NCBI GenBank assembly: GCA_965198115.1
Contig: OZ240241.1
Span: forward strand, 4,832,001-4,896,000
DNA length: 64,000 nt
Reading direction: 5' to 3'
DNA from: Candidatus Latescibacterota bacterium
GTDB taxonomy: Bacteria; Latescibacterota; UBA2968
Shown here: one piece after another, positions 1 to 64,000 of the stretch
Numbering within the stretch: the stretch's first letter is position 1
Layout of the letters: every line of letters begins with the position of its first letter
Program-made: the position numbers and the translations under genes
The notes under the pieces: model-generated
The model's input: only the letters and a program-made list of their open reading frames with translations
Databases searched by the model: none
Told to the model about the DNA's origin: nothing

Positions 1-1131
1 CTGTTCATCGGTCACCTTGACCCCGTTAGGGTAGGGTCGCTTGTCGATCTCGGAGCGTACTCGGAGACCGGCTTGAGTGGTCGTTCCGGCAATGAGATTC
101 ACGGTTGCAGCCAGGCTGACCAGGGGCTTGCCTCGCCAGTTCATAGCGATGAAGGAGAACAGGCGATGTTCGATCTTGTTCCACTTACTAGTGCCAGGAG
201 GGTAGTGGCATACGGTGATCGTCAGGCCAGTGCGATTCGCAAAGCGCTGCAGCTCCCACTTCCACAGCCGCGTCTTGGCGCCGTTGCTGCCGCCTGCGTC
301 CGCCGTGATTAGCAGATGCGTCGAAGTGCCGTAGGCGGGCCGTCCCATGTTCTTCCACCAACTTCGGATCGCATTCACGGCGAAGCTGGCCGTGTCGTGA
401 TCGATACCGACACTTACCCAGCCTTCATCACGGCTCAGATCATACACTCCATAAGGGATCGCCTTGCCCTGAGCAGGCACTATGAAATCGTGTACCTTCA
501 CACGCTCCGGGTCTCCCTTGGGTCGCCATTCTCGGCCAGGATTCTTGAAGTCGCCGATCAACTCTTTCTTCTTGGTGTCCACCGAGATAACGGGAAGGCC
601 CTGCTGCTGCTGCTGGCTAATCCGATCATCGAGGTAAACGAACTGAGCGTCCCGATCCGGGTGTGCAGATCCCTCCCTTGTCTTCCGATTCGCCTGCAGC
701 GTGTAATCGTGTTCGTGCAGGAGATTGGCAACGATCCTGGGGCTCACCGAATGCCCCATCGCTTGCAACTCGGCGGCCAGTTTGCGAGTGCTCTTCGATG
801 TCCATCTCAGAGGATTGTCGTCAGGCGACCCCGCAGTCGTTGGCTCGACCAGATCATTCAGGTCCTGCCACAGCGTCGGGTCCGTGTCGGCCTTCCGCTT
901 ACGACCGCCGCCTGGACGCCGGATGCGAGCCGGGTCCAAAGGTTCGTCCGACCTCAACTCCTGAATGCCACGAAAGATCCGCTCTCTGGACATTCCTGTC
1001 GCCAGAGCCACAATCGCGATCCCACCGTGACCCAACGCTTCGGCTTCCGTGGCGGCCCACAGACGACGCGTGCGTTCCGTCAGCACCGGAGCCAAGGCTT
1101 CATACTTCGTTCGGAGAGTTTCGACGTCCAC
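1..1131 (-). CDS. ISAzo13-family (Rhodopirellula-type) DDE transposase, 3' part outside window
   Basis: Manual minus-strand translation from GTG 1131 gives VDVETLRTKYEALAPVLTERTRRLWAATEAEALGHGGIAIVALATGMS, a typical ISAzo13 N-terminus. It is absent from the ORF track because it is open at the edge. Confidence 0.85.
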   Translation of the reverse strand, partial: MDVETLRTKYEALAPVLTERTRRLWAATEAEALGHGGIAIVALATGMSRERIFRGIQELRSDEPLDPARIRRPGGGRKRKADTDPTLWQDLNDLVEPTTAGSPDDNPLRWTSKSTRKLAAELQAMGHSVSPRIVANLLHEHDYTLQANRKTREGSAHPDRDAQFVYLDDRISQQQQQGLPVISVDTKKKELIGDFKNPGREWRPKGDPERVKVHDFIVPAQGKAIPYGVYDLSRDEGWVSVGIDHDTASFAVNAIRSWWKNMGRPAYGTSTHLLITADAGGSNGAKTRLWKWELQRFANRTGLTITVCHYPPGTSKWNKIEHRLFSFIAMNWRGKPLVSLAATVNLIAGTTTQAGLRVRSEIDKRPYPNGVKVTDEQ

Positions 1132-1189
1132 ACTCCGAGCGTAAGATCATTACCTTGAAAAGTGCAGCACTTATTTCGTGGCAAATCCT
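1..1189 (-). mobile_element. ISAzo13-family insertion sequence (runs off window start)
   Basis: Minus-strand transposase, with the element end near ...GCAAATCCTA|AG where the interrupted DUF433 gene resumes. End position approximate. Confidence 0.8.
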
Positions 1190-1694
1190 AAGCTTCGCTG
1201 ATCTCATCGAAGCTCGTTTCATAGATGCTTTCCGGTCCTACGATGTGAGCTTGCAGGCAATTCGGATAGCAGCGGAGAGGGCGCAGGAGATCATTCAATC
1301 GAGTCACCCTTTCTCCACCAAGAGCTTTCTCACCGACGGCAACACGATCATCGCTCAGATAGAGGACGATACTGACGATCCCAAGATGTTGGATTTAATC
1401 AGGAATCAATACGGGATTCGCAAGGTGATACGACCCTATCTCCACAAGGGCTTGGAGTACCAGGAAGATGAGCCCAATCGCTGGTGGCCGTTAGGCAAGA
1501 AACGGTCAGTGTTCATCGATCCAGCCCACTCGTTTGGTGCGCCAGTCGTGAGTCCGTGGGGAATCCGTACTTCTGTGATAAATGCGACCTACCAGGCAGA
1601 ACAGTCTGACATCGTCACAGCTCGTTGGTATGGGATCACGGAGACGGCTGTGGCCCGAGCCGTGGAGTACGAGGAACAACTGGCGGCTGTTTGA
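1188..1694 (+). pseudogene. DUF433/VapB45-like antitoxin, C-terminal part (5' end cut by ISAzo13)
   Basis: LSFADLIEARFIDAFR...HPFST...RWWPLG...FIDPAHSFGAPVV...AVEYE; overlaps the start of the downstream PIN gene. Confidence 0.8.
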
Positions 1695-1725
1695 GATTTT
1701 TCTTCGATCATGCTATCTCAAAAAA

Positions 1726-3144
1726 GGCTATATCCGGATCTCTCAACGAGATGAAGTGGGTGAAGGTGCCGTGGTTCCTGGCATGGGGGCGCGGTTAGAG
1801 TGTGCGGAACCTCTTCGGAATCTGCTCAGGGATGTTTATGTCTCCGACGGTAAGGAAGATCATATCGTTGAATGCGTCGAGTGTGCGGAATCCGCTGGCT
1901 CGGTTCTTGACGATTTGGACGATTCGGTTGAGGCCTTCGGCGATGGCGTTGGTAAGACGCGTGTTCACGAATGCGAGGACGCCGAAGAAGTGCTGTCGCA
2001 GGGTCCTGACGAACTTTCGCAGGGGTTCAAGTCGACTTCTGAGTGCGGACGTCGTCCAGCATTTCAGGAAGCGTTCGGCAGCCCAGGGCGCTTTGTATTC
2101 CCAGAACTGCTCGAACTCGTCCTTGAGTCTCCAGGCTCTATAGATTCGGTAGTTCGCCTTCTCCAGTGCTTTGAGTGTCCGAGTATCCCCTCTGGAGCGT
2201 GTCGCTGAGTGCCGGTAGAGGAGCCATCGGAGGCCCTTCATGGCTTTGCGCTCATCCGGGCAGCTTTACGCCACTGGTCCTTACGGACCTCGTCAACGGC
2301 GGCATTGAGAGCCTTGACGATGTGAAAGCGATCGAGGACCAGCTTGGCATTCGGACAGTGTTCCTGGATGGCTCCGATGTAAGCTTCGCTCATGTCGCAG
2401 CAGGCCCACTCGATCTTGGATCTCTGGTAGGGACTGAGAGCCTCTGTGAAGAACCGATCGATCGTTTTACGCGCCCTGCCGCGGCCAACCCACACCACGC
2501 AGGAGCGGTCCAGATCGTAAACGAGCGTGGCGTACCTGTGACGCTTGGCGTAGGAGATCTCGTCGATCCCGATGGTTTTGAGCCCTCGGATACGATGACC
2601 TTCACGAAGCCGCGTGATGGATCGGTGAAGGAGATCCGACAGCGTCGAGGCAGAGATGCGCAGTAACTCGGACGCCGCCTTCTGCGTCATGGTCTGGCAG
2701 TAGCGCAGCATGGCATACTCGAAGCGATACGTCACCCGAGAGAACCGCTCCGCCCACGGAATCTCCTCGACCACACGACCGTGGGTAGGACACCGAATCT
2801 CCCGAGGATGGTAGAGAAGCCAGACCCTCCACCCGCACACCGGAATGTCACGCCACCGACGCGGATGGGGCATTGTGCGGACGATTTTACCTCGACGGCC
2901 GCACTCCGGACAACAACAACCATTCTTATGTGGCTTTACGGCGATGACGAAACAGCTTCTCCCCTCAAACCACCAGCTGACAACACGGAACCCCTTGAAT
3001 CTCAGCAGTTTCGATAGTAATCTGCTCCCGGTCATAGGTCGCACCCCCTTCGCTTTGATTGTCCTACACACACAACCAAGCGTAGGGAACGATCTATGAC
3101 CTTGTCATTCTATAGTTTCACCGTTGAGAAACCCGGATAGAGCC
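1726..3144 (-). mobile_element. ISL3-family IS, copy 1
   Basis: IRs GGCTATATCCGGATCTCTCAACG / GGCTCTATCCGGGTTTCTCAACG; 8-bp TSD TCAAAAAA at 1718-1725 and 3145-3152. Confidence 0.95.
1795..3071 (-). pseudogene. ISL3 transposase, frameshifted near 2260
   Basis: CPECG zinc finger, IGIDE, CCDMS, LDRFH and TNAIAEGLN motifs; one C fewer than intact copy 3. Confidence 0.9.
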
Positions 3145-3542
3145 TCAAAAAACATAGCACACGTGGTTCGGCTTGTTGAATCGACACGGCCGGACGCGGA
3201 CGTAATAGAACACTTACTCGATCGATACACATTCGATCCTGGCGATCCGGTTTGGCTTGGAGATCTATCTCAAGAGGGGGACTGGATAGTTGTTACTGCG
3301 GACCAGGGAAGGAAAGAGCAACGAGCGTGGCGCGAATCGGGCATAACGGTCTTCATGTTCCCCAAAAGATTCCCTAGCATAAACGTGTGGGCGCAGGCTC
3401 AGCGGGTTTTCTACCTATGGCCCGAGATTAAGCTTGAGGCGCGTTCCTGTGCTCCTGGTACAGGCTACTTGCTTCCCGCCCAGGGCAAGAAGATGACGGT
3501 GGTTTATTCCGTGAGGGGCGGCAGAATGGTTCCAAGAAACGG

Positions 3543-3572
3543 GCCCCCAGCCTTCGGTCGGGGGCTTCTTTC
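3543..3572 (+). terminator. Probable intrinsic terminator after the TA operon
   Basis: GCCCCCAGCC-TTC-GGTCGGGGGC followed by TTCTTTCTT. Confidence 0.5.
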
Positions 3573-3689
3573 TTCCCGGAAGCAGGGTGCCATATTGTTG
3601 CCAAGAAATGACCGAAATCGGCGCTTTTCGTTCTTGACAGTCGGGTTCGCATGATGGGCGAACACTACTGCTACACGGCGTTGGTGCAT

Positions 3690-3845
3690 GGCTCTTGGCT
3701 TGACATCCTCGAAGGGCCCGGCGATCCTGTCTCCATTGTGGATGGATACTCGAGGGGGATTCGCTGATGGCAGCCCGTACGAAGTCCAAGGTATCCCCGA
3801 AGTACAAGACGAAGTACCGCGTGAAGAATTGGCTGGCGTACGATT
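3690..3845 (+). mobile_element. IS5-family (IS903-group) left-end remnant
   Basis: GGCTCTTGG start and a short ORF MAARTKSKVSPKYKTKYRVKNWLAYD resembling IS903-group N-termini (YRVxNW), abruptly truncated. Confidence 0.6.
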
Positions 3846-4237
3846 ATCCTGGTGGATGTGGCCAATACGCTCCGCGAGCGGGGCGGCCTGGACGAATCGG
3901 AGAGTTTCATTGACGCGATGTTCTCGTCGGCGAAGGGGGGTGGCGCGGAGGTCGGCCCGACGAAGCGCGGAAAAGGCGTGAAAATCATGGGGATCGTGGA
4001 CCGGGAGGGACTGCCGCTCTCGGTCAGCACTCACGCGGCGAACCATCATGAAGTCACGTTGGTGCAGTTGAGCTTCGAGTTCTACATGATTGAGGCGACG
4101 CCGGAGCACCTGATTGGCGACAAAGCGTACGACAGTGACCCCTTTGGACGCTGAACTGAAGGTCGAGGGTGTCGAGATGATCGCGCCGCATCGCAAGAAT
4201 CGGAAGCGGCGCAAGACACAGGACGGTCGGCCCTTAC
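3846..4237 (+). pseudogene. IS5-family transposase internal fragment
   Basis: FIDAMFSSAKGGG..VGPTKRGKGVKIMGIVDREGLPL...LIGDKAYDSDP; cut by the IS3 element. Confidence 0.85.
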
Positions 4238-4302
4238 TGACCTGCCCCCCTGGATTGTTCCCAGTCCTAAAGTTAGGATATGGGACATAGAAAGGGGGCC
4301 AT

Positions 4303-4581
4303 ATGGCCAGAAAGCGCTACACTGCAGAGCAGATCATCGGGCATCTCCGTCAAGCTGAGATCCGGACCTCTGAAGGAAAGACGATCGCCGAAGTCGTGCG
4401 TGAGCTTGGCATCAGCGAACAAACCTACTACCGGTGGCGCAAGGAATACGGTGGTATGGAGGTCAATCAGGCGCGTCGCCTCAAGGAGCTCGAGCAAGAG
4501 AACGGGCGTCTGAAACGTCTTGTGGCCGACCAGGCCCTGGATATCTCGATCCTCAAGGAGGTGTCCCGGGGAAACTTCTGA
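4303..4581 (+). CDS. IS3-family transposase OrfA
   Basis: MARKRYTAEQII...GISEQTYYRWRKEYGG...RLKELEQENGRLKRLVAD. Confidence 0.92.
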   Translation: MARKRYTAEQIIGHLRQAEIRTSEGKTIAEVVRELGISEQTYYRWRKEYGGMEVNQARRLKELEQENGRLKRLVADQALDISILKEVSRGNF

Positions 4582-5263
4582 GCCCGACGCGGCGACGGGA
4601 GGCGGTTGTTCACGTGTGTGAAGTGCTGACCGTTTCCGAGCGTCGGGCGTGCCGTGTGCTGGGTCAGGTGCGCCGTACCCAGCGATACACGCCCAAGGTA
4701 GCCGATGATGCAGGAGTTCTGACTGCGAACGTCGTATCTCTGGCCACCGAGTATGGGCGGTATGGCTACCGCCGCATCACGGCCCTCCTCAGAACCGATG
4801 GCTGGCGTGTGAACCACAAGCGTGTGGAGCGTATCTGGCGGCAGGAAGGACTGAAAGTGCCGGCTCGCCAGCCCAAACGCGGACGTCTGTGGTTCAACGA
4901 CGGCTCCTGCATCCGATTACGACCTGAGCATCGCAACCACGTCTGGGCCTACGACTTCGTGTTCGACAGGACACGTGAAGGCAGGCCGTTGAAGTGCTTG
5001 ACGGTTGTGGATGAATACACCCGCGAGTGTCTGGCGATCGAGGTCGCTCGTAAGCAGACTTCACGGGATGTGCTGCGAACACTGGCGCAGCTGATGCTAA
5101 AGCATGGCGTCCCCAAACATATCCGGTCGGACAACGGCCCGGAGTTCGTGGCCAAGGCTGTCCGATCCTGGCTCTCCAGGCCAGGTTGGGCGTCCAGACA
5201 CTCTTCATCGAGCGGGGCAGCCCCTGGGAGAACGGATACATCGAAAGCTTCAACGGAAAGCTC
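4578..5263 (+). pseudogene. IS3-family transposase OrfB, truncated and frameshifted
   Basis: YGYRRI, NHKRVERIW, WAYDFV, VVDEYTRECL and IRSDNGPEF motifs. Confidence 0.88.
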
Positions 5264-5739
5264 AGTCGAGGATCAGGCCGTCAAAATGGTCGAAGCGTTT
5301 GAGGAGCCGCGGGAGATCCAGATCCCGCTTGGCGAGAAGGAGTTGCTGGACCAGGATATTGCAGGGCGTGAACAGGCCCCGGTGTCCTTCCAGGATCAGG
5401 TGCTGGCCGGTTGCCGAAGGCCAGTACGTTCTCGGAGCGATCGAGAAAGTCGCCCTGCAGGAGCGTGGCGACTAGGCCGTCCACCTTTGTGGGCAGCCGA
5501 GTCCGGTCGAACGTGTCCAGGTTCTTTTCCAGGGGGAGACGAGACTCCCGGAGCAGCCGCTGGATCCGATTGTGGGCGCGTGTCTCGCACTCCCGGTTGA
5601 TCAGTTCGAGCAGGTAGCCTTCGTAGGGCAGGGCTTCTTTCCTGGCGAGGTCAGCCTGCTCGCGGTAACACTCGCGGATCGTGGCCAACCCAAGCGTCTT
5701 GAGACCGTCGCGGAGTTGGGTCGCGTGAGTTCGTTTCAT
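5264..5739 (-). pseudogene. istB: IS21 ATP-binding helper IstB, truncated
   Basis: YLLELINRECETR...RLLRESRLPLEKNL..F...GDFLDRSENVLAFGN; the Walker A region is disrupted. Confidence 0.85.
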
Positions 5740-6681
5740 CCGGCGGTCTCCAGCAGACGGTCATAGCAGTCCAGCCGCACTTCAGCGACGTCCACGGCGG
5801 GCGTAGCGGATACCTGCGTCGAGCCCAACGACGCTCCGACGGCATCCGGGTGGATGGATGCGCCTCTGCGCAGGAAGACGTCCAGAGCCCGGTCAACCTT
5901 GTCCTCGCCTTCTCGCACAGCTAGTTCCAGAAGGCGGAGATACAACACGTGGGCGCGTCGACGCGGATGTTGCTCCTCGAGAAGGTCGCAGGCCCTCCGG
6001 AAGCGGCTGGTCGGATACAGGTCGGACCGATAGCGGTAGTTCTCGAACGCGCCCGGCTTGCGGATCAGCCAGTTCAGAACGTGCTGCGTACTGGATGAGG
6101 TGACGCTTCTTGCCGCGGAGACGGGGTAGTCGCTCTATGCGCCGCTGGGCGTAGTAGACGTCGATGTGCTCAGCGTAAAGCCTCACCTCGACGTGCTCAC
6201 CGACCAACCGACTGTGCACGGAGTAGGTCCGAGCGGCCACCCGGATCGTGCTGGACGATCCGACCGAGACCCGCAGCCGCTTGCAGATGTCGAGCTTCTG
6301 CTGCGGCAGTCGGCGGAGAACGGCAAGTTCTTCAGACAGGCGTGTCTTCCGTCCTGCGTTCAGCTGCTCCAGCACCCGGCGGAGAAAGGTCGCGTAGGCT
6401 TCTCGATTCTCGAAGTCGCGGTGCCCACGGAGCATCAGGGTCTGATCGACGGCGCCGCGGAAACGAAAGTGCCGCTGCTCCACGTCGCCGTTCTCGTGAG
6501 GACTTGCTGGTGTCTTCCGGCCCTCGAGACCGTAGTGACGGAGGAGTGCCCCGTATCGCTGCGTGAAGTCCTCAGGATGGACGATCTTCTGGATCGCCGC
6601 GGAAAGACAGTCGGTCTGGTGTGCACGGGGCACGCCACCGAGCTCCCACAACGCGTTCTGAAGACCTTCCGAGAGCGCCTA

Positions 6682-7944
6682 AGTGCATGGTTTCATAAAC
6701 ATTATTACGTATGTCCTGAACATTATTTGTAGCTTATGTTCTCCTTCAAAAGGAGGAGAACAATGCCAAGACGTTCGCCTTATGTGGTGCTACTGTCTGA
6801 GAAGGAACGGGTCGACCTCGAGCGAATGGCTGGACAATATACGTTACCGTATTATCAAGTGATCCGATCGAAAATCGTGCTTCTCGCCGCCGAGGGATTA
6901 TCCAACAAGATTATCGCCCAACGGTTGGATGTCCCGCGTCCGATCGTAAGCAAATGGCGTAAGCGCTTTTTCGAAGAGCGTCTTTCGGGACTCGAAGATA
7001 GATCTCGTCCCGGGCGCCCGCCCGGTTTTCCCCCCTCAGGTGGTCGTTCAGATCAAGGCGCTGGCGTGTGAACTACCGAGCGAGAGCGGGATACCGCTCT
7101 CGCGGTTCAGCTGTTCCGAGATTGCCGCCGAGGCAGTGCAAAGGGGCTTCGTTGCCAAGATCAGCGGCGCCACTGTCTGGCGCTGGTTGAACGAGGACGC
7201 GATTCGTCCTTGGTATCATCGCTCCTGGATTTTCCCACGGGACCCGGACTTCCAAACCAAAGCAGGTAGAGTCCTTGATCTGTATCACCGCCAATGGCAA
7301 GGAAAGCCTTTAGGGCCGAGGGAATATGTACTTTCTGCCGACGAAAAGACCAGTATTCAAGCACGAGCTCGCAAGCACGTTACCCTACCGCCAGCCTCGA
7401 ACAGAGCGGCACGCGTTGAAACACGAATACGAGCGGAAAGGAGCCCTGGCCTATCTGGCTGCTCTCGACGTGCACAATGGTCGAATCTTCGGTCTCTGTG
7501 AGTCTTCTTCGGGTATCGAGCCCTTCAACCGGCTCCTGAGCCTGATCATGAGCCGGAAACCCTATTGCTCGGCAAAGAAAGTCTACCTCATCGTGGATAA
7601 TGGCTCCTCGCACCGAGGGCAAACATGCATCGACCGTATCCAGGGGAAGTGGCCAAACATCCACCCCGTTCACCTTCCGATCCACGCAAGCTGGCTCAAT
7701 CAGATCGAGATCTACTTCTCGATCCTCAAACGCAAGGCTCTGACACCTATCGAATTTGCATCGCTCGAAGAGCTTGAGGCAAGAATCCTCGGTTTTCAGG
7801 AACGCTACGGACGTATCGCCACACCCTTCAAATGGAAGTTCACACGAACAGATCTCGCGGAGATGATCGACAAACTCAGGTTCTACGATACGCCCTTGGC
7901 AAAGTCTGCTTAGAATACGTCACCGTATTTGCGAACAGGAGTAC
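6682..7944 (+). mobile_element. IS630-family element nested in istA
   Basis: CTAAG on both sides (6679-6683 and 7944-7948), consistent with TA targeting; imperfect IRs. Ends approximate. Confidence 0.85.
6763..7913 (+). CDS. IS630 transposase (HTH plus DDE, split by frameshifts near 7030 and 7415)
   Basis: KWRKRF..GLEDRSRPGRP, SADEKTSIQAR, HEYERKGALAY, IVDNGSSH and HASWLNQIEIYFS motifs. Confidence 0.88.
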
Positions 7945-8588
7945 TAAGCTCTCCGAAAAGCAGATCGTCGCGCTCTCCCAGTTCGAGTACGTCAGCACGA
8001 AATGGTAGACGAGATGCTCGAAGGGCTGGCCGCAGATCGTCACACCCAACGGGGAGAAGTCGGTGAAGTCGGACTGACTGAGATCGCCGGGCTTGTGCAC
8101 CTGCGGGAAGAACACTTCGCGAGGGGGTCCCTCCAGTCCACGCCAGGTCTTGACCCTGCGCTGCAGTGTCCGGAGCTGGCCGTCCTGGAAGCGGCCCGGA
8201 TAGGTCCGCTGGAGATGGATGAACAGCGTCTTGGCTTCCAGCCCGGGGTTCACTTCCAGATGTGCGCGAACCTCCGGCCAAACCTCGGTGAACGGGTCCG
8301 GACGGGTCCGCCAGGTGTGCTCGGCCTTCATGCTGCTGGGAAGACGACCCGACCTGCGATACTTGCGCGCTGTCTTCTCGTCCATCCCGGTCTTGGCGGC
8401 GGCGACAGCGAGTGTCTTTTCCTTCGGTATCAGCGACATTAATCTCCTCACCTGTGCATCCGTGACCATCTAACCTCCCATCACAACAAGGGGTTAGATA
8501 GCCTATGGCCATCCCCGCAAAACGGGAATTATGGTTGTCGTCAGGTGGGAGTTCTAATTGTCGCTAATCAAAGGAGCGCTGTACGAGC

Positions 8589-9002
8589 ATGACTTCCAAC
8601 GCGAACGATTTGAGCGCCCGATGGCGCGCCTGGGGGATCCCAGTGCGATGCGGGGCGGGCATGGTGGCCCTGCAAACCCTCCTCGCGCTCTACCGCTTTG
8701 GAGACAGCACGGCCCTGCTGCAGTTGGTGAATCCGCTGATGTGGATCGGGCTGGGTCTGTTCTTCGTCACGGGCTGGGTCATTGGCTGGGTGGTGGAACG
8801 CCTTCTCCGCGGCACGACCGGTCGGTTCCGCACGCTGCTGCTGGGCGCGACGTTCCTGGCCACCCCCGTGGCGGTCGCCGGGAGCCTCGTGGGGGGGCTA
8901 TTCGGCCCTCCGGGGGTCCTGCTCTATGGCCTGATCCCGTATCTCCTCCTGGTGGGGATTCCCAGACTGATTGGGGTCGTGTGGACCCGGCATGGCTCCT
9001 GA
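8589..9002 (+). CDS. Small hypothetical membrane protein (about 4 TM)
   Basis: 137-aa ORF with alternating hydrophobic helices and GC3-rich codons. Confidence 0.65.
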   Translation: MTSNANDLSARWRAWGIPVRCGAGMVALQTLLALYRFGDSTALLQLVNPLMWIGLGLFFVTGWVIGWVVERLLRGTTGRFRTLLLGATFLATPVAVAGSLVGGLFGPPGVLLYGLIPYLLLVGIPRLIGVVWTRHGS

Positions 9003-9087
9003 GCTTCCGGAAGCGGAGTACGAACAACTCGAGGCGGTGTAGGACCTCCCACTAGTTGGACCGCCCCCCTGGAGTTCGGCCAGAGAT

Positions 9088-9512
9088 ATGCCCGCATTCC
9101 GCTCACGTCCTCGCCGCACATCGTCCATGGGGACGCTCTGGAAATCTGGTCCCAACTGCTGAGACCGGAAAACTGTGACTTCGTCTTCGGCAATCCACCC
9201 TTCGGGGGCGCGAAGTTCCAGAGCAAGACTCAGCGCGCGCAGGTGCGAAGGATCGCGGACCTTGGAGGGAGCGGGGGTACGCTCGACTACGTGACCGCGT
9301 GGTTCATCAAGGCGGGAGAGTACGCGTATGGGACCGAGGTCCGGATCGGATTCGTGGCCACCAATTCGATCACCCAGGGGGAGCAGGTGGCGCAGCTCTG
9401 GCCGATCCTGTTCAACCGCTGTGGGCTGGAGATCGCCTTCGCCCACCGGACGTTCGCATGAGGATCGGACGCACGTGGAAAGGCCCATGTGCACGTAGTC
9501 ATCATCGGGCTC
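9088..9512 (+). pseudogene. MmeI-like type IIL/IIG DNA adenine methyltransferase internal fragment
   Basis: IPL..SPHIVHGDALE...FVFGNPPFGG...LDYVTAWFIKA...FVATNSITQGEQV...FAHRTFA*GSDARGKAHVHVVIIGL, with an in-frame TGA at 9459. Confidence 0.85.
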
Positions 9513-10340
9513 GTTCTGCTTGAACTTCGGCATTGCGAACAGTTTCGACCGCCCCTGGGACTTTGTCTCGAAGTAGCGGTCGAACGACCGTATGTCGCTG
9601 GTCCTTCCCGAATCCACGCCGCGCCGGATCCACTGCACGAACATTCGGAACGGTTCGTCCGGTTCGGATCCGCCTAAATGCGTCCCGGTCGCCGCGGACC
9701 ACGATTCCTGCCACTCTTCAAGGCCATCCCGATGGACCGCGACCCCGTAGGTGCCTTTCGCGCCCTTGCGTACCTCCTCCCGCGCGGCCTTGGCCACCTT
9801 GCCCCACCTGACGGCATGTCCGTCCAGCGTCACGATGAGGTTCGGTGCCAGGCCCTCTTCCATGCCTGCCGCGAGCACGCCGCAGGTCCTCACCAGCGTT
9901 TCGCGGCTCAGTCGCGACTCCCCCGCCAGCACGAACACGAGTAATTGCTGCATTTCTCGGTCCGCGGGCCGATCTTCGCCCAATTCGATGATCGAATCCC
10001 GATGCGGAGACAGGTAGTTCCGTCTCAACGGAATCGGTTCCCCGGATGTCGGATGCGGCATCCGATCGGGCACCATATGTCGCCGTAACGCCTTCGCGGA
10101 TGAGATCTTGGCAAACGCGTCCTTGAGCGAGCCTCCGTCCAGCCGGCTCTTGATCTCGCACACGGCGATCACGCCTTCGCAAGGGTAGTACGTGGTCTGC
10201 GGCGTCCTGTTGACCGAGAACACCGGGCAGAGGTCCCGCTCGTAGAGAACCACGTCCTGCTGCCGGCTCGTCCCCCCGTAGCTGTCTATGACGAATCCCT
10301 CCCCGACTGCCACGCTCCTGGGCAGCACCTGCTGCATTTC
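9513..10340 (-). pseudogene. DUF6602-type protein, apparently 5' truncated
   Basis: QVLPRSVAVGEGFVIDSYGGTSRQQDVVLYE...YYPCEGVIAVCEIKS motif. Confidence 0.7.
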
Positions 10341-10399
10341 GTCATCCTTGCCGGAGAGTTCGGGGAGGGGGGAATCCCCGTTCCGGCGACCATCGACTG

Positions 10400-10812
10400 T
10401 CCTTTTGGGCGGGGGTGCAGAGCGACCAGAGATCAAGGATTGGAATCAAGTTGTCGCCGAGCTGTCTCCGACAGTCTACTGGCTCGGAGCAACAACAACG
10501 GCAGTTGACGAAATCATCTTCGTCGGTACTGGATTCGCAGTTTTGAACGACGTGATCGTTACCAACTTTCACGTTGCGCTTAGTGCTTCCCTCATCATGA
10601 TAGCCACGAAAGAGACTGGACTGGATCCAGCTTTCGTGGCTATTCGCTCGTCGGGCCGTGGTTCAATAGCCTCAGATGTCTTTTTTTTAAGAATCGATCC
10701 CTCAAGCGGGGACGCCGTGGGATTCTTTCATCCTAAGTATGACGGCACAACCACAGCACCCGACCTGGCTCTGATTCAACTCTATCTTGGAGTCGAAGAA
10801 AGCTCTATGTAA
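10400..10812 (+). pseudogene. Trypsin-like serine protease N-terminal fragment
   Basis: GTGFAV, IVTNFHV (catalytic His) and PDLALIQL (catalytic Asp); stops before any GxSG motif. Confidence 0.65.
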
Positions 10813-10924
10813 GTCCCTGTCGAACACTACACTTACGCCATTTTCGTCCAGCGTCCAATCGCTCGCGGATTGTATGTTGCGCAGGCTATTTCTCACGCGG
10901 ATTATACGCTGCGGCATAAAGCTC

Positions 10925-11158
10925 CCGTCAGATGCAGCACCCCGCGCCGATAAACCTTCCGTCAGATCACGTGCGGTTCCGGCCAAAGGGCGACGTGCGC
11001 TCCGGCGCAAGGGGCGCAGCCTGACGCGGATTTTATGCGTACGCATAGATTGCGCGTCTCTCTGAATGTTTTTTCGGGGATGACATGGAGGTACAAAAAA
11101 TATCCGTCAGATTTTCTCAACTGACGGAGCTTGCAAAAATATCCGTCAGATTTTTCTC
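10925..11158. repeat. Cluster of CCGTCAG(A) motifs including a ~25-bp direct repeat
   Basis: CCGTCAGA at 10925, 10959, 11104 and 11143, inverted CTGACGG at 11121; CAAAAA(A)TATCCGTCAGATTTT(T)CTC at 11094 and 11134. Confidence 0.75.
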
Positions 11159-11290
11159 TCCGGCCCGGGGGAAGTGTTCATAGAGGTGGGCATCTAAAGG
11201 CTATCCAGGTCGAACAGGGCATTACTGGAGCCTTCAATTCACAAAAACCGGTAAAATTTCCCTTGTTCGTACCGGATCGTAGCTTAAAAG

Positions 11291-12710
11291 GGCTCTATCC
11301 GGGTTTCTCAACGGTGAAACTATAGAATGACAAGGTCATAGATCGTTCCCTACGCTTGGTTGTGTGTGTAGGACAATCAAAGCGAAGGGGGTGCGACCTA
11401 TGACCGGGAGCAGATTACTATCGAAACTGCTGAGATTCAAGGGGTTCCGTGTTGTCAGCTGGTGGTTTGAGGGGAGAAGCTGTTTCGTCATCGCCGTAAA
11501 GCCACATAAGAATGGTTGTTGTTGTCCGGAGTGCGGCCGTCGAGGTAAAATCGTCCGCACAATGCCCCATCCGCGTCGGTGGCGTGACATTCCGGTGTGC
11601 GGGTGGAGGGTCTGGCTTCTCTACCATCCTCGGGAGATTCGGTGTCCTACCCACGGTCGTGTGGTCGAGGAGATTCCGTGGGCGGAGCGGTTCTCTCGGG
11701 TGACGTATCGCTTCGAGTATGCCATGCTGCGCTACTGCCAGACCATGACGCAGAAGGCGGCGTCCGAGTTACTGCGCATCTCTGCCTCGACGCTGTCGGA
11801 TCTCCTTCACCGATCCATCACGCGGCTTCGTGAAGGTCATCGTATCCGAGGGCTCAAAACCATCGGGATCGACGAGATCTCCTACGCCAAGCGTCACAGG
11901 TACGCCACGCTCGTTTACGATCTGGACCGCTCCTGCGTGGTGTGGGTTGGCCGCGGCAGGGCGCGTAAAACGATCGATCGGTTCTTCACAGAGGCTCTCA
12001 GTCCCTACCGGAGATCCAAGATCGAGTGGGCCTGCTGCGACATGAGCGAAGCTTACATCGGAGCCATCCAGGAACACTGTCCGAATGCCAAGCTGGTCCT
12101 CGATCGCTTTCACATCGTCAAGGCTCTCAATGCCGCCGTTGACGAGGTCCGTAAGGACCAGTGGCGTAAAGCTGCCCGGATGAGCGCAAAGCCATGAAGG
12201 GCCTCCGATGGCTCCTCTACCGGCACTCAGCGACACGCTCCAGAGGGGATACTCGGACACTCAAAGCACTGGAGAAGGCGAACTACCGAATCTATAGAGC
12301 CTGGAGACTCAAGGACGAGTTCGAGCAGTTCTGGGAATACAAAGCGCCCTGGGCTGCCGAACGCTTCCTGAAATGCTGGACGACGTCCGCACTCAGAAGT
12401 CGACTTGAACCCCTGCGAAAGTTCGTCAGGACCCTGCGACAGCACTTCTTCGGCGTCCTCGCATTCGTGAACACGCGTCTTACCAACGCCATCGCCGAAG
12501 GCCTCAACCGAATCGTCCAAATCGTCAAGAACCGAGCCAGCGGATTCCGCACACTCGACGCATTCAACGATATGATCTTCCTTACCGTCGGAGACATAAA
12601 CATCCCTGAGCAGATTCCGAAGAGGTTCCGCACACTCTAACCGCGCCCCCCATGCCAGGAACCACGGCACCTTCACCCACTTCATCTCGTTGAGAGATCC
12701 GGATATAGCC
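11291..12710 (+). mobile_element. ISL3-family IS, copy 2
   Basis: Near-identical to copy 1 in opposite orientation; flanks CTTAAAAG (left) and TTTTTTCT (right) do not match each other. Confidence 0.95.
11364..12640 (+). pseudogene. ISL3 transposase, frameshifted near 12175
   Basis: Same two-ORF split as copy 1. Confidence 0.9.
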
Positions 12711-12745
12711 TTTTTTCTTAGCCCCGGTGGCTCCGGGAGCCAGAT

Positions 12746-12765
12746 TTTTCCGATCGATCGGAAAA
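12746..12765. promoter_or_regulatory. Perfect 20-bp palindrome, possible operator
   Basis: TTTTCCGATCGATCGGAAAA, in DNA that belongs at or before the 5' end of the radical SAM gene. Confidence 0.35.
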
Positions 12766-12830
12766 TTAACTTGGAGGACAAAAATTCGCAGGGGGGCTCG
12801 TCGGACGACTAGATACGATAGACTGACACG

Positions 12831-13742
12831 TCAGTCGACGACGATGGGTTGCTTGATGTCCCTGCCGTCGAACGTGCGAGTGAGGGCGGTTTCCAGTTGC
12901 GTGAGTGTCCCGTCGTCGATGCTGCCACCGGGGTGGCGAACGCGACTGGATGACATAAGACCGCGCTGGCGGAAGATGTCCTTCCGGATGGCGACGCCGG
13001 GTTGGCCTTCGAAGACGATGAGGGGAAGGTAGCGTGTGTAGATGTCCATCACTCGACCGTGATCGTCGTTTCTCGCGGCGGCGACCATGGCCATCAGCAC
13101 CTCGGGGAACGCGAAGCCGGTCATGAATCCGTCTGCCCCTCGGGCGAGTTCGTATCCGCCGTAAAGGGCGCCGAGGCCTGTGAGGATGGGCAGCCTCCGA
13201 GTGGTCATCCCGGCGATCAGAGCGGCGACACGCGCGGGAGACGGAACGGCTTCCTGTTTGATGCAGGCGACGGCCTCGATCTCGGCGACCATTCGCAGGA
13301 CCAGGTCGAGCGGCATGTGAACCTGTGTGCTGATCGGATGATCCTGGAGGACGATGGGAAGTTCAATGGCGTCCGCAATGCGGGCGAAGTGCTCGTAGAT
13401 GCGTTGCGCATTTGGCGTCGGCTCTCGGTGGGGGGTGACCATGACACCCTTCGCTCCGAGGGCGTGAGCGGTCCGGCTCAGATCGATCGTGGCCTGGGTG
13501 CCGCTGTGACTCGTGCCGACGACGACGGGGATCCGATCATCTGCTGCTGCGACTGCGGTTTCTATCAGTCTCGATCGCTCGGCGTCGACCATCCGGTTCG
13601 CTTCGCCCAGCACACCGAGGATGGTGACGCCATCCACGCCGAGATCGACCATAAAGCGAATGATGTTCGCGAACGCTTCAGCGTCGAGCGATTCGTCTTC
13701 GTTGAAGGGCGTGGGGAGGATGGGGTAGACGCCGGTGAACAT
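12831..13742 (-). CDS. Dihydrodipicolinate synthase/aldolase family protein (not canonical DapA)
   Basis: GVYPILPTPF, GVLGE, IPVVVG and Schiff-base Lys in CIKQE; QDHP replaces YNIP. Confidence 0.9.
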   Translation of the reverse strand: MFTGVYPILPTPFNEDESLDAEAFANIIRFMVDLGVDGVTILGVLGEANRMVDAERSRLIETAVAAADDRIPVVVGTSHSGTQATIDLSRTAHALGAKGVMVTPHREPTPNAQRIYEHFARIADAIELPIVLQDHPISTQVHMPLDLVLRMVAEIEAVACIKQEAVPSPARVAALIAGMTTRRLPILTGLGALYGGYELARGADGFMTGFAFPEVLMAMVAAARNDDHGRVMDIYTRYLPLIVFEGQPGVAIRKDIFRQRGLMSSSRVRHPGGSIDDGTLTQLETALTRTFDGRDIKQPIVVD

Positions 13743-13772
13743 GCAAGCCTCGTGGACGGTAGACAGTGGACG

Positions 13773-14165
13773 TTACGGATTGATGATTTTGAGTCCCAAA
13801 TGTGTGGAGAAAGCGGAGTAGTAGCGATCGCAGTGGAGTAGGCCGATTCCCGTGTCAATGCAGAACGTCGCAATTAGACAGTCGACCGTGCTTCGTACCG
13901 TTAATCCCCTCGCGCGAAGTGTCCTGTAGTTCCTCGCAGACTTCACGGCTGTGGCGAGGTCGGTTTCGAAGATACTTAGCTTGGTCAGCTGTCGATAGAT
14001 CCGATTGGCTTCCCGATCTGACGCGGCTCCCTGAAGGCATTCACAAACGATCAGATCCAAAGACGCGAGGGGCTCGATTTGCAGGTTTTCATCGAGCCAT
14101 TGCGTGTGCGCGGTTTCGGTGCCTCGAAAGAAGTCGATCCAGACGGACGTATCGACAAGGGTCAA
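13773..14165 (-). CDS. vapC: VapC PIN-domain toxin
   Basis: LVDTSVWIDFFRG...ECLQG...LRARGLTVRSTVDCLIA...LLHCDR. Confidence 0.92.
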   Translation of the reverse strand: MTLVDTSVWIDFFRGTETAHTQWLDENLQIEPLASLDLIVCECLQGAASDREANRIYRQLTKLSIFETDLATAVKSARNYRTLRARGLTVRSTVDCLIATFCIDTGIGLLHCDRYYSAFSTHLGLKIINP

Positions 14166-14359
14166 AAGCGACTCTTTCTCATGTCATCGAGGTCGCCTTC
14201 CCACTGGATTTTGCCTTTCAGCCTTCGGATGTCACCTTGGGCCTGAATTCTCACCAACGCTTTTAGGCCTTCCTCAACAACTGCCCGCTTGGTCTTAAGC
14301 CCCGTAGCTTTCATCGCTCTGGTCATAAGATCGTCGTCGATCACGATGTTCGTTCTCAT
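14162..14359 (-). CDS. vapB: VapB antitoxin
   Basis: MRTNIVIDDDLM..AM..TG.KTKRAVVEEGL..L..WEGDLDDMR; overlaps vapC. Confidence 0.92.
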   Translation of the reverse strand: MRTNIVIDDDLMTRAMKATGLKTKRAVVEEGLKALVRIQAQGDIRRLKGKIQWEGDLDDMRKSRF

Positions 14360-14373
14360 TCGCTATCCTAAAA

Positions 14374-14403
14374 ATGTGTATTAATTTGAAATCCATGTGT
14401 ATT
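14374..14403. promoter_or_regulatory. Putative vapBC operator
   Basis: Direct repeat ATGTGTATT at 14374 and 14395, just upstream of vapB. Confidence 0.4.
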
Positions 14404-14463
14404 GAATGTAGCGAATCGGAGTGGTTGCGACAAGTTGTTCTCTCTCGTGCGCACGTAGCACGA

Positions 14464-16429
14464 TCAATAAACACGGATTCGGTTGTCGGTCGTGCCTGTT
14501 GCGATGTCGATCATCAACCAGAAGCCGGCGACGACAATCTGGCCGATGATGACGCCATAGGCTATGGGCCTGGATCGATCGTAGGCGCGCAGGCCACCCG
14601 CGCGGATGACGATGGACTTGAGCGCCCAGGCGACAAGGAACGGAAACCAAAGGGAGGTCATGATCCAGGCGGGGCTGACCATGTAGCCCAGCGGATGGAG
14701 CGGCCACCAGGTGAACCGATACGTCGCGAACGTAAGGAGCCCCATGACGGCCGCGCCGACACCGGTCCACATCCAGCCACCTGTGTTCGGCTGGGTCGGG
14801 TTTTGCATTTTGAGTGACGCAAGGTCGGGTGCGTATTTGGCGAAGCCCTGGAAGTACTGCTGATGCAGGTTGGCAGCGCCGTAGGCGTGTCCGAGCGAGA
14901 TCATGACGGTCACCGAGACGACGAGACTGAGGACCATCGCGCCGAGCAAGGCCCCGAAGTGCGGGCCTCGCGAACGGACCTCCTCGTCGTGGGCAACGCG
15001 GACCGCGTGAGCAACGGGCGCCATCATGAAGGAGAGGAGGTCGCCGACCCACACGAGAGTGAATGACAAGGCGACAAGGCCGGCCGTGCCGATGGCGTCG
15101 GTCCCGAAGGCCGACAACGTGAATCCGAGGGGGATCATGGCGGGGACGATCGTTGCCAACCCGCCGTCAACGATGGCGCGGGTGAGTGACATGAAGATGA
15201 CCAGGGCACTGACGATGACGGCGAACGCGATCCAGATGGGCAGCCCGGCTCGCGTCATCCATCCAACCAGGATGGAGAACCCGATCAGTAGGCCCAGAAC
15301 GGCCGTGCAATCACGTACGATTTCTCGGCCATCGTCGATGTTCCCACGCGCGCGGCGATACACGTCTCGCAGGTGGTCTCGTGCCGTCCATAATCCGAAG
15401 CCCACGAAAACCAGCATTGCGCCCATGCTCTGGTGTGAGAAGATCGGGTCGACCTGCCCGGAACCTGTTCAGGGCCCGAGCTTCTCGTTGTTGTAGATCC
15501 CGAGGATATCGCACGCGCCCTGTGCAAACTCGTGGAGCAGGTAAAAGACCCACAGGCTGAAGCTGAGGCGTGTGTTGACGAGATAGGCGAATCCGAGCAT
15601 CAGCGGATTGAGACGGAGTCGCAGATTGACTCGGTTCCGGAGGGTGACGAGGCGAGGGGCCTGGATGAACAGCTGCGGAAAGGTCGGAAAGTAGACGTGC
15701 AACGCCTCCAGCGAGCCGATCAGGAAGGGGAAGACGAACCCGGACCAGACTGCCTTCGACCGGAAGAATGGCGGGATCCGTCGATCGTCCACTTCAGCCA
15801 TCGCGAGTGGGACCTGCATCACGGGGTAAGGCAGCCGTTCGCGCTCCATCCATTGGCGACGCAGGATGACCATGAGAGACAGGATGGTGGTCCAAAGGGC
15901 GAGCAGCAGGATGAGCCAGCCTAGAAGCGGCTTCACCCAGGATGACCAGATGGCGGCTTCGCCTCTCGGTACCCCCTCATAGAAGGTGGCGCAGCCCATC
16001 GCTTGGTCCCACGACGATCCAGTCCTTCGTGTAGGGCAAGATGAGATCCGCCCATTGGTTCTCGGCCGTCGCGTAGTAATGAGGGCCGCTGATCATAGAC
16101 AGCATGACACCCGTGACACCCCGCGTGGGGATCGCCGTCGCGACCATCATCATGGCGAAGATGACGAGGAGTTCCGGCTTGTTCAGGGCAGCGGATGTCG
16201 AGGATCGGCGCAGGAAGGGGTTGATGAAGAGGACGAGGACGAAGAAGAGAAAGAAGGCTGCGGGGGTGAGGCTCGACAGACCGAGGCGACTGCCTTTGAC
16301 GAGCATCTCGTTGTAGGGGGTCATCACAGCGATGACCGCGACAAAAGTTGCACCGGTTAGGAGCGCACCAGGCCGAATGCGCGAGGTCTGAGGTTCGGGC
16401 CGTGGATGCTCGGTCAGTGGGAGGGCCAC
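14464..16429 (-). CDS. Large multi-TM protein of DUF6785/DUF6784 type, split by two frameshifts (near 15980 and 15460)
   Basis: Three consecutive hydrophobic ORFs with ELLVIFAMM, LRRQW.ERERLPYP, SFSLWVFYL, WWPLHPLGY and AWALKSIVIRAGG motifs. Confidence 0.8.
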
Positions 16430-16433
16430 GCGC

Positions 16434-16805
16434 TCACGTCTCCGATGATCTGTGGCGCCGATAGGCGACCGAGTAAATGGCGAAGTTGATTAGGAGCAGC
16501 GCGAATCCGAGGAACAGTTGGACGTTTCGCGTTAGGTCGGCCGGATAGATGATCGGCAACAGGTAGTGTCCGATAAAACTCTCCGAGTAGACGGACGAAC
16601 CGCCTGCGCGTCGGAGCGCATTCTCCAGCGGCGTGAGCGGACAGAGCCATCCGAAAAACTCGAGCATCCCGCCCCATACGACAGCAGGAAGGTGAACCCA
16701 CGGCAGCCACCGCCATCGGAGAACGAGCACGCCACCGAGAACGACGAAGACGATGAAAGTGAGATGCAGGAGTACGACGGCATCGGCGAGGGCCTGGTAG
16801 AGCAT
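16434..16805 (-). CDS. DUF2784 membrane protein
   Basis: LADAVVLLHLTFIVFVVLGG...HLPAVVWG...CPLTPLEN.LR..FI.HY..PIIYP. Confidence 0.9.
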   Translation of the reverse strand: MLYQALADAVVLLHLTFIVFVVLGGVLVLRWRWLPWVHLPAVVWGGMLEFFGWLCPLTPLENALRRAGGSSVYSESFIGHYLLPIIYPADLTRNVQLFLGFALLLINFAIYSVAYRRHRSSET

Positions 16806-16846
16806 TGGCGGACAGAAGTTTCAGACTACGAGGAAACTGGCCGTGA

Positions 16847-17245
16847 TCACGATTCGTAGTGCTGACCGAACGCGATGAGGTAGCCGTCGGGATCGCGAAC
16901 CGCGAACTCTTTCATATCGTACTCTCGCTGAATGCAAGGCGCGTATTCGATTCGCGCGCCGTTCGCTTTGACCTCCGAAAAGAGCACGTCGGCATCGTTG
17001 ATCCAGACGTAGGCGTCCCAGTGTTCTTCCTGGTTGCCATTGGGGGTGACGGCGGCGCCTTCGAAGACTTCCTTGAGCATAAAGATGAATCCGTCGCGAG
17101 ACGGCATGGCGAAACTGGGCGGATCGCCCCAGAGCTTCGGCTTGTTGAACCCGAGGACCTTGTGATAGTAGTCGAGCGATTCCACTAGGTTTCGTACGAA
17201 AAAGAAGGGGGCCGTTCCCTTGAACTGCGTCTCGGGCGAAGCCAT
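16847..17245 (-). CDS. VOC/glyoxalase family protein
   Basis: SLDYY.KVLGF and EYDMKEFAVRDPDGYLIAFGQ. Confidence 0.9.
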   Translation of the reverse strand: MASPETQFKGTAPFFFVRNLVESLDYYHKVLGFNKPKLWGDPPSFAMPSRDGFIFMLKEVFEGAAVTPNGNQEEHWDAYVWINDADVLFSEVKANGARIEYAPCIQREYDMKEFAVRDPDGYLIAFGQHYES

Positions 17246-17285
17246 CGATTTTCCTCCGGATGTGTACGTGTCGTTTCTCGGCCCT

Positions 17286-18407
17286 TCACTTCGTGTCGAG
17301 TTTCAGCACGCGGGCGGCCGTTTCCCCCATGATGGCGGAAAGCGCGTCCTCGTTCAAGAATGCGCAATCCTTCTCGATCCACCTGCGGGATTGCCGGTAG
17401 GTGCAGAAGCGGTTCTGGAACGGCATGTCGGTGCCCCACATCAGTCGATTCGGACCGACGCGCTCGACCATTTCTTCCACGACCGGCCACAACTCGCGAT
17501 ACGGGTAGTCGAACCAATCGCCGAGGCGAACGGGCAAGCAGAGCTCGAGGTAACAGTTCGTGTGGGTGAAGGGTTCCCACACTGCTTCCGGTATGACGAT
17601 GCGATCGTTCTCGCGCATCAGTCGATAGGGAAAGCCGTGGGTGAGGCCGCAGGGCGTATCGGGATACCGTTCCATCCAGCGCATCAGGATCCGTTGCTGT
17701 TCGATGTAGCCTTCGATGTGACCGGCCGTGCTGGCATCGCTCGCGCGGTTGGTTCCGAGAGTGAAGAAGACGGGGAGATCGAACGCCGCGGCGGCTTCCC
17801 AGAACGGACGATACGGACCGTCGTCCCACGCCTCATTGCAGTGGAGATAGGCCAGGTCGGGAATGAACTTGATGGCGTGTAACCCGTGCGTCCGAATAGC
17901 GACTGCCAGTTTATCGATGACGGCGTCCGTTTCTGCGACAATGCGCCACTCGTCGACCGGGGCCATCGAACGAAGTCGATCGGGGTAGGCCCTCACGCAT
18001 TCGGCCTGAAATTCACTCGCGCGGCCGAGCGTGGGATCGGTGTGTAACAGCGCGACATCGACACCGGCATAGTCCATTTCGGCGATCAGGCTGTGAGGGG
18101 TGAATTCGAGATTGCGAAGGTTGGGGGGCATCCAGTATTTGGTGTAGTCCTGGCCGTCGATCGTCCAGACGACGCGCCCGCGGTCGTGATCTGCGCGAAA
18201 CACCACGTCGGGTAGATCGTCAAGGTCGTTAAAGCCACCGGGTGCGAGCGCCGCCGCGTCGGCCGACGAGCGATCCGACAGCCGCATCGCGGGCTGGTGA
18301 TGGCCTGCATTCGCGGTCTGCAACCAGTTGAGATGTTCGGCTGAGCTCGCGTGTCCGGCCGGGGTGTCAGCTGGTGTGAAGCAGTATGCGTGAGCGTCGA
18401 CGATCAA
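17286..18407 (-). CDS. Amidohydrolase_2 family protein
   Basis: IVDAHAY, MDYAGVDVALL and RLMWGTDMPF. Confidence 0.88.
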   Translation of the reverse strand: MIVDAHAYCFTPADTPAGHASSAEHLNWLQTANAGHHQPAMRLSDRSSADAAALAPGGFNDLDDLPDVVFRADHDRGRVVWTIDGQDYTKYWMPPNLRNLEFTPHSLIAEMDYAGVDVALLHTDPTLGRASEFQAECVRAYPDRLRSMAPVDEWRIVAETDAVIDKLAVAIRTHGLHAIKFIPDLAYLHCNEAWDDGPYRPFWEAAAAFDLPVFFTLGTNRASDASTAGHIEGYIEQQRILMRWMERYPDTPCGLTHGFPYRLMRENDRIVIPEAVWEPFTHTNCYLELCLPVRLGDWFDYPYRELWPVVEEMVERVGPNRLMWGTDMPFQNRFCTYRQSRRWIEKDCAFLNEDALSAIMGETAARVLKLDTK

Positions 18408-18626
18408 TCTTCTCTCCTCGTTTGTCAGAGTCTTGTCCGATAGTATCGCCCCGAGTCGATGATTTGTCGAGGATGTGAGGATAGTTCGATTGCTTCGCGC
18501 CGCCAGACTTTGGAGGATTATGAAATGTCGTCCCCAGAAACTTGCAGCATCCTGAAGCGATTACGCGTGGGTCTTGGCTTACTGTTCTGTCTGCGTCGGC
18601 ACGACTTTCGAGCGGCCGGGACATTC

Positions 18627-20057
18627 ATGAGCACGTTTTATGGCGGGCGTGTCTTGCCTGTTCGTGTTCTTCGGATGTGGGGATGGGCTCTGGGTCAAAT
18701 GTTTGGAGAGATTCCTCGTGCGCTGGCGTCTGTCACGTTCGACAAAGAAGTGTCCCGGACGCCGATCTGGCTTGCCGAGGGGAACCGGTTGGCAAACCAT
18801 CCGTGGGAGAAAGATCCACAGACCGAGCTACCCGAATCGGTGGACGCCGTCATCATCGGCGCCGGGATGACTGGAGCGGGCTGCGCTTATCATTGGTCAA
18901 AACAGGCCGATGCCGAAACCGCCGCCGTGTTGGAAATGCACGATCCCGCGTGGGGCGCGAGCGGACGGAACGAAGGCCTCGTGGTGATGGGGCGCTACTT
19001 TGCGATGGTGCGTGACACGGTGCGTCCCCACCTGGAAAAGGTCCGATCGGATCTGGATGCGGACAGTCGGACCCACCTGGCGGAGCAGTTTGCGGCTGCC
19101 TACACACGTAGCGCCTACAAGAACGCCGATCTGATCGAACAGACGATTCGCGAAGAGGGGTTCGACTGCGATTACGCGCGCGAGGGTTGGATCCAGGCAA
19201 GAGCCAGGGCGGATCAGGCGTCGTTGAGAGAATCGGTTGAAGCCGGATACGCACACGGGTTCGAAGACTGGACGTCGATGGCGCCGGAGGAGGTGCGCGA
19301 ATCGGGTGGGATGATCGTGGATGCGCCGGCTGGATTTTCCAAGCGGGCAGCTTCTTTCCATCCGGCGAAGTGGGTGTGGAGCCTGTTGGAGAAGGCAATG
19401 GAACGGCCGAATGTCCGACTCTTCACGCGAACGCGTGTGACCGGTGTCGAGCGAGACGGCGACGACTATCGCGTCCACACCAATAGGGGTGTCGTTCTGG
19501 CGCGATCGGTGATTAACGCGATCGAGTCGCACACGGCTTCGCTGCACGAGCGATATGGCGAGTTCATCTATCCCAGACAGACGCAGGCCGCGTTCGGAGA
19601 TGGTGGCCCGAGCACAATGAAACCGCACATCGGGTTGAGTGGGATGCAGGGCTGGTTCGGCCGTCACTGGGGAGGCGTGATGGTAGGGTCGGATAATACG
19701 CGGATACCGGCGCGTCGGGCTAATTGCATCAACCCATCGCGATTCATCACCGGCTTCTTACTGGGGCAATTGCAGAGACACTTCGGCCGGAGTCGAGTTC
19801 ATATCACGCACGAGTGGAGCGGGACGCCCGGGTTCACGGATGATGAGTTTCCGGTGGTCGGTGTACTCGATGATCATCGGCAGTATGTGATCGGGGGGAT
19901 GTGTGGGTCAGGGACCGCGGTTTCGTTCAACGGTGCCCGACACGTGGTGCAGAAGACGCTCGGGTTGGAGGGGCCGGACGACTATCCGGAAGCATATTTC
20001 GCCCCGAGCCGTCTGCTGGACCCGGAAAACCACGACTGGCCAAACATCGCAGACTGA
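18627..20057 (+). CDS. FAD-dependent oxidoreductase (DAO/PuuB-like)
   Basis: VIIGAGMTG, GASGRNEG, FHPAK, WSGTPGFT.DEFPVVG and GGMCGSG; start chosen at ATG 18627. Confidence 0.88.
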   Translation: MSTFYGGRVLPVRVLRMWGWALGQMFGEIPRALASVTFDKEVSRTPIWLAEGNRLANHPWEKDPQTELPESVDAVIIGAGMTGAGCAYHWSKQADAETAAVLEMHDPAWGASGRNEGLVVMGRYFAMVRDTVRPHLEKVRSDLDADSRTHLAEQFAAAYTRSAYKNADLIEQTIREEGFDCDYAREGWIQARARADQASLRESVEAGYAHGFEDWTSMAPEEVRESGGMIVDAPAGFSKRAASFHPAKWVWSLLEKAMERPNVRLFTRTRVTGVERDGDDYRVHTNRGVVLARSVINAIESHTASLHERYGEFIYPRQTQAAFGDGGPSTMKPHIGLSGMQGWFGRHWGGVMVGSDNTRIPARRANCINPSRFITGFLLGQLQRHFGRSRVHITHEWSGTPGFTDDEFPVVGVLDDHRQYVIGGMCGSGTAVSFNGARHVVQKTLGLEGPDDYPEAYFAPSRLLDPENHDWPNIAD

Positions 20058-20099
20058 GGCACTCACGTACCCTGGTCTTCTTTTTACGAGGATGGTCCA

Positions 20100-20594
20100 A
20101 TGGATCCGCTTTCACTGTTTGGAATGCAGTTCACGCTCTCGTTGGTCATCTTTGCCCTGATCTCGAAGTGGTATATCTCGCCGGCGCTCGACAAGCGTTC
20201 AACAGAGGATGCGCTCGTCCCGCTTTTCCTCGTCCACACGCTTCGTTATCTGCCGTCGAGCGGTTTTGCGCCAGGACAGCTCGACCCGGAGATTCCAATG
20301 GCGGCGATGTCGAGGATCGCCTACGGTGACCTCGCTTCGGCCGTTCTGGCGTTGGTGGCTGTTCTGTTTCTCAGGTTCCGCTGGCCTGCGGCAACGGCAG
20401 TCGCGTGGGTCGTCAACATTCTAATGAGCCTGGACTGGCTCTACGCGACGAGGCTCGCCGCATCGAACGAGCTGGTGACCTACGAGATGGGTGGGAACTG
20501 GTACATCGTCAGTTACTACGTTCCGGTTCTCGCGGTTGTGCACGTCATGATTTTTCAACGCCTATTCAGAGGCCGTCGCTCGTTTACGACCTAG
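20100..20594 (+). CDS. Hypothetical integral membrane protein
   Basis: Four hydrophobic helices, HTLRY and AYGDL motifs, GAGG RBS. Confidence 0.75.
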   Translation: MDPLSLFGMQFTLSLVIFALISKWYISPALDKRSTEDALVPLFLVHTLRYLPSSGFAPGQLDPEIPMAAMSRIAYGDLASAVLALVAVLFLRFRWPAATAVAWVVNILMSLDWLYATRLAASNELVTYEMGGNWYIVSYYVPVLAVVHVMIFQRLFRGRRSFTT

Positions 20595-20952
20595 CCCCGC
20601 CAGGCATTCCGTCAATACGGAACCCAACGTCCTATGCCCGATGAACTCGATCGGGAAAGCGGAAACTGTAGAGGTGTGTTGCAGGAGAGGCGGCGCAATC
20701 CGTGTTGCTGCGGGAATGAGGAGAGCCTTCGAACTGCAAGGTTAGCTCGAAGATTACTTCCGTAGCTCGGGTGTGTGGAGGGGATTGGCTCGGTTGTCGG
20801 GCATCAACAAGCGTACGTCAAGAAAGTCGGCGTGCGCGACGTAGGTCATGGTGCCCTTTCTCCGCACGGCTTTCATGAGAATAGCACGCAGCAACCTGCT
20901 GCCGGTGCGAAACGGGCCAAGGGTGCTCGTCAAGATGCGGAATGCGGCCAAT

Positions 20953-21924
20953 CTAAGCGGCGTCATCAACACGCTGGGCGATCCCCTTCCTGTCGAGCCA
21001 TTCTGCGGCGAGAAGGTAGTCCGTGCCAAGGGGAATACAGTATCTGTCATCCATCCACAACGGATTGATGACGACGTTCTTTTCTAGTCCGTTCAGCAGT
21101 CTGTCGAAAACGGGCGAATCCAAATAGGCGAGGCCGAATGGATAGAGGAACTGGGTTCGACGCGAAGTCGTTGACCAATCGTACAAGCCGTCCTCATCCA
21201 CGATCTGGTCCAGATAGGCCGCACAGGCCATCATGGAATCCATGACACTCGAACAACCTGTAAGGCGATGATATCCGGCCAGTAGCGACAGAGTGATCGT
21301 CGCATAGCCGACGTCCGGCCCGTCGTATTCCCCATAGCACCCGCTGTCGAGCTGGTGTTTCACGATCTTCTCGAACTTTTCCCGCGCACCTTCACGGTAT
21401 TTTTCATCGCCGGTGATGTTGGCGATACACTCCAATGCCTGGCAAGCACCAGCCATCTGATTCGCGACTGCCACGTTGTCGTTTCGCATCAGCCAATCGC
21501 TTGTTGTGCGGAAATCGATCTCGCACGGACCGTCCAGACGGATCCAAGCATCCGCCACTGCCTGTGTCGACATGGCAGTTGCACAGAACGACCGTTCATA
21601 CGGGTAAACTTCGTTCAGCGACCCGTCTTGATTGCGAATAGAAGCCCAATAGCGCACCGCATCGGACACGAGCTGTCTCAATGCCGGTTCGGCGTTGACC
21701 CTGAGTTGGGGCAGCGCTACGGCAAAGAATCGGACGGCTTCCTGAAAGCGCGCGTTGGCTACATCGTGTAGCCTGTAACACCAGTAGTAGCGATCGAAAC
21801 ACCCGTCCGTCTGCCCCGTGCCCGTTCGATCGCACAGGCCGAGCAACCGCTCGCTCAGAACCAGCGCCTTCGACCTTAGCAGTGTACTGGTTTCGAGGGA
21901 ATCTATGTCAGGGGAACTTGGCAT
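20953..21924 (-). CDS. Hypothetical alpha/alpha-toroid protein of the type seen in glycan-biosynthesis clusters
   Basis: GCFDRYYW, EVYPYERSFCATA, ANQMAG, Q.DSG.YGEYDGPDVGY and SRRTQFLYPFG; overlaps the radical SAM stop. Confidence 0.7.
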   Translation of the reverse strand: MPSSPDIDSLETSTLLRSKALVLSERLLGLCDRTGTGQTDGCFDRYYWCYRLHDVANARFQEAVRFFAVALPQLRVNAEPALRQLVSDAVRYWASIRNQDGSLNEVYPYERSFCATAMSTQAVADAWIRLDGPCEIDFRTTSDWLMRNDNVAVANQMAGACQALECIANITGDEKYREGAREKFEKIVKHQLDSGCYGEYDGPDVGYATITLSLLAGYHRLTGCSSVMDSMMACAAYLDQIVDEDGLYDWSTTSRRTQFLYPFGLAYLDSPVFDRLLNGLEKNVVINPLWMDDRYCIPLGTDYLLAAEWLDRKGIAQRVDDAA

Positions 21925-23005
21925 AGTTCAAGTTCAACTCGCTCATGCAGCTGTAGAAACACGAGCGGCAGTCTCGAAGATCATCTCTGACCTTCTGGTA
22001 TTCTAGTGAGTTCCAGATTTCCTTCAGATCCCGGCCTTCCAGTGACATGACCTTGCGGCACTCGTAGTAGTACCCCCCACACGGCAAGATTTCCTGGAAG
22101 CAGTCTACATAGAGCGCGAAATACGGCGCGTGACAGCGCACGGGCAAAGGCTTGCCCTGGAAAAAGTCCGTCAGGGTATCGAGATACTCATCCGAACTGT
22201 CCAGGATTTTATAGCGCTCACTCAACGCTTTCAGCCTGGCCGGTATGTCCGTGACCTCAGGCTTGTCGATTTCGAACAGCAGATCGTCGGGTCGTCCGTT
22301 GGGGTCAAATACATAGGTGTCCTGAATCGGGTTCAGACTCACGTTGTCAACGCCCAGATCCTGCGCCAGCTGTAGGAGTTTTTCCATCTTCTCCCAATTG
22401 TGGGCATTGATCACGGTCGCCATGGTCACGAAGACCTCGTTTTCGAGGCCCAACTCTTGGCGCGACTTCAGTAGGATCTCCATGGCTTCAATCGTGCGTT
22501 CGAACGCACCTTTCTGGCCGCGCGATTCATCGTGTTCCGCTGCATCGGCTCCGTCCAATGAAATGGCGATGGAATCGATGCCGGTCTCTAGCAACGCTTC
22601 TGCCAGGCCTTTTCGCCGAAACAACAGACCATTGGTAGACATGCTGACGGGAATGTTACGCGATTTGATGTGGCGGACGATTTTCAGAATGTCCTCGCGG
22701 ACCAGGGGTTCCCCGCCCGTAATGGAAATGCCCGCAACCTTCAATTCCTCGAACTGATCGACGACGTCCATCCACTGCGCCGTCGTCATCTCCCGGTCCT
22801 TATCGCCCATTTTGTAGACATTACACATCGGGCAGGTTTCGTTGCATCGATACGTCACGACTAAACCGCCAAAAATCGGGCCGTTCAATGGGCGCTGCAC
22901 GTGGTAAGAGATCGGCACGGACACGAGGTTCCAGGCACGGCGCGTCAACCAATCGACGTTTCCGGCTCGAACCTGATCCCTGAGTACTTGAAGATGTTTT
23001 TTTCT
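21908..23005 (-). pseudogene. Radical SAM/SPASM-domain protein, 5' end separated by ISL3
   Basis: CNETCPMC, ITGGEP, STNG, SLDG and C-terminal C...PC...CRSC...C; the ORF-track N-terminus MRNPDRA derives from the IS. Confidence 0.85.
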
Positions 23006-24425
23006 GGCTCTATCCGGGTTTCTCAACGGTGAAACTATAGAATGACAAGGTCATAGATCGTTCCCTACGCTTGGTTGTGTGTGTAGGACAATCAAAGCGA
23101 AGGGGGTGCGACCTATGACCGGGAGCAGATTACTATCGAAACTGCTGAGATTCAAGGGGTTCCGTGTTGTCAGCTGGTGGTTTGAGGGGAGAAGCTGCTT
23201 CGTCATCGCCGTAAAGCCACATAAGAATGGTTGTTGTTGTCCGGAGTGCGGCCGTCGAGGTAAAATCGTCCGCACAATGCCCCATCCGCGTCGGTGGCGT
23301 GACATTCCGGTGTGCGGGTGGAGGGTCTGGCTTCTCTACCATCCTCGGGAGATTCGGTGTCCTACCCACGGTCGTGTGGTCGAGGAGATTCCGTGGGCGG
23401 AGCGGTTCTCTCGGGTGACGTATCGCTTCGAGTATGCCATGCTGCGCTACTGCCAGACCATGACGCAGAAGGCGGCGTCCGAGTTACTGCGCATCTCTGC
23501 CTCGACGCTGTCGGATCTCCTTCACCGATCCATCACGCGGCTTCGTGAAGGTCATCGTATCCGAGGGCTCAAAACCATCGGGATCGACGAGATCTCCTAC
23601 GCCAAGCGTCACAGGTACGCCACGCTCGTTTACGATCTGGACCGCTCCTGCGTGGTGTGGGTTGGCCGCGGCAGGGCGCGTAAAACGATCGATCGGTTCT
23701 TCACAGAGGCTCTCAGTCCCTACCAGAGATCCAAGATCGAGTGGGCCTGCTGCGACATGAGCGAAGCTTACATCGGAGCCATCCAGGAACACTGTCCGAA
23801 TGCCAAGCTGGTCCTCGATCGCTTTCACATCGTCAAGGCTCTCAATGCCGCCGTTGACGAGGTCCGTAAGGACCAGTGGCGTAAAGCTGCCCCGGATGAG
23901 CGCAAAGCCATGAAGGGCCTCCGATGGCTCCTCTACCGGCACTCAGCGACACGCTCCAGAGGGGATACTCGGACACTCAAAGCACTGGAGAAGGCGAACT
24001 ACCGAATCTATAGAGCCTGGAGACTCAAGGACGAGTTCGAGCAGTTCTGGGAATACAAAGCGCCCTGGGCTGCCGAACGCTTCCTGAAATGCTGGACGAC
24101 GTCCGCACTCAGAAGTCGACGTGAACCCCTGCGAAAGTTCGTCAGGACCCTGCGACAGCACTTCTTCGGCGTCCTCGCATTCGTGAACACGCGTCTTACC
24201 AACGCCATCGCCGAAGGCCTCAACCGAATCGTCCAAATCGTCAAGAACCGAGCCAGCGGATTCCGCACACTCGACGCATTCAACGATATGATCTTCCTTA
24301 CCGTCGGAGACATAAACATCCCTGAGCAGATTCCGAAGAGGTTCCGCACACGCTAACCGCGCCCCCATGCCAGGAACCACGGCACCTTCACCCACTTCAG
24401 CTCGTTGAGAGATCCGGATATAGCC
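23006..24425 (+). mobile_element. ISL3-family IS, copy 3 (intact ORF)
   Basis: Same IRs; flanks TTTTTTCT (22998-23005) and TTAAAAG (24426-24432). Confidence 0.95.
23079..24356 (+). CDS. ISL3-family transposase
   Basis: Continuous 425-aa ORF with zinc finger and DDE motifs. Confidence 0.95.
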   Translation: MCRTIKAKGVRPMTGSRLLSKLLRFKGFRVVSWWFEGRSCFVIAVKPHKNGCCCPECGRRGKIVRTMPHPRRWRDIPVCGWRVWLLYHPREIRCPTHGRVVEEIPWAERFSRVTYRFEYAMLRYCQTMTQKAASELLRISASTLSDLLHRSITRLREGHRIRGLKTIGIDEISYAKRHRYATLVYDLDRSCVVWVGRGRARKTIDRFFTEALSPYQRSKIEWACCDMSEAYIGAIQEHCPNAKLVLDRFHIVKALNAAVDEVRKDQWRKAAPDERKAMKGLRWLLYRHSATRSRGDTRTLKALEKANYRIYRAWRLKDEFEQFWEYKAPWAAERFLKCWTTSALRSRREPLRKFVRTLRQHFFGVLAFVNTRLTNAIAEGLNRIVQIVKNRASGFRTLDAFNDMIFLTVGDINIPEQIPKRFRTR

Positions 24426-24505
24426 TTAAAAGCGATCACAATCGTGTCGATGATGCGTGGCTCGTCGTCTGCGGTGGCGATTCTGACGGTGGCCATCTGT
24501 CCCTC

Positions 24506-26371
24506 CTACTTCTGCAACGGTAGCTCGATGTAGCTGGCTGCGTCGCTCGTGTGATGAATCCGCTGCGTCGCTTTTTGATAATCCCCCATTTTGGCCCAGG
24601 CAATGTTTTTGACGAAGGTCTGCGGGTTCCGGTCGTAGATAGGGAACCACGAGCTCTGTATCTGTACGAGAATGCGATGACCCGACAGGAAGGTGTGGTT
24701 CACGTGGGGCATCGGGACGCGATACGGGAGGACCTCTTCCGGCGGAATCGGACGTGCGGTATCGAAGCTTTCGCGGTAGCGACCGCGCAGGATGTCGCCG
24801 GAGATCATGAATTGATATCCCCCGAGGTCCGGTTTGGACGGCACTTCGTTCGGGAAGAGATCGATGAGTTTGACGACCCAGTCTGCGTCTGTCCCCGTGG
24901 TCGAGGCGAAAAGGGTGGCTGAAATCTCGCCACGAACTGTGATTGGCTCTGTTAGCACCTCGCTGACGAAGGTGAGCACATCGGTCCGATCGGCGAATGG
25001 ACGCTGATCGTCGACGAGCCAGCGTCGCCACGTGGATCCGCTTCCGCCGATAGGCGGGATCGGACGAACGCGGTAAGGCACGGGTTTGGCGGGATCCGAG
25101 ACGTATTCGGTGAAAGGATCGCCGGCGCGGGGCGGTTTGAAAGACATACTGCCGGCGGGATGCAGGTAGAGCCGGGTCTGTTTCAGACTTTCCGGGGGCC
25201 AGGCGCTAAACTCGCGCCAGTCGTGACGACCTGTATCGAAGGCAAGGACAGGCGGAAGCGCCTCGGCCGGTCTTTTGCCCTTGAGATGGTGGTCCCAGAA
25301 CGGCTTCTCCATTCGCCTGCGGTACTGTAAGGCGGTGTCGGCGTCCCACTTGAGTGAGCCGAGGGAGGAGCCGTCGCCCGTGCTCTGACCGTGGCACCAC
25401 GGACCGATGGCCATGTGGGTTCTCCGTCCGCTGCGATCGCGTTTGGCCATCGCGGCGTGGCTGGCTGGCGGTCCGTAAATATCCTCCTGATCGAAAAGAC
25501 TGTGCACGGTGAGGACAGGTACTTTACGCGGGACCCTGGCCAGCTGACGATCGACGGCCAGGTCCTGCCAGTAGTCGTCGTAGGCGGGGTGGTCGATCAG
25601 CCGTTTCCACGCGGGAAGCCGGTCCAGTCCGTGTCGACGTCCGAGCTCACCGATGGACCCGGCCTCGAGGACGGCCGAGTAATGGTCGTGGTAACCCCAG
25701 GGGATCTTGTGGCTGGCGTTCTTGCTCGAGGTCTGGCGGTAGACGTACTCCATCATGACCGTGCGGTAGGCACCGTGACGGTAGAAGTCGTCGCCGATCC
25801 AGGAGTCGACCATCGCGTTGACGGGCACGGCTGCCTTGAGGGCGGGGTGTGGCTCGAGGAGCGACAGGAGGGTGAGCAGCCCGTCGTAGGAGACGCCGGT
25901 GATGCCGACACGGCCGTTGTTGTTCTCCACGTTTTTCAAAAGCCAATCGACGGTGTCCCACGCGTCCGTGGTCTGGTCGACCTTGCCGCTGTTGAAGGGG
26001 CCCCGCGAGGGCATCGTCATGATGTACTTGCCCTTCGAGCGGAAGCGCCCCCGCACGTCCTGATAGGCCCGGATGTAGCCGTCTCGTACGAGCTCTTCGT
26101 CGGCGGGGGGCAGGGCCATTGCGATGTCGGGACTTTCATTGCGTGACGCCCGGCTGGCGGCACTGTAGGGCGTGCGCGACAAGATGATCGGCATCTTTCG
26201 CGACACGTCCTTCGGGATCGCGATGATCGTGAACAGCTCGATGCCGTCGCGCATGGGCACCATCGCCTCCACGCGTGTGAAGTTGAAGCCAGTCGTGGTG
26301 GTCTTGAAGGTGCGGGGGACATCGCTGGTGCCGGCAACGTCGCCAGCGGATTTTTTCTTCCTTTTGGCCAT
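24506..26371 (-). CDS. CocE/NonD family hydrolase (alpha-amino acid ester hydrolase-like)
   Basis: MRDGIEL, RTPY, QDVRGR, GVSYDG nucleophile, FDQED, GPWCHG and QIQSSWFP. Confidence 0.93.
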   Translation of the reverse strand: MAKRKKKSAGDVAGTSDVPRTFKTTTTGFNFTRVEAMVPMRDGIELFTIIAIPKDVSRKMPIILSRTPYSAASRASRNESPDIAMALPPADEELVRDGYIRAYQDVRGRFRSKGKYIMTMPSRGPFNSGKVDQTTDAWDTVDWLLKNVENNNGRVGITGVSYDGLLTLLSLLEPHPALKAAVPVNAMVDSWIGDDFYRHGAYRTVMMEYVYRQTSSKNASHKIPWGYHDHYSAVLEAGSIGELGRRHGLDRLPAWKRLIDHPAYDDYWQDLAVDRQLARVPRKVPVLTVHSLFDQEDIYGPPASHAAMAKRDRSGRRTHMAIGPWCHGQSTGDGSSLGSLKWDADTALQYRRRMEKPFWDHHLKGKRPAEALPPVLAFDTGRHDWREFSAWPPESLKQTRLYLHPAGSMSFKPPRAGDPFTEYVSDPAKPVPYRVRPIPPIGGSGSTWRRWLVDDQRPFADRTDVLTFVSEVLTEPITVRGEISATLFASTTGTDADWVVKLIDLFPNEVPSKPDLGGYQFMISGDILRGRYRESFDTARPIPPEEVLPYRVPMPHVNHTFLSGHRILVQIQSSWFPIYDRNPQTFVKNIAWAKMGDYQKATQRIHHTSDAASYIELPLQK

Positions 26372-26487
26372 AAGAATCGACGCTCCGTGGATTCGGATTA
26401 CTGACAGATGGGCAAAGCTTCAAGATCAGTTTCTTCGCCCGACAAATCCATCACCAATACACGTGGTACTGGCTCTCGCGGGCACTG

Positions 26488-27321
26488 TCACTGGCCTACC
26501 GGGATGAACGGGAACAGCTCCCGTTGGCGTTCCGGGGTGAGTGAGGAACCGTATTCGCACACTTCGAAGGCTTCTGCGTACTGGACATTGCTTCCGCGTT
26601 CTTCTCCGTAGAGATCGATGAGCCGATCCCGGTAACGGTCCGCGATGTCCGAAAAAGCACCCAGACGGCGTTCGGCCATCCAGGCGCGTCGCTCCGCATC
26701 GCCTTCGGGCACGGCGTCGCTCGTTCCGCTGTTGAACGGCAGCCACTCGTACATCTGTGACGTGTGGCAATGCAGCATGTCGATCTTCTTCTCGATGACG
26801 TCGTCGATGTCGACGACGATGTCGGGGTCGAACGGGATGGGCTTCTGGAAGGTGTCACTCAGATACATGATGATCGGATTCGTGGTCAGGAAGGGCGTGA
26901 GCGGGCACATGTTCGGCACGGTCACGATGTAGGCGGCGTCCTGGACGAGCATGGCCGAATAGCGATGGTCAGGATGGTAATCCCACGGCCGATGGGACAT
27001 CACGAGGTCGGGTTCGAAATCTCGGATGATGCGGATCACCTGTTTTCGGTAGTGCACGGTCGGTTCCAGTTCGCCGGTGTGGTTATCGAGCACGTCATAC
27101 TCGATCCCTAAGACGCGGCCAGAAGCTTGTGCTTCCTCGTAGCGCCGCTGCGCGAGTTCGATGCCGCCGATCTCGTGATGACCGGTGGCCCCGTTCGTGT
27201 GGGCGACGAACTTCACGCGGTGGCCGAGGTCGGCATACTGAGCGGCAAGCCCACCGGCCTTGATGTCGCAGTCGTCGGCGTGGGCGCCGAAGATGAGGAT
27301 GTGGAGTCTGTCTTCTGGCAT
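26488..27321 (-). CDS. PIG-L family deacetylase
   Basis: FGAHADD, TNG, DYHPDH and CHTSQ; GGAGAG RBS before ATG 27321. Confidence 0.92.
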   Translation of the reverse strand: MPEDRLHILIFGAHADDCDIKAGGLAAQYADLGHRVKFVAHTNGATGHHEIGGIELAQRRYEEAQASGRVLGIEYDVLDNHTGELEPTVHYRKQVIRIIRDFEPDLVMSHRPWDYHPDHRYSAMLVQDAAYIVTVPNMCPLTPFLTTNPIIMYLSDTFQKPIPFDPDIVVDIDDVIEKKIDMLHCHTSQMYEWLPFNSGTSDAVPEGDAERRAWMAERRLGAFSDIADRYRDRLIDLYGEERGSNVQYAEAFEVCEYGSSLTPERQRELFPFIPVGQ

Positions 27322-27579
27322 TGGGAGCTCTCCTTGTGAATCAGAAGATGAACACGAAACCGCCCCTCGGTACGATTCGACTTGCGTCGAGTCACTCTGG
27401 GCAGGCGAGCACGAAGGCCTGCCCGGTATTACCACGGGGAGAGTCCAAGATATGGACGGGAACACCGCGCGTGAAGAATCAGTCGTCTGAGTCACAAATG
27501 AAGGGGGCGACTCTTGCGAGCCGCCCCTGACTTCAATCCCTTCGGTGCCTGGTGGAACCAGTACCCTAGTGCGGGAACT

Positions 27580-28470
27580 TCATCCTCCAGTGTCGCCGAC
27601 CCGTTCAGCTTGCCGTGCCTCCTCCTGAAGCGTGTAGAGCGATTTTATCTGCGCGTCCCCGGGGATGCCGGGGATCATGGGGTTGGGCCCCCCGAACCGT
27701 GCGAACCGGGCCGGTTCCCCTCGGAGCTGGTGCGTGAGGGCTTCCAGCTGATCGATGTAAGACCCGAAGTAGATCGGGAAGGCGTCTCCCGCGCGATACT
27801 CGAAGATGAGCGTGCGTCTCGGCGTGTCAGAGCGGTTGGGCAGGGAGCTGTGCGGCATGATGCAGTGCATGAAGATGACGCTGCCGGCCGTCGCAGGAAG
27901 AGAAACCGGCTCGCCGTACTGGCCATCGTCGATCGTCTCCGTGACTTTCCCGGCGAAGGTTCCGTCGGGCAAGTGGTGTTCGAAGAACCGATTCTGGTTT
28001 CGGGGTAGGACCTGGAGACATCCATTTTCTTCCGTGGCGTCGTCCAGGTAGATGAGCGTGGTCACGAGATCGTCGTTCGTGTGGGGGAAGTAGGCGAGGT
28101 CCTGATGCCACTCGACGACGGAACCGACCTTCGCCGGCTTCATGTTCAGCTTGCTGTGGTGGAGGCCGATGTCCGGACCGATCAGACACGCGATGCGGTC
28201 CAGGATGCGGTCGTCGGTGGCGAGATTGCGGAACGCTTCGTGCTGTTCGTACGGATTGTAGATTCTGCGAGGGACCTGCTCGCCGTCGAGCGGCTCTGGT
28301 TCGAGCTCCATGACCTTGTCAAGATGGCCGGATTCGATGGCGTCGCGCGTCAGCTCGCGGATCGTTTGATCCAGCGCATCCAGCTCGGTGCGTGTGAAGA
28401 CTGAGGGGACGACGAGGTAGCCTTCGGTCTTGTAGTGTTGGACCTGATCTTCGGTCAGACTGTGAGACAT
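27580..28470 (-). CDS. Phytanoyl-CoA dioxygenase (PhyH) family 2OG-Fe(II) enzyme
   Basis: WHQD...YLDDAT.ENGCL...HSS.PN.S..PRR. Confidence 0.92.
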   Translation of the reverse strand: MSHSLTEDQVQHYKTEGYLVVPSVFTRTELDALDQTIRELTRDAIESGHLDKVMELEPEPLDGEQVPRRIYNPYEQHEAFRNLATDDRILDRIACLIGPDIGLHHSKLNMKPAKVGSVVEWHQDLAYFPHTNDDLVTTLIYLDDATEENGCLQVLPRNQNRFFEHHLPDGTFAGKVTETIDDGQYGEPVSLPATAGSVIFMHCIMPHSSLPNRSDTPRRTLIFEYRAGDAFPIYFGSYIDQLEALTHQLRGEPARFARFGGPNPMIPGIPGDAQIKSLYTLQEEARQAERVGDTGG

Positions 28471-28489
28471 CGTAGGCCTCCGCCTGTGG

Positions 28490-28660
28490 TCAAGTTTCCT
28501 GTGCGACTCCCGACTCGAGGTGCAATTCGATGCCGCCAACCCAGCCTGCCGCCAGGTTGTAGATGGCAGCACCGATTACACCACCAATATATCCAAGGAT
28601 GCCGTAAATGACGGGCAGGGCGATCACAGCGCCTACACCAAACATCCCTAGGAAACAGAG
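28490..28660 (-). pseudogene. DUF3566-like small membrane protein, C-terminal remnant
   Basis: Manual translation gives FLGMFGVGAVIALPVIYGILGYIGGVIGAAIYNLAAGWVGGIELHLE...*, with no N-terminus. Confidence 0.6.
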
Positions 28661-28690
28661 GCTGCTCCCCCAGCTCCATCCTAAGACCTC

Positions 28691-29677
28691 CTAAGACTCC
28701 ACCCACACATCGGGTTTCGTGTCGACCTCGTGACGATCGAAGACCGCGTCAATCGCCTGCAATGCGTCATCATCGAATGTGACGTCGACAGCAGCAAGGT
28801 TCGCTTCGACTTCTCCCGCGTTTCTGGCTCCGACCAGCGCCACGCTCAGAACAGGATTGGCCAGAACCCAGGCCAGGGCGAGGTTGGCCATCTGGATGCC
28901 CAGGTCATTCGCAATGCCTTTAAGGTCTTCTACGACGCGGAGGTTTCGGGAAAAGTTCTCTTCCGTGAAGAGCTTCATGTTGAACGCGCCGCCGCGTCGT
29001 CGCCAATCATTGTCGCCGAAGGTCGTGTTCTCGTCGAATGCTCCTGTAAGAAGTCCGTGGGCGAGCGAGCCATAGCCCATAAAACCGATCCCGTTCCTTT
29101 TGTGGGTCGGCAGGATGTCGACTTCCATCCGGCGATCGAACATATGGTAGCCGTACTGCCCGACGTCGACTCGGCGCGCTTCCATACATGATTCGATTTC
29201 GTCCGATTTGAAGTTTGATACCCCGCAGAAACGAACCTTGCCCTCCTGGACGAGGTCCTCCATTGCCCGCATCGGCTCGTCGAACGGGATTCGGCGATCG
29301 GGCCAGTGGATGAGGTAAACGTCGATGTAGTCGGTGTTCAGATGCTTCAGGCTCGTCTCGATTGACAGCTTGCATCGAGGTGCGCGACTGTCTCGCCCCT
29401 TCTCAGTGATCGCATCGTTGTACCGGATGCCCCACTTCGTAACGAGAATGATGTCCTTGCGTCGGTCACCCAACCCCTTGGCCAGCAGTTCCTCGGATCG
29501 TCCGAAACCATAACCCTGGGCAGTGTCGTAACAGTTGATCCCGACGTCGAGTGCCTTGTGTATAGCCCCGACCACTTCCGTGTCGTCGAAATCGCCGTAG
29601 TTTCCGCCCAGCTCCCAACAGCCGAACCCAATGGCGGAAACGTCCATTCCCGTTTGTCCGAATGGTCGGTAGTTCAT
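28691..29677 (-). CDS. Aldo/keto reductase
   Basis: IGFGCW, YDTAQGYG, TKWG, YLIHWPD, GVSNF and SLAHGLLTG. Confidence 0.95.
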   Translation of the reverse strand: MNYRPFGQTGMDVSAIGFGCWELGGNYGDFDDTEVVGAIHKALDVGINCYDTAQGYGFGRSEELLAKGLGDRRKDIILVTKWGIRYNDAITEKGRDSRAPRCKLSIETSLKHLNTDYIDVYLIHWPDRRIPFDEPMRAMEDLVQEGKVRFCGVSNFKSDEIESCMEARRVDVGQYGYHMFDRRMEVDILPTHKRNGIGFMGYGSLAHGLLTGAFDENTTFGDNDWRRRGGAFNMKLFTEENFSRNLRVVEDLKGIANDLGIQMANLALAWVLANPVLSVALVGARNAGEVEANLAAVDVTFDDDALQAIDAVFDRHEVDTKPDVWVES

Positions 29678-29705
29678 TACCAGATCCTCTCGCTGCGAAG
29701 GCTAA

Positions 29706-29875
29706 CACGAAGACGCGAAGGTCCGGATGAGGGGAGCGATTGACCAGTGACAGGTGACTATTGACCACTGACCGATTCCATCTACGTCAGAACTCTTCGG
29801 CACCGCAGGCTAAGGGCGTTCTCAATGCGGCGTTGTCTCGATGTATTTCTCAGTATCCTCTGTGTGCTCAGTGGC
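29706..29875. repeat. Stacked short tandem repeats (8-mer, 7-mer, 9-mer)
   Basis: CACGAAGA CGCGAAGG (29706-29721); TGACCAG TGACAGG TGACTAT TGACCAC TGACCGA (29741-29775); CTCAGTATC CTCTGTGTG CTCAGTGGC (29849-29875). Confidence 0.75.
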
Positions 29876-29881
29876 TGCTTT

Positions 29882-30925
29882 TCACGCACCCTTGCGGTTG
29901 GCAACCGTATTGGCTGTGATGTCGAACCAGGTTTCGTGGCCGGCGAAGAAGCGTTCCATCTCGTCGACCATAAGCTCGAAGAACGCGCCCCGGCTCACGC
30001 CGCCTGACGAGCTGTGGGGTGTCATGAAGACGTTGGGTAGTGTCAGGACTTCGTGGTCGGGCGGGGGAGGGTCGGGGTCGAAGACTTCGAGGCCGGCGCT
30101 GATGTCGCCCTTCTTCAGGCGCGCGACGAGGGCGTCCGAATCGACGATGGGGCCGCGCGAGACGTTCACGAAGACCGAGTTCGGCTGAAGCAGGTTGAGC
30201 TCCCGCTCCCCGATCATGCCGCGCGTGCCGGGCGTGAGCGGCGCGACGCACACGACGACGTCACAACGCCCCATGATGTTGTCCAACGATGTGAGGGTGA
30301 ATCCGAGCGCCTCGGGCAACTCACGGGGGATGTAAGGGTCGTGGACGTAGATGTCGACTTCGAACGGCCTGAGGTACTTCATCAGGCGCCGACCCATGTG
30401 ACCGCAGCCTATGAGACCGACTTTCTTGCCGACGAGGGTGCCGGCGAACGGGTATAGGTCGCGGTCCCTCGGTTTGCCGGCACGCATGCGGTCGAACTGT
30501 GTGACGCCGTTGCGGCAGGCGACGAGGATCATGGCCATTGCCCATTCTGAAACCGGATAGGAGGAGCCATTCGTGGTGTCGACGACGCGGATGTCTCGTT
30601 CCCACGCCGCGTCGACGTCGATGCGACTGTTGAAGCGGTCCCCCTCGAGTTCTCCGATGAGGCGCAGCCTATCTGCCCCTTCGAGGACGGACGCGTCGAC
30701 CATTGGGGCGCCGTTGCAGATGATGAGGGCATCGACGCCCGTCAGTCGTTCGCGAAGTGTCGCTGCGTCCTCGTCGTTGTCGCTGTTGTCGTAGATTCCA
30801 CCGCCTTCACACGCGAACCAATCCCACGTGGCCAATGCTTCCAACCTGGAAAGGGTTTGCTCGAGCAGGTAGTCGTCCCGAACGCGCTGGCTAAACGCGA
30901 AGAGGATGTTCGGCCGATCAGTCAC
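29882..30925 (-). CDS. D-isomer-specific 2-hydroxyacid dehydrogenase
   Basis: GLIGCGHMG, HDPY, PLTPGTRGMIG, FVNVSRG, LEVFDPDP and TPH; GTG 30925 with RBS. Confidence 0.92.
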   Translation of the reverse strand: MTDRPNILFAFSQRVRDDYLLEQTLSRLEALATWDWFACEGGGIYDNSDNDEDAATLRERLTGVDALIICNGAPMVDASVLEGADRLRLIGELEGDRFNSRIDVDAAWERDIRVVDTTNGSSYPVSEWAMAMILVACRNGVTQFDRMRAGKPRDRDLYPFAGTLVGKKVGLIGCGHMGRRLMKYLRPFEVDIYVHDPYIPRELPEALGFTLTSLDNIMGRCDVVVCVAPLTPGTRGMIGERELNLLQPNSVFVNVSRGPIVDSDALVARLKKGDISAGLEVFDPDPPPPDHEVLTLPNVFMTPHSSSGGVSRGAFFELMVDEMERFFAGHETWFDITANTVANRKGA

Positions 30926-31010
30926 GTCATCTCCCTTGTGATGTATGTTGGATGGCGCAAGATAAGGCGGGACGCCTGAGCCGGAAAGGGTGACGAATGG
31001 CCGGCGAAGC

Positions 31011-31038
31011 TTGACAGGCGGTGGCGCCGTGATAATGT
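31011..31038 (+). promoter_or_regulatory. Sigma70-like promoter for addAB
   Basis: TTGACA-N16-TAATGT with a TG extension. Confidence 0.5.
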
Positions 31039-31054
31039 TCCCCGAGTACGGCGC

Positions 31055-31134
31055 ATTAGGAAATTGTGAAAATAGGGAATTATGAAATTGGTTCCAGATC
31101 CGGGCTGTGACCATCAATTTCATAATTCCCTAAT
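31055..31134. repeat. 8-mer tandem-repeat hairpin
   Basis: ATTAGGAA ATTGTGAA AATAGGGA ATTATGAA ATTG...CAATTTCATAATTCCCTAAT; 19 of 20 bp inverted match. Confidence 0.85.
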
Positions 31135-31146
31135 ACGGGATGTGAA

Positions 31147-34100
31147 ATGTCTCTCTTCGTCTCACCTTCATCAAAACGTCGGCTGGAACGAGCTCGATCC
31201 TGGCTTTCGGATCGAAGTTCTTCCGAGCCGTGTCTGATTCTGTCCGCTCGCCCGGGTGGTGCGGACGATCTGATTCGAGCCGTGGTGGGAGATGTTGGAG
31301 GTGTGTTCGGTTGGTATCGGATGACGTTGTGGCAGGCGGCGACTGCACTGGCCGGTCCGAGTGTTCTTGGAACGCTGGCGACGGGTCTGACGGGTCGAGC
31401 GGTACTGACACGCGCGGTCGATCGGCTGCGTGGAGAGGGTCGACTGGGGCGATTCGCGCCTGTGGCGAATGCGCCTGGATTCGCGACGGCGGCGGGTGAG
31501 ACGGTCGCGGAATTGAGGATGGCGGAACTGGAGCACCGTGACATCGAGCCTCGCTGCGAGGCGCTGGCCGATCTGACTCTGGCCTATGACGACGCGTTGT
31601 CCGACGCCGGGTTGACGGATGTCGCGTCGGTTTTGACGCAAGCAAGCTCGGCGCTGGAGGACGACGGGTTCAGCCATTCGTTGGTCGGTCTTCCGATCCT
31701 TTTGCTGGACGTGAGGCTCTTGTCCAAGCGTGAGGCCGACTTCTGTGGGGCTCTGCTCCATCGATCGGGTTCGTGGCTGGCCACGGTGCCGGAAGGGGAT
31801 GATCGGACGGTCAGAGCGCTCGACGCGACGCGTCTGCCGGATGCAGGTGTCGAGACGTTACCAGGAGCGCACGCGCTAGAGCGTTTCCAGGGAGCCCTGT
31901 TCGGGGACACGTCTCCGATCGAGGAAAATGGAGACATGGCCGATCTGGCGGTTTTCGCGGAGGCGGGCGAACACCTCGAGTGCGTGGAGATCGCAAGACG
32001 CATTCTGCGTACGTGCCGGGAAGGTGTCCGGTTCGATGAAGTGGCCGTGCTTCTGCACGCCCCTCACGCCTACCGCCCTCACCTGGAGGAGGCTTTCGAC
32101 CGAGCTGGCATCCCGGCCTATTTCGCACAGGGGGTGACGCGACCGGATCCATCCGGTCGTGCGCTGATGAGTCTTCTCTACTGTGCGGCCGAGGGGCTCT
32201 CGGCGCGGCGGTTCGCCGAGTATCTATCGCTCGGGCAGGTGCCCGACGCCGCTCCGGATGGGGCACCCCGACAGGCCGATCCAGCTGAAGCGCGATGGCG
32301 CCCATCGGACGATGAGCTGTTGCAGGGACCTGATGAAACCGAAGCCGGATCGCAGCTCGATCTTTTTTCGGCCGCCAGGCAGACGGCGGAAGAGAATGCC
32401 CCCGTTGCTGCAGGGACCCTGCGTGCTCCGCACCGCTGGGAACGGCTTCTGGTCGAGGCTGCGGTCATCGGCGGGCTGGATCGCTGGGAGCGGCGGCTGG
32501 ATGGCCTGGCGGCTTCGCTCGACATGAAGCTGGAAACGCGGGACGATCTGTCCGAGGGCGCACAGGCACGGCTGGAGCAGGAGATTGATCATCTGCGAGG
32601 TCTCAGGGCGTTCGCACTTCCGTTGCTGAGAGATCTGGACGGGTGCCGGGGGCCTGCCGCGTGGGGAGGGTGGATCGATCGTCTTTCGGGGTTGGCGACA
32701 CGGGCGGTTCGAGATCCGGATCGCATCCTGAGCGTTCTGGGCGAGCTTGCGCCTATGCGTGATGTCGGTCCGGTCTCGATCGACGAGGTGTGCCGTGTTC
32801 TGGCCCCGCACCTGCAGGCGTTGACCCTTCCTTCCGAGGGCTCGCGATACGGGCAGGTCTACGTGGGGCCGATCGACGCGGCACGGGGACGGTCGTTCAG
32901 AGAAGTGTTTCTGCCAGGTTTCGCCGAGCGGGTTTTCCCCGGTAAGATCGTTCAGGACCCGATTCTGTCGGACCGGGCCCGGAAGGTGCTGTCGGATCGA
33001 TTGCGTACGAATCGTGATCGCGTCTTGGACGAGCGACTGGCACTGAGACTGGGTGTGGGGGCTGCCTCCCAACATTTGACGGTGTCCTTTCCGCGAGTAG
33101 ATCTGGAGCACGCGCGGCGACGCGTTTCGTCCTTCTACGCTCTGGAGGTGTTCCGGGCAGCGACGGGAACCCTGCCGACGGTGACCGAGCTGGAAGGTCG
33201 GGCACAGGCCGGTCGGTCAACGCGCCCCGGATGGCCGGCGCCGAGGGATCGTGAGGATGCTGTCGACGCGGCGGAGTACGATCTCGCCGTTCTCGAGTCG
33301 TTGCTGGACCTGCCGGAAGACGAAGCGCGTGGCGCGGGGCAGTTTCTGTTGTCGGAGAACGTGCATCTGGCTCGCTCGCTCCGGTGGCGCTGGATGCGTC
33401 ACGCGAACGGTTGGACGGGGGCAGACGGTCTGATGATTCGAAAGCGTCTGGACCGGGATGCGATCGAGGCTCACCGTCTGTCGGCCCGCCCCTACTCGCC
33501 GACCGCGCTGCAGCATTTCGCGACCTGTCCGTATCGATTTTTCCTGCACGGCGTGCAACGATTGTCCCCGCGTGAGGAGGTCGAAGCGATCGAGCAGATG
33601 GACCCGTTGCAGCGGGGGTCGCTCGTCCACGACGTTCAATACGCGACGTTGACGGCTTTGCGGGACGAAAGGTTGCTTCCGGTGACTCCCCTCAATCTGA
33701 CGTTGGCTTATACGGTGCTCGAAAGAGCGGTTACTCGCGTCGGGGCCGAGTATCGTGACCGATTGGCCCCGGCGATCGCGCGTGTCTGGGCGGACGGCGT
33801 GGATGCGATTTACGCAGACCTTCGCGAGTGGCTCCTGCGTATGAGTCAGGATGAGTCAGGATACGTGCCCTGGCGATTCGAACTGTCCTTCGGTCTGTCG
33901 GAGCGTGAACGCGCGGATCCGGATTCGTCTCGTGACGCGGTGGAGTTGAAGGAGGGTTTTCGACTGCGGGGGTGCATCGACCTGGTGGAAAGGAAAGGGG
34001 ATGGCAGCCTGCGGGTGACCGATCACAAGACGGGGTCTGTTCGGGTGCCAGACGGCGCGATCGTGGCCGGGGGCGAGTCGCTTCAGGCGCTGCTCTACGG

Positions 34101-34401
34101 TCTGAGTCTGACGCATCTGCTTCCGGAGACGCCCCGTGTGGATGCCCGTCTCTACTACGCGACGTCGACGGGGGGCTTCACCGAACGAGGGTTCGGTTTA
34201 GACGATGGTGCGAGGGAGATCGCACGCCGGGTGGCAGAAACGATCGACAGCGCGGTCGGGCGCGGGCAGCTGCCTTCGGCGCCGAAGCAGGAAGGGTGCC
34301 GATACTGTGACTTTCAGGTAATCTGCGGATACGGTGAGGAAGGACGCACGAGCAACAAGCCTGACATCCCGAGTCTGACCTGGTTGAGGAGCCTGACGTG
34401 A
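31147..34401 (+). CDS. addB: AddB-like subunit (inactive helicase plus PD-(D/E)XK nuclease with Fe-S staple)
   Basis: SPTALQHFATCPYRF, LRGCIDLVE, DHKTG and CRYCDFQVIC; coupled to the UvrD gene by a GTGA overlap. Confidence 0.85.
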   Translation: MSLFVSPSSKRRLERARSWLSDRSSSEPCLILSARPGGADDLIRAVVGDVGGVFGWYRMTLWQAATALAGPSVLGTLATGLTGRAVLTRAVDRLRGEGRLGRFAPVANAPGFATAAGETVAELRMAELEHRDIEPRCEALADLTLAYDDALSDAGLTDVASVLTQASSALEDDGFSHSLVGLPILLLDVRLLSKREADFCGALLHRSGSWLATVPEGDDRTVRALDATRLPDAGVETLPGAHALERFQGALFGDTSPIEENGDMADLAVFAEAGEHLECVEIARRILRTCREGVRFDEVAVLLHAPHAYRPHLEEAFDRAGIPAYFAQGVTRPDPSGRALMSLLYCAAEGLSARRFAEYLSLGQVPDAAPDGAPRQADPAEARWRPSDDELLQGPDETEAGSQLDLFSAARQTAEENAPVAAGTLRAPHRWERLLVEAAVIGGLDRWERRLDGLAASLDMKLETRDDLSEGAQARLEQEIDHLRGLRAFALPLLRDLDGCRGPAAWGGWIDRLSGLATRAVRDPDRILSVLGELAPMRDVGPVSIDEVCRVLAPHLQALTLPSEGSRYGQVYVGPIDAARGRSFREVFLPGFAERVFPGKIVQDPILSDRARKVLSDRLRTNRDRVLDERLALRLGVGAASQHLTVSFPRVDLEHARRRVSSFYALEVFRAATGTLPTVTELEGRAQAGRSTRPGWPAPRDREDAVDAAEYDLAVLESLLDLPEDEARGAGQFLLSENVHLARSLRWRWMRHANGWTGADGLMIRKRLDRDAIEAHRLSARPYSPTALQHFATCPYRFFLHGVQRLSPREEVEAIEQMDPLQRGSLVHDVQYATLTALRDERLLPVTPLNLTLAYTVLERAVTRVGAEYRDRLAPAIARVWADGVDAIYADLREWLLRMSQDESGYVPWRFELSFGLSERERADPDSSRDAVELKEGFRLRGCIDLVERKGDGSLRVTDHKTGSVRVPDGAIVAGGESLQALLYGLSLTHLLPETPRVDARLYYATSTGGFTERGFGLDDGAREIARRVAETIDSAVGRGQLPSAPKQEGCRYCDFQVICGYGEEGRTSNKPDIPSLTWLRSLT

Positions 34402-37400
34402 CCGATCTGCGAGAACGGGCCGTCGATTCCGATGCACCGCTCGTCGATGCCGATACGCGTGAACGCATCGCGGAAGATCTGGACACCACCCTGTTTGTCG
34501 AAGCGGCGGCCGGAACGGGCAAAACGACCGAATTGGTGAACCGTATGATCGCTCTGGTGCGGTCGGGACGAGCCCAGCTGGAAGGGATGGTGGCCGTGAC
34601 GTTCACGGAAGCCGCCGCCGGGGAGCTGAAGCTGAGGCTGCGTGAAGAGATCGAACGGTGCAGGAACGAGGATGACTCAGATACCTTGGCGCGAGATCGC
34701 TTCGCCGCCGCGCTCGAACAGCTCGAGGTTGCCCACATCGGGACGATCCACGGGTTCTGCGGAGACGTACTGCGCGAGTATCCGATCGAGGCGGGCATCG
34801 ATCCGGCGTTCGAAGTCGCGCCCGAGGACACGGCGCGTGGGCTTCAGGACCGAGCGTTCGACGACTGGTTCCAGCAGATCCTCGACGATCCGCCTCCGGG
34901 TGTTCGCCGTGCTCTCCGTCGAAGACCCTTTCGGGCGGGCGAGGCCCCCTCCGGCTCGCTGAGGGCGGCGGTCGCCACACTGTGTGAGCACCGGGACTTT
35001 CCGGCCAGCTGGAAGACGGTCCCGTTCGATCGGGATGCCGCGCTCGATGGTGTGGTCGACAGGCTGGAGGAGATGGCCGCCGTCGCCTCCGGCGCCTACC
35101 GACCGCAGGCTTATCTGACCCGTCATTTTAACGATGTGGCCCGGTTCGTCGAAGAGATCGAGGTCCGTGAACGGGCGACGGGGGATCGTGACTACGATGG
35201 AATCGAGGCTTCGATGAACGATCTGGCGCGTGCTCGCGGGTGGGGGTACCGGGGACACGGGGACGTGTTCGCCAGGGAGACGTCGATGGCCGACGCGTTG
35301 GCGCTCAGGGATCGGGCGAAGGCTGAAATCGACGCGTTCAGGTCCGAAGCGGAAGCCGACCTCGCCGCGTCGTTGCACGCGGAGCTGCGTCCAGTGGTCG
35401 AGGCCTACGAGGCGTTGAAGTTGCGGGAAGGTCGGCTCGACTTCCTCGACCTGCTCGTTCGAACGCGGGACCTGGTTGTGTCGGACGTGGATGTTCGTGC
35501 GGATCTTCAGACCCGGTTCACGCACTTTTTTGTGGACGAATTCCAGGATACGGATCCGCTCCAGGCCGAGATCCTGTTGCTCCTCTCGGCAGCGGATCGG
35601 GAGGAACCAGACCCGAGTCGCGTAAAGCCGGTACCCGGGAAGCTGTTTTTGGTCGGCGACCCGAAGCAATCGATCTACCGGTTTCGACGGGCAGATGTTT
35701 CGCTCTACGAACGGACGAAACGTCAACTGGTGGAAGCCGGTGCCGAGGTCGTCTATCTGAGGACGAGCTTTCGGAGCGTGCCTTCGATCCAGGACGCCGT
35801 GAACGCAGCGTTCGCGCCTCATATGAGGGGGGCGGAGGATGGTCATCAAGCCGATTACGTGGCGCTCGAACCGTTTCGCGAAAAGGTTGAAGATCAGCCG
35901 ACGGTCGTCGCCCTTCCGGTGCCGCGGCCTTACAGTCATTTCGGGCGCCTGACGATGAATGCGGTTGCCGCGTCCTATCCGGACGCGGTGGGAGCGTTCG
36001 TCGAATGGCTGGTCCGGGAGTCGGGATGGACGGTCGGGGAAGGGGAGTCGAGGCGTCCGGTCGTTGCGAGTGACGTGTGTGTCCTGTTTCGGCGCTTCCA
36101 GAGTTTTTTCCAGGATGTGACGCGTCCCTACGTTCGGGCGCTGGAGGCCCGCCGTCTCTCGCACGTGCTCGTCGGCGGACGTTCCTTTCACGAACGAGAA
36201 GAAATTCTTGCGCTGCGCAATGGGTTGTCGGCGATCGAGAGGCCCGACGATACGCTTCGGGTTTACGCGACTCTGCGCGGCCCCCTTTTCGGGTTCGGCG
36301 ACGACGTGTTGCTGGCTTTCCGCCACGCCGCGAAGGGGTCGCTCCACCCCCTCCGGTCTTACGCACTCGGGGATTTCGACGATTCGCTACACGACGTCGT
36401 CGAGGCGTTAGCCATCCTCGGCCGGCTTCACGGGTCGCGAAATCGTCGCCCGATTTCCCACACGATCAGTCTGTTGCTGCGAGCGGTTCGTGCCCACGCC
36501 GGCATCGCCATTGGAGCCGCCGGCGACCAGGCACTGGCGAACACGATGCGACTGATCGAGCGGGCGCACCGGTTCGAGCGACGCGGTGCATCCTCGTTCA
36601 GGTCCTTCGTGGAGCTGCTGGAGGACGAAGCGGAGCGAGGTCTTGCCGAGGAAGCGGCGCTCGTGGAGGAAGGCACAGAGGGTGTCCGGATCATGACCGC
36701 TCACAAGGCCAAAGGACTCGAATTCCCCGTGGTGATTCTGGGTGATCCGATGTGTCGGGCGACCCGAGAACCGTCGCGGTATTCCGACAGTGAGCGAGGG
36801 CTTTGGGCGGAGAGGCTTTGCGGAGCGGCACCCCGGGATCTTCTCGACCACGCAGACGTGGAGCGGGAAAGGGACGAGGCGGAGGCGATTCGCGTGGCGT
36901 ACGTCGCCGCGACGCGGACACGCGACCTGCTTGTGGTGCCGACCGTGGGTGATGATGAGATGACGGGATGGCTGGAGGTCCTGAATCCAATCGTGTATCC
37001 ACAGGCCGACCGGAAGCGCCAGGCCGAGAGGGCACCGGCGTGTCCCGACTTCGGTGAAGACAGTGTCCGTTCGAGACCCAGACACCCCTCGTTGGAGGAC
37101 GCGACGTCCGTGACACCCGGTCTGCATCGGCCGGCCCTCGGGGGTCATGCCGTCGTCTGGTGGGACCCGAACGTTCTGGATCTCGACCGGATGCCTCGCG
37201 CGGGGTTGAGGCATCAGAAGATCTTGGAAACGCCCGATGCCGAACGGATCCCGACGAGCGGCGACGACTACGCGAACTGGCGCGCGGCCAGAGACCGGAC
37301 GATCGAACGGAGCCGGAGACCTGCGATGACGATAAGTCGGGTTACCGAGCGAGCGGAGGCGACCGCCCGGGACGATGAAATCCGCGTCGAGCGTCTGACC

Positions 37401-37856
37401 GTGGATCGGTCGGTCAGACCGTCGGGGAAGCGGTTTGGCGCCCTCGTCCACGCAGCCCTCGCTGTGGTGCCACTCGACGCAGACGAGGAAAGTGTGCGTC
37501 AGTCCATCCACGCACACGGCCGCCAGTTCGGGTCGACGGCGGAAGAAAACACGTCGGCCGCTGACGTTGTGACGACGGCATTGAGACATCCCGTCGTTCG
37601 GCGTGCAATGACATCGAGTGAGATACGCCGGGAAGCCCCTGTATACTACCTCGAAGACGATCGTGAGGTGGTCGAAGGGTATGTGGATCTGGCGTATTTC
37701 GACGACGGATCGGGGACGTGGGTCGTGGTGGATTTCAAGACCGATGCTGTCATCGGCGATCGACACACGGACTACACTGCTCAGGTCGCGCACTACTGTA
37801 GAGGAATCGAGAAAGCGACGGGCTGTTCGGCCGAGGGGATACTCCTGGTCTTGTAG
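34398..37856 (+). CDS. addA: AddA-like UvrD helicase-nuclease
   Basis: AAAGTGKT, TFTEAAA, VDEFQDTD, VGDPKQSIYRFR, TAHKAKGLEFP, YVAATR and the C-terminal nuclease GYVDL...VDFKT. Confidence 0.9.
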   Translation: MTDLRERAVDSDAPLVDADTRERIAEDLDTTLFVEAAAGTGKTTELVNRMIALVRSGRAQLEGMVAVTFTEAAAGELKLRLREEIERCRNEDDSDTLARDRFAAALEQLEVAHIGTIHGFCGDVLREYPIEAGIDPAFEVAPEDTARGLQDRAFDDWFQQILDDPPPGVRRALRRRPFRAGEAPSGSLRAAVATLCEHRDFPASWKTVPFDRDAALDGVVDRLEEMAAVASGAYRPQAYLTRHFNDVARFVEEIEVRERATGDRDYDGIEASMNDLARARGWGYRGHGDVFARETSMADALALRDRAKAEIDAFRSEAEADLAASLHAELRPVVEAYEALKLREGRLDFLDLLVRTRDLVVSDVDVRADLQTRFTHFFVDEFQDTDPLQAEILLLLSAADREEPDPSRVKPVPGKLFLVGDPKQSIYRFRRADVSLYERTKRQLVEAGAEVVYLRTSFRSVPSIQDAVNAAFAPHMRGAEDGHQADYVALEPFREKVEDQPTVVALPVPRPYSHFGRLTMNAVAASYPDAVGAFVEWLVRESGWTVGEGESRRPVVASDVCVLFRRFQSFFQDVTRPYVRALEARRLSHVLVGGRSFHEREEILALRNGLSAIERPDDTLRVYATLRGPLFGFGDDVLLAFRHAAKGSLHPLRSYALGDFDDSLHDVVEALAILGRLHGSRNRRPISHTISLLLRAVRAHAGIAIGAAGDQALANTMRLIERAHRFERRGASSFRSFVELLEDEAERGLAEEAALVEEGTEGVRIMTAHKAKGLEFPVVILGDPMCRATREPSRYSDSERGLWAERLCGAAPRDLLDHADVERERDEAEAIRVAYVAATRTRDLLVVPTVGDDEMTGWLEVLNPIVYPQADRKRQAERAPACPDFGEDSVRSRPRHPSLEDATSVTPGLHRPALGGHAVVWWDPNVLDLDRMPRAGLRHQKILETPDAERIPTSGDDYANWRAARDRTIERSRRPAMTISRVTERAEATARDDEIRVERLTVDRSVRPSGKRFGALVHAALAVVPLDADEESVRQSIHAHGRQFGSTAEENTSAADVVTTALRHPVVRRAMTSSEIRREAPVYYLEDDREVVEGYVDLAYFDDGSGTWVVVDFKTDAVIGDRHTDYTAQVAHYCRGIEKATGCSAEGILLVL

Positions 37857-37877
37857 GGAGGTCTCACGTGTAGAATG

Positions 37878-37912
37878 AAAAAGGCCGGTCGACTTAGTCG
37901 AACCGGCCTCTT
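37878..37912. terminator. Bidirectional intrinsic terminator
   Basis: AAAAAGGCCGGTCGAC-TTA-GTCGAACCGGCCTCTT between convergent genes. Confidence 0.7.
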
Positions 37913-37930
37913 GTGTGCGGTGGAGCAGGA

Positions 37931-38290
37931 TCAGCGCTTTCCGTTGGTTCCGTCCTTGAGGGATTGGCGCAGCGTGTTTCGAGCGTCGGCGAATTCCTTC
38001 AAATTCTCCGCGACCGATTCGGACCGCGACCCGAGGTAGGGCCTCAGCTTTTCTGCCAGCTGGGGGCTGTGGCGTGGCCCGGCGGCCGAGTCGTCGCGAT
38101 ACAGTTCGGCGACGGTGGTGCTGAGAGCACGTGCAATCCCCTCGAGATACTGAACGGAAAGTCTCCGCGTTCCCCCCTCGAGTTGCGTGTAAAAGGGACG
38201 GGAGATACCCATCCTTTCCGAGACGTCCTTCGCAGACATCCCCCTCGCTTTACGCAGATCCCGAATTCGCTTCCGAATGTCTACAGCCAT
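37931..38290 (-). CDS. XRE-family HTH transcriptional regulator
   Basis: IRDLRKARGMS..DVSERMGISRPFYTQLEGGTRRL..L..IARAL. Confidence 0.9.
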   Translation of the reverse strand: MAVDIRKRIRDLRKARGMSAKDVSERMGISRPFYTQLEGGTRRLSVQYLEGIARALSTTVAELYRDDSAAGPRHSPQLAEKLRPYLGSRSESVAENLKEFADARNTLRQSLKDGTNGKR

Positions 38291-38531
38291 TGAGCAGCTC
38301 CGTAGGTCATTTCAAGCCCGGCATCAAGGACTAAGAATACCAGCAAGGCGTCCACTGTCAAACCTTTTTTCACCAGAAGGCCAAGTAACCGCATACTAGT
38401 CAGGAAGTTGCGCCTGATTCACCCAGAAATGGCGATTAGGCCAGGTTCAGAACCGAATCCTCCGGCTGCGGAACGGAGGGCAATGTCAGGGAGAAGCTCG
38501 TTCCCCCATCTCCGGATTGGACATCCGTTTT

Positions 38532-39989
38532 TCAGGTGCGTGCCAGCTCACACCAGTAACTCAGGGTATTTCCCGGACGAGGGCCCGGGCGGGATTGCAC
38601 CGTGACAGACCCGTTGAGAACATTCCAGCGCAGCGCCAGGTCGAAATGCAAATCGTGGGGTTTTCTGGATGCGTCTTCGGTTCGAAGATCTCCGCCGATC
38701 CGGCCCCGCAGGCGATCGTCTTCGAACGCCGTGTCACTCATACAGGTGATTGGCTGATCGTCAACCTGCACTTCGATCGCAACGCCCTCGCCGATCGTGA
38801 GTGTGAGGGGGATCTCCCCGATGTCGGTATGGATGGCACCACGCCAGTGGCCGACGAGGGCCGGGTGAGACGCAACGGGCTCGCGTTCGATCTGGTCGTT
38901 GTCCACGACGGGGGACTCGGCGTCGGAATAGTTGGGCAAGACGGTGCGGAGGATCAGATGGGCGACTTCAATCGGGAGCTCATCGGTTGTGTTGCACAGC
39001 ACGGCGACGGCTACGTTTGCTGAAGGGACGAGTGCGAGCCGCGTTCGGACGCCTCCCATGTTGCCGTCGTGCCCGACCGTACGATAGCCGTTCTGGTCTT
39101 CGTCGATGCGCCACCCGATCCCGTAACCAACGCCTGGTGAGATTTGGGCGGTGGGCTGCTGCATCGATTCAATGGCAGGGTCGGAGAGGATGGGGTGTTG
39201 ATCGTCGAGATGGGTTTTGAGGTGAAACATCCCGAAGCGCAGGAGGTCGTGGGCGCTGCAGTAGACCGCGCTCGCACCCGGGTGATCAAAGCCATAGAAA
39301 GGAATAGGGGTCCCGTTTTTGTCGTATCGTTCCGCGGTGAACGGGCTGAGCCCCGGTCCGATGTCGACGGAGGCGCGGGTTAGTCCGAGTGGGTCGAGCA
39401 CTTCCTTCTTGAGGAAGGTCGCATAATCGGTCCCCGAGACACGCTCGATGATGTAGTCGAGGAGACCGAAACCGAAGTTAGCGTACTGATACCGCTCACC
39501 GGGTGCGGAGACAAGATGGCCGTATTTCAGGATCGACAGATCACGATGGGGGGGTGAGAGACCCTCGTCTTCGTAGAAGAAGTGGCAATGAGTCGGCAGA
39601 CCGGATGTATGATTCGCGACCCTTCGAACGGTGGCACCCCGAGCCGCTTCGACCGGTCCTGGAAAGTCACCGTGGCCATCGGGCGACGCGCCGATATGAC
39701 CCTGAACCTTGGCGTCGCCGAGGTATTCGTTGATGGGCGCGTCGAGGTCGATCTCCCCTCGCTCCACGAGGATCATCAACGCCGTTGCCGTGATCGGTTT
39801 GCTGATCGAGGCGAGGGAATACATCACGTGGGGATCGGCGGCGAGACGTCGCTCGCGGCTCGCCCAACCGAAACCTTCTTCCCACAGGAATTCGCCATCC
39901 TTCGAGACCGCGAGCGAAAGAGACGGTATTCCCGATTCGTTAAGACGTTCGTGTATTTCTTGTCGAATGGGCTCAATGTATTCAGACAT
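38532..39989 (-). CDS. Serine hydrolase, beta-lactamase family
   Basis: ASISK (SxxK), HTSGL, YANFG (YxN) and GHDG. Confidence 0.92.
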   Translation of the reverse strand: MSEYIEPIRQEIHERLNESGIPSLSLAVSKDGEFLWEEGFGWASRERRLAADPHVMYSLASISKPITATALMILVERGEIDLDAPINEYLGDAKVQGHIGASPDGHGDFPGPVEAARGATVRRVANHTSGLPTHCHFFYEDEGLSPPHRDLSILKYGHLVSAPGERYQYANFGFGLLDYIIERVSGTDYATFLKKEVLDPLGLTRASVDIGPGLSPFTAERYDKNGTPIPFYGFDHPGASAVYCSAHDLLRFGMFHLKTHLDDQHPILSDPAIESMQQPTAQISPGVGYGIGWRIDEDQNGYRTVGHDGNMGGVRTRLALVPSANVAVAVLCNTTDELPIEVAHLILRTVLPNYSDAESPVVDNDQIEREPVASHPALVGHWRGAIHTDIGEIPLTLTIGEGVAIEVQVDDQPITCMSDTAFEDDRLRGRIGGDLRTEDASRKPHDLHFDLALRWNVLNGSVTVQSRPGPRPGNTLSYWCELART

Positions 39990-40183
39990 GCCGGTCTCCG
40001 GGTCTCTATATGAATCGCTCGTCAGGAACCGTTGTCAACCCGGGAACCGTGAACGGTCTGTTGTGAACAGTCCGAGCCCCGAGGCCCTCTACAGGCTCGA
40101 TGCGTTGACAGTCATTCTGGGCGACACTACCTTGCCGAACCTGAGGATGCGACCCCGATGAGTGGTGGACCAAACGAGAAACG

Positions 40184-42100
40184 ATGAAAAGATTCCATAT
40201 CGCTGTGCTCAGCCTCCTCCTTTCCGCGACGTGGCAGGGAGTTGCGTGGGGCCAAGAACCCCTGCTGATGAACGTTCTCTCGTTCGACGGAGAAAGTACG
40301 TACATCGAACTGCCCCAGAATCTGTTCGACACGTTGGACGAGGGCACGATCGAGGTCTGGGTCAAGTGGGAGAAGTTCCAGAATTGGTCGCGTGTCATCG
40401 ATTTTGGGCACGAGAGCAACGCCTTCGTCCTACAGAACGAAAAGAAGAAGAACACGATCAACTTCGCGATTTGGGATGAGCGTGGGAAACGGCATCGAAT
40501 CCAGACTAAGAAGCGCGTCCGCAAGGGTGTTTGGCACCACCTGGCGATGGTCTTCGGTCGAAGCGGAATGGCGTTTTACGTCGACGGCGAGGTCGTGGGA
40601 TCTGACCCGTATGAAGGAGGGCCGAGTGCAGCGGCCGGAGGGCACAACTACGTGGGGAAATCCAACTGGCCGAAGGACAAGCTATTTAAGGGTCAGATGG
40701 CCGAACTTCGCGTCTGGGACCTCGTTTGTCGCTCGATGACGTGGTGCGTGGAAAGGGCCGGAGACTGCGTGGGAACGAGCCAGGTTTGATCGGCTACTGG
40801 AGGCTGGACGACGCGACGGAGGATCGAATTCCGAGTGGTCTGGAAACGGGTTATGCAGGCCGGGCGGTCGGACGGGTGATGGTGAACGCCATTCCTGCCA
40901 TCGATCGGTTCCTGGTGCGGGGAGAGCTCGAAAAGGAGGCTGAACTGGCCTATGGCAGAGGTGCTGTGGCCTTCGAAGGACAGGACTACGCGACGGCCAC
41001 GCACGCTTTCGAATCGGCTCTTTCGTTCGTTGCCGACTTCCAAGACGCTGCTGCAAACCGAGACAGGGCCCGGTATCAGTGGAACCTCTCGATGGCAGAG
41101 GCGGCTTACGTGGAAGCGACGACGCACCTCGATGGTGGCGATGCCATTCGCGCTTATTGGGCGTTCGATCGAGCGATCGAAAAGGTTCCGAACTACAAGG
41201 ACGCCGCTGGCAAGCGGCAAAGAGCCCTGGAGGAGGCGACCTACAGGGTGGGTCTTTTTGTGCTCTCGTCGGAGAGGATTCGAGAGCAGTTCAAGCCGAC
41301 GGCGGGGGAAGAGACCGGACGTCTGGGTCGCTGGGCCCACGCGATTCGTCGAGCGGGAAGGACGAATGTGTTCAACAAGCCCGATAGAGCAGATAGGGTG
41401 CAACGATTGCTCTACAGTCATCTGCTCGAAGGGATCGAGAAGGCCAAGCCGCCTTACGTCGAACTCGTCGGTAAGGACGAAGTCCATCGTTTGATCGAAA
41501 GGGCTGGGGCAAACGCCCGCCTCGCCCATCGGGACCAGGTGATCGAGGCGTGCCGGAGTAACGGTGTGGATGTCCTGCTTTTCGGGGAGCTGACGACGGC
41601 CTACACGCTCTACTCACGGGAGAGCGAGGAGAAGAAGGCTTTTACGGTCAAGAAAGAGGAGTACACGGATGCTGATGGAAAGAAGAAGAAACGCGAGGTG
41701 AAGGATCGACACTTCACCTACCACCGTGTGAACGCGGAATCGAAAATGGAATGCGTGATGACGTGCCAGCTTGTGAATACGTCGTCCGGAACCGTGATCT
41801 GGGAAGGTTCGGTCAGGGCGGCGGACGAGGACGAGGTCGACTTTGTCGATTGGAACAACTTCAAAGGCGTCCGCAAAAACAATCTGCGCTACGAGAAGGA
41901 TGGGAAGATCAGACGCCTGCCTTCTGACGAGTTGTCTGTTTTCGACACCCGGTCGACGTTGGCGACCGAGGACGGCCTGCTCGACTGGGGTGCGCAGAAG
42001 ATGGGACTGGACCTGACACAGACCGTTCTGGAGCGGATGAGGTACTATTCTCCAGGCGTCACTCTTTCAGGAGTTTCGGGGACCGACCGTAGGCTGTATC
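40184..42100 (+). CDS. Secreted LamG (ConA-like) plus TPR plus CsgG/LpoB-like protein, frameshift near 40725; 3' end uncertain
   Basis: Signal peptide; TIEVWVKW, WHHLA, FYVDG, FKGQMAELRVW, GLIGYWRLD; TPR-like helices; LVNTSSGTVIWEG strand motif. Confidence 0.7.
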
Positions 42101-42144
42101 CCTCTATCATTCTCGCGCTGCTCCCATTCTTCGACGGAATACGT

Positions 42145-43176
42145 ATGAAAATCACGTCCATTCGTGCGCTTCAGCCTGGAACGGACTATTCACCCGACGA
42201 CTGGCGCACCTGGGTCGGGCAGATTCTCGTCGTGATCGAAACCGAGGATGGTCTCACGGGATATGGTGTGGGCGGTGGCGGCAAGGCGGGAATCCACGTG
42301 ATCGACGAGGTGTTGAGCAGGACCCTGTTGGGGGCCGACGCCACACGGGTCGAAGATCTGTGGGACGAGATGTATCGGTCCACGCTGGCGTTCGGGCGGA
42401 AGGGAATCGCGGTGATGGCGATCAGCGGCGTCGATCTGGCCCTTTGGGATCTGCGAGCAAAGCGCGAGGAGAAGGCGCTGGTCGAAGTGCTTGGAGGCGA
42501 AGCCGGGAAGCCGATCCGGGCATACAAGACCGGATTTTCATCGGATGAAGTGATCGATACGGGTGCTCAGGGCTTCAGCGCCCTCAAGTTCCACGCCGGC
42601 GTTTTGCCCGGCGAGGATCTGGGCGACGTCGTCGGGGACATCAAGCGGGTGAGAGAGACACTGGGTCCTGACATTCGGTTGATGGGCGATGCCGGTATGA
42701 AGATGGACGCAGACACAACGTTACGAGTCGCGGAGCAACTGGCACCCTACGATTTGTATTGGCTGGAGGAGCCACTGCAGCCAGACGACTTTGAGGGATA
42801 CGCTCGGCTGCGTGACGAGTGTGCGATTCCGATCGCGAGCGGCGAACACGAGTATACAGCGAAGGCGTTCGAGGTGATCATCGAGGAGAAGCTTCACGCG
42901 TTCGTGCAACCTGACGTCAGCTGGTGCGGGGGAATGACGGAATTGTTGAAGATTTACAAGATGGCCGAGGGCACGGACGTCGTGGTTTGTCCGCATCGAG
43001 GTGCTGAGGCGTGGTCGATCCACGCGATCGGGGCGCTCGGGAATCCACCGTTCGCCGAGTCAGGACGGCCGTGGATGACGTGGGTGAAAGGAACGCCTGA
43101 GATTGGGGATGGGGAAGTGAGCGTCACTGAGCGGCCGGGGTTTGGCGTGTGGTTCGAGGAAGAGGACTTACATTAG
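42145..43176 (+). CDS. Mandelate racemase/enolase-superfamily enzyme (rhamnonate dehydratase-like), paralog 1
   Basis: AISGVDLALWDL, LMGDA, WLEEP, SGEHE, QPDVSWCGG and CPH; its start aligns with paralog 2. Confidence 0.88.
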   Translation: MKITSIRALQPGTDYSPDDWRTWVGQILVVIETEDGLTGYGVGGGGKAGIHVIDEVLSRTLLGADATRVEDLWDEMYRSTLAFGRKGIAVMAISGVDLALWDLRAKREEKALVEVLGGEAGKPIRAYKTGFSSDEVIDTGAQGFSALKFHAGVLPGEDLGDVVGDIKRVRETLGPDIRLMGDAGMKMDADTTLRVAEQLAPYDLYWLEEPLQPDDFEGYARLRDECAIPIASGEHEYTAKAFEVIIEEKLHAFVQPDVSWCGGMTELLKIYKMAEGTDVVVCPHRGAEAWSIHAIGALGNPPFAESGRPWMTWVKGTPEIGDGEVSVTERPGFGVWFEEEDLH

Positions 43177-43251
43177 TGTGACGGACAAGATGTTACGTAA
43201 AGCTTGTCTAGATACTTCGCAATGTCCGTAGACTTTCCACGGGAGAGAATC

Positions 43252-43339
43252 GTCATCCCGGCGGTGTTTTGAGCCGGGATCCATCTTGATCTTCGCGAAA
43301 GTCAAAATGGGCCCCGGCTAAGAAGCGTACCGGGGTGAC
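43252..43339. repeat. REP/RPE-like palindromic element
   Basis: GTCATCCCGGC..GCCGGGATCCA...TGGGCCCCGGC..CCGGGGTGAC: two hairpins inside a terminal inverted repeat. Confidence 0.8.
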
Positions 43340-43381
43340 ATTCATTTCGCTAGGTCAATCCTTTCACGTACCAGGATCGGT

Positions 43382-44329
43382 ATGTCGCACACAGCCAACA
43401 GACCCAATTACGTTTCACTCCACGAAACGGGAGAGCTGCAGCGTCGCATCGACGAGGCGGTGGCGAGTCTCGAATCCTGTCGGGTTTGTCCGTGGAATTG
43501 TGACATCAATCGGCTGAAAGACGAGACGAAGGTCTGTCGGACGGGGCGCTACGCACGCGTTTCGAGTCATTTTGCCCACTTCGGAGAGGAGGATTGTCTT
43601 CGCGGGTGGAACGGGAGCGGGACGATCTTCTTTGCGTGGTGCAACCTGCGGTGCGTCTTCTGCCAGAATCACGAGATCAGCCAGGCTGAAGCTGGCGAGG
43701 AGGTGACACCGCGTCGCCTCGCGGATATGATGCTGGAGCTGCAGGAGATGGGGTGTCACAACATCAACTGGGTGACGCCGGAGCACGTGGTCCCACAGAT
43801 CCTGGAGTCCCTGCCTTTCGCGATCGAAGACGGCCTGAGATTGCCGATCGTCTACAACACGAGCGGTTACGATTCGATGGAAAGTCTGAGCCAGATGGAT
43901 GGGATCGTCGACATCTATATGCCCGATTTCAAGTACTGGTTCGACGATGCGTCCAAACGATATGTGAAGACTCCGGATTACGCTCGAGCGACCCGGGAAG
44001 CGATTCGTGAAATGCACCGTCAGGTGGGCGACCTGAGCGTTGACGATCGGGGGCTGGCGACGAGGGGATTGCTGATCCGTCACCTGGTGATGCCTGACGG
44101 TATCGACGATGCGAGAGAGATTATGCGGTTTCTTGCGGAGGAGATCTCCGAAGACACGTATGTGAATGTGATGGCCCAGTACTATCCGACTGCTCGGGTG
44201 AACGAGGAGAAGTATCCGGAGATCAATCGGAAGATTCGACCGGAAGAACTCGCTGATGCATACGAAGTCGCGAGACAGGCGGGCATTCGTCGATTCGATG
44301 AGCGACGATCCCTCGTCTGGATGCGGTAG
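43382..44329 (+). CDS. PflX-like radical SAM protein
   Basis: CRVCPWNC, HFGEE, GSGTIFF, CNLRCVFCQN, GCHNIN.VTP and RHLVMP. Confidence 0.92.
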   Translation: MSHTANRPNYVSLHETGELQRRIDEAVASLESCRVCPWNCDINRLKDETKVCRTGRYARVSSHFAHFGEEDCLRGWNGSGTIFFAWCNLRCVFCQNHEISQAEAGEEVTPRRLADMMLELQEMGCHNINWVTPEHVVPQILESLPFAIEDGLRLPIVYNTSGYDSMESLSQMDGIVDIYMPDFKYWFDDASKRYVKTPDYARATREAIREMHRQVGDLSVDDRGLATRGLLIRHLVMPDGIDDAREIMRFLAEEISEDTYVNVMAQYYPTARVNEEKYPEINRKIRPEELADAYEVARQAGIRRFDERRSLVWMR

Positions 44330-44344
44330 AAAAATCGGTACAAG

Positions 44345-45358
44345 ATGGCGATGAAAATCACCTCTGTACGCGCGGTTCAACCACATAAGGACACGGTCCC
44401 GCCGGGTTGGAAAACCTGGCTCGGGCAGATTCTGGTCATCGTTGAAACAGACGATGGTCTGACGGGCTATGGCGTCGGGGGTGGTGGGCAGGCGGGCATC
44501 CACGTGATCGAAACCGCATTGAGCAGCATTCTCGTGGGGGCGGACGCGTCACAGGTGGAAAACCTGTGGGAGGAGATGTACCGGGGGACGCTGCAATTCG
44601 GACAGAAGGGGATCGTGGTGATGGCGATCAGCGGGATCGATCTCGCTTTGTGGGATCTTCGGGCGAAGCGTGAGGACAGGCCGCTGGTCGCTGTGCTTGG
44701 CGGGGAAGCAGGAACGCCCATCCGCGCATATAAAACGGGATTCAGCCCGGATGCGATCGTCGAATCGGGTACACAGGGCTTTACGGCTATCAAAATGAGT
44801 GTGAAGCCTTTGCCCGGTCAGGACGAGCGTGACGTCGCCAAGCGGTTCAGTCGTGTGAGGGAAGCGGTGGGACCAGAGTTTCGATTGATGGGCGAAGCCA
44901 GTATGACGTTCGATGTGGATACGACATTAAGAACGGCCGAGGCGCTCGAACCTTACGATCTCTACTGGCTGGAAGAACCGCTGCCCCCCGGCGACCTGGA
45001 AGGCTACGTGAAACTGCGGGATGCGTGTCCGATTCCGATCGCGAGCGGCGAACACGAGTACACGGCGAAGGCATTCGAAGTGATCATCGAAGAGCGCCTG
45101 CACGCGTTCGTCCAGCCAGATGTCTGCTGGTGTGGCGGGATGACGGAGTTGCTGAAAGTTTACAGGATGGCGGAAGGAACGGATGCGATCGTCTGTCCGC
45201 ACCGCGGAGGCGAAGCGTGGTCGATTCACGCGACCGGAGCGCTCGGCGACCCTGCGTTTGCCGAGTCGGGCCGTCCTTGGATGAAGTGGGTAAAAGGGGG
45301 GCCGGAGATTGTCGATGGGGAGGTGACTGTGTCGGATCGGCCGGGGTTTGGGGTGTGA
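44345..45358 (+). CDS. Mandelate racemase/enolase-superfamily enzyme, paralog 2
   Basis: Collinear and highly similar to 42145-43176. Confidence 0.9.
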   Translation: MAMKITSVRAVQPHKDTVPPGWKTWLGQILVIVETDDGLTGYGVGGGGQAGIHVIETALSSILVGADASQVENLWEEMYRGTLQFGQKGIVVMAISGIDLALWDLRAKREDRPLVAVLGGEAGTPIRAYKTGFSPDAIVESGTQGFTAIKMSVKPLPGQDERDVAKRFSRVREAVGPEFRLMGEASMTFDVDTTLRTAEALEPYDLYWLEEPLPPGDLEGYVKLRDACPIPIASGEHEYTAKAFEVIIEERLHAFVQPDVCWCGGMTELLKVYRMAEGTDAIVCPHRGGEAWSIHATGALGDPAFAESGRPWMKWVKGGPEIVDGEVTVSDRPGFGV

Positions 45359-45369
45359 TTCGAAGACGC

Positions 45370-45417
45370 ATTGGGAAATTAGGGACCGAGGAGATTAAGC
45401 AATTCGGCAATTGAAAT
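45370..45417. repeat. 8-mer tandem repeat (ATTNGGNA type)
   Basis: ATTGGGAA ATTAGGGA ccgaggag ATTAAGCA ATTCGGCA ATTGAAAT. Confidence 0.7.
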
Positions 45418-45453
45418 GGGCCCGGCTTCTGACTGAAGCGCGGGCCCGTTTTT
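45413..45453. terminator. Intrinsic terminator
   Basis: AAATGGGCCCGGCTTC-TGACT-GAAGCGCGGGCCCGTTTTT. Confidence 0.7.
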
Positions 45454-45473
45454 GTTTCGCGACAGGAGGTGGA

Positions 45474-47429
45474 TCAGTCGGCGGAGGCGACGGCGTCGGA
45501 GCCGAAATGTTCGTCGTGCAATCGCTCGACTTCTTCGGGAGCGACGGGTTTGGATAGGCCGATATGGAAGGCGAGAAACCACATTACGAAAATGCCGAAC
45601 GCAAGGAAGAGGAGTTGCCAGACCCAGAGCGATGGCAGGCCGAAGGGTCCCCAGGAGGACGGCACGTTGGGGTTCGAAAAGAGGGTGTTGCCGATGACGG
45701 CGAAGGGTCCGAATCCGGCGAGGAACCAGACAAGGGTGAGCGCCCAGGCGAGGGGTACGTGTTTCTTCTTCTCTTCCGTGATTCCGGATACCGCCTGGAG
45801 GAAGGCGTGGCGCTTTCTTCGGTGATCCCTCTCCTCGTCAGTCTGGCTCCCTGCAAAGGAGACGATGATCGTGACGAGAAGGTTGAACAAGATGCCCCAG
45901 CCCGCACTGTGAATCGTGAGGGGATAGCGTCCCCAGGGCAGCGCGCCGAACTCGAGGTCGAGAAAGTTCGGGATGAAAGCGTTGAGAATGTCGGGAATGA
46001 TGGCGACCGGGCGGTCGGTCAACGTCACCGCGACGAGTCCGACGACGAGACCCCAGACGATGCCTTTTCGGGTGAACTGCTGGAAGAAGCTGATGCCCAT
46101 CAGCGCCGGCCACATCTGGAAGCCGTAGGCGACGGCGAGGCCACCGAGCATCACGATGGCGCCGGTGAACCGCGCGGCGACGAAGAGGGCGGCGACGGCG
46201 ACGACGATGACGAAGATGCGGCCGCACATTTTCTGGACGTCGTCGGTGGCGTCGGGTGCGATGTAGCTCTTGTAGATGTCGCGTGTGACCATCCCGCTGA
46301 ACGTGGACATATACGCGGCACCCGTGCTCTGCATCGCGGCGAGTGCACATACGGCGAGGAGGGCGACGAGCCACGGCGCGGTGTCGGCGAGGAGATTGAT
46401 GAGCTGTGGCACGAGGTTCTTGTCGGTGACATCACTGAGGATGCCCTTGGCTTCGAGTACGTTGCCACCGAGGCCCTGGAAGATGGTGAAGGTGAACAGG
46501 ATGATCCCGATGATGAGAGAGGAGGCGACGACCTGCTGCCAGCGAAACGACTCGCACGTTCTGTTCGAGAAGGTCCACATACTGAACGCGGGTGACGATT
46601 GGATGCCCATCAACGCGAACATATAGGTGAGGCACATCACGCCCGTCCAGGAGCTTCCAACAGCTTGCGTGTTGGCGGAGACCCATTGAATGGCTCCGGG
46701 GAGGGCTACCGTTCCCGAATGACCGGCGGGCGTGATTTTTGTGCCGCTCGCGAGGTCCTGGGTGACGAGCGCAGCGAGCCCGCTCGTAAACTCGGACCAG
46801 CCGCCGATGTAGGAAATGGCGATGCCTCCGAGAACGACGATGCCCAGCGCGAGGAGGATGCATTGCACGCAGTCGACGTAAGCGACAGATCGGAGACCGC
46901 CGGATGCGACGTAGATCACGACGATGGCGGATAGGGCAAACATGCCGATTTCGATTCCGATCAGGCCGTCGGTGAGCACGTGGAACAGATCGCCGGACGC
47001 TCTGAGCTGGACGCCGAGGTAGGGCACGCTGAAGAGGAAAGCGACGAGAACGGTGAGGAGGCGCATCGCGTTCCCGCCATAGTAATCGGTATACATCTCC
47101 CCGGGGGTGATGTAGTTGAAAGCGCGACCGAGCACCCATTGACGACGGAGGAAAAGGACACCCGTAAAGGGAATGGTGAGTGCGTAGAAGGACGCGAACG
47201 CGTAGGGTAACCCCTCATTCAGGATCAAGCCGGGGTGCCCTACGAACGTCCATCCGCTGAAGCTGGTCGCAGTGGCGGCGAGGACGAAGACCCAGATACC
47301 GATGCTGCGCCCGGCGACGAAGTAATCAGCGGACGTCTTGGAGCGGATGGCACCCTTGATGCCCCAGAAGAGACAGTAGGCCCAGTAGAGCCCGACGAAA
47401 CCGAACAGCCAATACAGCTTCGCGTCCAA
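45474..47429 (-). CDS. Sodium:solute symporter family protein
   Basis: DYFVAGRS, ATATSFSGWTFVGHPG, GGLRSVAYVD and ALAAMQST; many TM helices. Confidence 0.93.
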   Translation of the reverse strand: MDAKLYWLFGFVGLYWAYCLFWGIKGAIRSKTSADYFVAGRSIGIWVFVLAATATSFSGWTFVGHPGLILNEGLPYAFASFYALTIPFTGVLFLRRQWVLGRAFNYITPGEMYTDYYGGNAMRLLTVLVAFLFSVPYLGVQLRASGDLFHVLTDGLIGIEIGMFALSAIVVIYVASGGLRSVAYVDCVQCILLALGIVVLGGIAISYIGGWSEFTSGLAALVTQDLASGTKITPAGHSGTVALPGAIQWVSANTQAVGSSWTGVMCLTYMFALMGIQSSPAFSMWTFSNRTCESFRWQQVVASSLIIGIILFTFTIFQGLGGNVLEAKGILSDVTDKNLVPQLINLLADTAPWLVALLAVCALAAMQSTGAAYMSTFSGMVTRDIYKSYIAPDATDDVQKMCGRIFVIVVAVAALFVAARFTGAIVMLGGLAVAYGFQMWPALMGISFFQQFTRKGIVWGLVVGLVAVTLTDRPVAIIPDILNAFIPNFLDLEFGALPWGRYPLTIHSAGWGILFNLLVTIIVSFAGSQTDEERDHRRKRHAFLQAVSGITEEKKKHVPLAWALTLVWFLAGFGPFAVIGNTLFSNPNVPSSWGPFGLPSLWVWQLLFLAFGIFVMWFLAFHIGLSKPVAPEEVERLHDEHFGSDAVASAD

Positions 47430-47452
47430 AGCAGTTCCCCCAGGACAGACAA

Positions 47453-47476
47453 CACGAAGTCACGAAAACGCGAAGG
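47453..47476. repeat. 8-mer tandem repeat (CACGAAGN type)
   Basis: CACGAAGT CACGAAAA CGCGAAGG. Confidence 0.6.
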
Positions 47477-47540
47477 AAACCATTCAAGTTGCGGCGTAGG
47501 ATACGGTGGGTCGGGGAGTGACGCAAACTGGGGGAGGGAC

Positions 47541-47620
47541 GAACGTCGAACATCGAACGCCCAATGTCGAACGCGGAACCAGCTCGACATTCGGAGTTGG
47601 ACGTTCGGTGTTGGACATTC
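47541..47620. repeat. 7-mer tandem-repeat hairpin
   Basis: Left arm GAACGTC GAACATC GAACGCC CAATGTC GAACGCG; right arm reverse complement GAATGTC CAACACC GAACGTC CAACTCC GAATGTC. Confidence 0.88.
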
Positions 47621-47631
47621 AGGTCCGTTTG

Positions 47632-48915
47632 TCACCAAAGGGTCATCGAGTTCTCGAACAACGTCGTGAGCTCTGTTTCGCCAGCGGGAATGGGCGAAAG
47701 TTTGGTGACACGGTGCTGGGGGAGCGTGCCTTCCACGAGAGCGGGAATGTCATCGTTCGTGAAGCCGACGGACGACAGACCGTTGGGGAGTTCGAGCTTT
47801 TTCATCAGGCTGACGATCTGCTCTGCCAGGACGTCGCCGGCATCCTCTAGGGCGATGTTGGCAATGTCGGCACCCATTACTTCCGCGGCTTTGAGGTGAC
47901 GGTCGGGGTTTGCGGATGCGGTAAATTCGAACACGGCGGGGGCGTGGAGCGTCACGGATAAGCCGTGGGGGATGATGGCGTGGTCGGAGACGAATCCGTC
48001 GGGGATGAATTCCCGAACCATTCCCGAAACGGGGTAGGACATCCCGTGGCAGAGATGGACGCCCGCGTTGCCAAAGCCCATTCCGGCCATACTGGCGGCG
48101 AGCGCCATCTGCCCGCGCGCTTCGTCATCGTCCGGATCCTGGACGGCCCGGACGAGATAGGCTGATACCATTCGTGTTGCCTCGAGTGCCCAGATGTCGC
48201 TGATCGGATTGCTGCCCTGGTAGGCGGGTCGTAGAAGGGGACGCTCGGGTTTGGGCCGTTGGTCATAGGGGATGGCGGTGTAGGATTCGAGTGCGTGGCA
48301 AAGGACGTCCAGTCCGGACCCCGCGGCTACCGATGCGGGCATCGTCCGGGTATTGTTCGGGTCCACGATGCCGAGTGTCGGTTTCAGGCGTCGATGAGCG
48401 ATCCCGGTTTTTGCGTGGAGTTCGGTGAGATCGCAGATGGCGACGCCGGTCGTCTCGCTGCCCGTTCCGGCGGTCGTGGGGATGGCGATGAGCGGTTTGA
48501 CGGGACCCGGGCACGGTTTGCCCTGCCCGATGGGCGCGTTGATGTAGGCGAGGAAATCGTCGGGGTAGCAATAGTAGAGGTTCGCGGCCTTGGCCGTGTC
48601 CATCACCGAGCCGCCACCGACGGCGACGAAGGCATCGGGCCTCGTTTCTTTCGCGAAGTCGATGGCTTCATTGAAAGAAAGATCAGTCGGTTCGACTCTC
48701 ACTCGGTCGTAGAGGACCACGTCGAGCCCTTCGTCGGCCAGAGCGCGTTTGACGGTGTCGACAGGCTGGAGGTCGGCGATGTTCGGATCGGTCAGGAGCA
48801 TCACGCGTTTTGCACCGAGATCGCTCAGGTCCATTCCGACTTCGGCCGTGGCACCGATGCCGAAGCGAAGGTTGGAGGTGCCCATTTCGAAGATGGTGTC
48901 TTTTACAGAATCCAT
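47632..48915 (-). CDS. Hydroxyacid-oxoacid transhydrogenase (Fe-ADH family, ADHFE1-like)
   Basis: GGGSVMDTAKAANLY, PTTAGTGSETT, RPAYQGSNP, GVHLCHGMSYP and GTLPQHRVTKLSP. Confidence 0.92.
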   Translation of the reverse strand: MDSVKDTIFEMGTSNLRFGIGATAEVGMDLSDLGAKRVMLLTDPNIADLQPVDTVKRALADEGLDVVLYDRVRVEPTDLSFNEAIDFAKETRPDAFVAVGGGSVMDTAKAANLYYCYPDDFLAYINAPIGQGKPCPGPVKPLIAIPTTAGTGSETTGVAICDLTELHAKTGIAHRRLKPTLGIVDPNNTRTMPASVAAGSGLDVLCHALESYTAIPYDQRPKPERPLLRPAYQGSNPISDIWALEATRMVSAYLVRAVQDPDDDEARGQMALAASMAGMGFGNAGVHLCHGMSYPVSGMVREFIPDGFVSDHAIIPHGLSVTLHAPAVFEFTASANPDRHLKAAEVMGADIANIALEDAGDVLAEQIVSLMKKLELPNGLSSVGFTNDDIPALVEGTLPQHRVTKLSPIPAGETELTTLFENSMTLW

Positions 48916-48989
48916 TGGTGGTCCTACGAGCATATGAGATCAGGCAAGGGTCAAAGATATGACTCCTGTTGGATTCCCCAAAGACTGAC

Positions 48990-50900
48990 CTACATCGTCG
49001 ATGCGCGGTGCGAAACCCGTTGAACGAGGGTGAGCGCGCCGAAGGCGATCCAACCGGCGAGATGGAGCCAGGGGTAGGGCCAGAGGAGGAGGAGCGCAAC
49101 GACAGCAAAGCTGGCACGAAACGGGGCCGACAGCAGTCGAAGATGGAAGCCCTCGAACGTGATGGCGAATGCGAGGAGCCCGAAGGTTCCGGATATCGCT
49201 GTTTCGATGGCCCACAGGGGGTCGTCTTCGAACAGCAGGGGTGTGTAACAGAAGAGCAGGGGGATGATGTAGAGCCCTTTGGCGATTTTCCAGGACTCGA
49301 GGCCCGTGCGAACGGGATGGCTGCCCGCGATGCCGGCGGCCGAATAGGCGGCGAGGCAGACGGGGGGCGTGACGTTCGCGTCCTGCGAGTACCAGAAGAT
49401 GAGCAGGTGGGCGGCGATGATGCTCACACCCAGTGAGGTCAGCGCAGGGGCGGCGAGAACGGCCAGGACGATGTAGCTCGCAGTGACGGGCAGCCCCATT
49501 CCCAGGATGAGAGAGGCGACGGCGATCAGAGCGATGGCGAGGATGAGGTGGTTGCCGGCGAGGGCGCCGATGAGGAGCGAGAACTTGATGCCGATACCGA
49601 CGAGCAGAACCACCCCTACGATGATGCCCGCACAGAGAAGGATGACGCCGGTCGAGACGAGGTTGAGCGCGCCGAGCTCGAGGGCGGCGAGGATGTCGGT
49701 TACTCCCATTCTCGTTTCGCGATTGAGCCAGCTGGCGAGAACGATCGTCAGACAACCTGCGGCCGCGGCGTAGGTCGGTGTGAAGCCTTCGACGAGGAGA
49801 CCGACGAGCACGGCGATCGGAATCAGGAAGTGCCACCCTTCCTTCAGGACGATGGAGAGGGGCGTGACCTCATCGGCGCCGAGGGGGAGGATCTGTCGCT
49901 TTCGGGCGCGGAGGTGGACGAAGAAGGTGACACTGATGAAGTACATCAGCGCGGGCACGATCGAAACGGCGACGATCGTGAGGTAAGGGATTTGCGTCCA
50001 CTGGCTCATGATGAAGGCACCCGCGCCCATAATCGGAGGCATCAGCTGCCCACCCGTGGACGCCGCGGCTTCGACGGCCGCCGCGAAGGTGGGGCGGAAG
50101 CCGGTCCGTTTCATCATCGGGATGGTCAGGGACCCCGAGCCGACGGTGTTGGCGACGGCGCTGCCGGAAATGGAGCCGAGGAGCCCGCTCGCGCAGACGG
50201 CCATTTTGGCGGGTCCGCCGACGGTTCGGCCGAGGAGCGCGAGCGCAAACTTCATAATGAAGTCGCCGGCCCCGGAACGGAGCAGGAACGCGCCGAAGAG
50301 GACGAACAGGGCGACGAAGGTGGACGAGACCGTCGCAATGGTGCCGAAGATGCCGTCGGGCGCGAAGTACATTCGATAGAGCATTCGGCTGACCGTCACG
50401 CCGGGAAAGTGCCAGGTTCCGACAATCCAGCGTCCCCAGAGCAAGGCGTAGGTGAGGAAGACGACGGCGAGCGTCGGGATGAACCAACCCGTTGTTCGAC
50501 GCGTGATTTCGAGGACGAGGAGGACGGCGAAAGCGGCCGCGACGAGGTCTTGCCAGACGGGAACCTGGTTGCGCGCGTGCAGGGCCTCTTCGAACAGGAT
50601 CAGATAGAGGGCGATTCCGACGCTGAAAACGGCCAGGGCGGAATCGACCACGAGCGTCCGCACACGGGACGATGGCGGGTAAAGCAGGAAACCGAGGAAC
50701 AGGAGCCCGGCGAAGTGAAAGGCATTCCGATGGAGCTCGGGTAACACGCCGATCGTGTTCGACCAGACGTGGAAAAGCGATACCAGAATGGCGACGACGG
50801 TGACGGTGCGCGCCGGAAGGCCGGTAAGGGTTCGGCGCGTGGCGATGACCTCGCCGCCGATGTCCTCGTCGGACGGTGAGACCGGATCGGTTTCGGCCAT
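48990..50900 (-). CDS. TRAP transporter fused 4TM/12TM permease
   Basis: GGPAKMAV, SGSAVANTV, ASTGGQLMPPIMGAGAF, LGMGLP and TPPVCLAAY. Confidence 0.95.
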   Translation of the reverse strand: MAETDPVSPSDEDIGGEVIATRRTLTGLPARTVTVVAILVSLFHVWSNTIGVLPELHRNAFHFAGLLFLGFLLYPPSSRVRTLVVDSALAVFSVGIALYLILFEEALHARNQVPVWQDLVAAAFAVLLVLEITRRTTGWFIPTLAVVFLTYALLWGRWIVGTWHFPGVTVSRMLYRMYFAPDGIFGTIATVSSTFVALFVLFGAFLLRSGAGDFIMKFALALLGRTVGGPAKMAVCASGLLGSISGSAVANTVGSGSLTIPMMKRTGFRPTFAAAVEAAASTGGQLMPPIMGAGAFIMSQWTQIPYLTIVAVSIVPALMYFISVTFFVHLRARKRQILPLGADEVTPLSIVLKEGWHFLIPIAVLVGLLVEGFTPTYAAAAGCLTIVLASWLNRETRMGVTDILAALELGALNLVSTGVILLCAGIIVGVVLLVGIGIKFSLLIGALAGNHLILAIALIAVASLILGMGLPVTASYIVLAVLAAPALTSLGVSIIAAHLLIFWYSQDANVTPPVCLAAYSAAGIAGSHPVRTGLESWKIAKGLYIIPLLFCYTPLLFEDDPLWAIETAISGTFGLLAFAITFEGFHLRLLSAPFRASFAVVALLLLWPYPWLHLAGWIAFGALTLVQRVSHRASTM

Positions 50901-51886
50901 CAGGGGGCGATCAAGGCGTCGGGGATGTCGAGTTGCTGCTCGCGGTAATAGCGCAGGGCGCCCGGATGCAGGGGGACGGCAAGTCCATCGACTGCGCGGG
51001 TGAGTGAGATCCCGACCGTGGCCTTGTGGATGTTTTGCAGGTAGGACAGGTTTTCGTAGAGTGTGCGCGTCAGTTGATACACGATCTCGTCTGGTAGGTC
51101 GGCACGACAGGCGAGGAAATTGGGCTGCGCCATCGTCCTGACATCATCCGTCTGCCCCGGGTAGGTGCTTGCCTTCAGAATATGACGCGTGTAAACAGGA
51201 TAGACGTCACGAATTCGCGCGAGCTGACTGTCCGTAACGTCGAGTATGACGACGCCATCGGCTCCCTTTTGGGCGAAGACTTGCGTCACTGCGGCCACGG
51301 GGGGGCCTGCCGCGAGCGAGGCACCCGCAATCCGGCCATCCATCATTGCCTGGGCGGACGGGCTGTAACCCAGGTGTTCGGGTGTGAAATGCGTGCCGGG
51401 CAGGATCCCTAGAGCGCCGAAGATGACGCGGGTGGACCCTTCGGTTCCGCTACCCCGCTTTCCGGTGGAAAAGGCAGATCGCAGTGACTTGAGGTCTTCG
51501 AGCGTGCCAGTCCTGGCGTAGTCCTGTGCGATGACGAAGTGCTCGACGTTCTGCCAGAGGGTGGTGATGGAACGGAGGTTACGGTGCGCCGTGTCGAAGT
51601 TTCCCGTGCCACTGTAGGCCATCGCCCCGTAGAGGCCCTGCAGGATGGCGAGTTGAGCCTCGTCGTTGACGAGCATCTGAACGTTCTCGCCCGAACCCGC
51701 CGAGTTGATGGCCGAGGCGGAGACCTCGCCCTGCAGCTTTTCGGTCAGGAGGGTGCCGATCGCGACGCCGACCGGGTAGTAGGTTCCCCCGGGGGTGGCT
51801 GTCGCAATGATGAGGGATCTAGAGCCGGAGCCGTCACCGCAAGCGGTCAGGAGGGCGCTCAAGACCAGCGCGTGGAACGCTTTCAT
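50900..51886 (-). CDS. TAXI-family TRAP solute-binding lipoprotein
   Basis: Lipobox LTAC, ATATPGGTYYPVG, SAGSGEN, GSGTE and PLHPGA.RYY.E. Confidence 0.95.
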   Translation of the reverse strand: MKAFHALVLSALLTACGDGSGSRSLIIATATPGGTYYPVGVAIGTLLTEKLQGEVSASAINSAGSGENVQMLVNDEAQLAILQGLYGAMAYSGTGNFDTAHRNLRSITTLWQNVEHFVIAQDYARTGTLEDLKSLRSAFSTGKRGSGTEGSTRVIFGALGILPGTHFTPEHLGYSPSAQAMMDGRIAGASLAAGPPVAAVTQVFAQKGADGVVILDVTDSQLARIRDVYPVYTRHILKASTYPGQTDDVRTMAQPNFLACRADLPDEIVYQLTRTLYENLSYLQNIHKATVGISLTRAVDGLAVPLHPGALRYYREQQLDIPDALIAP

Positions 51887-52189
51887 CTTGTCCTTTCAGT
51901 CGCACGTTGAGATCCGGGCGTGACGCCCGGACGCTGCTGGCACGTCGTTGAGACGTCGAGATGGAGACCGGGGACCATAGGAAACGAATTGCCTCTACGA
52001 CGTCAAGTTGATTGCATCTGTCGAGCGGCGTCGGTGGGCATTTCCTCAGGTTTCCGAATCCTCGAACGGGCCCAGGGAAGCAGCGTCATCGCCACCGGGT
52101 GTGCCCGCCGCGTTGACACGGCCAGTAGCGGGATCTATACTTCTGTAACCTTCGGAATTTTCAGGTAGTTGTGCTTTCTCCCGGATCTT

Positions 52190-53143
52190 ATGCGTCATCT
52201 TCTGATCATCACGGTACTCGCCGCTCTGCTCGGATCTTCCTGCGCTCGACGCGAGGCGTATCGAGCGATCCACCTGGCGCACGAGTACGAAGAAAATGGT
52301 TATCCGGATCGCGCTCTGCGGGCCTACGAATCCGCTCTCCTTGCGTCGCCGGAGGATGCCTATGTGCTGCAGACGGTCGGCAACGCCTTCTTCCGACGAC
52401 GTGAATTCGACCGGGCGACCGAGCTTTACGTTCGGGCGCTCGAGGTGGAGCCCGCCTACCTGGATGCGTTCGAGGGGTTGATTTTTACGGCTCGTGCTCA
52501 GGAACAGCACGACTCGGCACTCGGGTGGTTGGAGCGTGCGGCCAAAATCGTCCCCGACCACGGTCCTCTGTCCGAGCAACTCATCGATGTCTACGTTGCC
52601 CAGGATCGTCTGGACGAAGCGCTGGCTCTGCTCGAGCGGCTCGTAGAGACTCACGATGACGAGGCCTGGATTCACTTCCGACTGGGCCATCTGCGGGTTC
52701 AGCTTCGTGACTACGACGGAGCGGTCGCCGCTTTCGAGCGTGCCACCCAACTGGATCCCCAAAACCCGAATGGGTGGTCTTCTCTTGGAACGGCTCACTA
52801 TGAGGGGAAGGACAACGCCGCGGCGATCGAGGCTTACGCGAAGGCGCTGGAGATCGATCCTCGCGACGACAGCAGTCTGAACAATCTGGCGTGGGTCTAT
52901 GCTACGATGGGTCGAAATCTGGACAAGGCGATCCGGCTTTCGCGCCGTTCACTCCAGATCCGTCCCGATACGCCGCAGTATATCGACACGCTGGCCGATC
53001 TTTATTATCAGAAGGGTGACCGGGACAGGGCTCTGGAGCTGATCCGGTATGCCATCGGGCTCGGGCCCGAGTCGACGGAACTGATGGAACACCTGGCGCG
53101 GCAGCTGGCCCGCTTCGAGCGGGGACCTTTGGGCAAAGTCTGA
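52190..53143 (+). CDS. TPR-repeat (lipo)protein
   Basis: Lipobox-like GSSC, multiple TPR units, LNNLAW and YIDTLA. Confidence 0.88.
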   Translation: MRHLLIITVLAALLGSSCARREAYRAIHLAHEYEENGYPDRALRAYESALLASPEDAYVLQTVGNAFFRRREFDRATELYVRALEVEPAYLDAFEGLIFTARAQEQHDSALGWLERAAKIVPDHGPLSEQLIDVYVAQDRLDEALALLERLVETHDDEAWIHFRLGHLRVQLRDYDGAVAAFERATQLDPQNPNGWSSLGTAHYEGKDNAAAIEAYAKALEIDPRDDSSLNNLAWVYATMGRNLDKAIRLSRRSLQIRPDTPQYIDTLADLYYQKGDRDRALELIRYAIGLGPESTELMEHLARQLARFERGPLGKV

Positions 53144-53421
53144 GAAGACACCGGCGTTTTTGTTCCGAACGTCGGGTCGGGGATTCGAGCGTATGGCGGA
53201 AGAGGAAGAAGCAGAAGAACAGCAGGAAATCGCGCAGCCACCGGCTTCGGGGCCGTATCGGTATCTGCTGTTGATCATCATCATTATGATTCTGGAGACG
53301 GCGGGTGCCTTCCTGCTCTTGGATTGGGCCGTGCCCGCTCCCGAAATGGTGGAGGAAGAGGCACCGATCGAAGTCCTGACCGAGGAGAAGTTCGTCCCGC
53401 CGATTTTCTACGAACAGCTAG

Positions 53422-54991
53422 CCTGAATTATGCATAAAAAAGGTAGTCTCCTTGTACAAGTGTTTGTTTTTCCCTACATTAGGGCTGACACATCAAAACA
53501 ACACTTGGAAGGAACTACCGTGATAGAACCTAGTCAGATCCGGTTACCATTCGCAAGCATTTCGGGCAAGGTAGTTGAGGCTGATTTTGCCGGTGGCGCC
53601 GTCAGGAGTGACGGTGGAGTTCTGTTGCTTCGCGCCCTTGAGTCTCAGATGGGATTGATCGCCAGAATGGTAGATGCTTTGCGAGATCGTCGTCACCCAA
53701 GCTATATCGATCACACGCTTTTGGATCTTGTGAAGCAGCGTGTTTTTCAGATCGCTTGCGGCTATGAAGATGCCGTCGATTGTGATGATTTGCGCCACGA
53801 TCCGGGCGTCAAGGCTGCCTGCGATCGGCTTCCTCTTTCCGGTCCTGATCTCGGGAGCCAATCAACGATGACACGACTTGAGAATGATGTGCGACGCTCG
53901 GATTTGTATCGGCTCGCACGGGCTTTTGTAGACGGGTTCATCGCATCGTATGACCAGGCACCCCCAAGCATCATTCTCGATATCGACGACACGGATGACC
54001 CAACGCACGGTGCGCAACAATTTTCACTCTTCAACGCGTATTACAATGAACACTGCTATATGCCGCTACATATCTATGAAGGCCAAAGCGGCAAGCTCAT
54101 TACGACGATCTTGAGACCCGGGCATCCGACGAACGGTAAACAGGTCGTTTCTATTCTCAAGCGCTTGGTGGAACACCTACGCGGATCTTGGCCAAACGTG
54201 GAGATCATCGTTCGCGCAGACTCAAAGTTCAGCTCACCAGAGATGCACGATTTCTGCGAAGACAACGGTATCTACTACGTTCTGGGCCAGGGCGCCAACT
54301 CCAAGCTCAAAGCGGCTGGACAAAACCTGATGGACCAAGCGCTACGTCTGAGCGAGCATAAGGAGACGATTCGCTTGTTCTCATCCTTCTCATATCAGGC
54401 TGGCACCTACCGGCAGCCTCGCCGGATCATTCACAAGGCTGAAGTCACAAACGGCGAAGCAAATCCAAGATACCGCGTGACCAATTTACAGAGTAATCGA
54501 GACGGCTTTATCTATGATCGTATCCGATCGAACATCGTGCCACAAGTTTGAAGCCAACCAGTTCCGACTCTTTCTACACAGTGCTGCATACGCCTTGCTT
54601 CACGCACTCCGATCACAGGGACTCAAGGGCACCGCGTGGACCAAACCTCAGGTCAACACGATACAGAACCGTTTCCTCAAAATCGGCGCGAGAGTCATTG
54701 AAAGCGCACGAAGAATCCGATTCCATTTTCCAACATCGTATCCACTCAAAAACGTCTTGGTGTCAATCATCACCAGGCTCGAAACGAACACGCAGTAACA
54801 ACGCCGATCTATACCGGGGACAGCTATGTACACGTCGCAAAACAACACCTGTTCCGGACGAAAATCGTGACTCTTGCGACTCGTAGAGACCGCTTACGGG
54901 ACCTTGGACATCCGAAGAAGCCGAGAACAAATCCTGTGCGTGATCACATCACTCCAAAACAACCTAAACTCAAATTCATGCATGATTCAGG
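53422..54991 (+). mobile_element. IS1380-family IS
   Basis: IRs CCTGAATTATGCAT / ATGCATGATTCAGG; 4-bp TSD CTAG at 53418-53421 and 54992-54995. Confidence 0.95.
53520..54798 (+). pseudogene. IS1380 transposase with internal deletion/frameshift near 54525
   Basis: SDGGVLLL, GYED..D...LRHDP, LDIDDTDDPTHGAQQ, RADS.F and SCHKFEANQFRL. Confidence 0.88.
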
Positions 54992-54997
54992 CTAGCG

Positions 54998-55034
54998 GAG
55001 ATGACTACCCCTCGACTCGAGGGGTAGTCATCTC
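54998..55034. repeat. Perfect 18-bp inverted repeat with a 1-nt spacer
   Basis: GAGATGACTACCCCTCGA-C-TCGAGGGGTAGTCATCTC. Confidence 0.9.
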
Positions 55035-55264
55035 GTTTCGACGACCGTGGTACTGGAAGTCGATCGGCAACCAGGCATCGACGAGCTGATCCTCAAACAC
55101 ACGCTGATCTGGGATCTGTGTCTTCGGACGCTCGAGGGCTTCTCGATCGACGAAATGCGTGACGCCGAGAGATTGCCGGTCAAAGAGAAGCTGATAGAGG
55201 CGATCAACGGAGAACTGAGGAACGGGATTATCACGGGCGTCTACTTTACCGAATTCATTATGCA

Positions 55265-55807
55265 ATGAGTGCGATGTCTGACCGGATGGAAAAGCCGATT
55301 TTGCCGGATCCCGAGTGGGGTTCCACCTTCGAGCCCGGAGTCGATAAGGAGAACGAACTTTTCGACATTCTGGCCAGGATGCCGATTTTCGATACGCTGA
55401 ATGCTGCGGAGATACGCGAAGTCGAGCGAATCGTCCATCGTCGGAACTTCGTCAAGGGAGAGATGGTCATCCGAGCGTGGATTCCCCGGTCCGGTCTGTT
55501 CGTCGTGCTCTCTGGCAGTGTCGACGTGGTGCACCAGTCGGGTAGCGAAATGATGGTCATCGGCACGCTGGAAGCCGGTGAGCTGCTCGGAGAATTCGCG
55601 GTTCTCGACGATTCTCCACGTTCTACTCACATCGTCGCTGCCGAAGCGAGTGAGTTGATCGGTTTCTTCCGCCCGGATCTGATGGACCTGATGGAGACCA
55701 ACCCGACCTGCGGATTCAAGATCCTCTACCGAATGTCTCAGATTATGTCCTCCCGGCTCGTTCGAGTCGTCGACGATCTACGACGATTGCGGGCCACCCT
55801 GTCCTGA
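55265..55807 (+). CDS. Stand-alone cyclic nucleotide-binding domain protein
   Basis: LFVVLSGSVDV and GELLGEFAVLDDSPRST; no HTH. Confidence 0.9.
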   Translation: MSAMSDRMEKPILPDPEWGSTFEPGVDKENELFDILARMPIFDTLNAAEIREVERIVHRRNFVKGEMVIRAWIPRSGLFVVLSGSVDVVHQSGSEMMVIGTLEAGELLGEFAVLDDSPRSTHIVAAEASELIGFFRPDLMDLMETNPTCGFKILYRMSQIMSSRLVRVVDDLRRLRATLS

Positions 55808-55868
55808 CCGATCACACTGCGCTGGTTTGCCCGGGTTCAGGCCGGCCCGTATATTTGGCGGTCTGTGA

Positions 55869-58033
<2,165 letters not shown>

Positions 58034-58110
58034 GCCCTCGGCCGTGATGTCCGAGGGTTTCTCAGATCAGCCGGCGTAGCGCTTCGGCAGATGCGGTGCG
58101 AGACGAATCG

Positions 58111-58427
58111 ATGAGAACCTTACCCTCTCCGATAACCCAGGATGGTGATGTCATTGCCGAACCCGTCGTGAACGACCGGGGAATGGTCATCCTGCCGAAG
58201 GGTGCGGCTCTTTCGTCCAAGGTGATCGATCGCCTGAGGAACATGAACGTCACCGAGGTCGTCGTGGAAGGGGACGATCCTGACGCACCTCCTCCGAAGA
58301 CATACGAAGAGCTGATCGAGGAACTGGAAGATCGGTCAGCGGTCACGAGGAGAACGCGACGATGATGGCGATCAAGGAAAAGGCGCGGGAACATCTCGAC
58401 GCACGTTTTGCGGATGGGGAATCGTAG
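58111..58427 (+). CDS. Small hypothetical protein of the type found upstream of HDOD genes (frameshift near 58336)
   Basis: GDVIAEPVVNDRGMVILPKGAALS..IDRL.NM.V..V.VEG; a shifted frame continues SGHEENATMMAIKE...* to a TAG overlapping the next GTG. Confidence 0.7.
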
Positions 58428-59245
58428 TGGAAGCAGGCGAACTCAGACGACTCGTTGAAAAGATCCAGTCTTTGCCGACGCTGCCGGGTATCGTGGTGCG
58501 TATCACCAAGATGCTCGACAACCCGGAAACGACGGCCAACGAGGTGGGGAGGCAGATCGAAAACGACCAGGTGCTGTCGGCGAAGGTGCTGAAACTCGTG
58601 AATTCAGGCTTCTACGGCTTCTCGCAACCGATCGGCACGATTCCCCACGCGATGGTGTTGCTGGGCTTCGGCGTGGTGAAAACGCTGGTCCTGTCGACTT
58701 CGGTGCTGGATATGATGTCAAGATCGATGGCAGGGCTGTGGCAACATTCGCTCGCTTGCGCCAGGACGTGTGGGATCATCGCCAGGTTCATCGATATGGA
58801 CGATCCGGAAGAAGTCAGCGTGACCGGTCTGCTTCACGATCTGGGTAAAGTGGTCATCGAGGAGCACCTGCCAGAGGAGTTCGAGCAGGTGGTCGAGAAG
58901 ATCGAGGGGGAAGACGCGCTTTTTTACGAGGCGGAGGAGGCGGTGTTGGGCGTCAGTCACGCGAGCATCGGCGCCTGGCTGCTCGACAAATGGATGCTCC
59001 CGAGCCAGCTGGTCAATCCCATTATGTTCCATCACAACTTTCATCCCTCCCGCGCTCACGCCGATCGCACGGCGGTCGTCCACATCGCCGACATACTCGT
59101 GCGCGCCGAGGGGTTCGCGTCGGGGGGCGACAACGGCATCCCCACGATGTCGAGGGAGGCGATGGAAACGCTTCAGCTCGGGATCGAAGATTTGGGCGAG
59201 ATTACAGATATGATGCAGGACGAGATGAAGGACGTGATGCGTTGA
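58427..59245 (+). CDS. HDOD domain protein
   Basis: LPTLP, DQVLSAKVLKLVNS.FYG, LWQHS, GLLHDLGK, HASIG..L..W.LP and FHH. Confidence 0.95.
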   Translation: MEAGELRRLVEKIQSLPTLPGIVVRITKMLDNPETTANEVGRQIENDQVLSAKVLKLVNSGFYGFSQPIGTIPHAMVLLGFGVVKTLVLSTSVLDMMSRSMAGLWQHSLACARTCGIIARFIDMDDPEEVSVTGLLHDLGKVVIEEHLPEEFEQVVEKIEGEDALFYEAEEAVLGVSHASIGAWLLDKWMLPSQLVNPIMFHHNFHPSRAHADRTAVVHIADILVRAEGFASGGDNGIPTMSREAMETLQLGIEDLGEITDMMQDEMKDVMR

Positions 59246-59286
59246 TACGATATCAGATTGCCGATATCCGATTTATGAAATCCGAA

Positions 59287-60660
59287 GAGCTATAATCAAA
59301 AGGTGTGGAAAAAGAGAAAGGGCGACCCTACCCTTCCCGTGAGATAGTTGATTCACACAAAACCGGGTGAGAGGCCCGGTTGGGAAGGAGGATCGCCGTG
59401 AAGGAACATACGCATAGAGTCCCATTGAAGTCCATGCCGACGTGGGAGACGGTTGACGATTGGATCCGTGAAGAGATCCAGGGCCGGTTCCAGTCCATTC
59501 TGGAGGAGGAGGCGACCGCGTTCTTGGGCCGGTCGTGGTATGAGCGCCGAGCCGAGGTCGATAGCTCCAGGGGCTACAGGAACGGCTACGGCAAGCCCCG
59601 GCGTCTCTCGACGAGCTGCGGAACGATCAAGGTCCGGCGTCCCCGGGTTCGTGGTCTGGAAGAGCGGTTTGAAAGCCGCATCCTCCCCCTGTTCGCCCGG
59701 AGAACCAGGGCCATTGGAGATCTGCTTCCCGACCTTTATCTCCACGGTCTCTCCCAGGGCGACTTCGAGTTGTCTTTGCGTGCGCTGCTCGGTGATGGCG
59801 CGCCGCTTTCGCCGACCTCGATCGCTCGTCTTCGAGGGAAGTGGGAGGTCGACTTCCAGGACTGGAAAGAAAGGCGTCTGGATAATCGCGAACTGGTCTA
59901 CGCCTGGGCTGATGGCATCTACGTCAAAGCCGGGCTCGAGCGCGAGAAGGCGTGTCTGCTGGTCGTGATCGGCGCGATGAGCGACGGCAGCAAGGAGATC
60001 CTGGCGATAGAACCCGGTTATCGAGAGTCTACAGAATCCTGGCTCACGGTGCTCCGGGATCTCCGGGATCGCGGGCTCGAACATCCTGTCCTGATCGCCG
60101 CGGACGGGAATATGGGCATCTGGGCGGCCGTTGATCAGGTCTGGCCAGAGAGCCGGCAACAACGGTGCTGGAACCACAAGATCCTCAACGTGCTCGACAA
60201 GGTCGCCAAGCGTGCACAGGCTGAAGCCCGCGCACTGCTCGTCCAGATCCCCTATGCCGGCACGAAAAAGGAGGCCGAGAAGCTCCGGAAACGCTTTGCC
60301 GCACGGTATCGCTCACAGTTCCCTGCCGCCGTGGAGACGCTCGAAAGAGACTGGGATCGGATGGTCACGTTCTACGACTTCCCGAAGGAACACTGGAAAC
60401 ACCTGAGAACCACGAACGTCGTCGAGAGCCCCTTTGCTTCCGTTCGGCTTCGCACAAACGCCGCCAGGCGATTCAAGAAAGTCAGGAACGCCACGACTCT
60501 CATCTGGCGTACGCTCAAGGTCGCAGAGAGCCGATTCAGGAAACTCACCGCGCCACACTTGCTACAACAAGTCTACGATCAGAAACACTCAACCGGACCG
60601 CAGGTCGAAGCCGGGAAGATGGCCGCCTGATTTCTTTTACACACCTATTGACCTGAGCTC
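59287..60660 (+). mobile_element. IS256-family IS
   Basis: IRs GAGCTATAATCAAAAGGTGTG / GAGCTCAGGTCAATAGGTGTG; 8-bp TSD AATCCGAA at 59279-59286 and 60661-60668. Confidence 0.95.
59398..60630 (+). CDS. IS256-family transposase
   Basis: YRNGY, YAWADGIY, RESTESW, ADG, QRCWNHK and LRTTNVVESPF. Confidence 0.95.
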   Translation: MKEHTHRVPLKSMPTWETVDDWIREEIQGRFQSILEEEATAFLGRSWYERRAEVDSSRGYRNGYGKPRRLSTSCGTIKVRRPRVRGLEERFESRILPLFARRTRAIGDLLPDLYLHGLSQGDFELSLRALLGDGAPLSPTSIARLRGKWEVDFQDWKERRLDNRELVYAWADGIYVKAGLEREKACLLVVIGAMSDGSKEILAIEPGYRESTESWLTVLRDLRDRGLEHPVLIAADGNMGIWAAVDQVWPESRQQRCWNHKILNVLDKVAKRAQAEARALLVQIPYAGTKKEAEKLRKRFAARYRSQFPAAVETLERDWDRMVTFYDFPKEHWKHLRTTNVVESPFASVRLRTNAARRFKKVRNATTLIWRTLKVAESRFRKLTAPHLLQQVYDQKHSTGPQVEAGKMAA

Positions 60661-60752
60661 AATCCGAAAGTGGCATCGGTATCTTACGCAGTCCCTTATC
60701 ACCTTTCTGATATCGGAGATCATCAATCGGATCTCTGATATCGTCCTATTTT

Positions 60753-61781
60753 ATGGATCTGACCCAGCTACCCACTGCGTTTCTCGTTTTCGACGACGCG
60801 CTGAAGCCCCTTTCCGGCAGCCGGAAGGGGTTTTCGGTTTTCGGCATCCGTCTTCGAAGAAACGACGACGTTGCCGATCGTCTTTCGGGTCTGTCGGAGG
60901 CGCTCGAGCAGGCCGGATTTCTGGATCTCCTGAGAGCCGCCGCGAGTGACCTGCATCGCGCCGGCGCCGAGACCGACTTCCAATGGGAACGGGAAGATCG
61001 GATCTACTCGGTTCGAGCCTCGCGGTTGGCCGACGGCGCCGGTATCGGTGTCGTGATGGAGGACGTGACGCGCCAGGTGCGCTTCGAAGAGACACGAGAG
61101 ACAGCGCGTCGTTTTTTGGAAGACATTCTCAACAACGTTCAGCTGGGTGTGATCGTCCTGAACGACGAGATGCGGATCACAACGATGAACCGCGCCCAGG
61201 AGCGATTCCTCCACCGCCTAGGCGTGTTCATCTGCTGGGTGGAATCGATCGGTACGCCCGTGTCGGAACTGCTGACGGATGAAGCACACGCGTGGGACGA
61301 AATCACGGCGAGGGTGGTGGAGAAGGGTGAAATGGTCGAGCATCCCCACACGCGTTTTCAGACGGATGAGGGTGAGCTCGTCCTTTCGATCGCGATTACT
61401 CCACTACGGGACGTGGTGGGGAAGGTGGTCGGGGCGATCCAGGTTTCGGAGGATGTGACAGAACGAGTGCGGCTGGAGGAGGAGTTGCACGCGACGGAGG
61501 TGGTTGCCGGGCGGCTCGAGGCGGTCCGGGAGACGGCCATCACGGTGAACCACGAAATCAACAATCCGTTGACGACGATTCTGGCGATCGCGCAGGTTCT
61601 GCTGATGGCGCCCGGCAAGTTGGACGACAGGACGCGGGAGCGACTCCAGACCGTCGAGCGTGAAGTCAAACGGATTGCGGAAGTAACCCAGCGGCTGCAA
61701 TCGATGGATGAGCTGAAGCGGGATGATTACATACCCGAGGGGCCCAAAATAATTGACATTCGAGAAGGCCCTCGGGATTAG
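60753..61781 (+). CDS. PAS plus HisKA (DHp) protein lacking an ATPase domain
   Basis: EDVT PAS ends and H-box VNHEINNPLTTI; ends about 70 aa later without N/G boxes. Confidence 0.85.
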   Translation: MDLTQLPTAFLVFDDALKPLSGSRKGFSVFGIRLRRNDDVADRLSGLSEALEQAGFLDLLRAAASDLHRAGAETDFQWEREDRIYSVRASRLADGAGIGVVMEDVTRQVRFEETRETARRFLEDILNNVQLGVIVLNDEMRITTMNRAQERFLHRLGVFICWVESIGTPVSELLTDEAHAWDEITARVVEKGEMVEHPHTRFQTDEGELVLSIAITPLRDVVGKVVGAIQVSEDVTERVRLEEELHATEVVAGRLEAVRETAITVNHEINNPLTTILAIAQVLLMAPGKLDDRTRERLQTVEREVKRIAEVTQRLQSMDELKRDDYIPEGPKIIDIREGPRD

Positions 61782-61812
61782 GAAATCACGACATTAGGAA
61801 ATTTAGCAATTG
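61777..61812. repeat. 8-mer tandem repeat (ATTAGGAA type)
   Basis: ATTAGGAA ATCACGAC ATTAGGAA ATTTAGCA ATTG. Confidence 0.7.
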
Positions 61813-61900
61813 GGTTGGGCGGGCCGGTTGTCGTTCATAGCATATGTCACGAGGCGACCATAAACTGTATTAATACAATAGTTTACGTTAAATACGTGAG

Positions 61901-61925
61901 AAAGTGGCCCCGGGGCCACTTTTAG
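61901..61925. terminator. Perfect 22-bp palindrome, probable bidirectional terminator
   Basis: AAAGTGGCCCCGGGGCCACTTT(TT) between convergent genes. Confidence 0.55.
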
Positions 61926-61961
61926 GAGATTACGCCACGATCATCGATTGCAGGGACCGGA

Positions 61962-62270
61962 CTATTTCAACATTTCGACGACGATGTTCCGCCAGGGCTC
62001 GTCACCGATGTTGATGGCTTCGTGGATCGCGTCCTGACCCTCGAGGCTGCGCCAATGGACCTCGCCGTCTCCCATTTCCCGCGGATCCCCCTTCTTCCCG
62101 TCCTCATCGGCGCCCTGCAGCAAGCCACCGCCGATCGTCACGAAGAAGTAGTCGCTCGCGTGTCGATGCACGCCCGTCGACTCGCCCGGCGCGAGCGCCA
62201 GGTCCCAAACGCGAACACGGTCGTTCTCGAAGAGCAGCTTCGTTCCCACCTGCTGTGAGATTTTTGACAT
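61962..62270 (-). CDS. Small cupin-domain protein
   Basis: VGTKLLFENDRVRVWDL.LAPGE...H.H..DY and HEA.N.G..P..N.VVE; GGAGGAGG RBS. Confidence 0.9.
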   Translation of the reverse strand: MSKISQQVGTKLLFENDRVRVWDLALAPGESTGVHRHASDYFFVTIGGGLLQGADEDGKKGDPREMGDGEVHWRSLEGQDAIHEAINIGDEPWRNIVVEMLK

Positions 62271-62295
62271 TGCCTCCTCCTCCTGAAAAACATTG

Positions 62296-62435
62296 ACCAC
62301 AGAGAACGCGGAGGACACGGAGGGGATGAACGAGGACACGGTGCGGGTCCTGGAGCTAGGCGGAACCCGGGGATTCGACTCGCTCCTCTTCATCTTCTAC
62401 GCGTTTCTCTCCGTGATCTCCGTGCCCTCCGTGGT
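62296..62435. repeat. 9-mer tandem-repeat hairpin
   Basis: ACCACAGAG AACGCGGAG GACACGGAG ... CTCCGTGAT CTCCGTGCC CTCCGTGGT. Confidence 0.88.
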
Positions 62436-62439
62436 AGGC

Positions 62440-63516
62440 TTAGGTTTTCAGTAATACGAAAACGTCGGCGCGGCGGCCCAGGATGTGGATGCCGCGAATC
62501 TGCTGGATCGGGATGAGGGTGGTTCGGGATTCGAGGATGCGTTTGAACATTTCCCACTCATTCGTGAGGATGACGGCGCGACTACCTTGAGCGAGGACGC
62601 GGTCGAATTCATTTAGCGCGCCGTCGTAGAGGTCGTTGAGTTCCGCGTGCCGTCCGATCTGGTGGCCCCACGGCGGATTGGTCGCGATCTGGGTGACGGA
62701 TCCGGCGTCGAGCGGCAGGCTTGCCGCGTTCCATTCACGTACCGTCCACGGCTTGTGGCGATCGCCGAGGTTCTCGTACGTCGCCGCGATGGCCTCGGGG
62801 CGGATGTCGCCACCGTACAGCTCGCGAAATCGCCCGGCGCGAGCTCGTTCGAGGAGGAGGGTTCCCGCCCCGCACATTGGATCGAGAAAGATGTCGTCGT
62901 CCGTCGGTTTGGCAAGCGCGATCATTGCCGCCGCGGCCGTGGGTCGAAGGGAGCCCGGCAGATTCGCGATTTTATCTGTACGATGGCGCATCGTCCAGTC
63001 CGTCAATCGCAGACCGACGACGGCCTCACGGTCGGCGATCTGGATCCAGATTTCGATGTCTCCTCCGTCTTTCACGGCGTACCACTTGCGGTAGCGTTGG
63101 CCGATGATGCCGGAGACGTGGGCGGCGAGGGCCTCGCGCCGGTATCGGCGCCACTCGGCGTCTTCGGCCTGAACGATCACGCGGTAGCTTACCGCGCCTT
63201 TCCGCGTTCTGGGGGTGACGTGACGCTTGGTGGTGATGCCATCCTCGAATGGCCAGCTCTCGCCACGGCGTCTGAAGTCGTCTAGATCCTTCTTGTCGCC
63301 CGTAATCGGAAAGACGTCGAGCTCGAAATAGACATCCTCGACGGTGAGCAGCCCGGCCAGGCCGATGTGTGCCGCGTCTGTCGCGAACGAGACGAGGTCG
63401 GTGTCCCGGATCTGTCGATACACAAAGTGCTCGGCGCCGAGCTCGCGGCGAAGCTCGCGTCGTGCGATCTCTCCGAGGCCCTTGAAGGTAACGGCGTAGA
63501 GACGATGGATCGCCAC
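62440..63516 (-). CDS. THUMP/UPF0020-type RNA methyltransferase
   Basis: GSLRPTAAAAM, FLDPMCGAGTLLLE, GGDI and TNPPWG. Confidence 0.9.
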   Translation of the reverse strand: MAIHRLYAVTFKGLGEIARRELRRELGAEHFVYRQIRDTDLVSFATDAAHIGLAGLLTVEDVYFELDVFPITGDKKDLDDFRRRGESWPFEDGITTKRHVTPRTRKGAVSYRVIVQAEDAEWRRYRREALAAHVSGIIGQRYRKWYAVKDGGDIEIWIQIADREAVVGLRLTDWTMRHRTDKIANLPGSLRPTAAAAMIALAKPTDDDIFLDPMCGAGTLLLERARAGRFRELYGGDIRPEAIAATYENLGDRHKPWTVREWNAASLPLDAGSVTQIATNPPWGHQIGRHAELNDLYDGALNEFDRVLAQGSRAVILTNEWEMFKRILESRTTLIPIQQIRGIHILGRRADVFVLLKT

Positions 63517-63517
63517 G

Positions 63518-64000
63518 TCAGGATCCGAGGATGGTCGTCAGGTCGAGGTGGTCTTCGGCGAAGGCGCCACGGGTGCCCTCGCCCGGGGCGGTCAGGTGTG
63601 AGGCATAGGGGAGACGACCGAGCGTGGGGACGCCAGTATGACGCTCGACGGAGGCGGGGCTTTTCTGTGCGGACAGTGTGGGTGCCCCCTCCATTGTCTG
63701 GTTGTAGACCACACCGAGGACGGGAAGGTTGCGATGGAGCAGCGCCTCGATGGTCATCCGCGTCTGATTGATCGTTCCAAGTGCAGCCCTCGCGACGATG
63801 AGGATGGGCAGTGAAAACCGAGCTGCCAGGTCGACCATCGAAACGGTGTCGGTGATGGGAACCAGGATCCCTCCGGCGCCTTCCACGAGGATCCGTTCGT
63901 GCAGCTTCGATAGTTCCTCGAAGCTCGAGTAGATGGAATCGACGTCGATGCATACGTTCTCGAGGTCGGCGGCGATGTCCGGAGACAGGGGATTCGCGAG
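63518..64000 (-). CDS. bioD: Dethiobiotin synthase (5' part outside window)
   Basis: PLSP.IAA, ILVEGAGGILVPI and VARAALGTINQT...EAL. Confidence 0.92.
   Translation of the reverse strand, partial: LANPLSPDIAADLENVCIDVDSIYSSFEELSKLHERILVEGAGGILVPITDTVSMVDLAARFSLPILIVARAALGTINQTRMTIEALLHRNLPVLGVVYNQTMEGAPTLSAQKSPASVERHTGVPTLGRLPYASHLTAPGEGTRGAFAEDHLDLTTILGS

What the first reader, a model, noticed from the sequence alone, without database searches (positions are those of the whole stretch)
11283..24433. ISL3-bounded 10.3-kb block with swapped TSDs: an integrated, circularly permuted DNA circle
Seen: ISL3 copies 2 and 3 are direct repeats and neither has matching flanks of its own. The outer flanks match each other (TTAAAAG at 11284-11290 and 24426-24432) and the inner flanks match each other (TTTTTTCT at 12711-12718 and 22998-23005). 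Joining the inner ends through one TSD restores an open frame (…EPPGLRKK|HLQVLRDQ…). So the upstream/5' part of the radical SAM gene lies 10 kb away, at the opposite end of the block. Known: a-IS-b…b-IS-a is the signature of a cointegrate, or of recombination with an IS-bearing circle as in IS26 translocatable units. I do not know it as typical of ISL3. Inference: a non-replicative circle of ordinary genes (DHDPS-like, intact vapBC, DUF6785, amidohydrolase, FAD oxidoreductase; no rep or integrase seen) existed and was captured. It may re-excise or amplify through the IS pair, with vapBC stabilising it. A repeat-collapse misassembly would still require a closed loop in the graph.
Basis: partly seen in the sequence, partly recalled or inferred. 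Interest (0 to 1): 0.85.

Follow-up and report, generated by a model that had tools for sequence, protein, structure and literature searches.

The report
IS-shuffled piece of host chromosome
Two copies of a jumping gene that has 226 full copies in this genome bracket 10 kb of mostly native chromosome and carry each other's insertion scars, likely because a crossover between them re-placed the segment, which is ordinary reshuffling and likely not the capture of a foreign DNA circle.

Summary
The swapped flanks are real and exact (7-bp outer, 8-bp inner); chance is about 4e-5 per pair. Short-read contigs confirm all four junctions at single-copy depth. The joined frame has no start codon: 14 of 14 close radical SAM homologues begin M-R-x-K-H exactly at the 8-bp repeat, where the join gives a Leu codon, and an open frame there is a coin toss (107 of 226 IS flanks). 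Six block genes lie in the same order beside the right flank in a same-genus genome, so the block is mostly native, not captured. Only about 9 bp beyond the inner repeat may be a remnant of the methyltransferase that precedes this gene in homologues. The genome holds 226 full copies of this ISL3 and three more exact swapped pairs, one of them direct and 534 kb apart. Most likely: a crossover between two resident copies excised and re-inserted local DNA. The signature is a known cointegrate signature; interest is low to moderate.

The parts
10800..11283 (.). Left flank: member of a genome-specific intergenic repeat family (13 hits in G000); two paralogues match it up to TTAAAA and then continue with sequence unlike the right flank
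11284..11290 (+). Outer repeat a, left copy (TTAAAAG)
11291..12710 (+). ISL3 copy 2, 1420 bp, transposase frameshifted by a 1-bp deletion shared with only 2 other copies of 226 (one is window copy 1)
12711..12718 (+). Inner repeat b, left copy (TTTTTTCT)
12719..12727 (-). Three codons (Pro-Gly-Leu) that fit the 3' end of the methyltransferase found upstream of the radical SAM gene in its closest homologue loci; possible remnant (inferred, pattern chosen after the fact)
12728..12742 (.). Perfect 7-bp inverted repeat with a 1-base centre; candidate IS-free joint (inferred)
   Evidence: sequence
12741..12775 (.). Palindromic motif found at about six other intergenic places in G000
12809..12829 (-). 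Six-codon remnant of the gene that follows DHDPS in G001
12831..13742 (-). DHDPS-family aldolase; orthologue at this locus in G001 (83%)
13773..14359 (-). vapC (13773-14165) and vapB (14162-14359), both open; not at this locus in G001
14464..16429 (-). DUF6785/DUF6784 membrane gene in three pieces (one ORF in G001)
16434..18407 (-). DUF2784, glyoxalase-family gene, amidohydrolase; first and third syntenic in G001
18459..20594 (+). FAD oxidoreductase and 164-aa membrane gene; syntenic in G001, where a short-chain-dehydrogenase-like gene (label recalled from its N-terminal motif) and then the peptidase follow
20595..20753 (.). IS-free joint between native genes and the foreign cluster fragment; no similarity found to any flank tested
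   Evidence: bridged by one contig
20754..23005 (-). Fragment of a cluster known from other organisms: small ORF, 323-aa unknown protein, radical SAM/SPASM gene lacking only its start codon; GC 55% against 60% for the rest of the block
22998..23005 (+). Inner repeat b, right copy; it is the Arg-Lys-Lys codons of the radical SAM gene
23006..24425 (+). ISL3 copy 3, intact transposase; differs from copy 2 at 7 alignment columns (median for all pairs 6)
24426..24432 (+). Outer repeat a, right copy (TTAAAAG)
24506..26371 (-). Right flank: CocE/NonD (peptidase S15) hydrolase, part of a run collinear with G001 that starts at DHDPS

Best explanation
The block is mostly native chromosome lying between two resident ISL3 copies with swapped flanks, and it was likely re-placed by a crossover between a copy at the start of the radical SAM gene and a copy beside the peptidase gene, likely through a short-lived non-replicating circle of local DNA. 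Shown: swapped flanks, native gene order, lost start codon, single-copy depth, other swapped pairs in the genome. Inferred: (1) a foreign cluster (methyltransferase, radical SAM, two more genes) entered near these genes; (2) ISL3 hit the A-rich run at the methyltransferase/radical SAM boundary, and about 40 bp with the start codon were lost, either by slippage between two A-rich runs or between two close insertions; (3) another copy sat at site a; (4) one IS-by-IS crossover (host recombination, or transposase-driven) plus one IS-free crossover exchanged the order of neighbouring segments. The IS-free joint is more likely at 12728-12742 than at 20595-20753 (about 55 to 35). The order of the two crossovers cannot be read from one genome.
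For: Double match about 4e-5 per pair; 4 exact reciprocal pairs among 40 units (780 pairs) that lack their own duplication, about 0.07 expected. The other direct pair (2745963/3281238, 534 kb) has outer flanks that are neighbours in G001:C6 to within about 9 kb, so excision and re-insertion through this IS is likely to have happened in this genome. Common SNPs occur in many combinations across 226 copies, as expected with recombination between copies. Tandem IS-IS junctions with spacers foreign to their flanks fit IS circles entering resident copies. Synteny with G001. Pro-Gly-Leu before the repeat fits the methyltransferase end: 1 of 367 distinct IS flank 9-mers and 0.14% of random 9-mers fit the pattern. 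Copies 2 and 3 are not sisters, so two earlier copies, not one replicative event. Precedent for the flank pattern: PMC7986276.
Against: The outer match is only 7 bp, and two paralogues of the left flank continue with other sequence after TTAAAA, so a former left-flank/right-flank join is not proven; the likeness of G001 across that join is weak (81 of 3000 random contexts and 6 of 202 IS contexts score as well). No reciprocal joint was found: TTTTTTCTCAT is absent from G000, no methyltransferase orthologue was found (best E 4e-15, partial), and 20595-20760 matches no flank tested. The Pro-Gly-Leu pattern was chosen after looking; at DNA level the match is not significant (p 0.04-0.41); two more distant homologue loci and one partial have no methyltransferase upstream. 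One proven chimera elsewhere (5167614) also has a perfect 8-bp match, so chance matches may be commoner than the null says. G001 is only about 70-80% identical.
Confidence: 0.55

Rival explanations
1. Only the inner match is a true target duplication. A tandem duplication of the block with the IS at the joint was later trimmed on each side by separate deletions between IS copies, and the outer 7-bp match is chance.
For: 40 of 207 IS units lack their own duplication, so such deletions are common. Left-flank paralogues already carry TTAAAA. A 7-base match has a 0.9% chance. Needs no re-insertion next to the old site.
Against: Needs a duplication, two deletions and a chance match. Copies 2 and 3 differ at 7 columns, though later recombination with other copies could do that. 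The last G of repeat a differs from both paralogues and matches the right flank.
Confidence: 0.2
2. Both matches are chance. Each copy is a plain deletion product between two AT-rich target sites; the right one removed the upstream part of the foreign cluster.
For: Explains the lost start codon and the synteny with the fewest odd steps. The scan looks at very many windows and would pick out such coincidences. Chimera 5167614 has a perfect match.
Against: About 4e-5 per pair; identical duplications at unrelated sites are 5 of 4851 pairs; the Pro-Gly-Leu fit would be a third coincidence.
Confidence: 0.08
3. One reading: a non-replicative circle from elsewhere, closed in 20595-20950 and carrying an intact radical SAM gene, was captured by recombination with a chromosomal IS.
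For: The flank pattern and the open frame; no rep gene seen; an IS-free joint does lie at 20595-20753.
Against: Six block genes are native neighbours of the right flank; no start codon in the join; the open frame is expected about half the time; in G001 DHDPS is followed by another gene whose first six codons survive here.
Confidence: 0.06
4. Assembly artefact: the cell holds an 11.7-kb circle (b-IS-b) and an empty chromosomal site (a-IS-a), and the assembler fused them.
For: Short-read contigs end inside the IS at all four junctions, so both pairings fit the graph.
Against: Depth equals the chromosome's (8.1 and 10.6 against 7.3-9.7 in X1; 9.1 and 9.95 against 8.3-13.4 in X2) with no rep gene seen; the genes are chromosomal in G001; a single 8.4-Mb contig across 226 copies implies reads longer than the IS (inference).
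Confidence: 0.05
5. The transposase carried flank bases from one site to another (spacer of the IS circle kept at the new junction), so the matches are copies, not crossover scars.
For: 26 copies have an 8-bp duplication with one mismatch, 18 of them at a base next to an IS end; some flanks inside known repeats carry extra bases. ISL3 circle spacers derive from flanks (PMC5559704, passages).
Against: No link between IS haplotype and duplication sequence over 99 sites (Mantel r 0.01, p 0.30); carry-over of whole flanks in both directions has no simple path.
Confidence: 0.06

Closest known systems
IS-bounded cointegrate with distributed direct repeats, e.g. pBK32533 (TGTTTTTT-IS26-TTATTAAT / TTATTAAT-IS26-TGTTTTTT; PMC7986276, passages read)
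   Same: Two direct IS copies with reciprocally swapped target repeats.
   Different: There two plasmids fused by replicative IS26 transposition; here the enclosed DNA is mostly local chromosome, the IS is ISL3, and the two copies are not sisters.
IS26 translocatable unit and the IS2-like megacircle of Burkholderia thailandensis (PMC7986276, PMC6350997, passages read)
   Same: Non-replicating circle of one IS plus neighbouring DNA that enters next to a resident copy and rebuilds a composite structure.
   Different: Those circles were detected and shown to need transposase; none was detected here, depth shows no extra copies, and those units do not need matching inner flanks.
Copy-out-paste-in elements with tandem dimers (IS30 network, PMC9333248, abstract and first part of the Introduction read; ISL3 listed among such families)
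   Same: Tandem IS-spacer-IS junctions (19 in this genome), deletions, inversions and cointegrate-like products.
   Different: Dimer attack on the same chromosome gives a deletion or an inversion, not this order by itself; a second crossover is needed.
ISL3 family (8-bp AT-rich duplications, circular forms; PMC3469429 and PMC5559704, passages read)
   Same: Transposase family, about 20-bp imperfect terminal repeats, mostly 8-bp AT-rich duplications.
   Different: Very high copy number (226 full copies, 3.8% of the genome) and a minority of 7-bp or end-altered duplications.

Membership tests
ISL3 insertion sequence | ISL3 DDE transposase | tested here: met
   PF01610 E 5e-67; NF033550 302 bits, cut-off 180
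ISL3 insertion sequence | Terminal inverted repeats beginning GG | tested here: met
   19 of the first 22 bases pair
ISL3 insertion sequence | 8-bp AT-rich target duplication | tested here: met
   142 of 226 copies exact 8 bp; AT-rich profile
ISL3 insertion sequence | Circular intermediate with short spacer | tested here: inconclusive
   19 tandem junctions with 5-10-bp spacers in the chromosome; free circles cannot be told from contigs
IS-bounded cointegrate | Two direct copies with reciprocally swapped duplications | tested here: met
IS-bounded cointegrate | Enclosed DNA was a separate replicon or outside circle | tested here: not met
   Six genes native at this locus in G001; no rep or integrase family among 11 ORFs scanned
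IS-bounded cointegrate | Each rejoined target restores native sequence | tested here: inconclusive
   Inner join lacks the start codon but may link within about 40 bp; outer join weakly supported
Replicative (IS6-type) cointegrate | The two IS copies are identical sisters | tested here: not met
   7 differing columns, about the median for random pairs
Translocatable unit / megacircle | Free circle with one IS detected | not testable with these tools
   Only collapsed short-read contigs are on hand
Translocatable unit / megacircle | Raised copy number or tandem array of the unit | tested here: not met
   Depth equal to flanks; no second copy in G000
Translocatable unit / megacircle | Transposase-dependent, RecA-independent movement | not testable with these tools
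   Needs genetics
Composite transposon | Outer duplication around two copies | tested here: met
   7-bp TTAAAAG
Composite transposon | Cargo moved to an unrelated site or seen at several sites | tested here: not met
   Single copy in G000, native locus in G001

The most novel reading that the evidence does not exclude
This ISL3 moves host chromosome as translocatable units: its transposase excises IS-plus-neighbour circles of 10 to 500 kb and inserts them at resident copies without RecA, as IS26 does. The two direct swapped pairs and the tandem junctions with foreign spacers would be frozen products, making ISL3 a whole-chromosome shuffler in this lineage.
Probability: 0.15. Interest if true: 0.55.

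Novelty: new member of a known kind. Interest (0 to 1): 0.27.

Why it matters
As it stands it is a neat fossil of IS-driven reshuffling in a genome where one ISL3 fills 3.8% of the DNA, and a warning that swapped target repeats plus an open frame do not prove a captured circle. It would matter more if the movement proved transposase-driven, since targeted insertion of IS-plus-neighbour circles is described for IS26 and an IS2-like element, and six literature searches listed no such study for ISL3; that library lacks most subscription papers.

Tried and rejected
Looking for the native upstream of the radical SAM gene in G000: no TTTTTTCTCAT, and none of the 8 near variants lies at an IS end; no methyltransferase orthologue in G000 or at E 1e-30 in 132 class genomes (no positive control genome). 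Fused methyltransferase/radical SAM proteins: none among longer proteins, weak evidence. Reciprocal joint at 20595-20760: no significant match to left-flank paralogue continuations, the G001 intergenic stretches or the homologue cluster (p 0.26-0.95). The 23-codon ORF at 24428-24496 looked like an acetyltransferase start (recalled); no search confirmed it, so it is not used as evidence. Cluster at G000 3.29-3.31 Mb as the source of the fragment: G001 has only a 37% paralogue of the 323-aa gene there. Flank carry-over as a general rule: no correlation. Contig 'joints' 12711-23005 and 12716-22999 are read as tandem-IS junctions from other loci, not as excision (inference). Run X3 held 28% of the words at depth 0-4 and was uninformative. 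Rfam: no match in 8000-28000. First genome-contig scan found nothing. Earlier scan findings: none fit. The region left of the window (4.75-4.83 Mb) is a patchwork of G001 contigs and IS elements with no cluster genes seen.
Full report
Observation. The two IS copies lie at 11291-12710 and 23006-24425, both on the + strand. TTAAAAG flanks the outside (11284-11290, 24426-24432) and TTTTTTCT the inside (12711-12718, 22998-23005), exactly as stated. The element is ISL3 by Pfam and NCBIfam. The window lies in a single 8.43-Mb contig with 270 BLAST hits to the element, 226 of them full length. Of the 226, 142 have an exact 8-bp duplication and 9 an exact 7-bp one. Left and right flanks from different sites match at 7 or more bases in 303 of 32238 pairs and at 8 or more in 129, which gives about 4e-5 for a double match; each of the two motifs occurs at only 1 or 2 of about 180 distinct flanks. 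The swap is therefore unlikely to be chance.

Assembly. Contigs of runs X1 and X2 (one sample, probably the source of the assembly, so not independent) cover 10286-11315, 12688-17415, 17406-23028 and 24403-26038 with no differing letter, so all four IS junctions and the stretch across 20595-20950 are real. Depth inside the block (8.1, 10.6 in X1; 9.95, 9.1 in X2) equals the flanks (7.3-9.7; 8.3-13.4). Contigs end inside the IS, so they cannot tell the integrated form from a free circle plus an empty site; single-copy depth without a rep gene argues for the integrated form. The block has no second copy in the genome.

The inner join. All 14 full-length homologues of 48-70% identity begin M-R-[KQR]-K-H; the next two hits were a fragment and a 35% relative and are not counted. 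In the four closest DNA loci the ATG overlaps the preceding stop codon, and in the three long enough to show it that stop ends a methyltransferase gene. The 8-bp repeat is the Arg-Lys-Lys codons themselves, so the start codon belongs right beyond it; the 12711 side gives CTA. A stop-free run of 23 codons occurs at 107 of 226 IS right flanks and 61% of random positions. From 12741 the sequence is a palindromic motif seen at about six other intergenic places, and 12809-12829 is the first six codons of the gene that follows DHDPS in G001. So 12711-12790 is not the gene's 5' part.

One detail rescues part of the link. Eight homologues of the upstream methyltransferase have P-[GLI]-[LI]-[RK] about 13 codons before their stop; two read P-G-L-R and one P-G-L-R-K. 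The window reads P-G-L then R-K at 12727-12713 on the minus strand. Only this flank of 367 distinct IS flank 9-mers, and 0.14% of random 9-mers, fit the three-codon pattern. I chose the pattern after seeing the match, the DNA-level match is not significant, and three more distant loci have no methyltransferase upstream. I read it as moderate evidence that the two inner flanks were once about 40 bp apart in one cluster, with the start codon lost between two A-rich runs. That would place an IS-free joint at about 12728-12742, where a perfect 7-bp inverted repeat sits.

Where the genes come from. In G001, the only same-genus genome, DHDPS, DUF6785, DUF2784, amidohydrolase, FAD oxidoreductase and the membrane gene lie in this order, followed after about 1.1 kb by the peptidase and the rest of the right flank; a collinear run covers G001:C47 62731-161533 against G000 4978255-4844811 with 80 kb aligned. 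vapBC, the glyoxalase gene and 20754-23005 are not at that locus in G001. So 12831-20594 is mostly native, and 20754-23005 is a fragment of a cluster known from other organisms. This rules against a captured outside circle.

The outer join. The left flank belongs to a repeat family found only in G000 among 61 genomes. Two paralogues match it up to TTAAAA and continue with other sequence. G001 resembles the right flank from the last base of the repeat, and weakly for about 12 bases to its left (81 of 3000 random contexts as good). A former join of the two outer flanks is plausible, not proven.

Genome context. Collapsing tandem copies gives 207 units; 40 lack their own duplication. Among these are four exact reciprocal pairs: two inverted (1.5 and 2.6 Mb), one direct at 534 kb, and this one; about 0.07 are expected among 780 pairs by the null. 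The outer flanks of the 534-kb pair are neighbours in G001:C6 to within about 9 kb; its inner join could not be tested. There are 19 tandem junctions with 5-10-bp spacers, some foreign to their flanks, and 40 adjacent direct pairs within 15 kb. Copies 2 and 3 differ at 7 columns, about the median of 6, so they are not fresh sisters; shared SNPs occur in many combinations. Against my reading, one chimeric site has a perfect 8-bp match.

Mechanism. Shown: swapped flanks, native order, lost start codon, single copy, other swaps. Inferred: an IS at the methyltransferase/radical SAM boundary and an IS beside the peptidase gene crossed over, and a second, IS-free crossover exchanged neighbouring segments, most simply through a brief non-replicating circle of local DNA. 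The reciprocal joint was not found and would have to be lost, which is plausible in the IS-dense patchwork to the left. Any DNA between direct IS copies can loop out by host recombination (established knowledge), so re-excision is possible but not special; a role for vapBC is untested.

Comparison with what is known. The swapped pattern is described for the IS26 cointegrate pBK32533 and as the expected outcome of cointegration (PMC7986276, 12 of 27 passages seen). ISL3 is listed among copy-out-paste-in families that form circles and dimers (PMC9333248, abstract and first part of the Introduction), with 8-bp AT-rich duplications and flank-derived circle spacers (PMC5559704, 9 passages; PMC3469429, 4 passages). 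A large IS-plus-neighbour circle that inserts beside a resident copy is described for an IS2-like element (PMC6350997, 12 of 37 passages). No supplements were read; none seems to bear on these claims. The structure looks like a cointegrate but fails membership on the origin of the enclosed DNA and on sister copies.

Verdict. A real IS-by-IS recombination scar in a genome overrun by ISL3; a new example of a known kind. Interest 0.27. The bolder reading, transposase-driven translocatable units for ISL3, has probability about 0.15 and would deserve 0.55.

Noticed in passing
G000 whole genome: 226 full copies of one 1420-bp ISL3 (3.8% of the genome), 174 with an intact transposase frame; 19 tandem junctions with 5-10-bp spacers, some foreign to their flanks (467238, 1644045, 7664997).
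   Followed up: partly
G000:C1:2745963-3284085: Second direct-repeat pair with swapped 8-bp flanks enclosing 534 kb; outer flanks are neighbours in G001:C6, so a large chromosome piece was likely re-inserted through the IS.
   Followed up: partly
G000:C1:5366047 and 6892475; 379643 and 2976148: Inverted pairs with swapped flanks, marking inversions of about 1.5 and 2.6 Mb.
   Followed up: partly
G000 whole genome: 26 copies have an 8-bp duplication with one mismatch, 18 of them at a base touching an IS end; some flanks carry extra bases. Possibly spacer bases of the IS circle kept on insertion.
   Followed up: partly
G000, e.g. 159821, 1628046, 3096132: The ISL3 repeatedly hits the same AT-rich spot in the ends of two other repeated elements (about 56 and 28 IS-free copies).
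   Followed up: partly
window 1726-3144 and 11291-12710: IS copies 1 and 2 share a 1-bp frameshift found in only 3 of 226 copies, hinting at local hopping or conversion between neighbours.
   Followed up: no
window 10850-11290: Intergenic repeat family with iterated short motifs, 13 hits in G000 and none in 60 relatives; two paralogues lie beside a helicase-like ORF (label recalled from a motif).
   Followed up: partly
window 12741-12775: Palindromic motif present at about six other intergenic places, usually between two genes on one strand; possibly an operator.
   Followed up: partly
window 14464-16429: DUF6785 gene broken by two frameshifts, supported by short-read contigs of X1 and X2; whole in G001.
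   Followed up: partly
window 24428-24496 (-): Ribosome-binding-like site and a 23-codon ORF cut by IS copy 3; a degenerate match exists in G001. Acetyltransferase-like by recall only.
   Followed up: yes
window 20754-23005; L031-L034: Conserved uncharacterised cluster: methyltransferase, radical SAM/SPASM protein, 323-aa protein with no Pfam or NCBIfam family, small ORF.
   Followed up: partly
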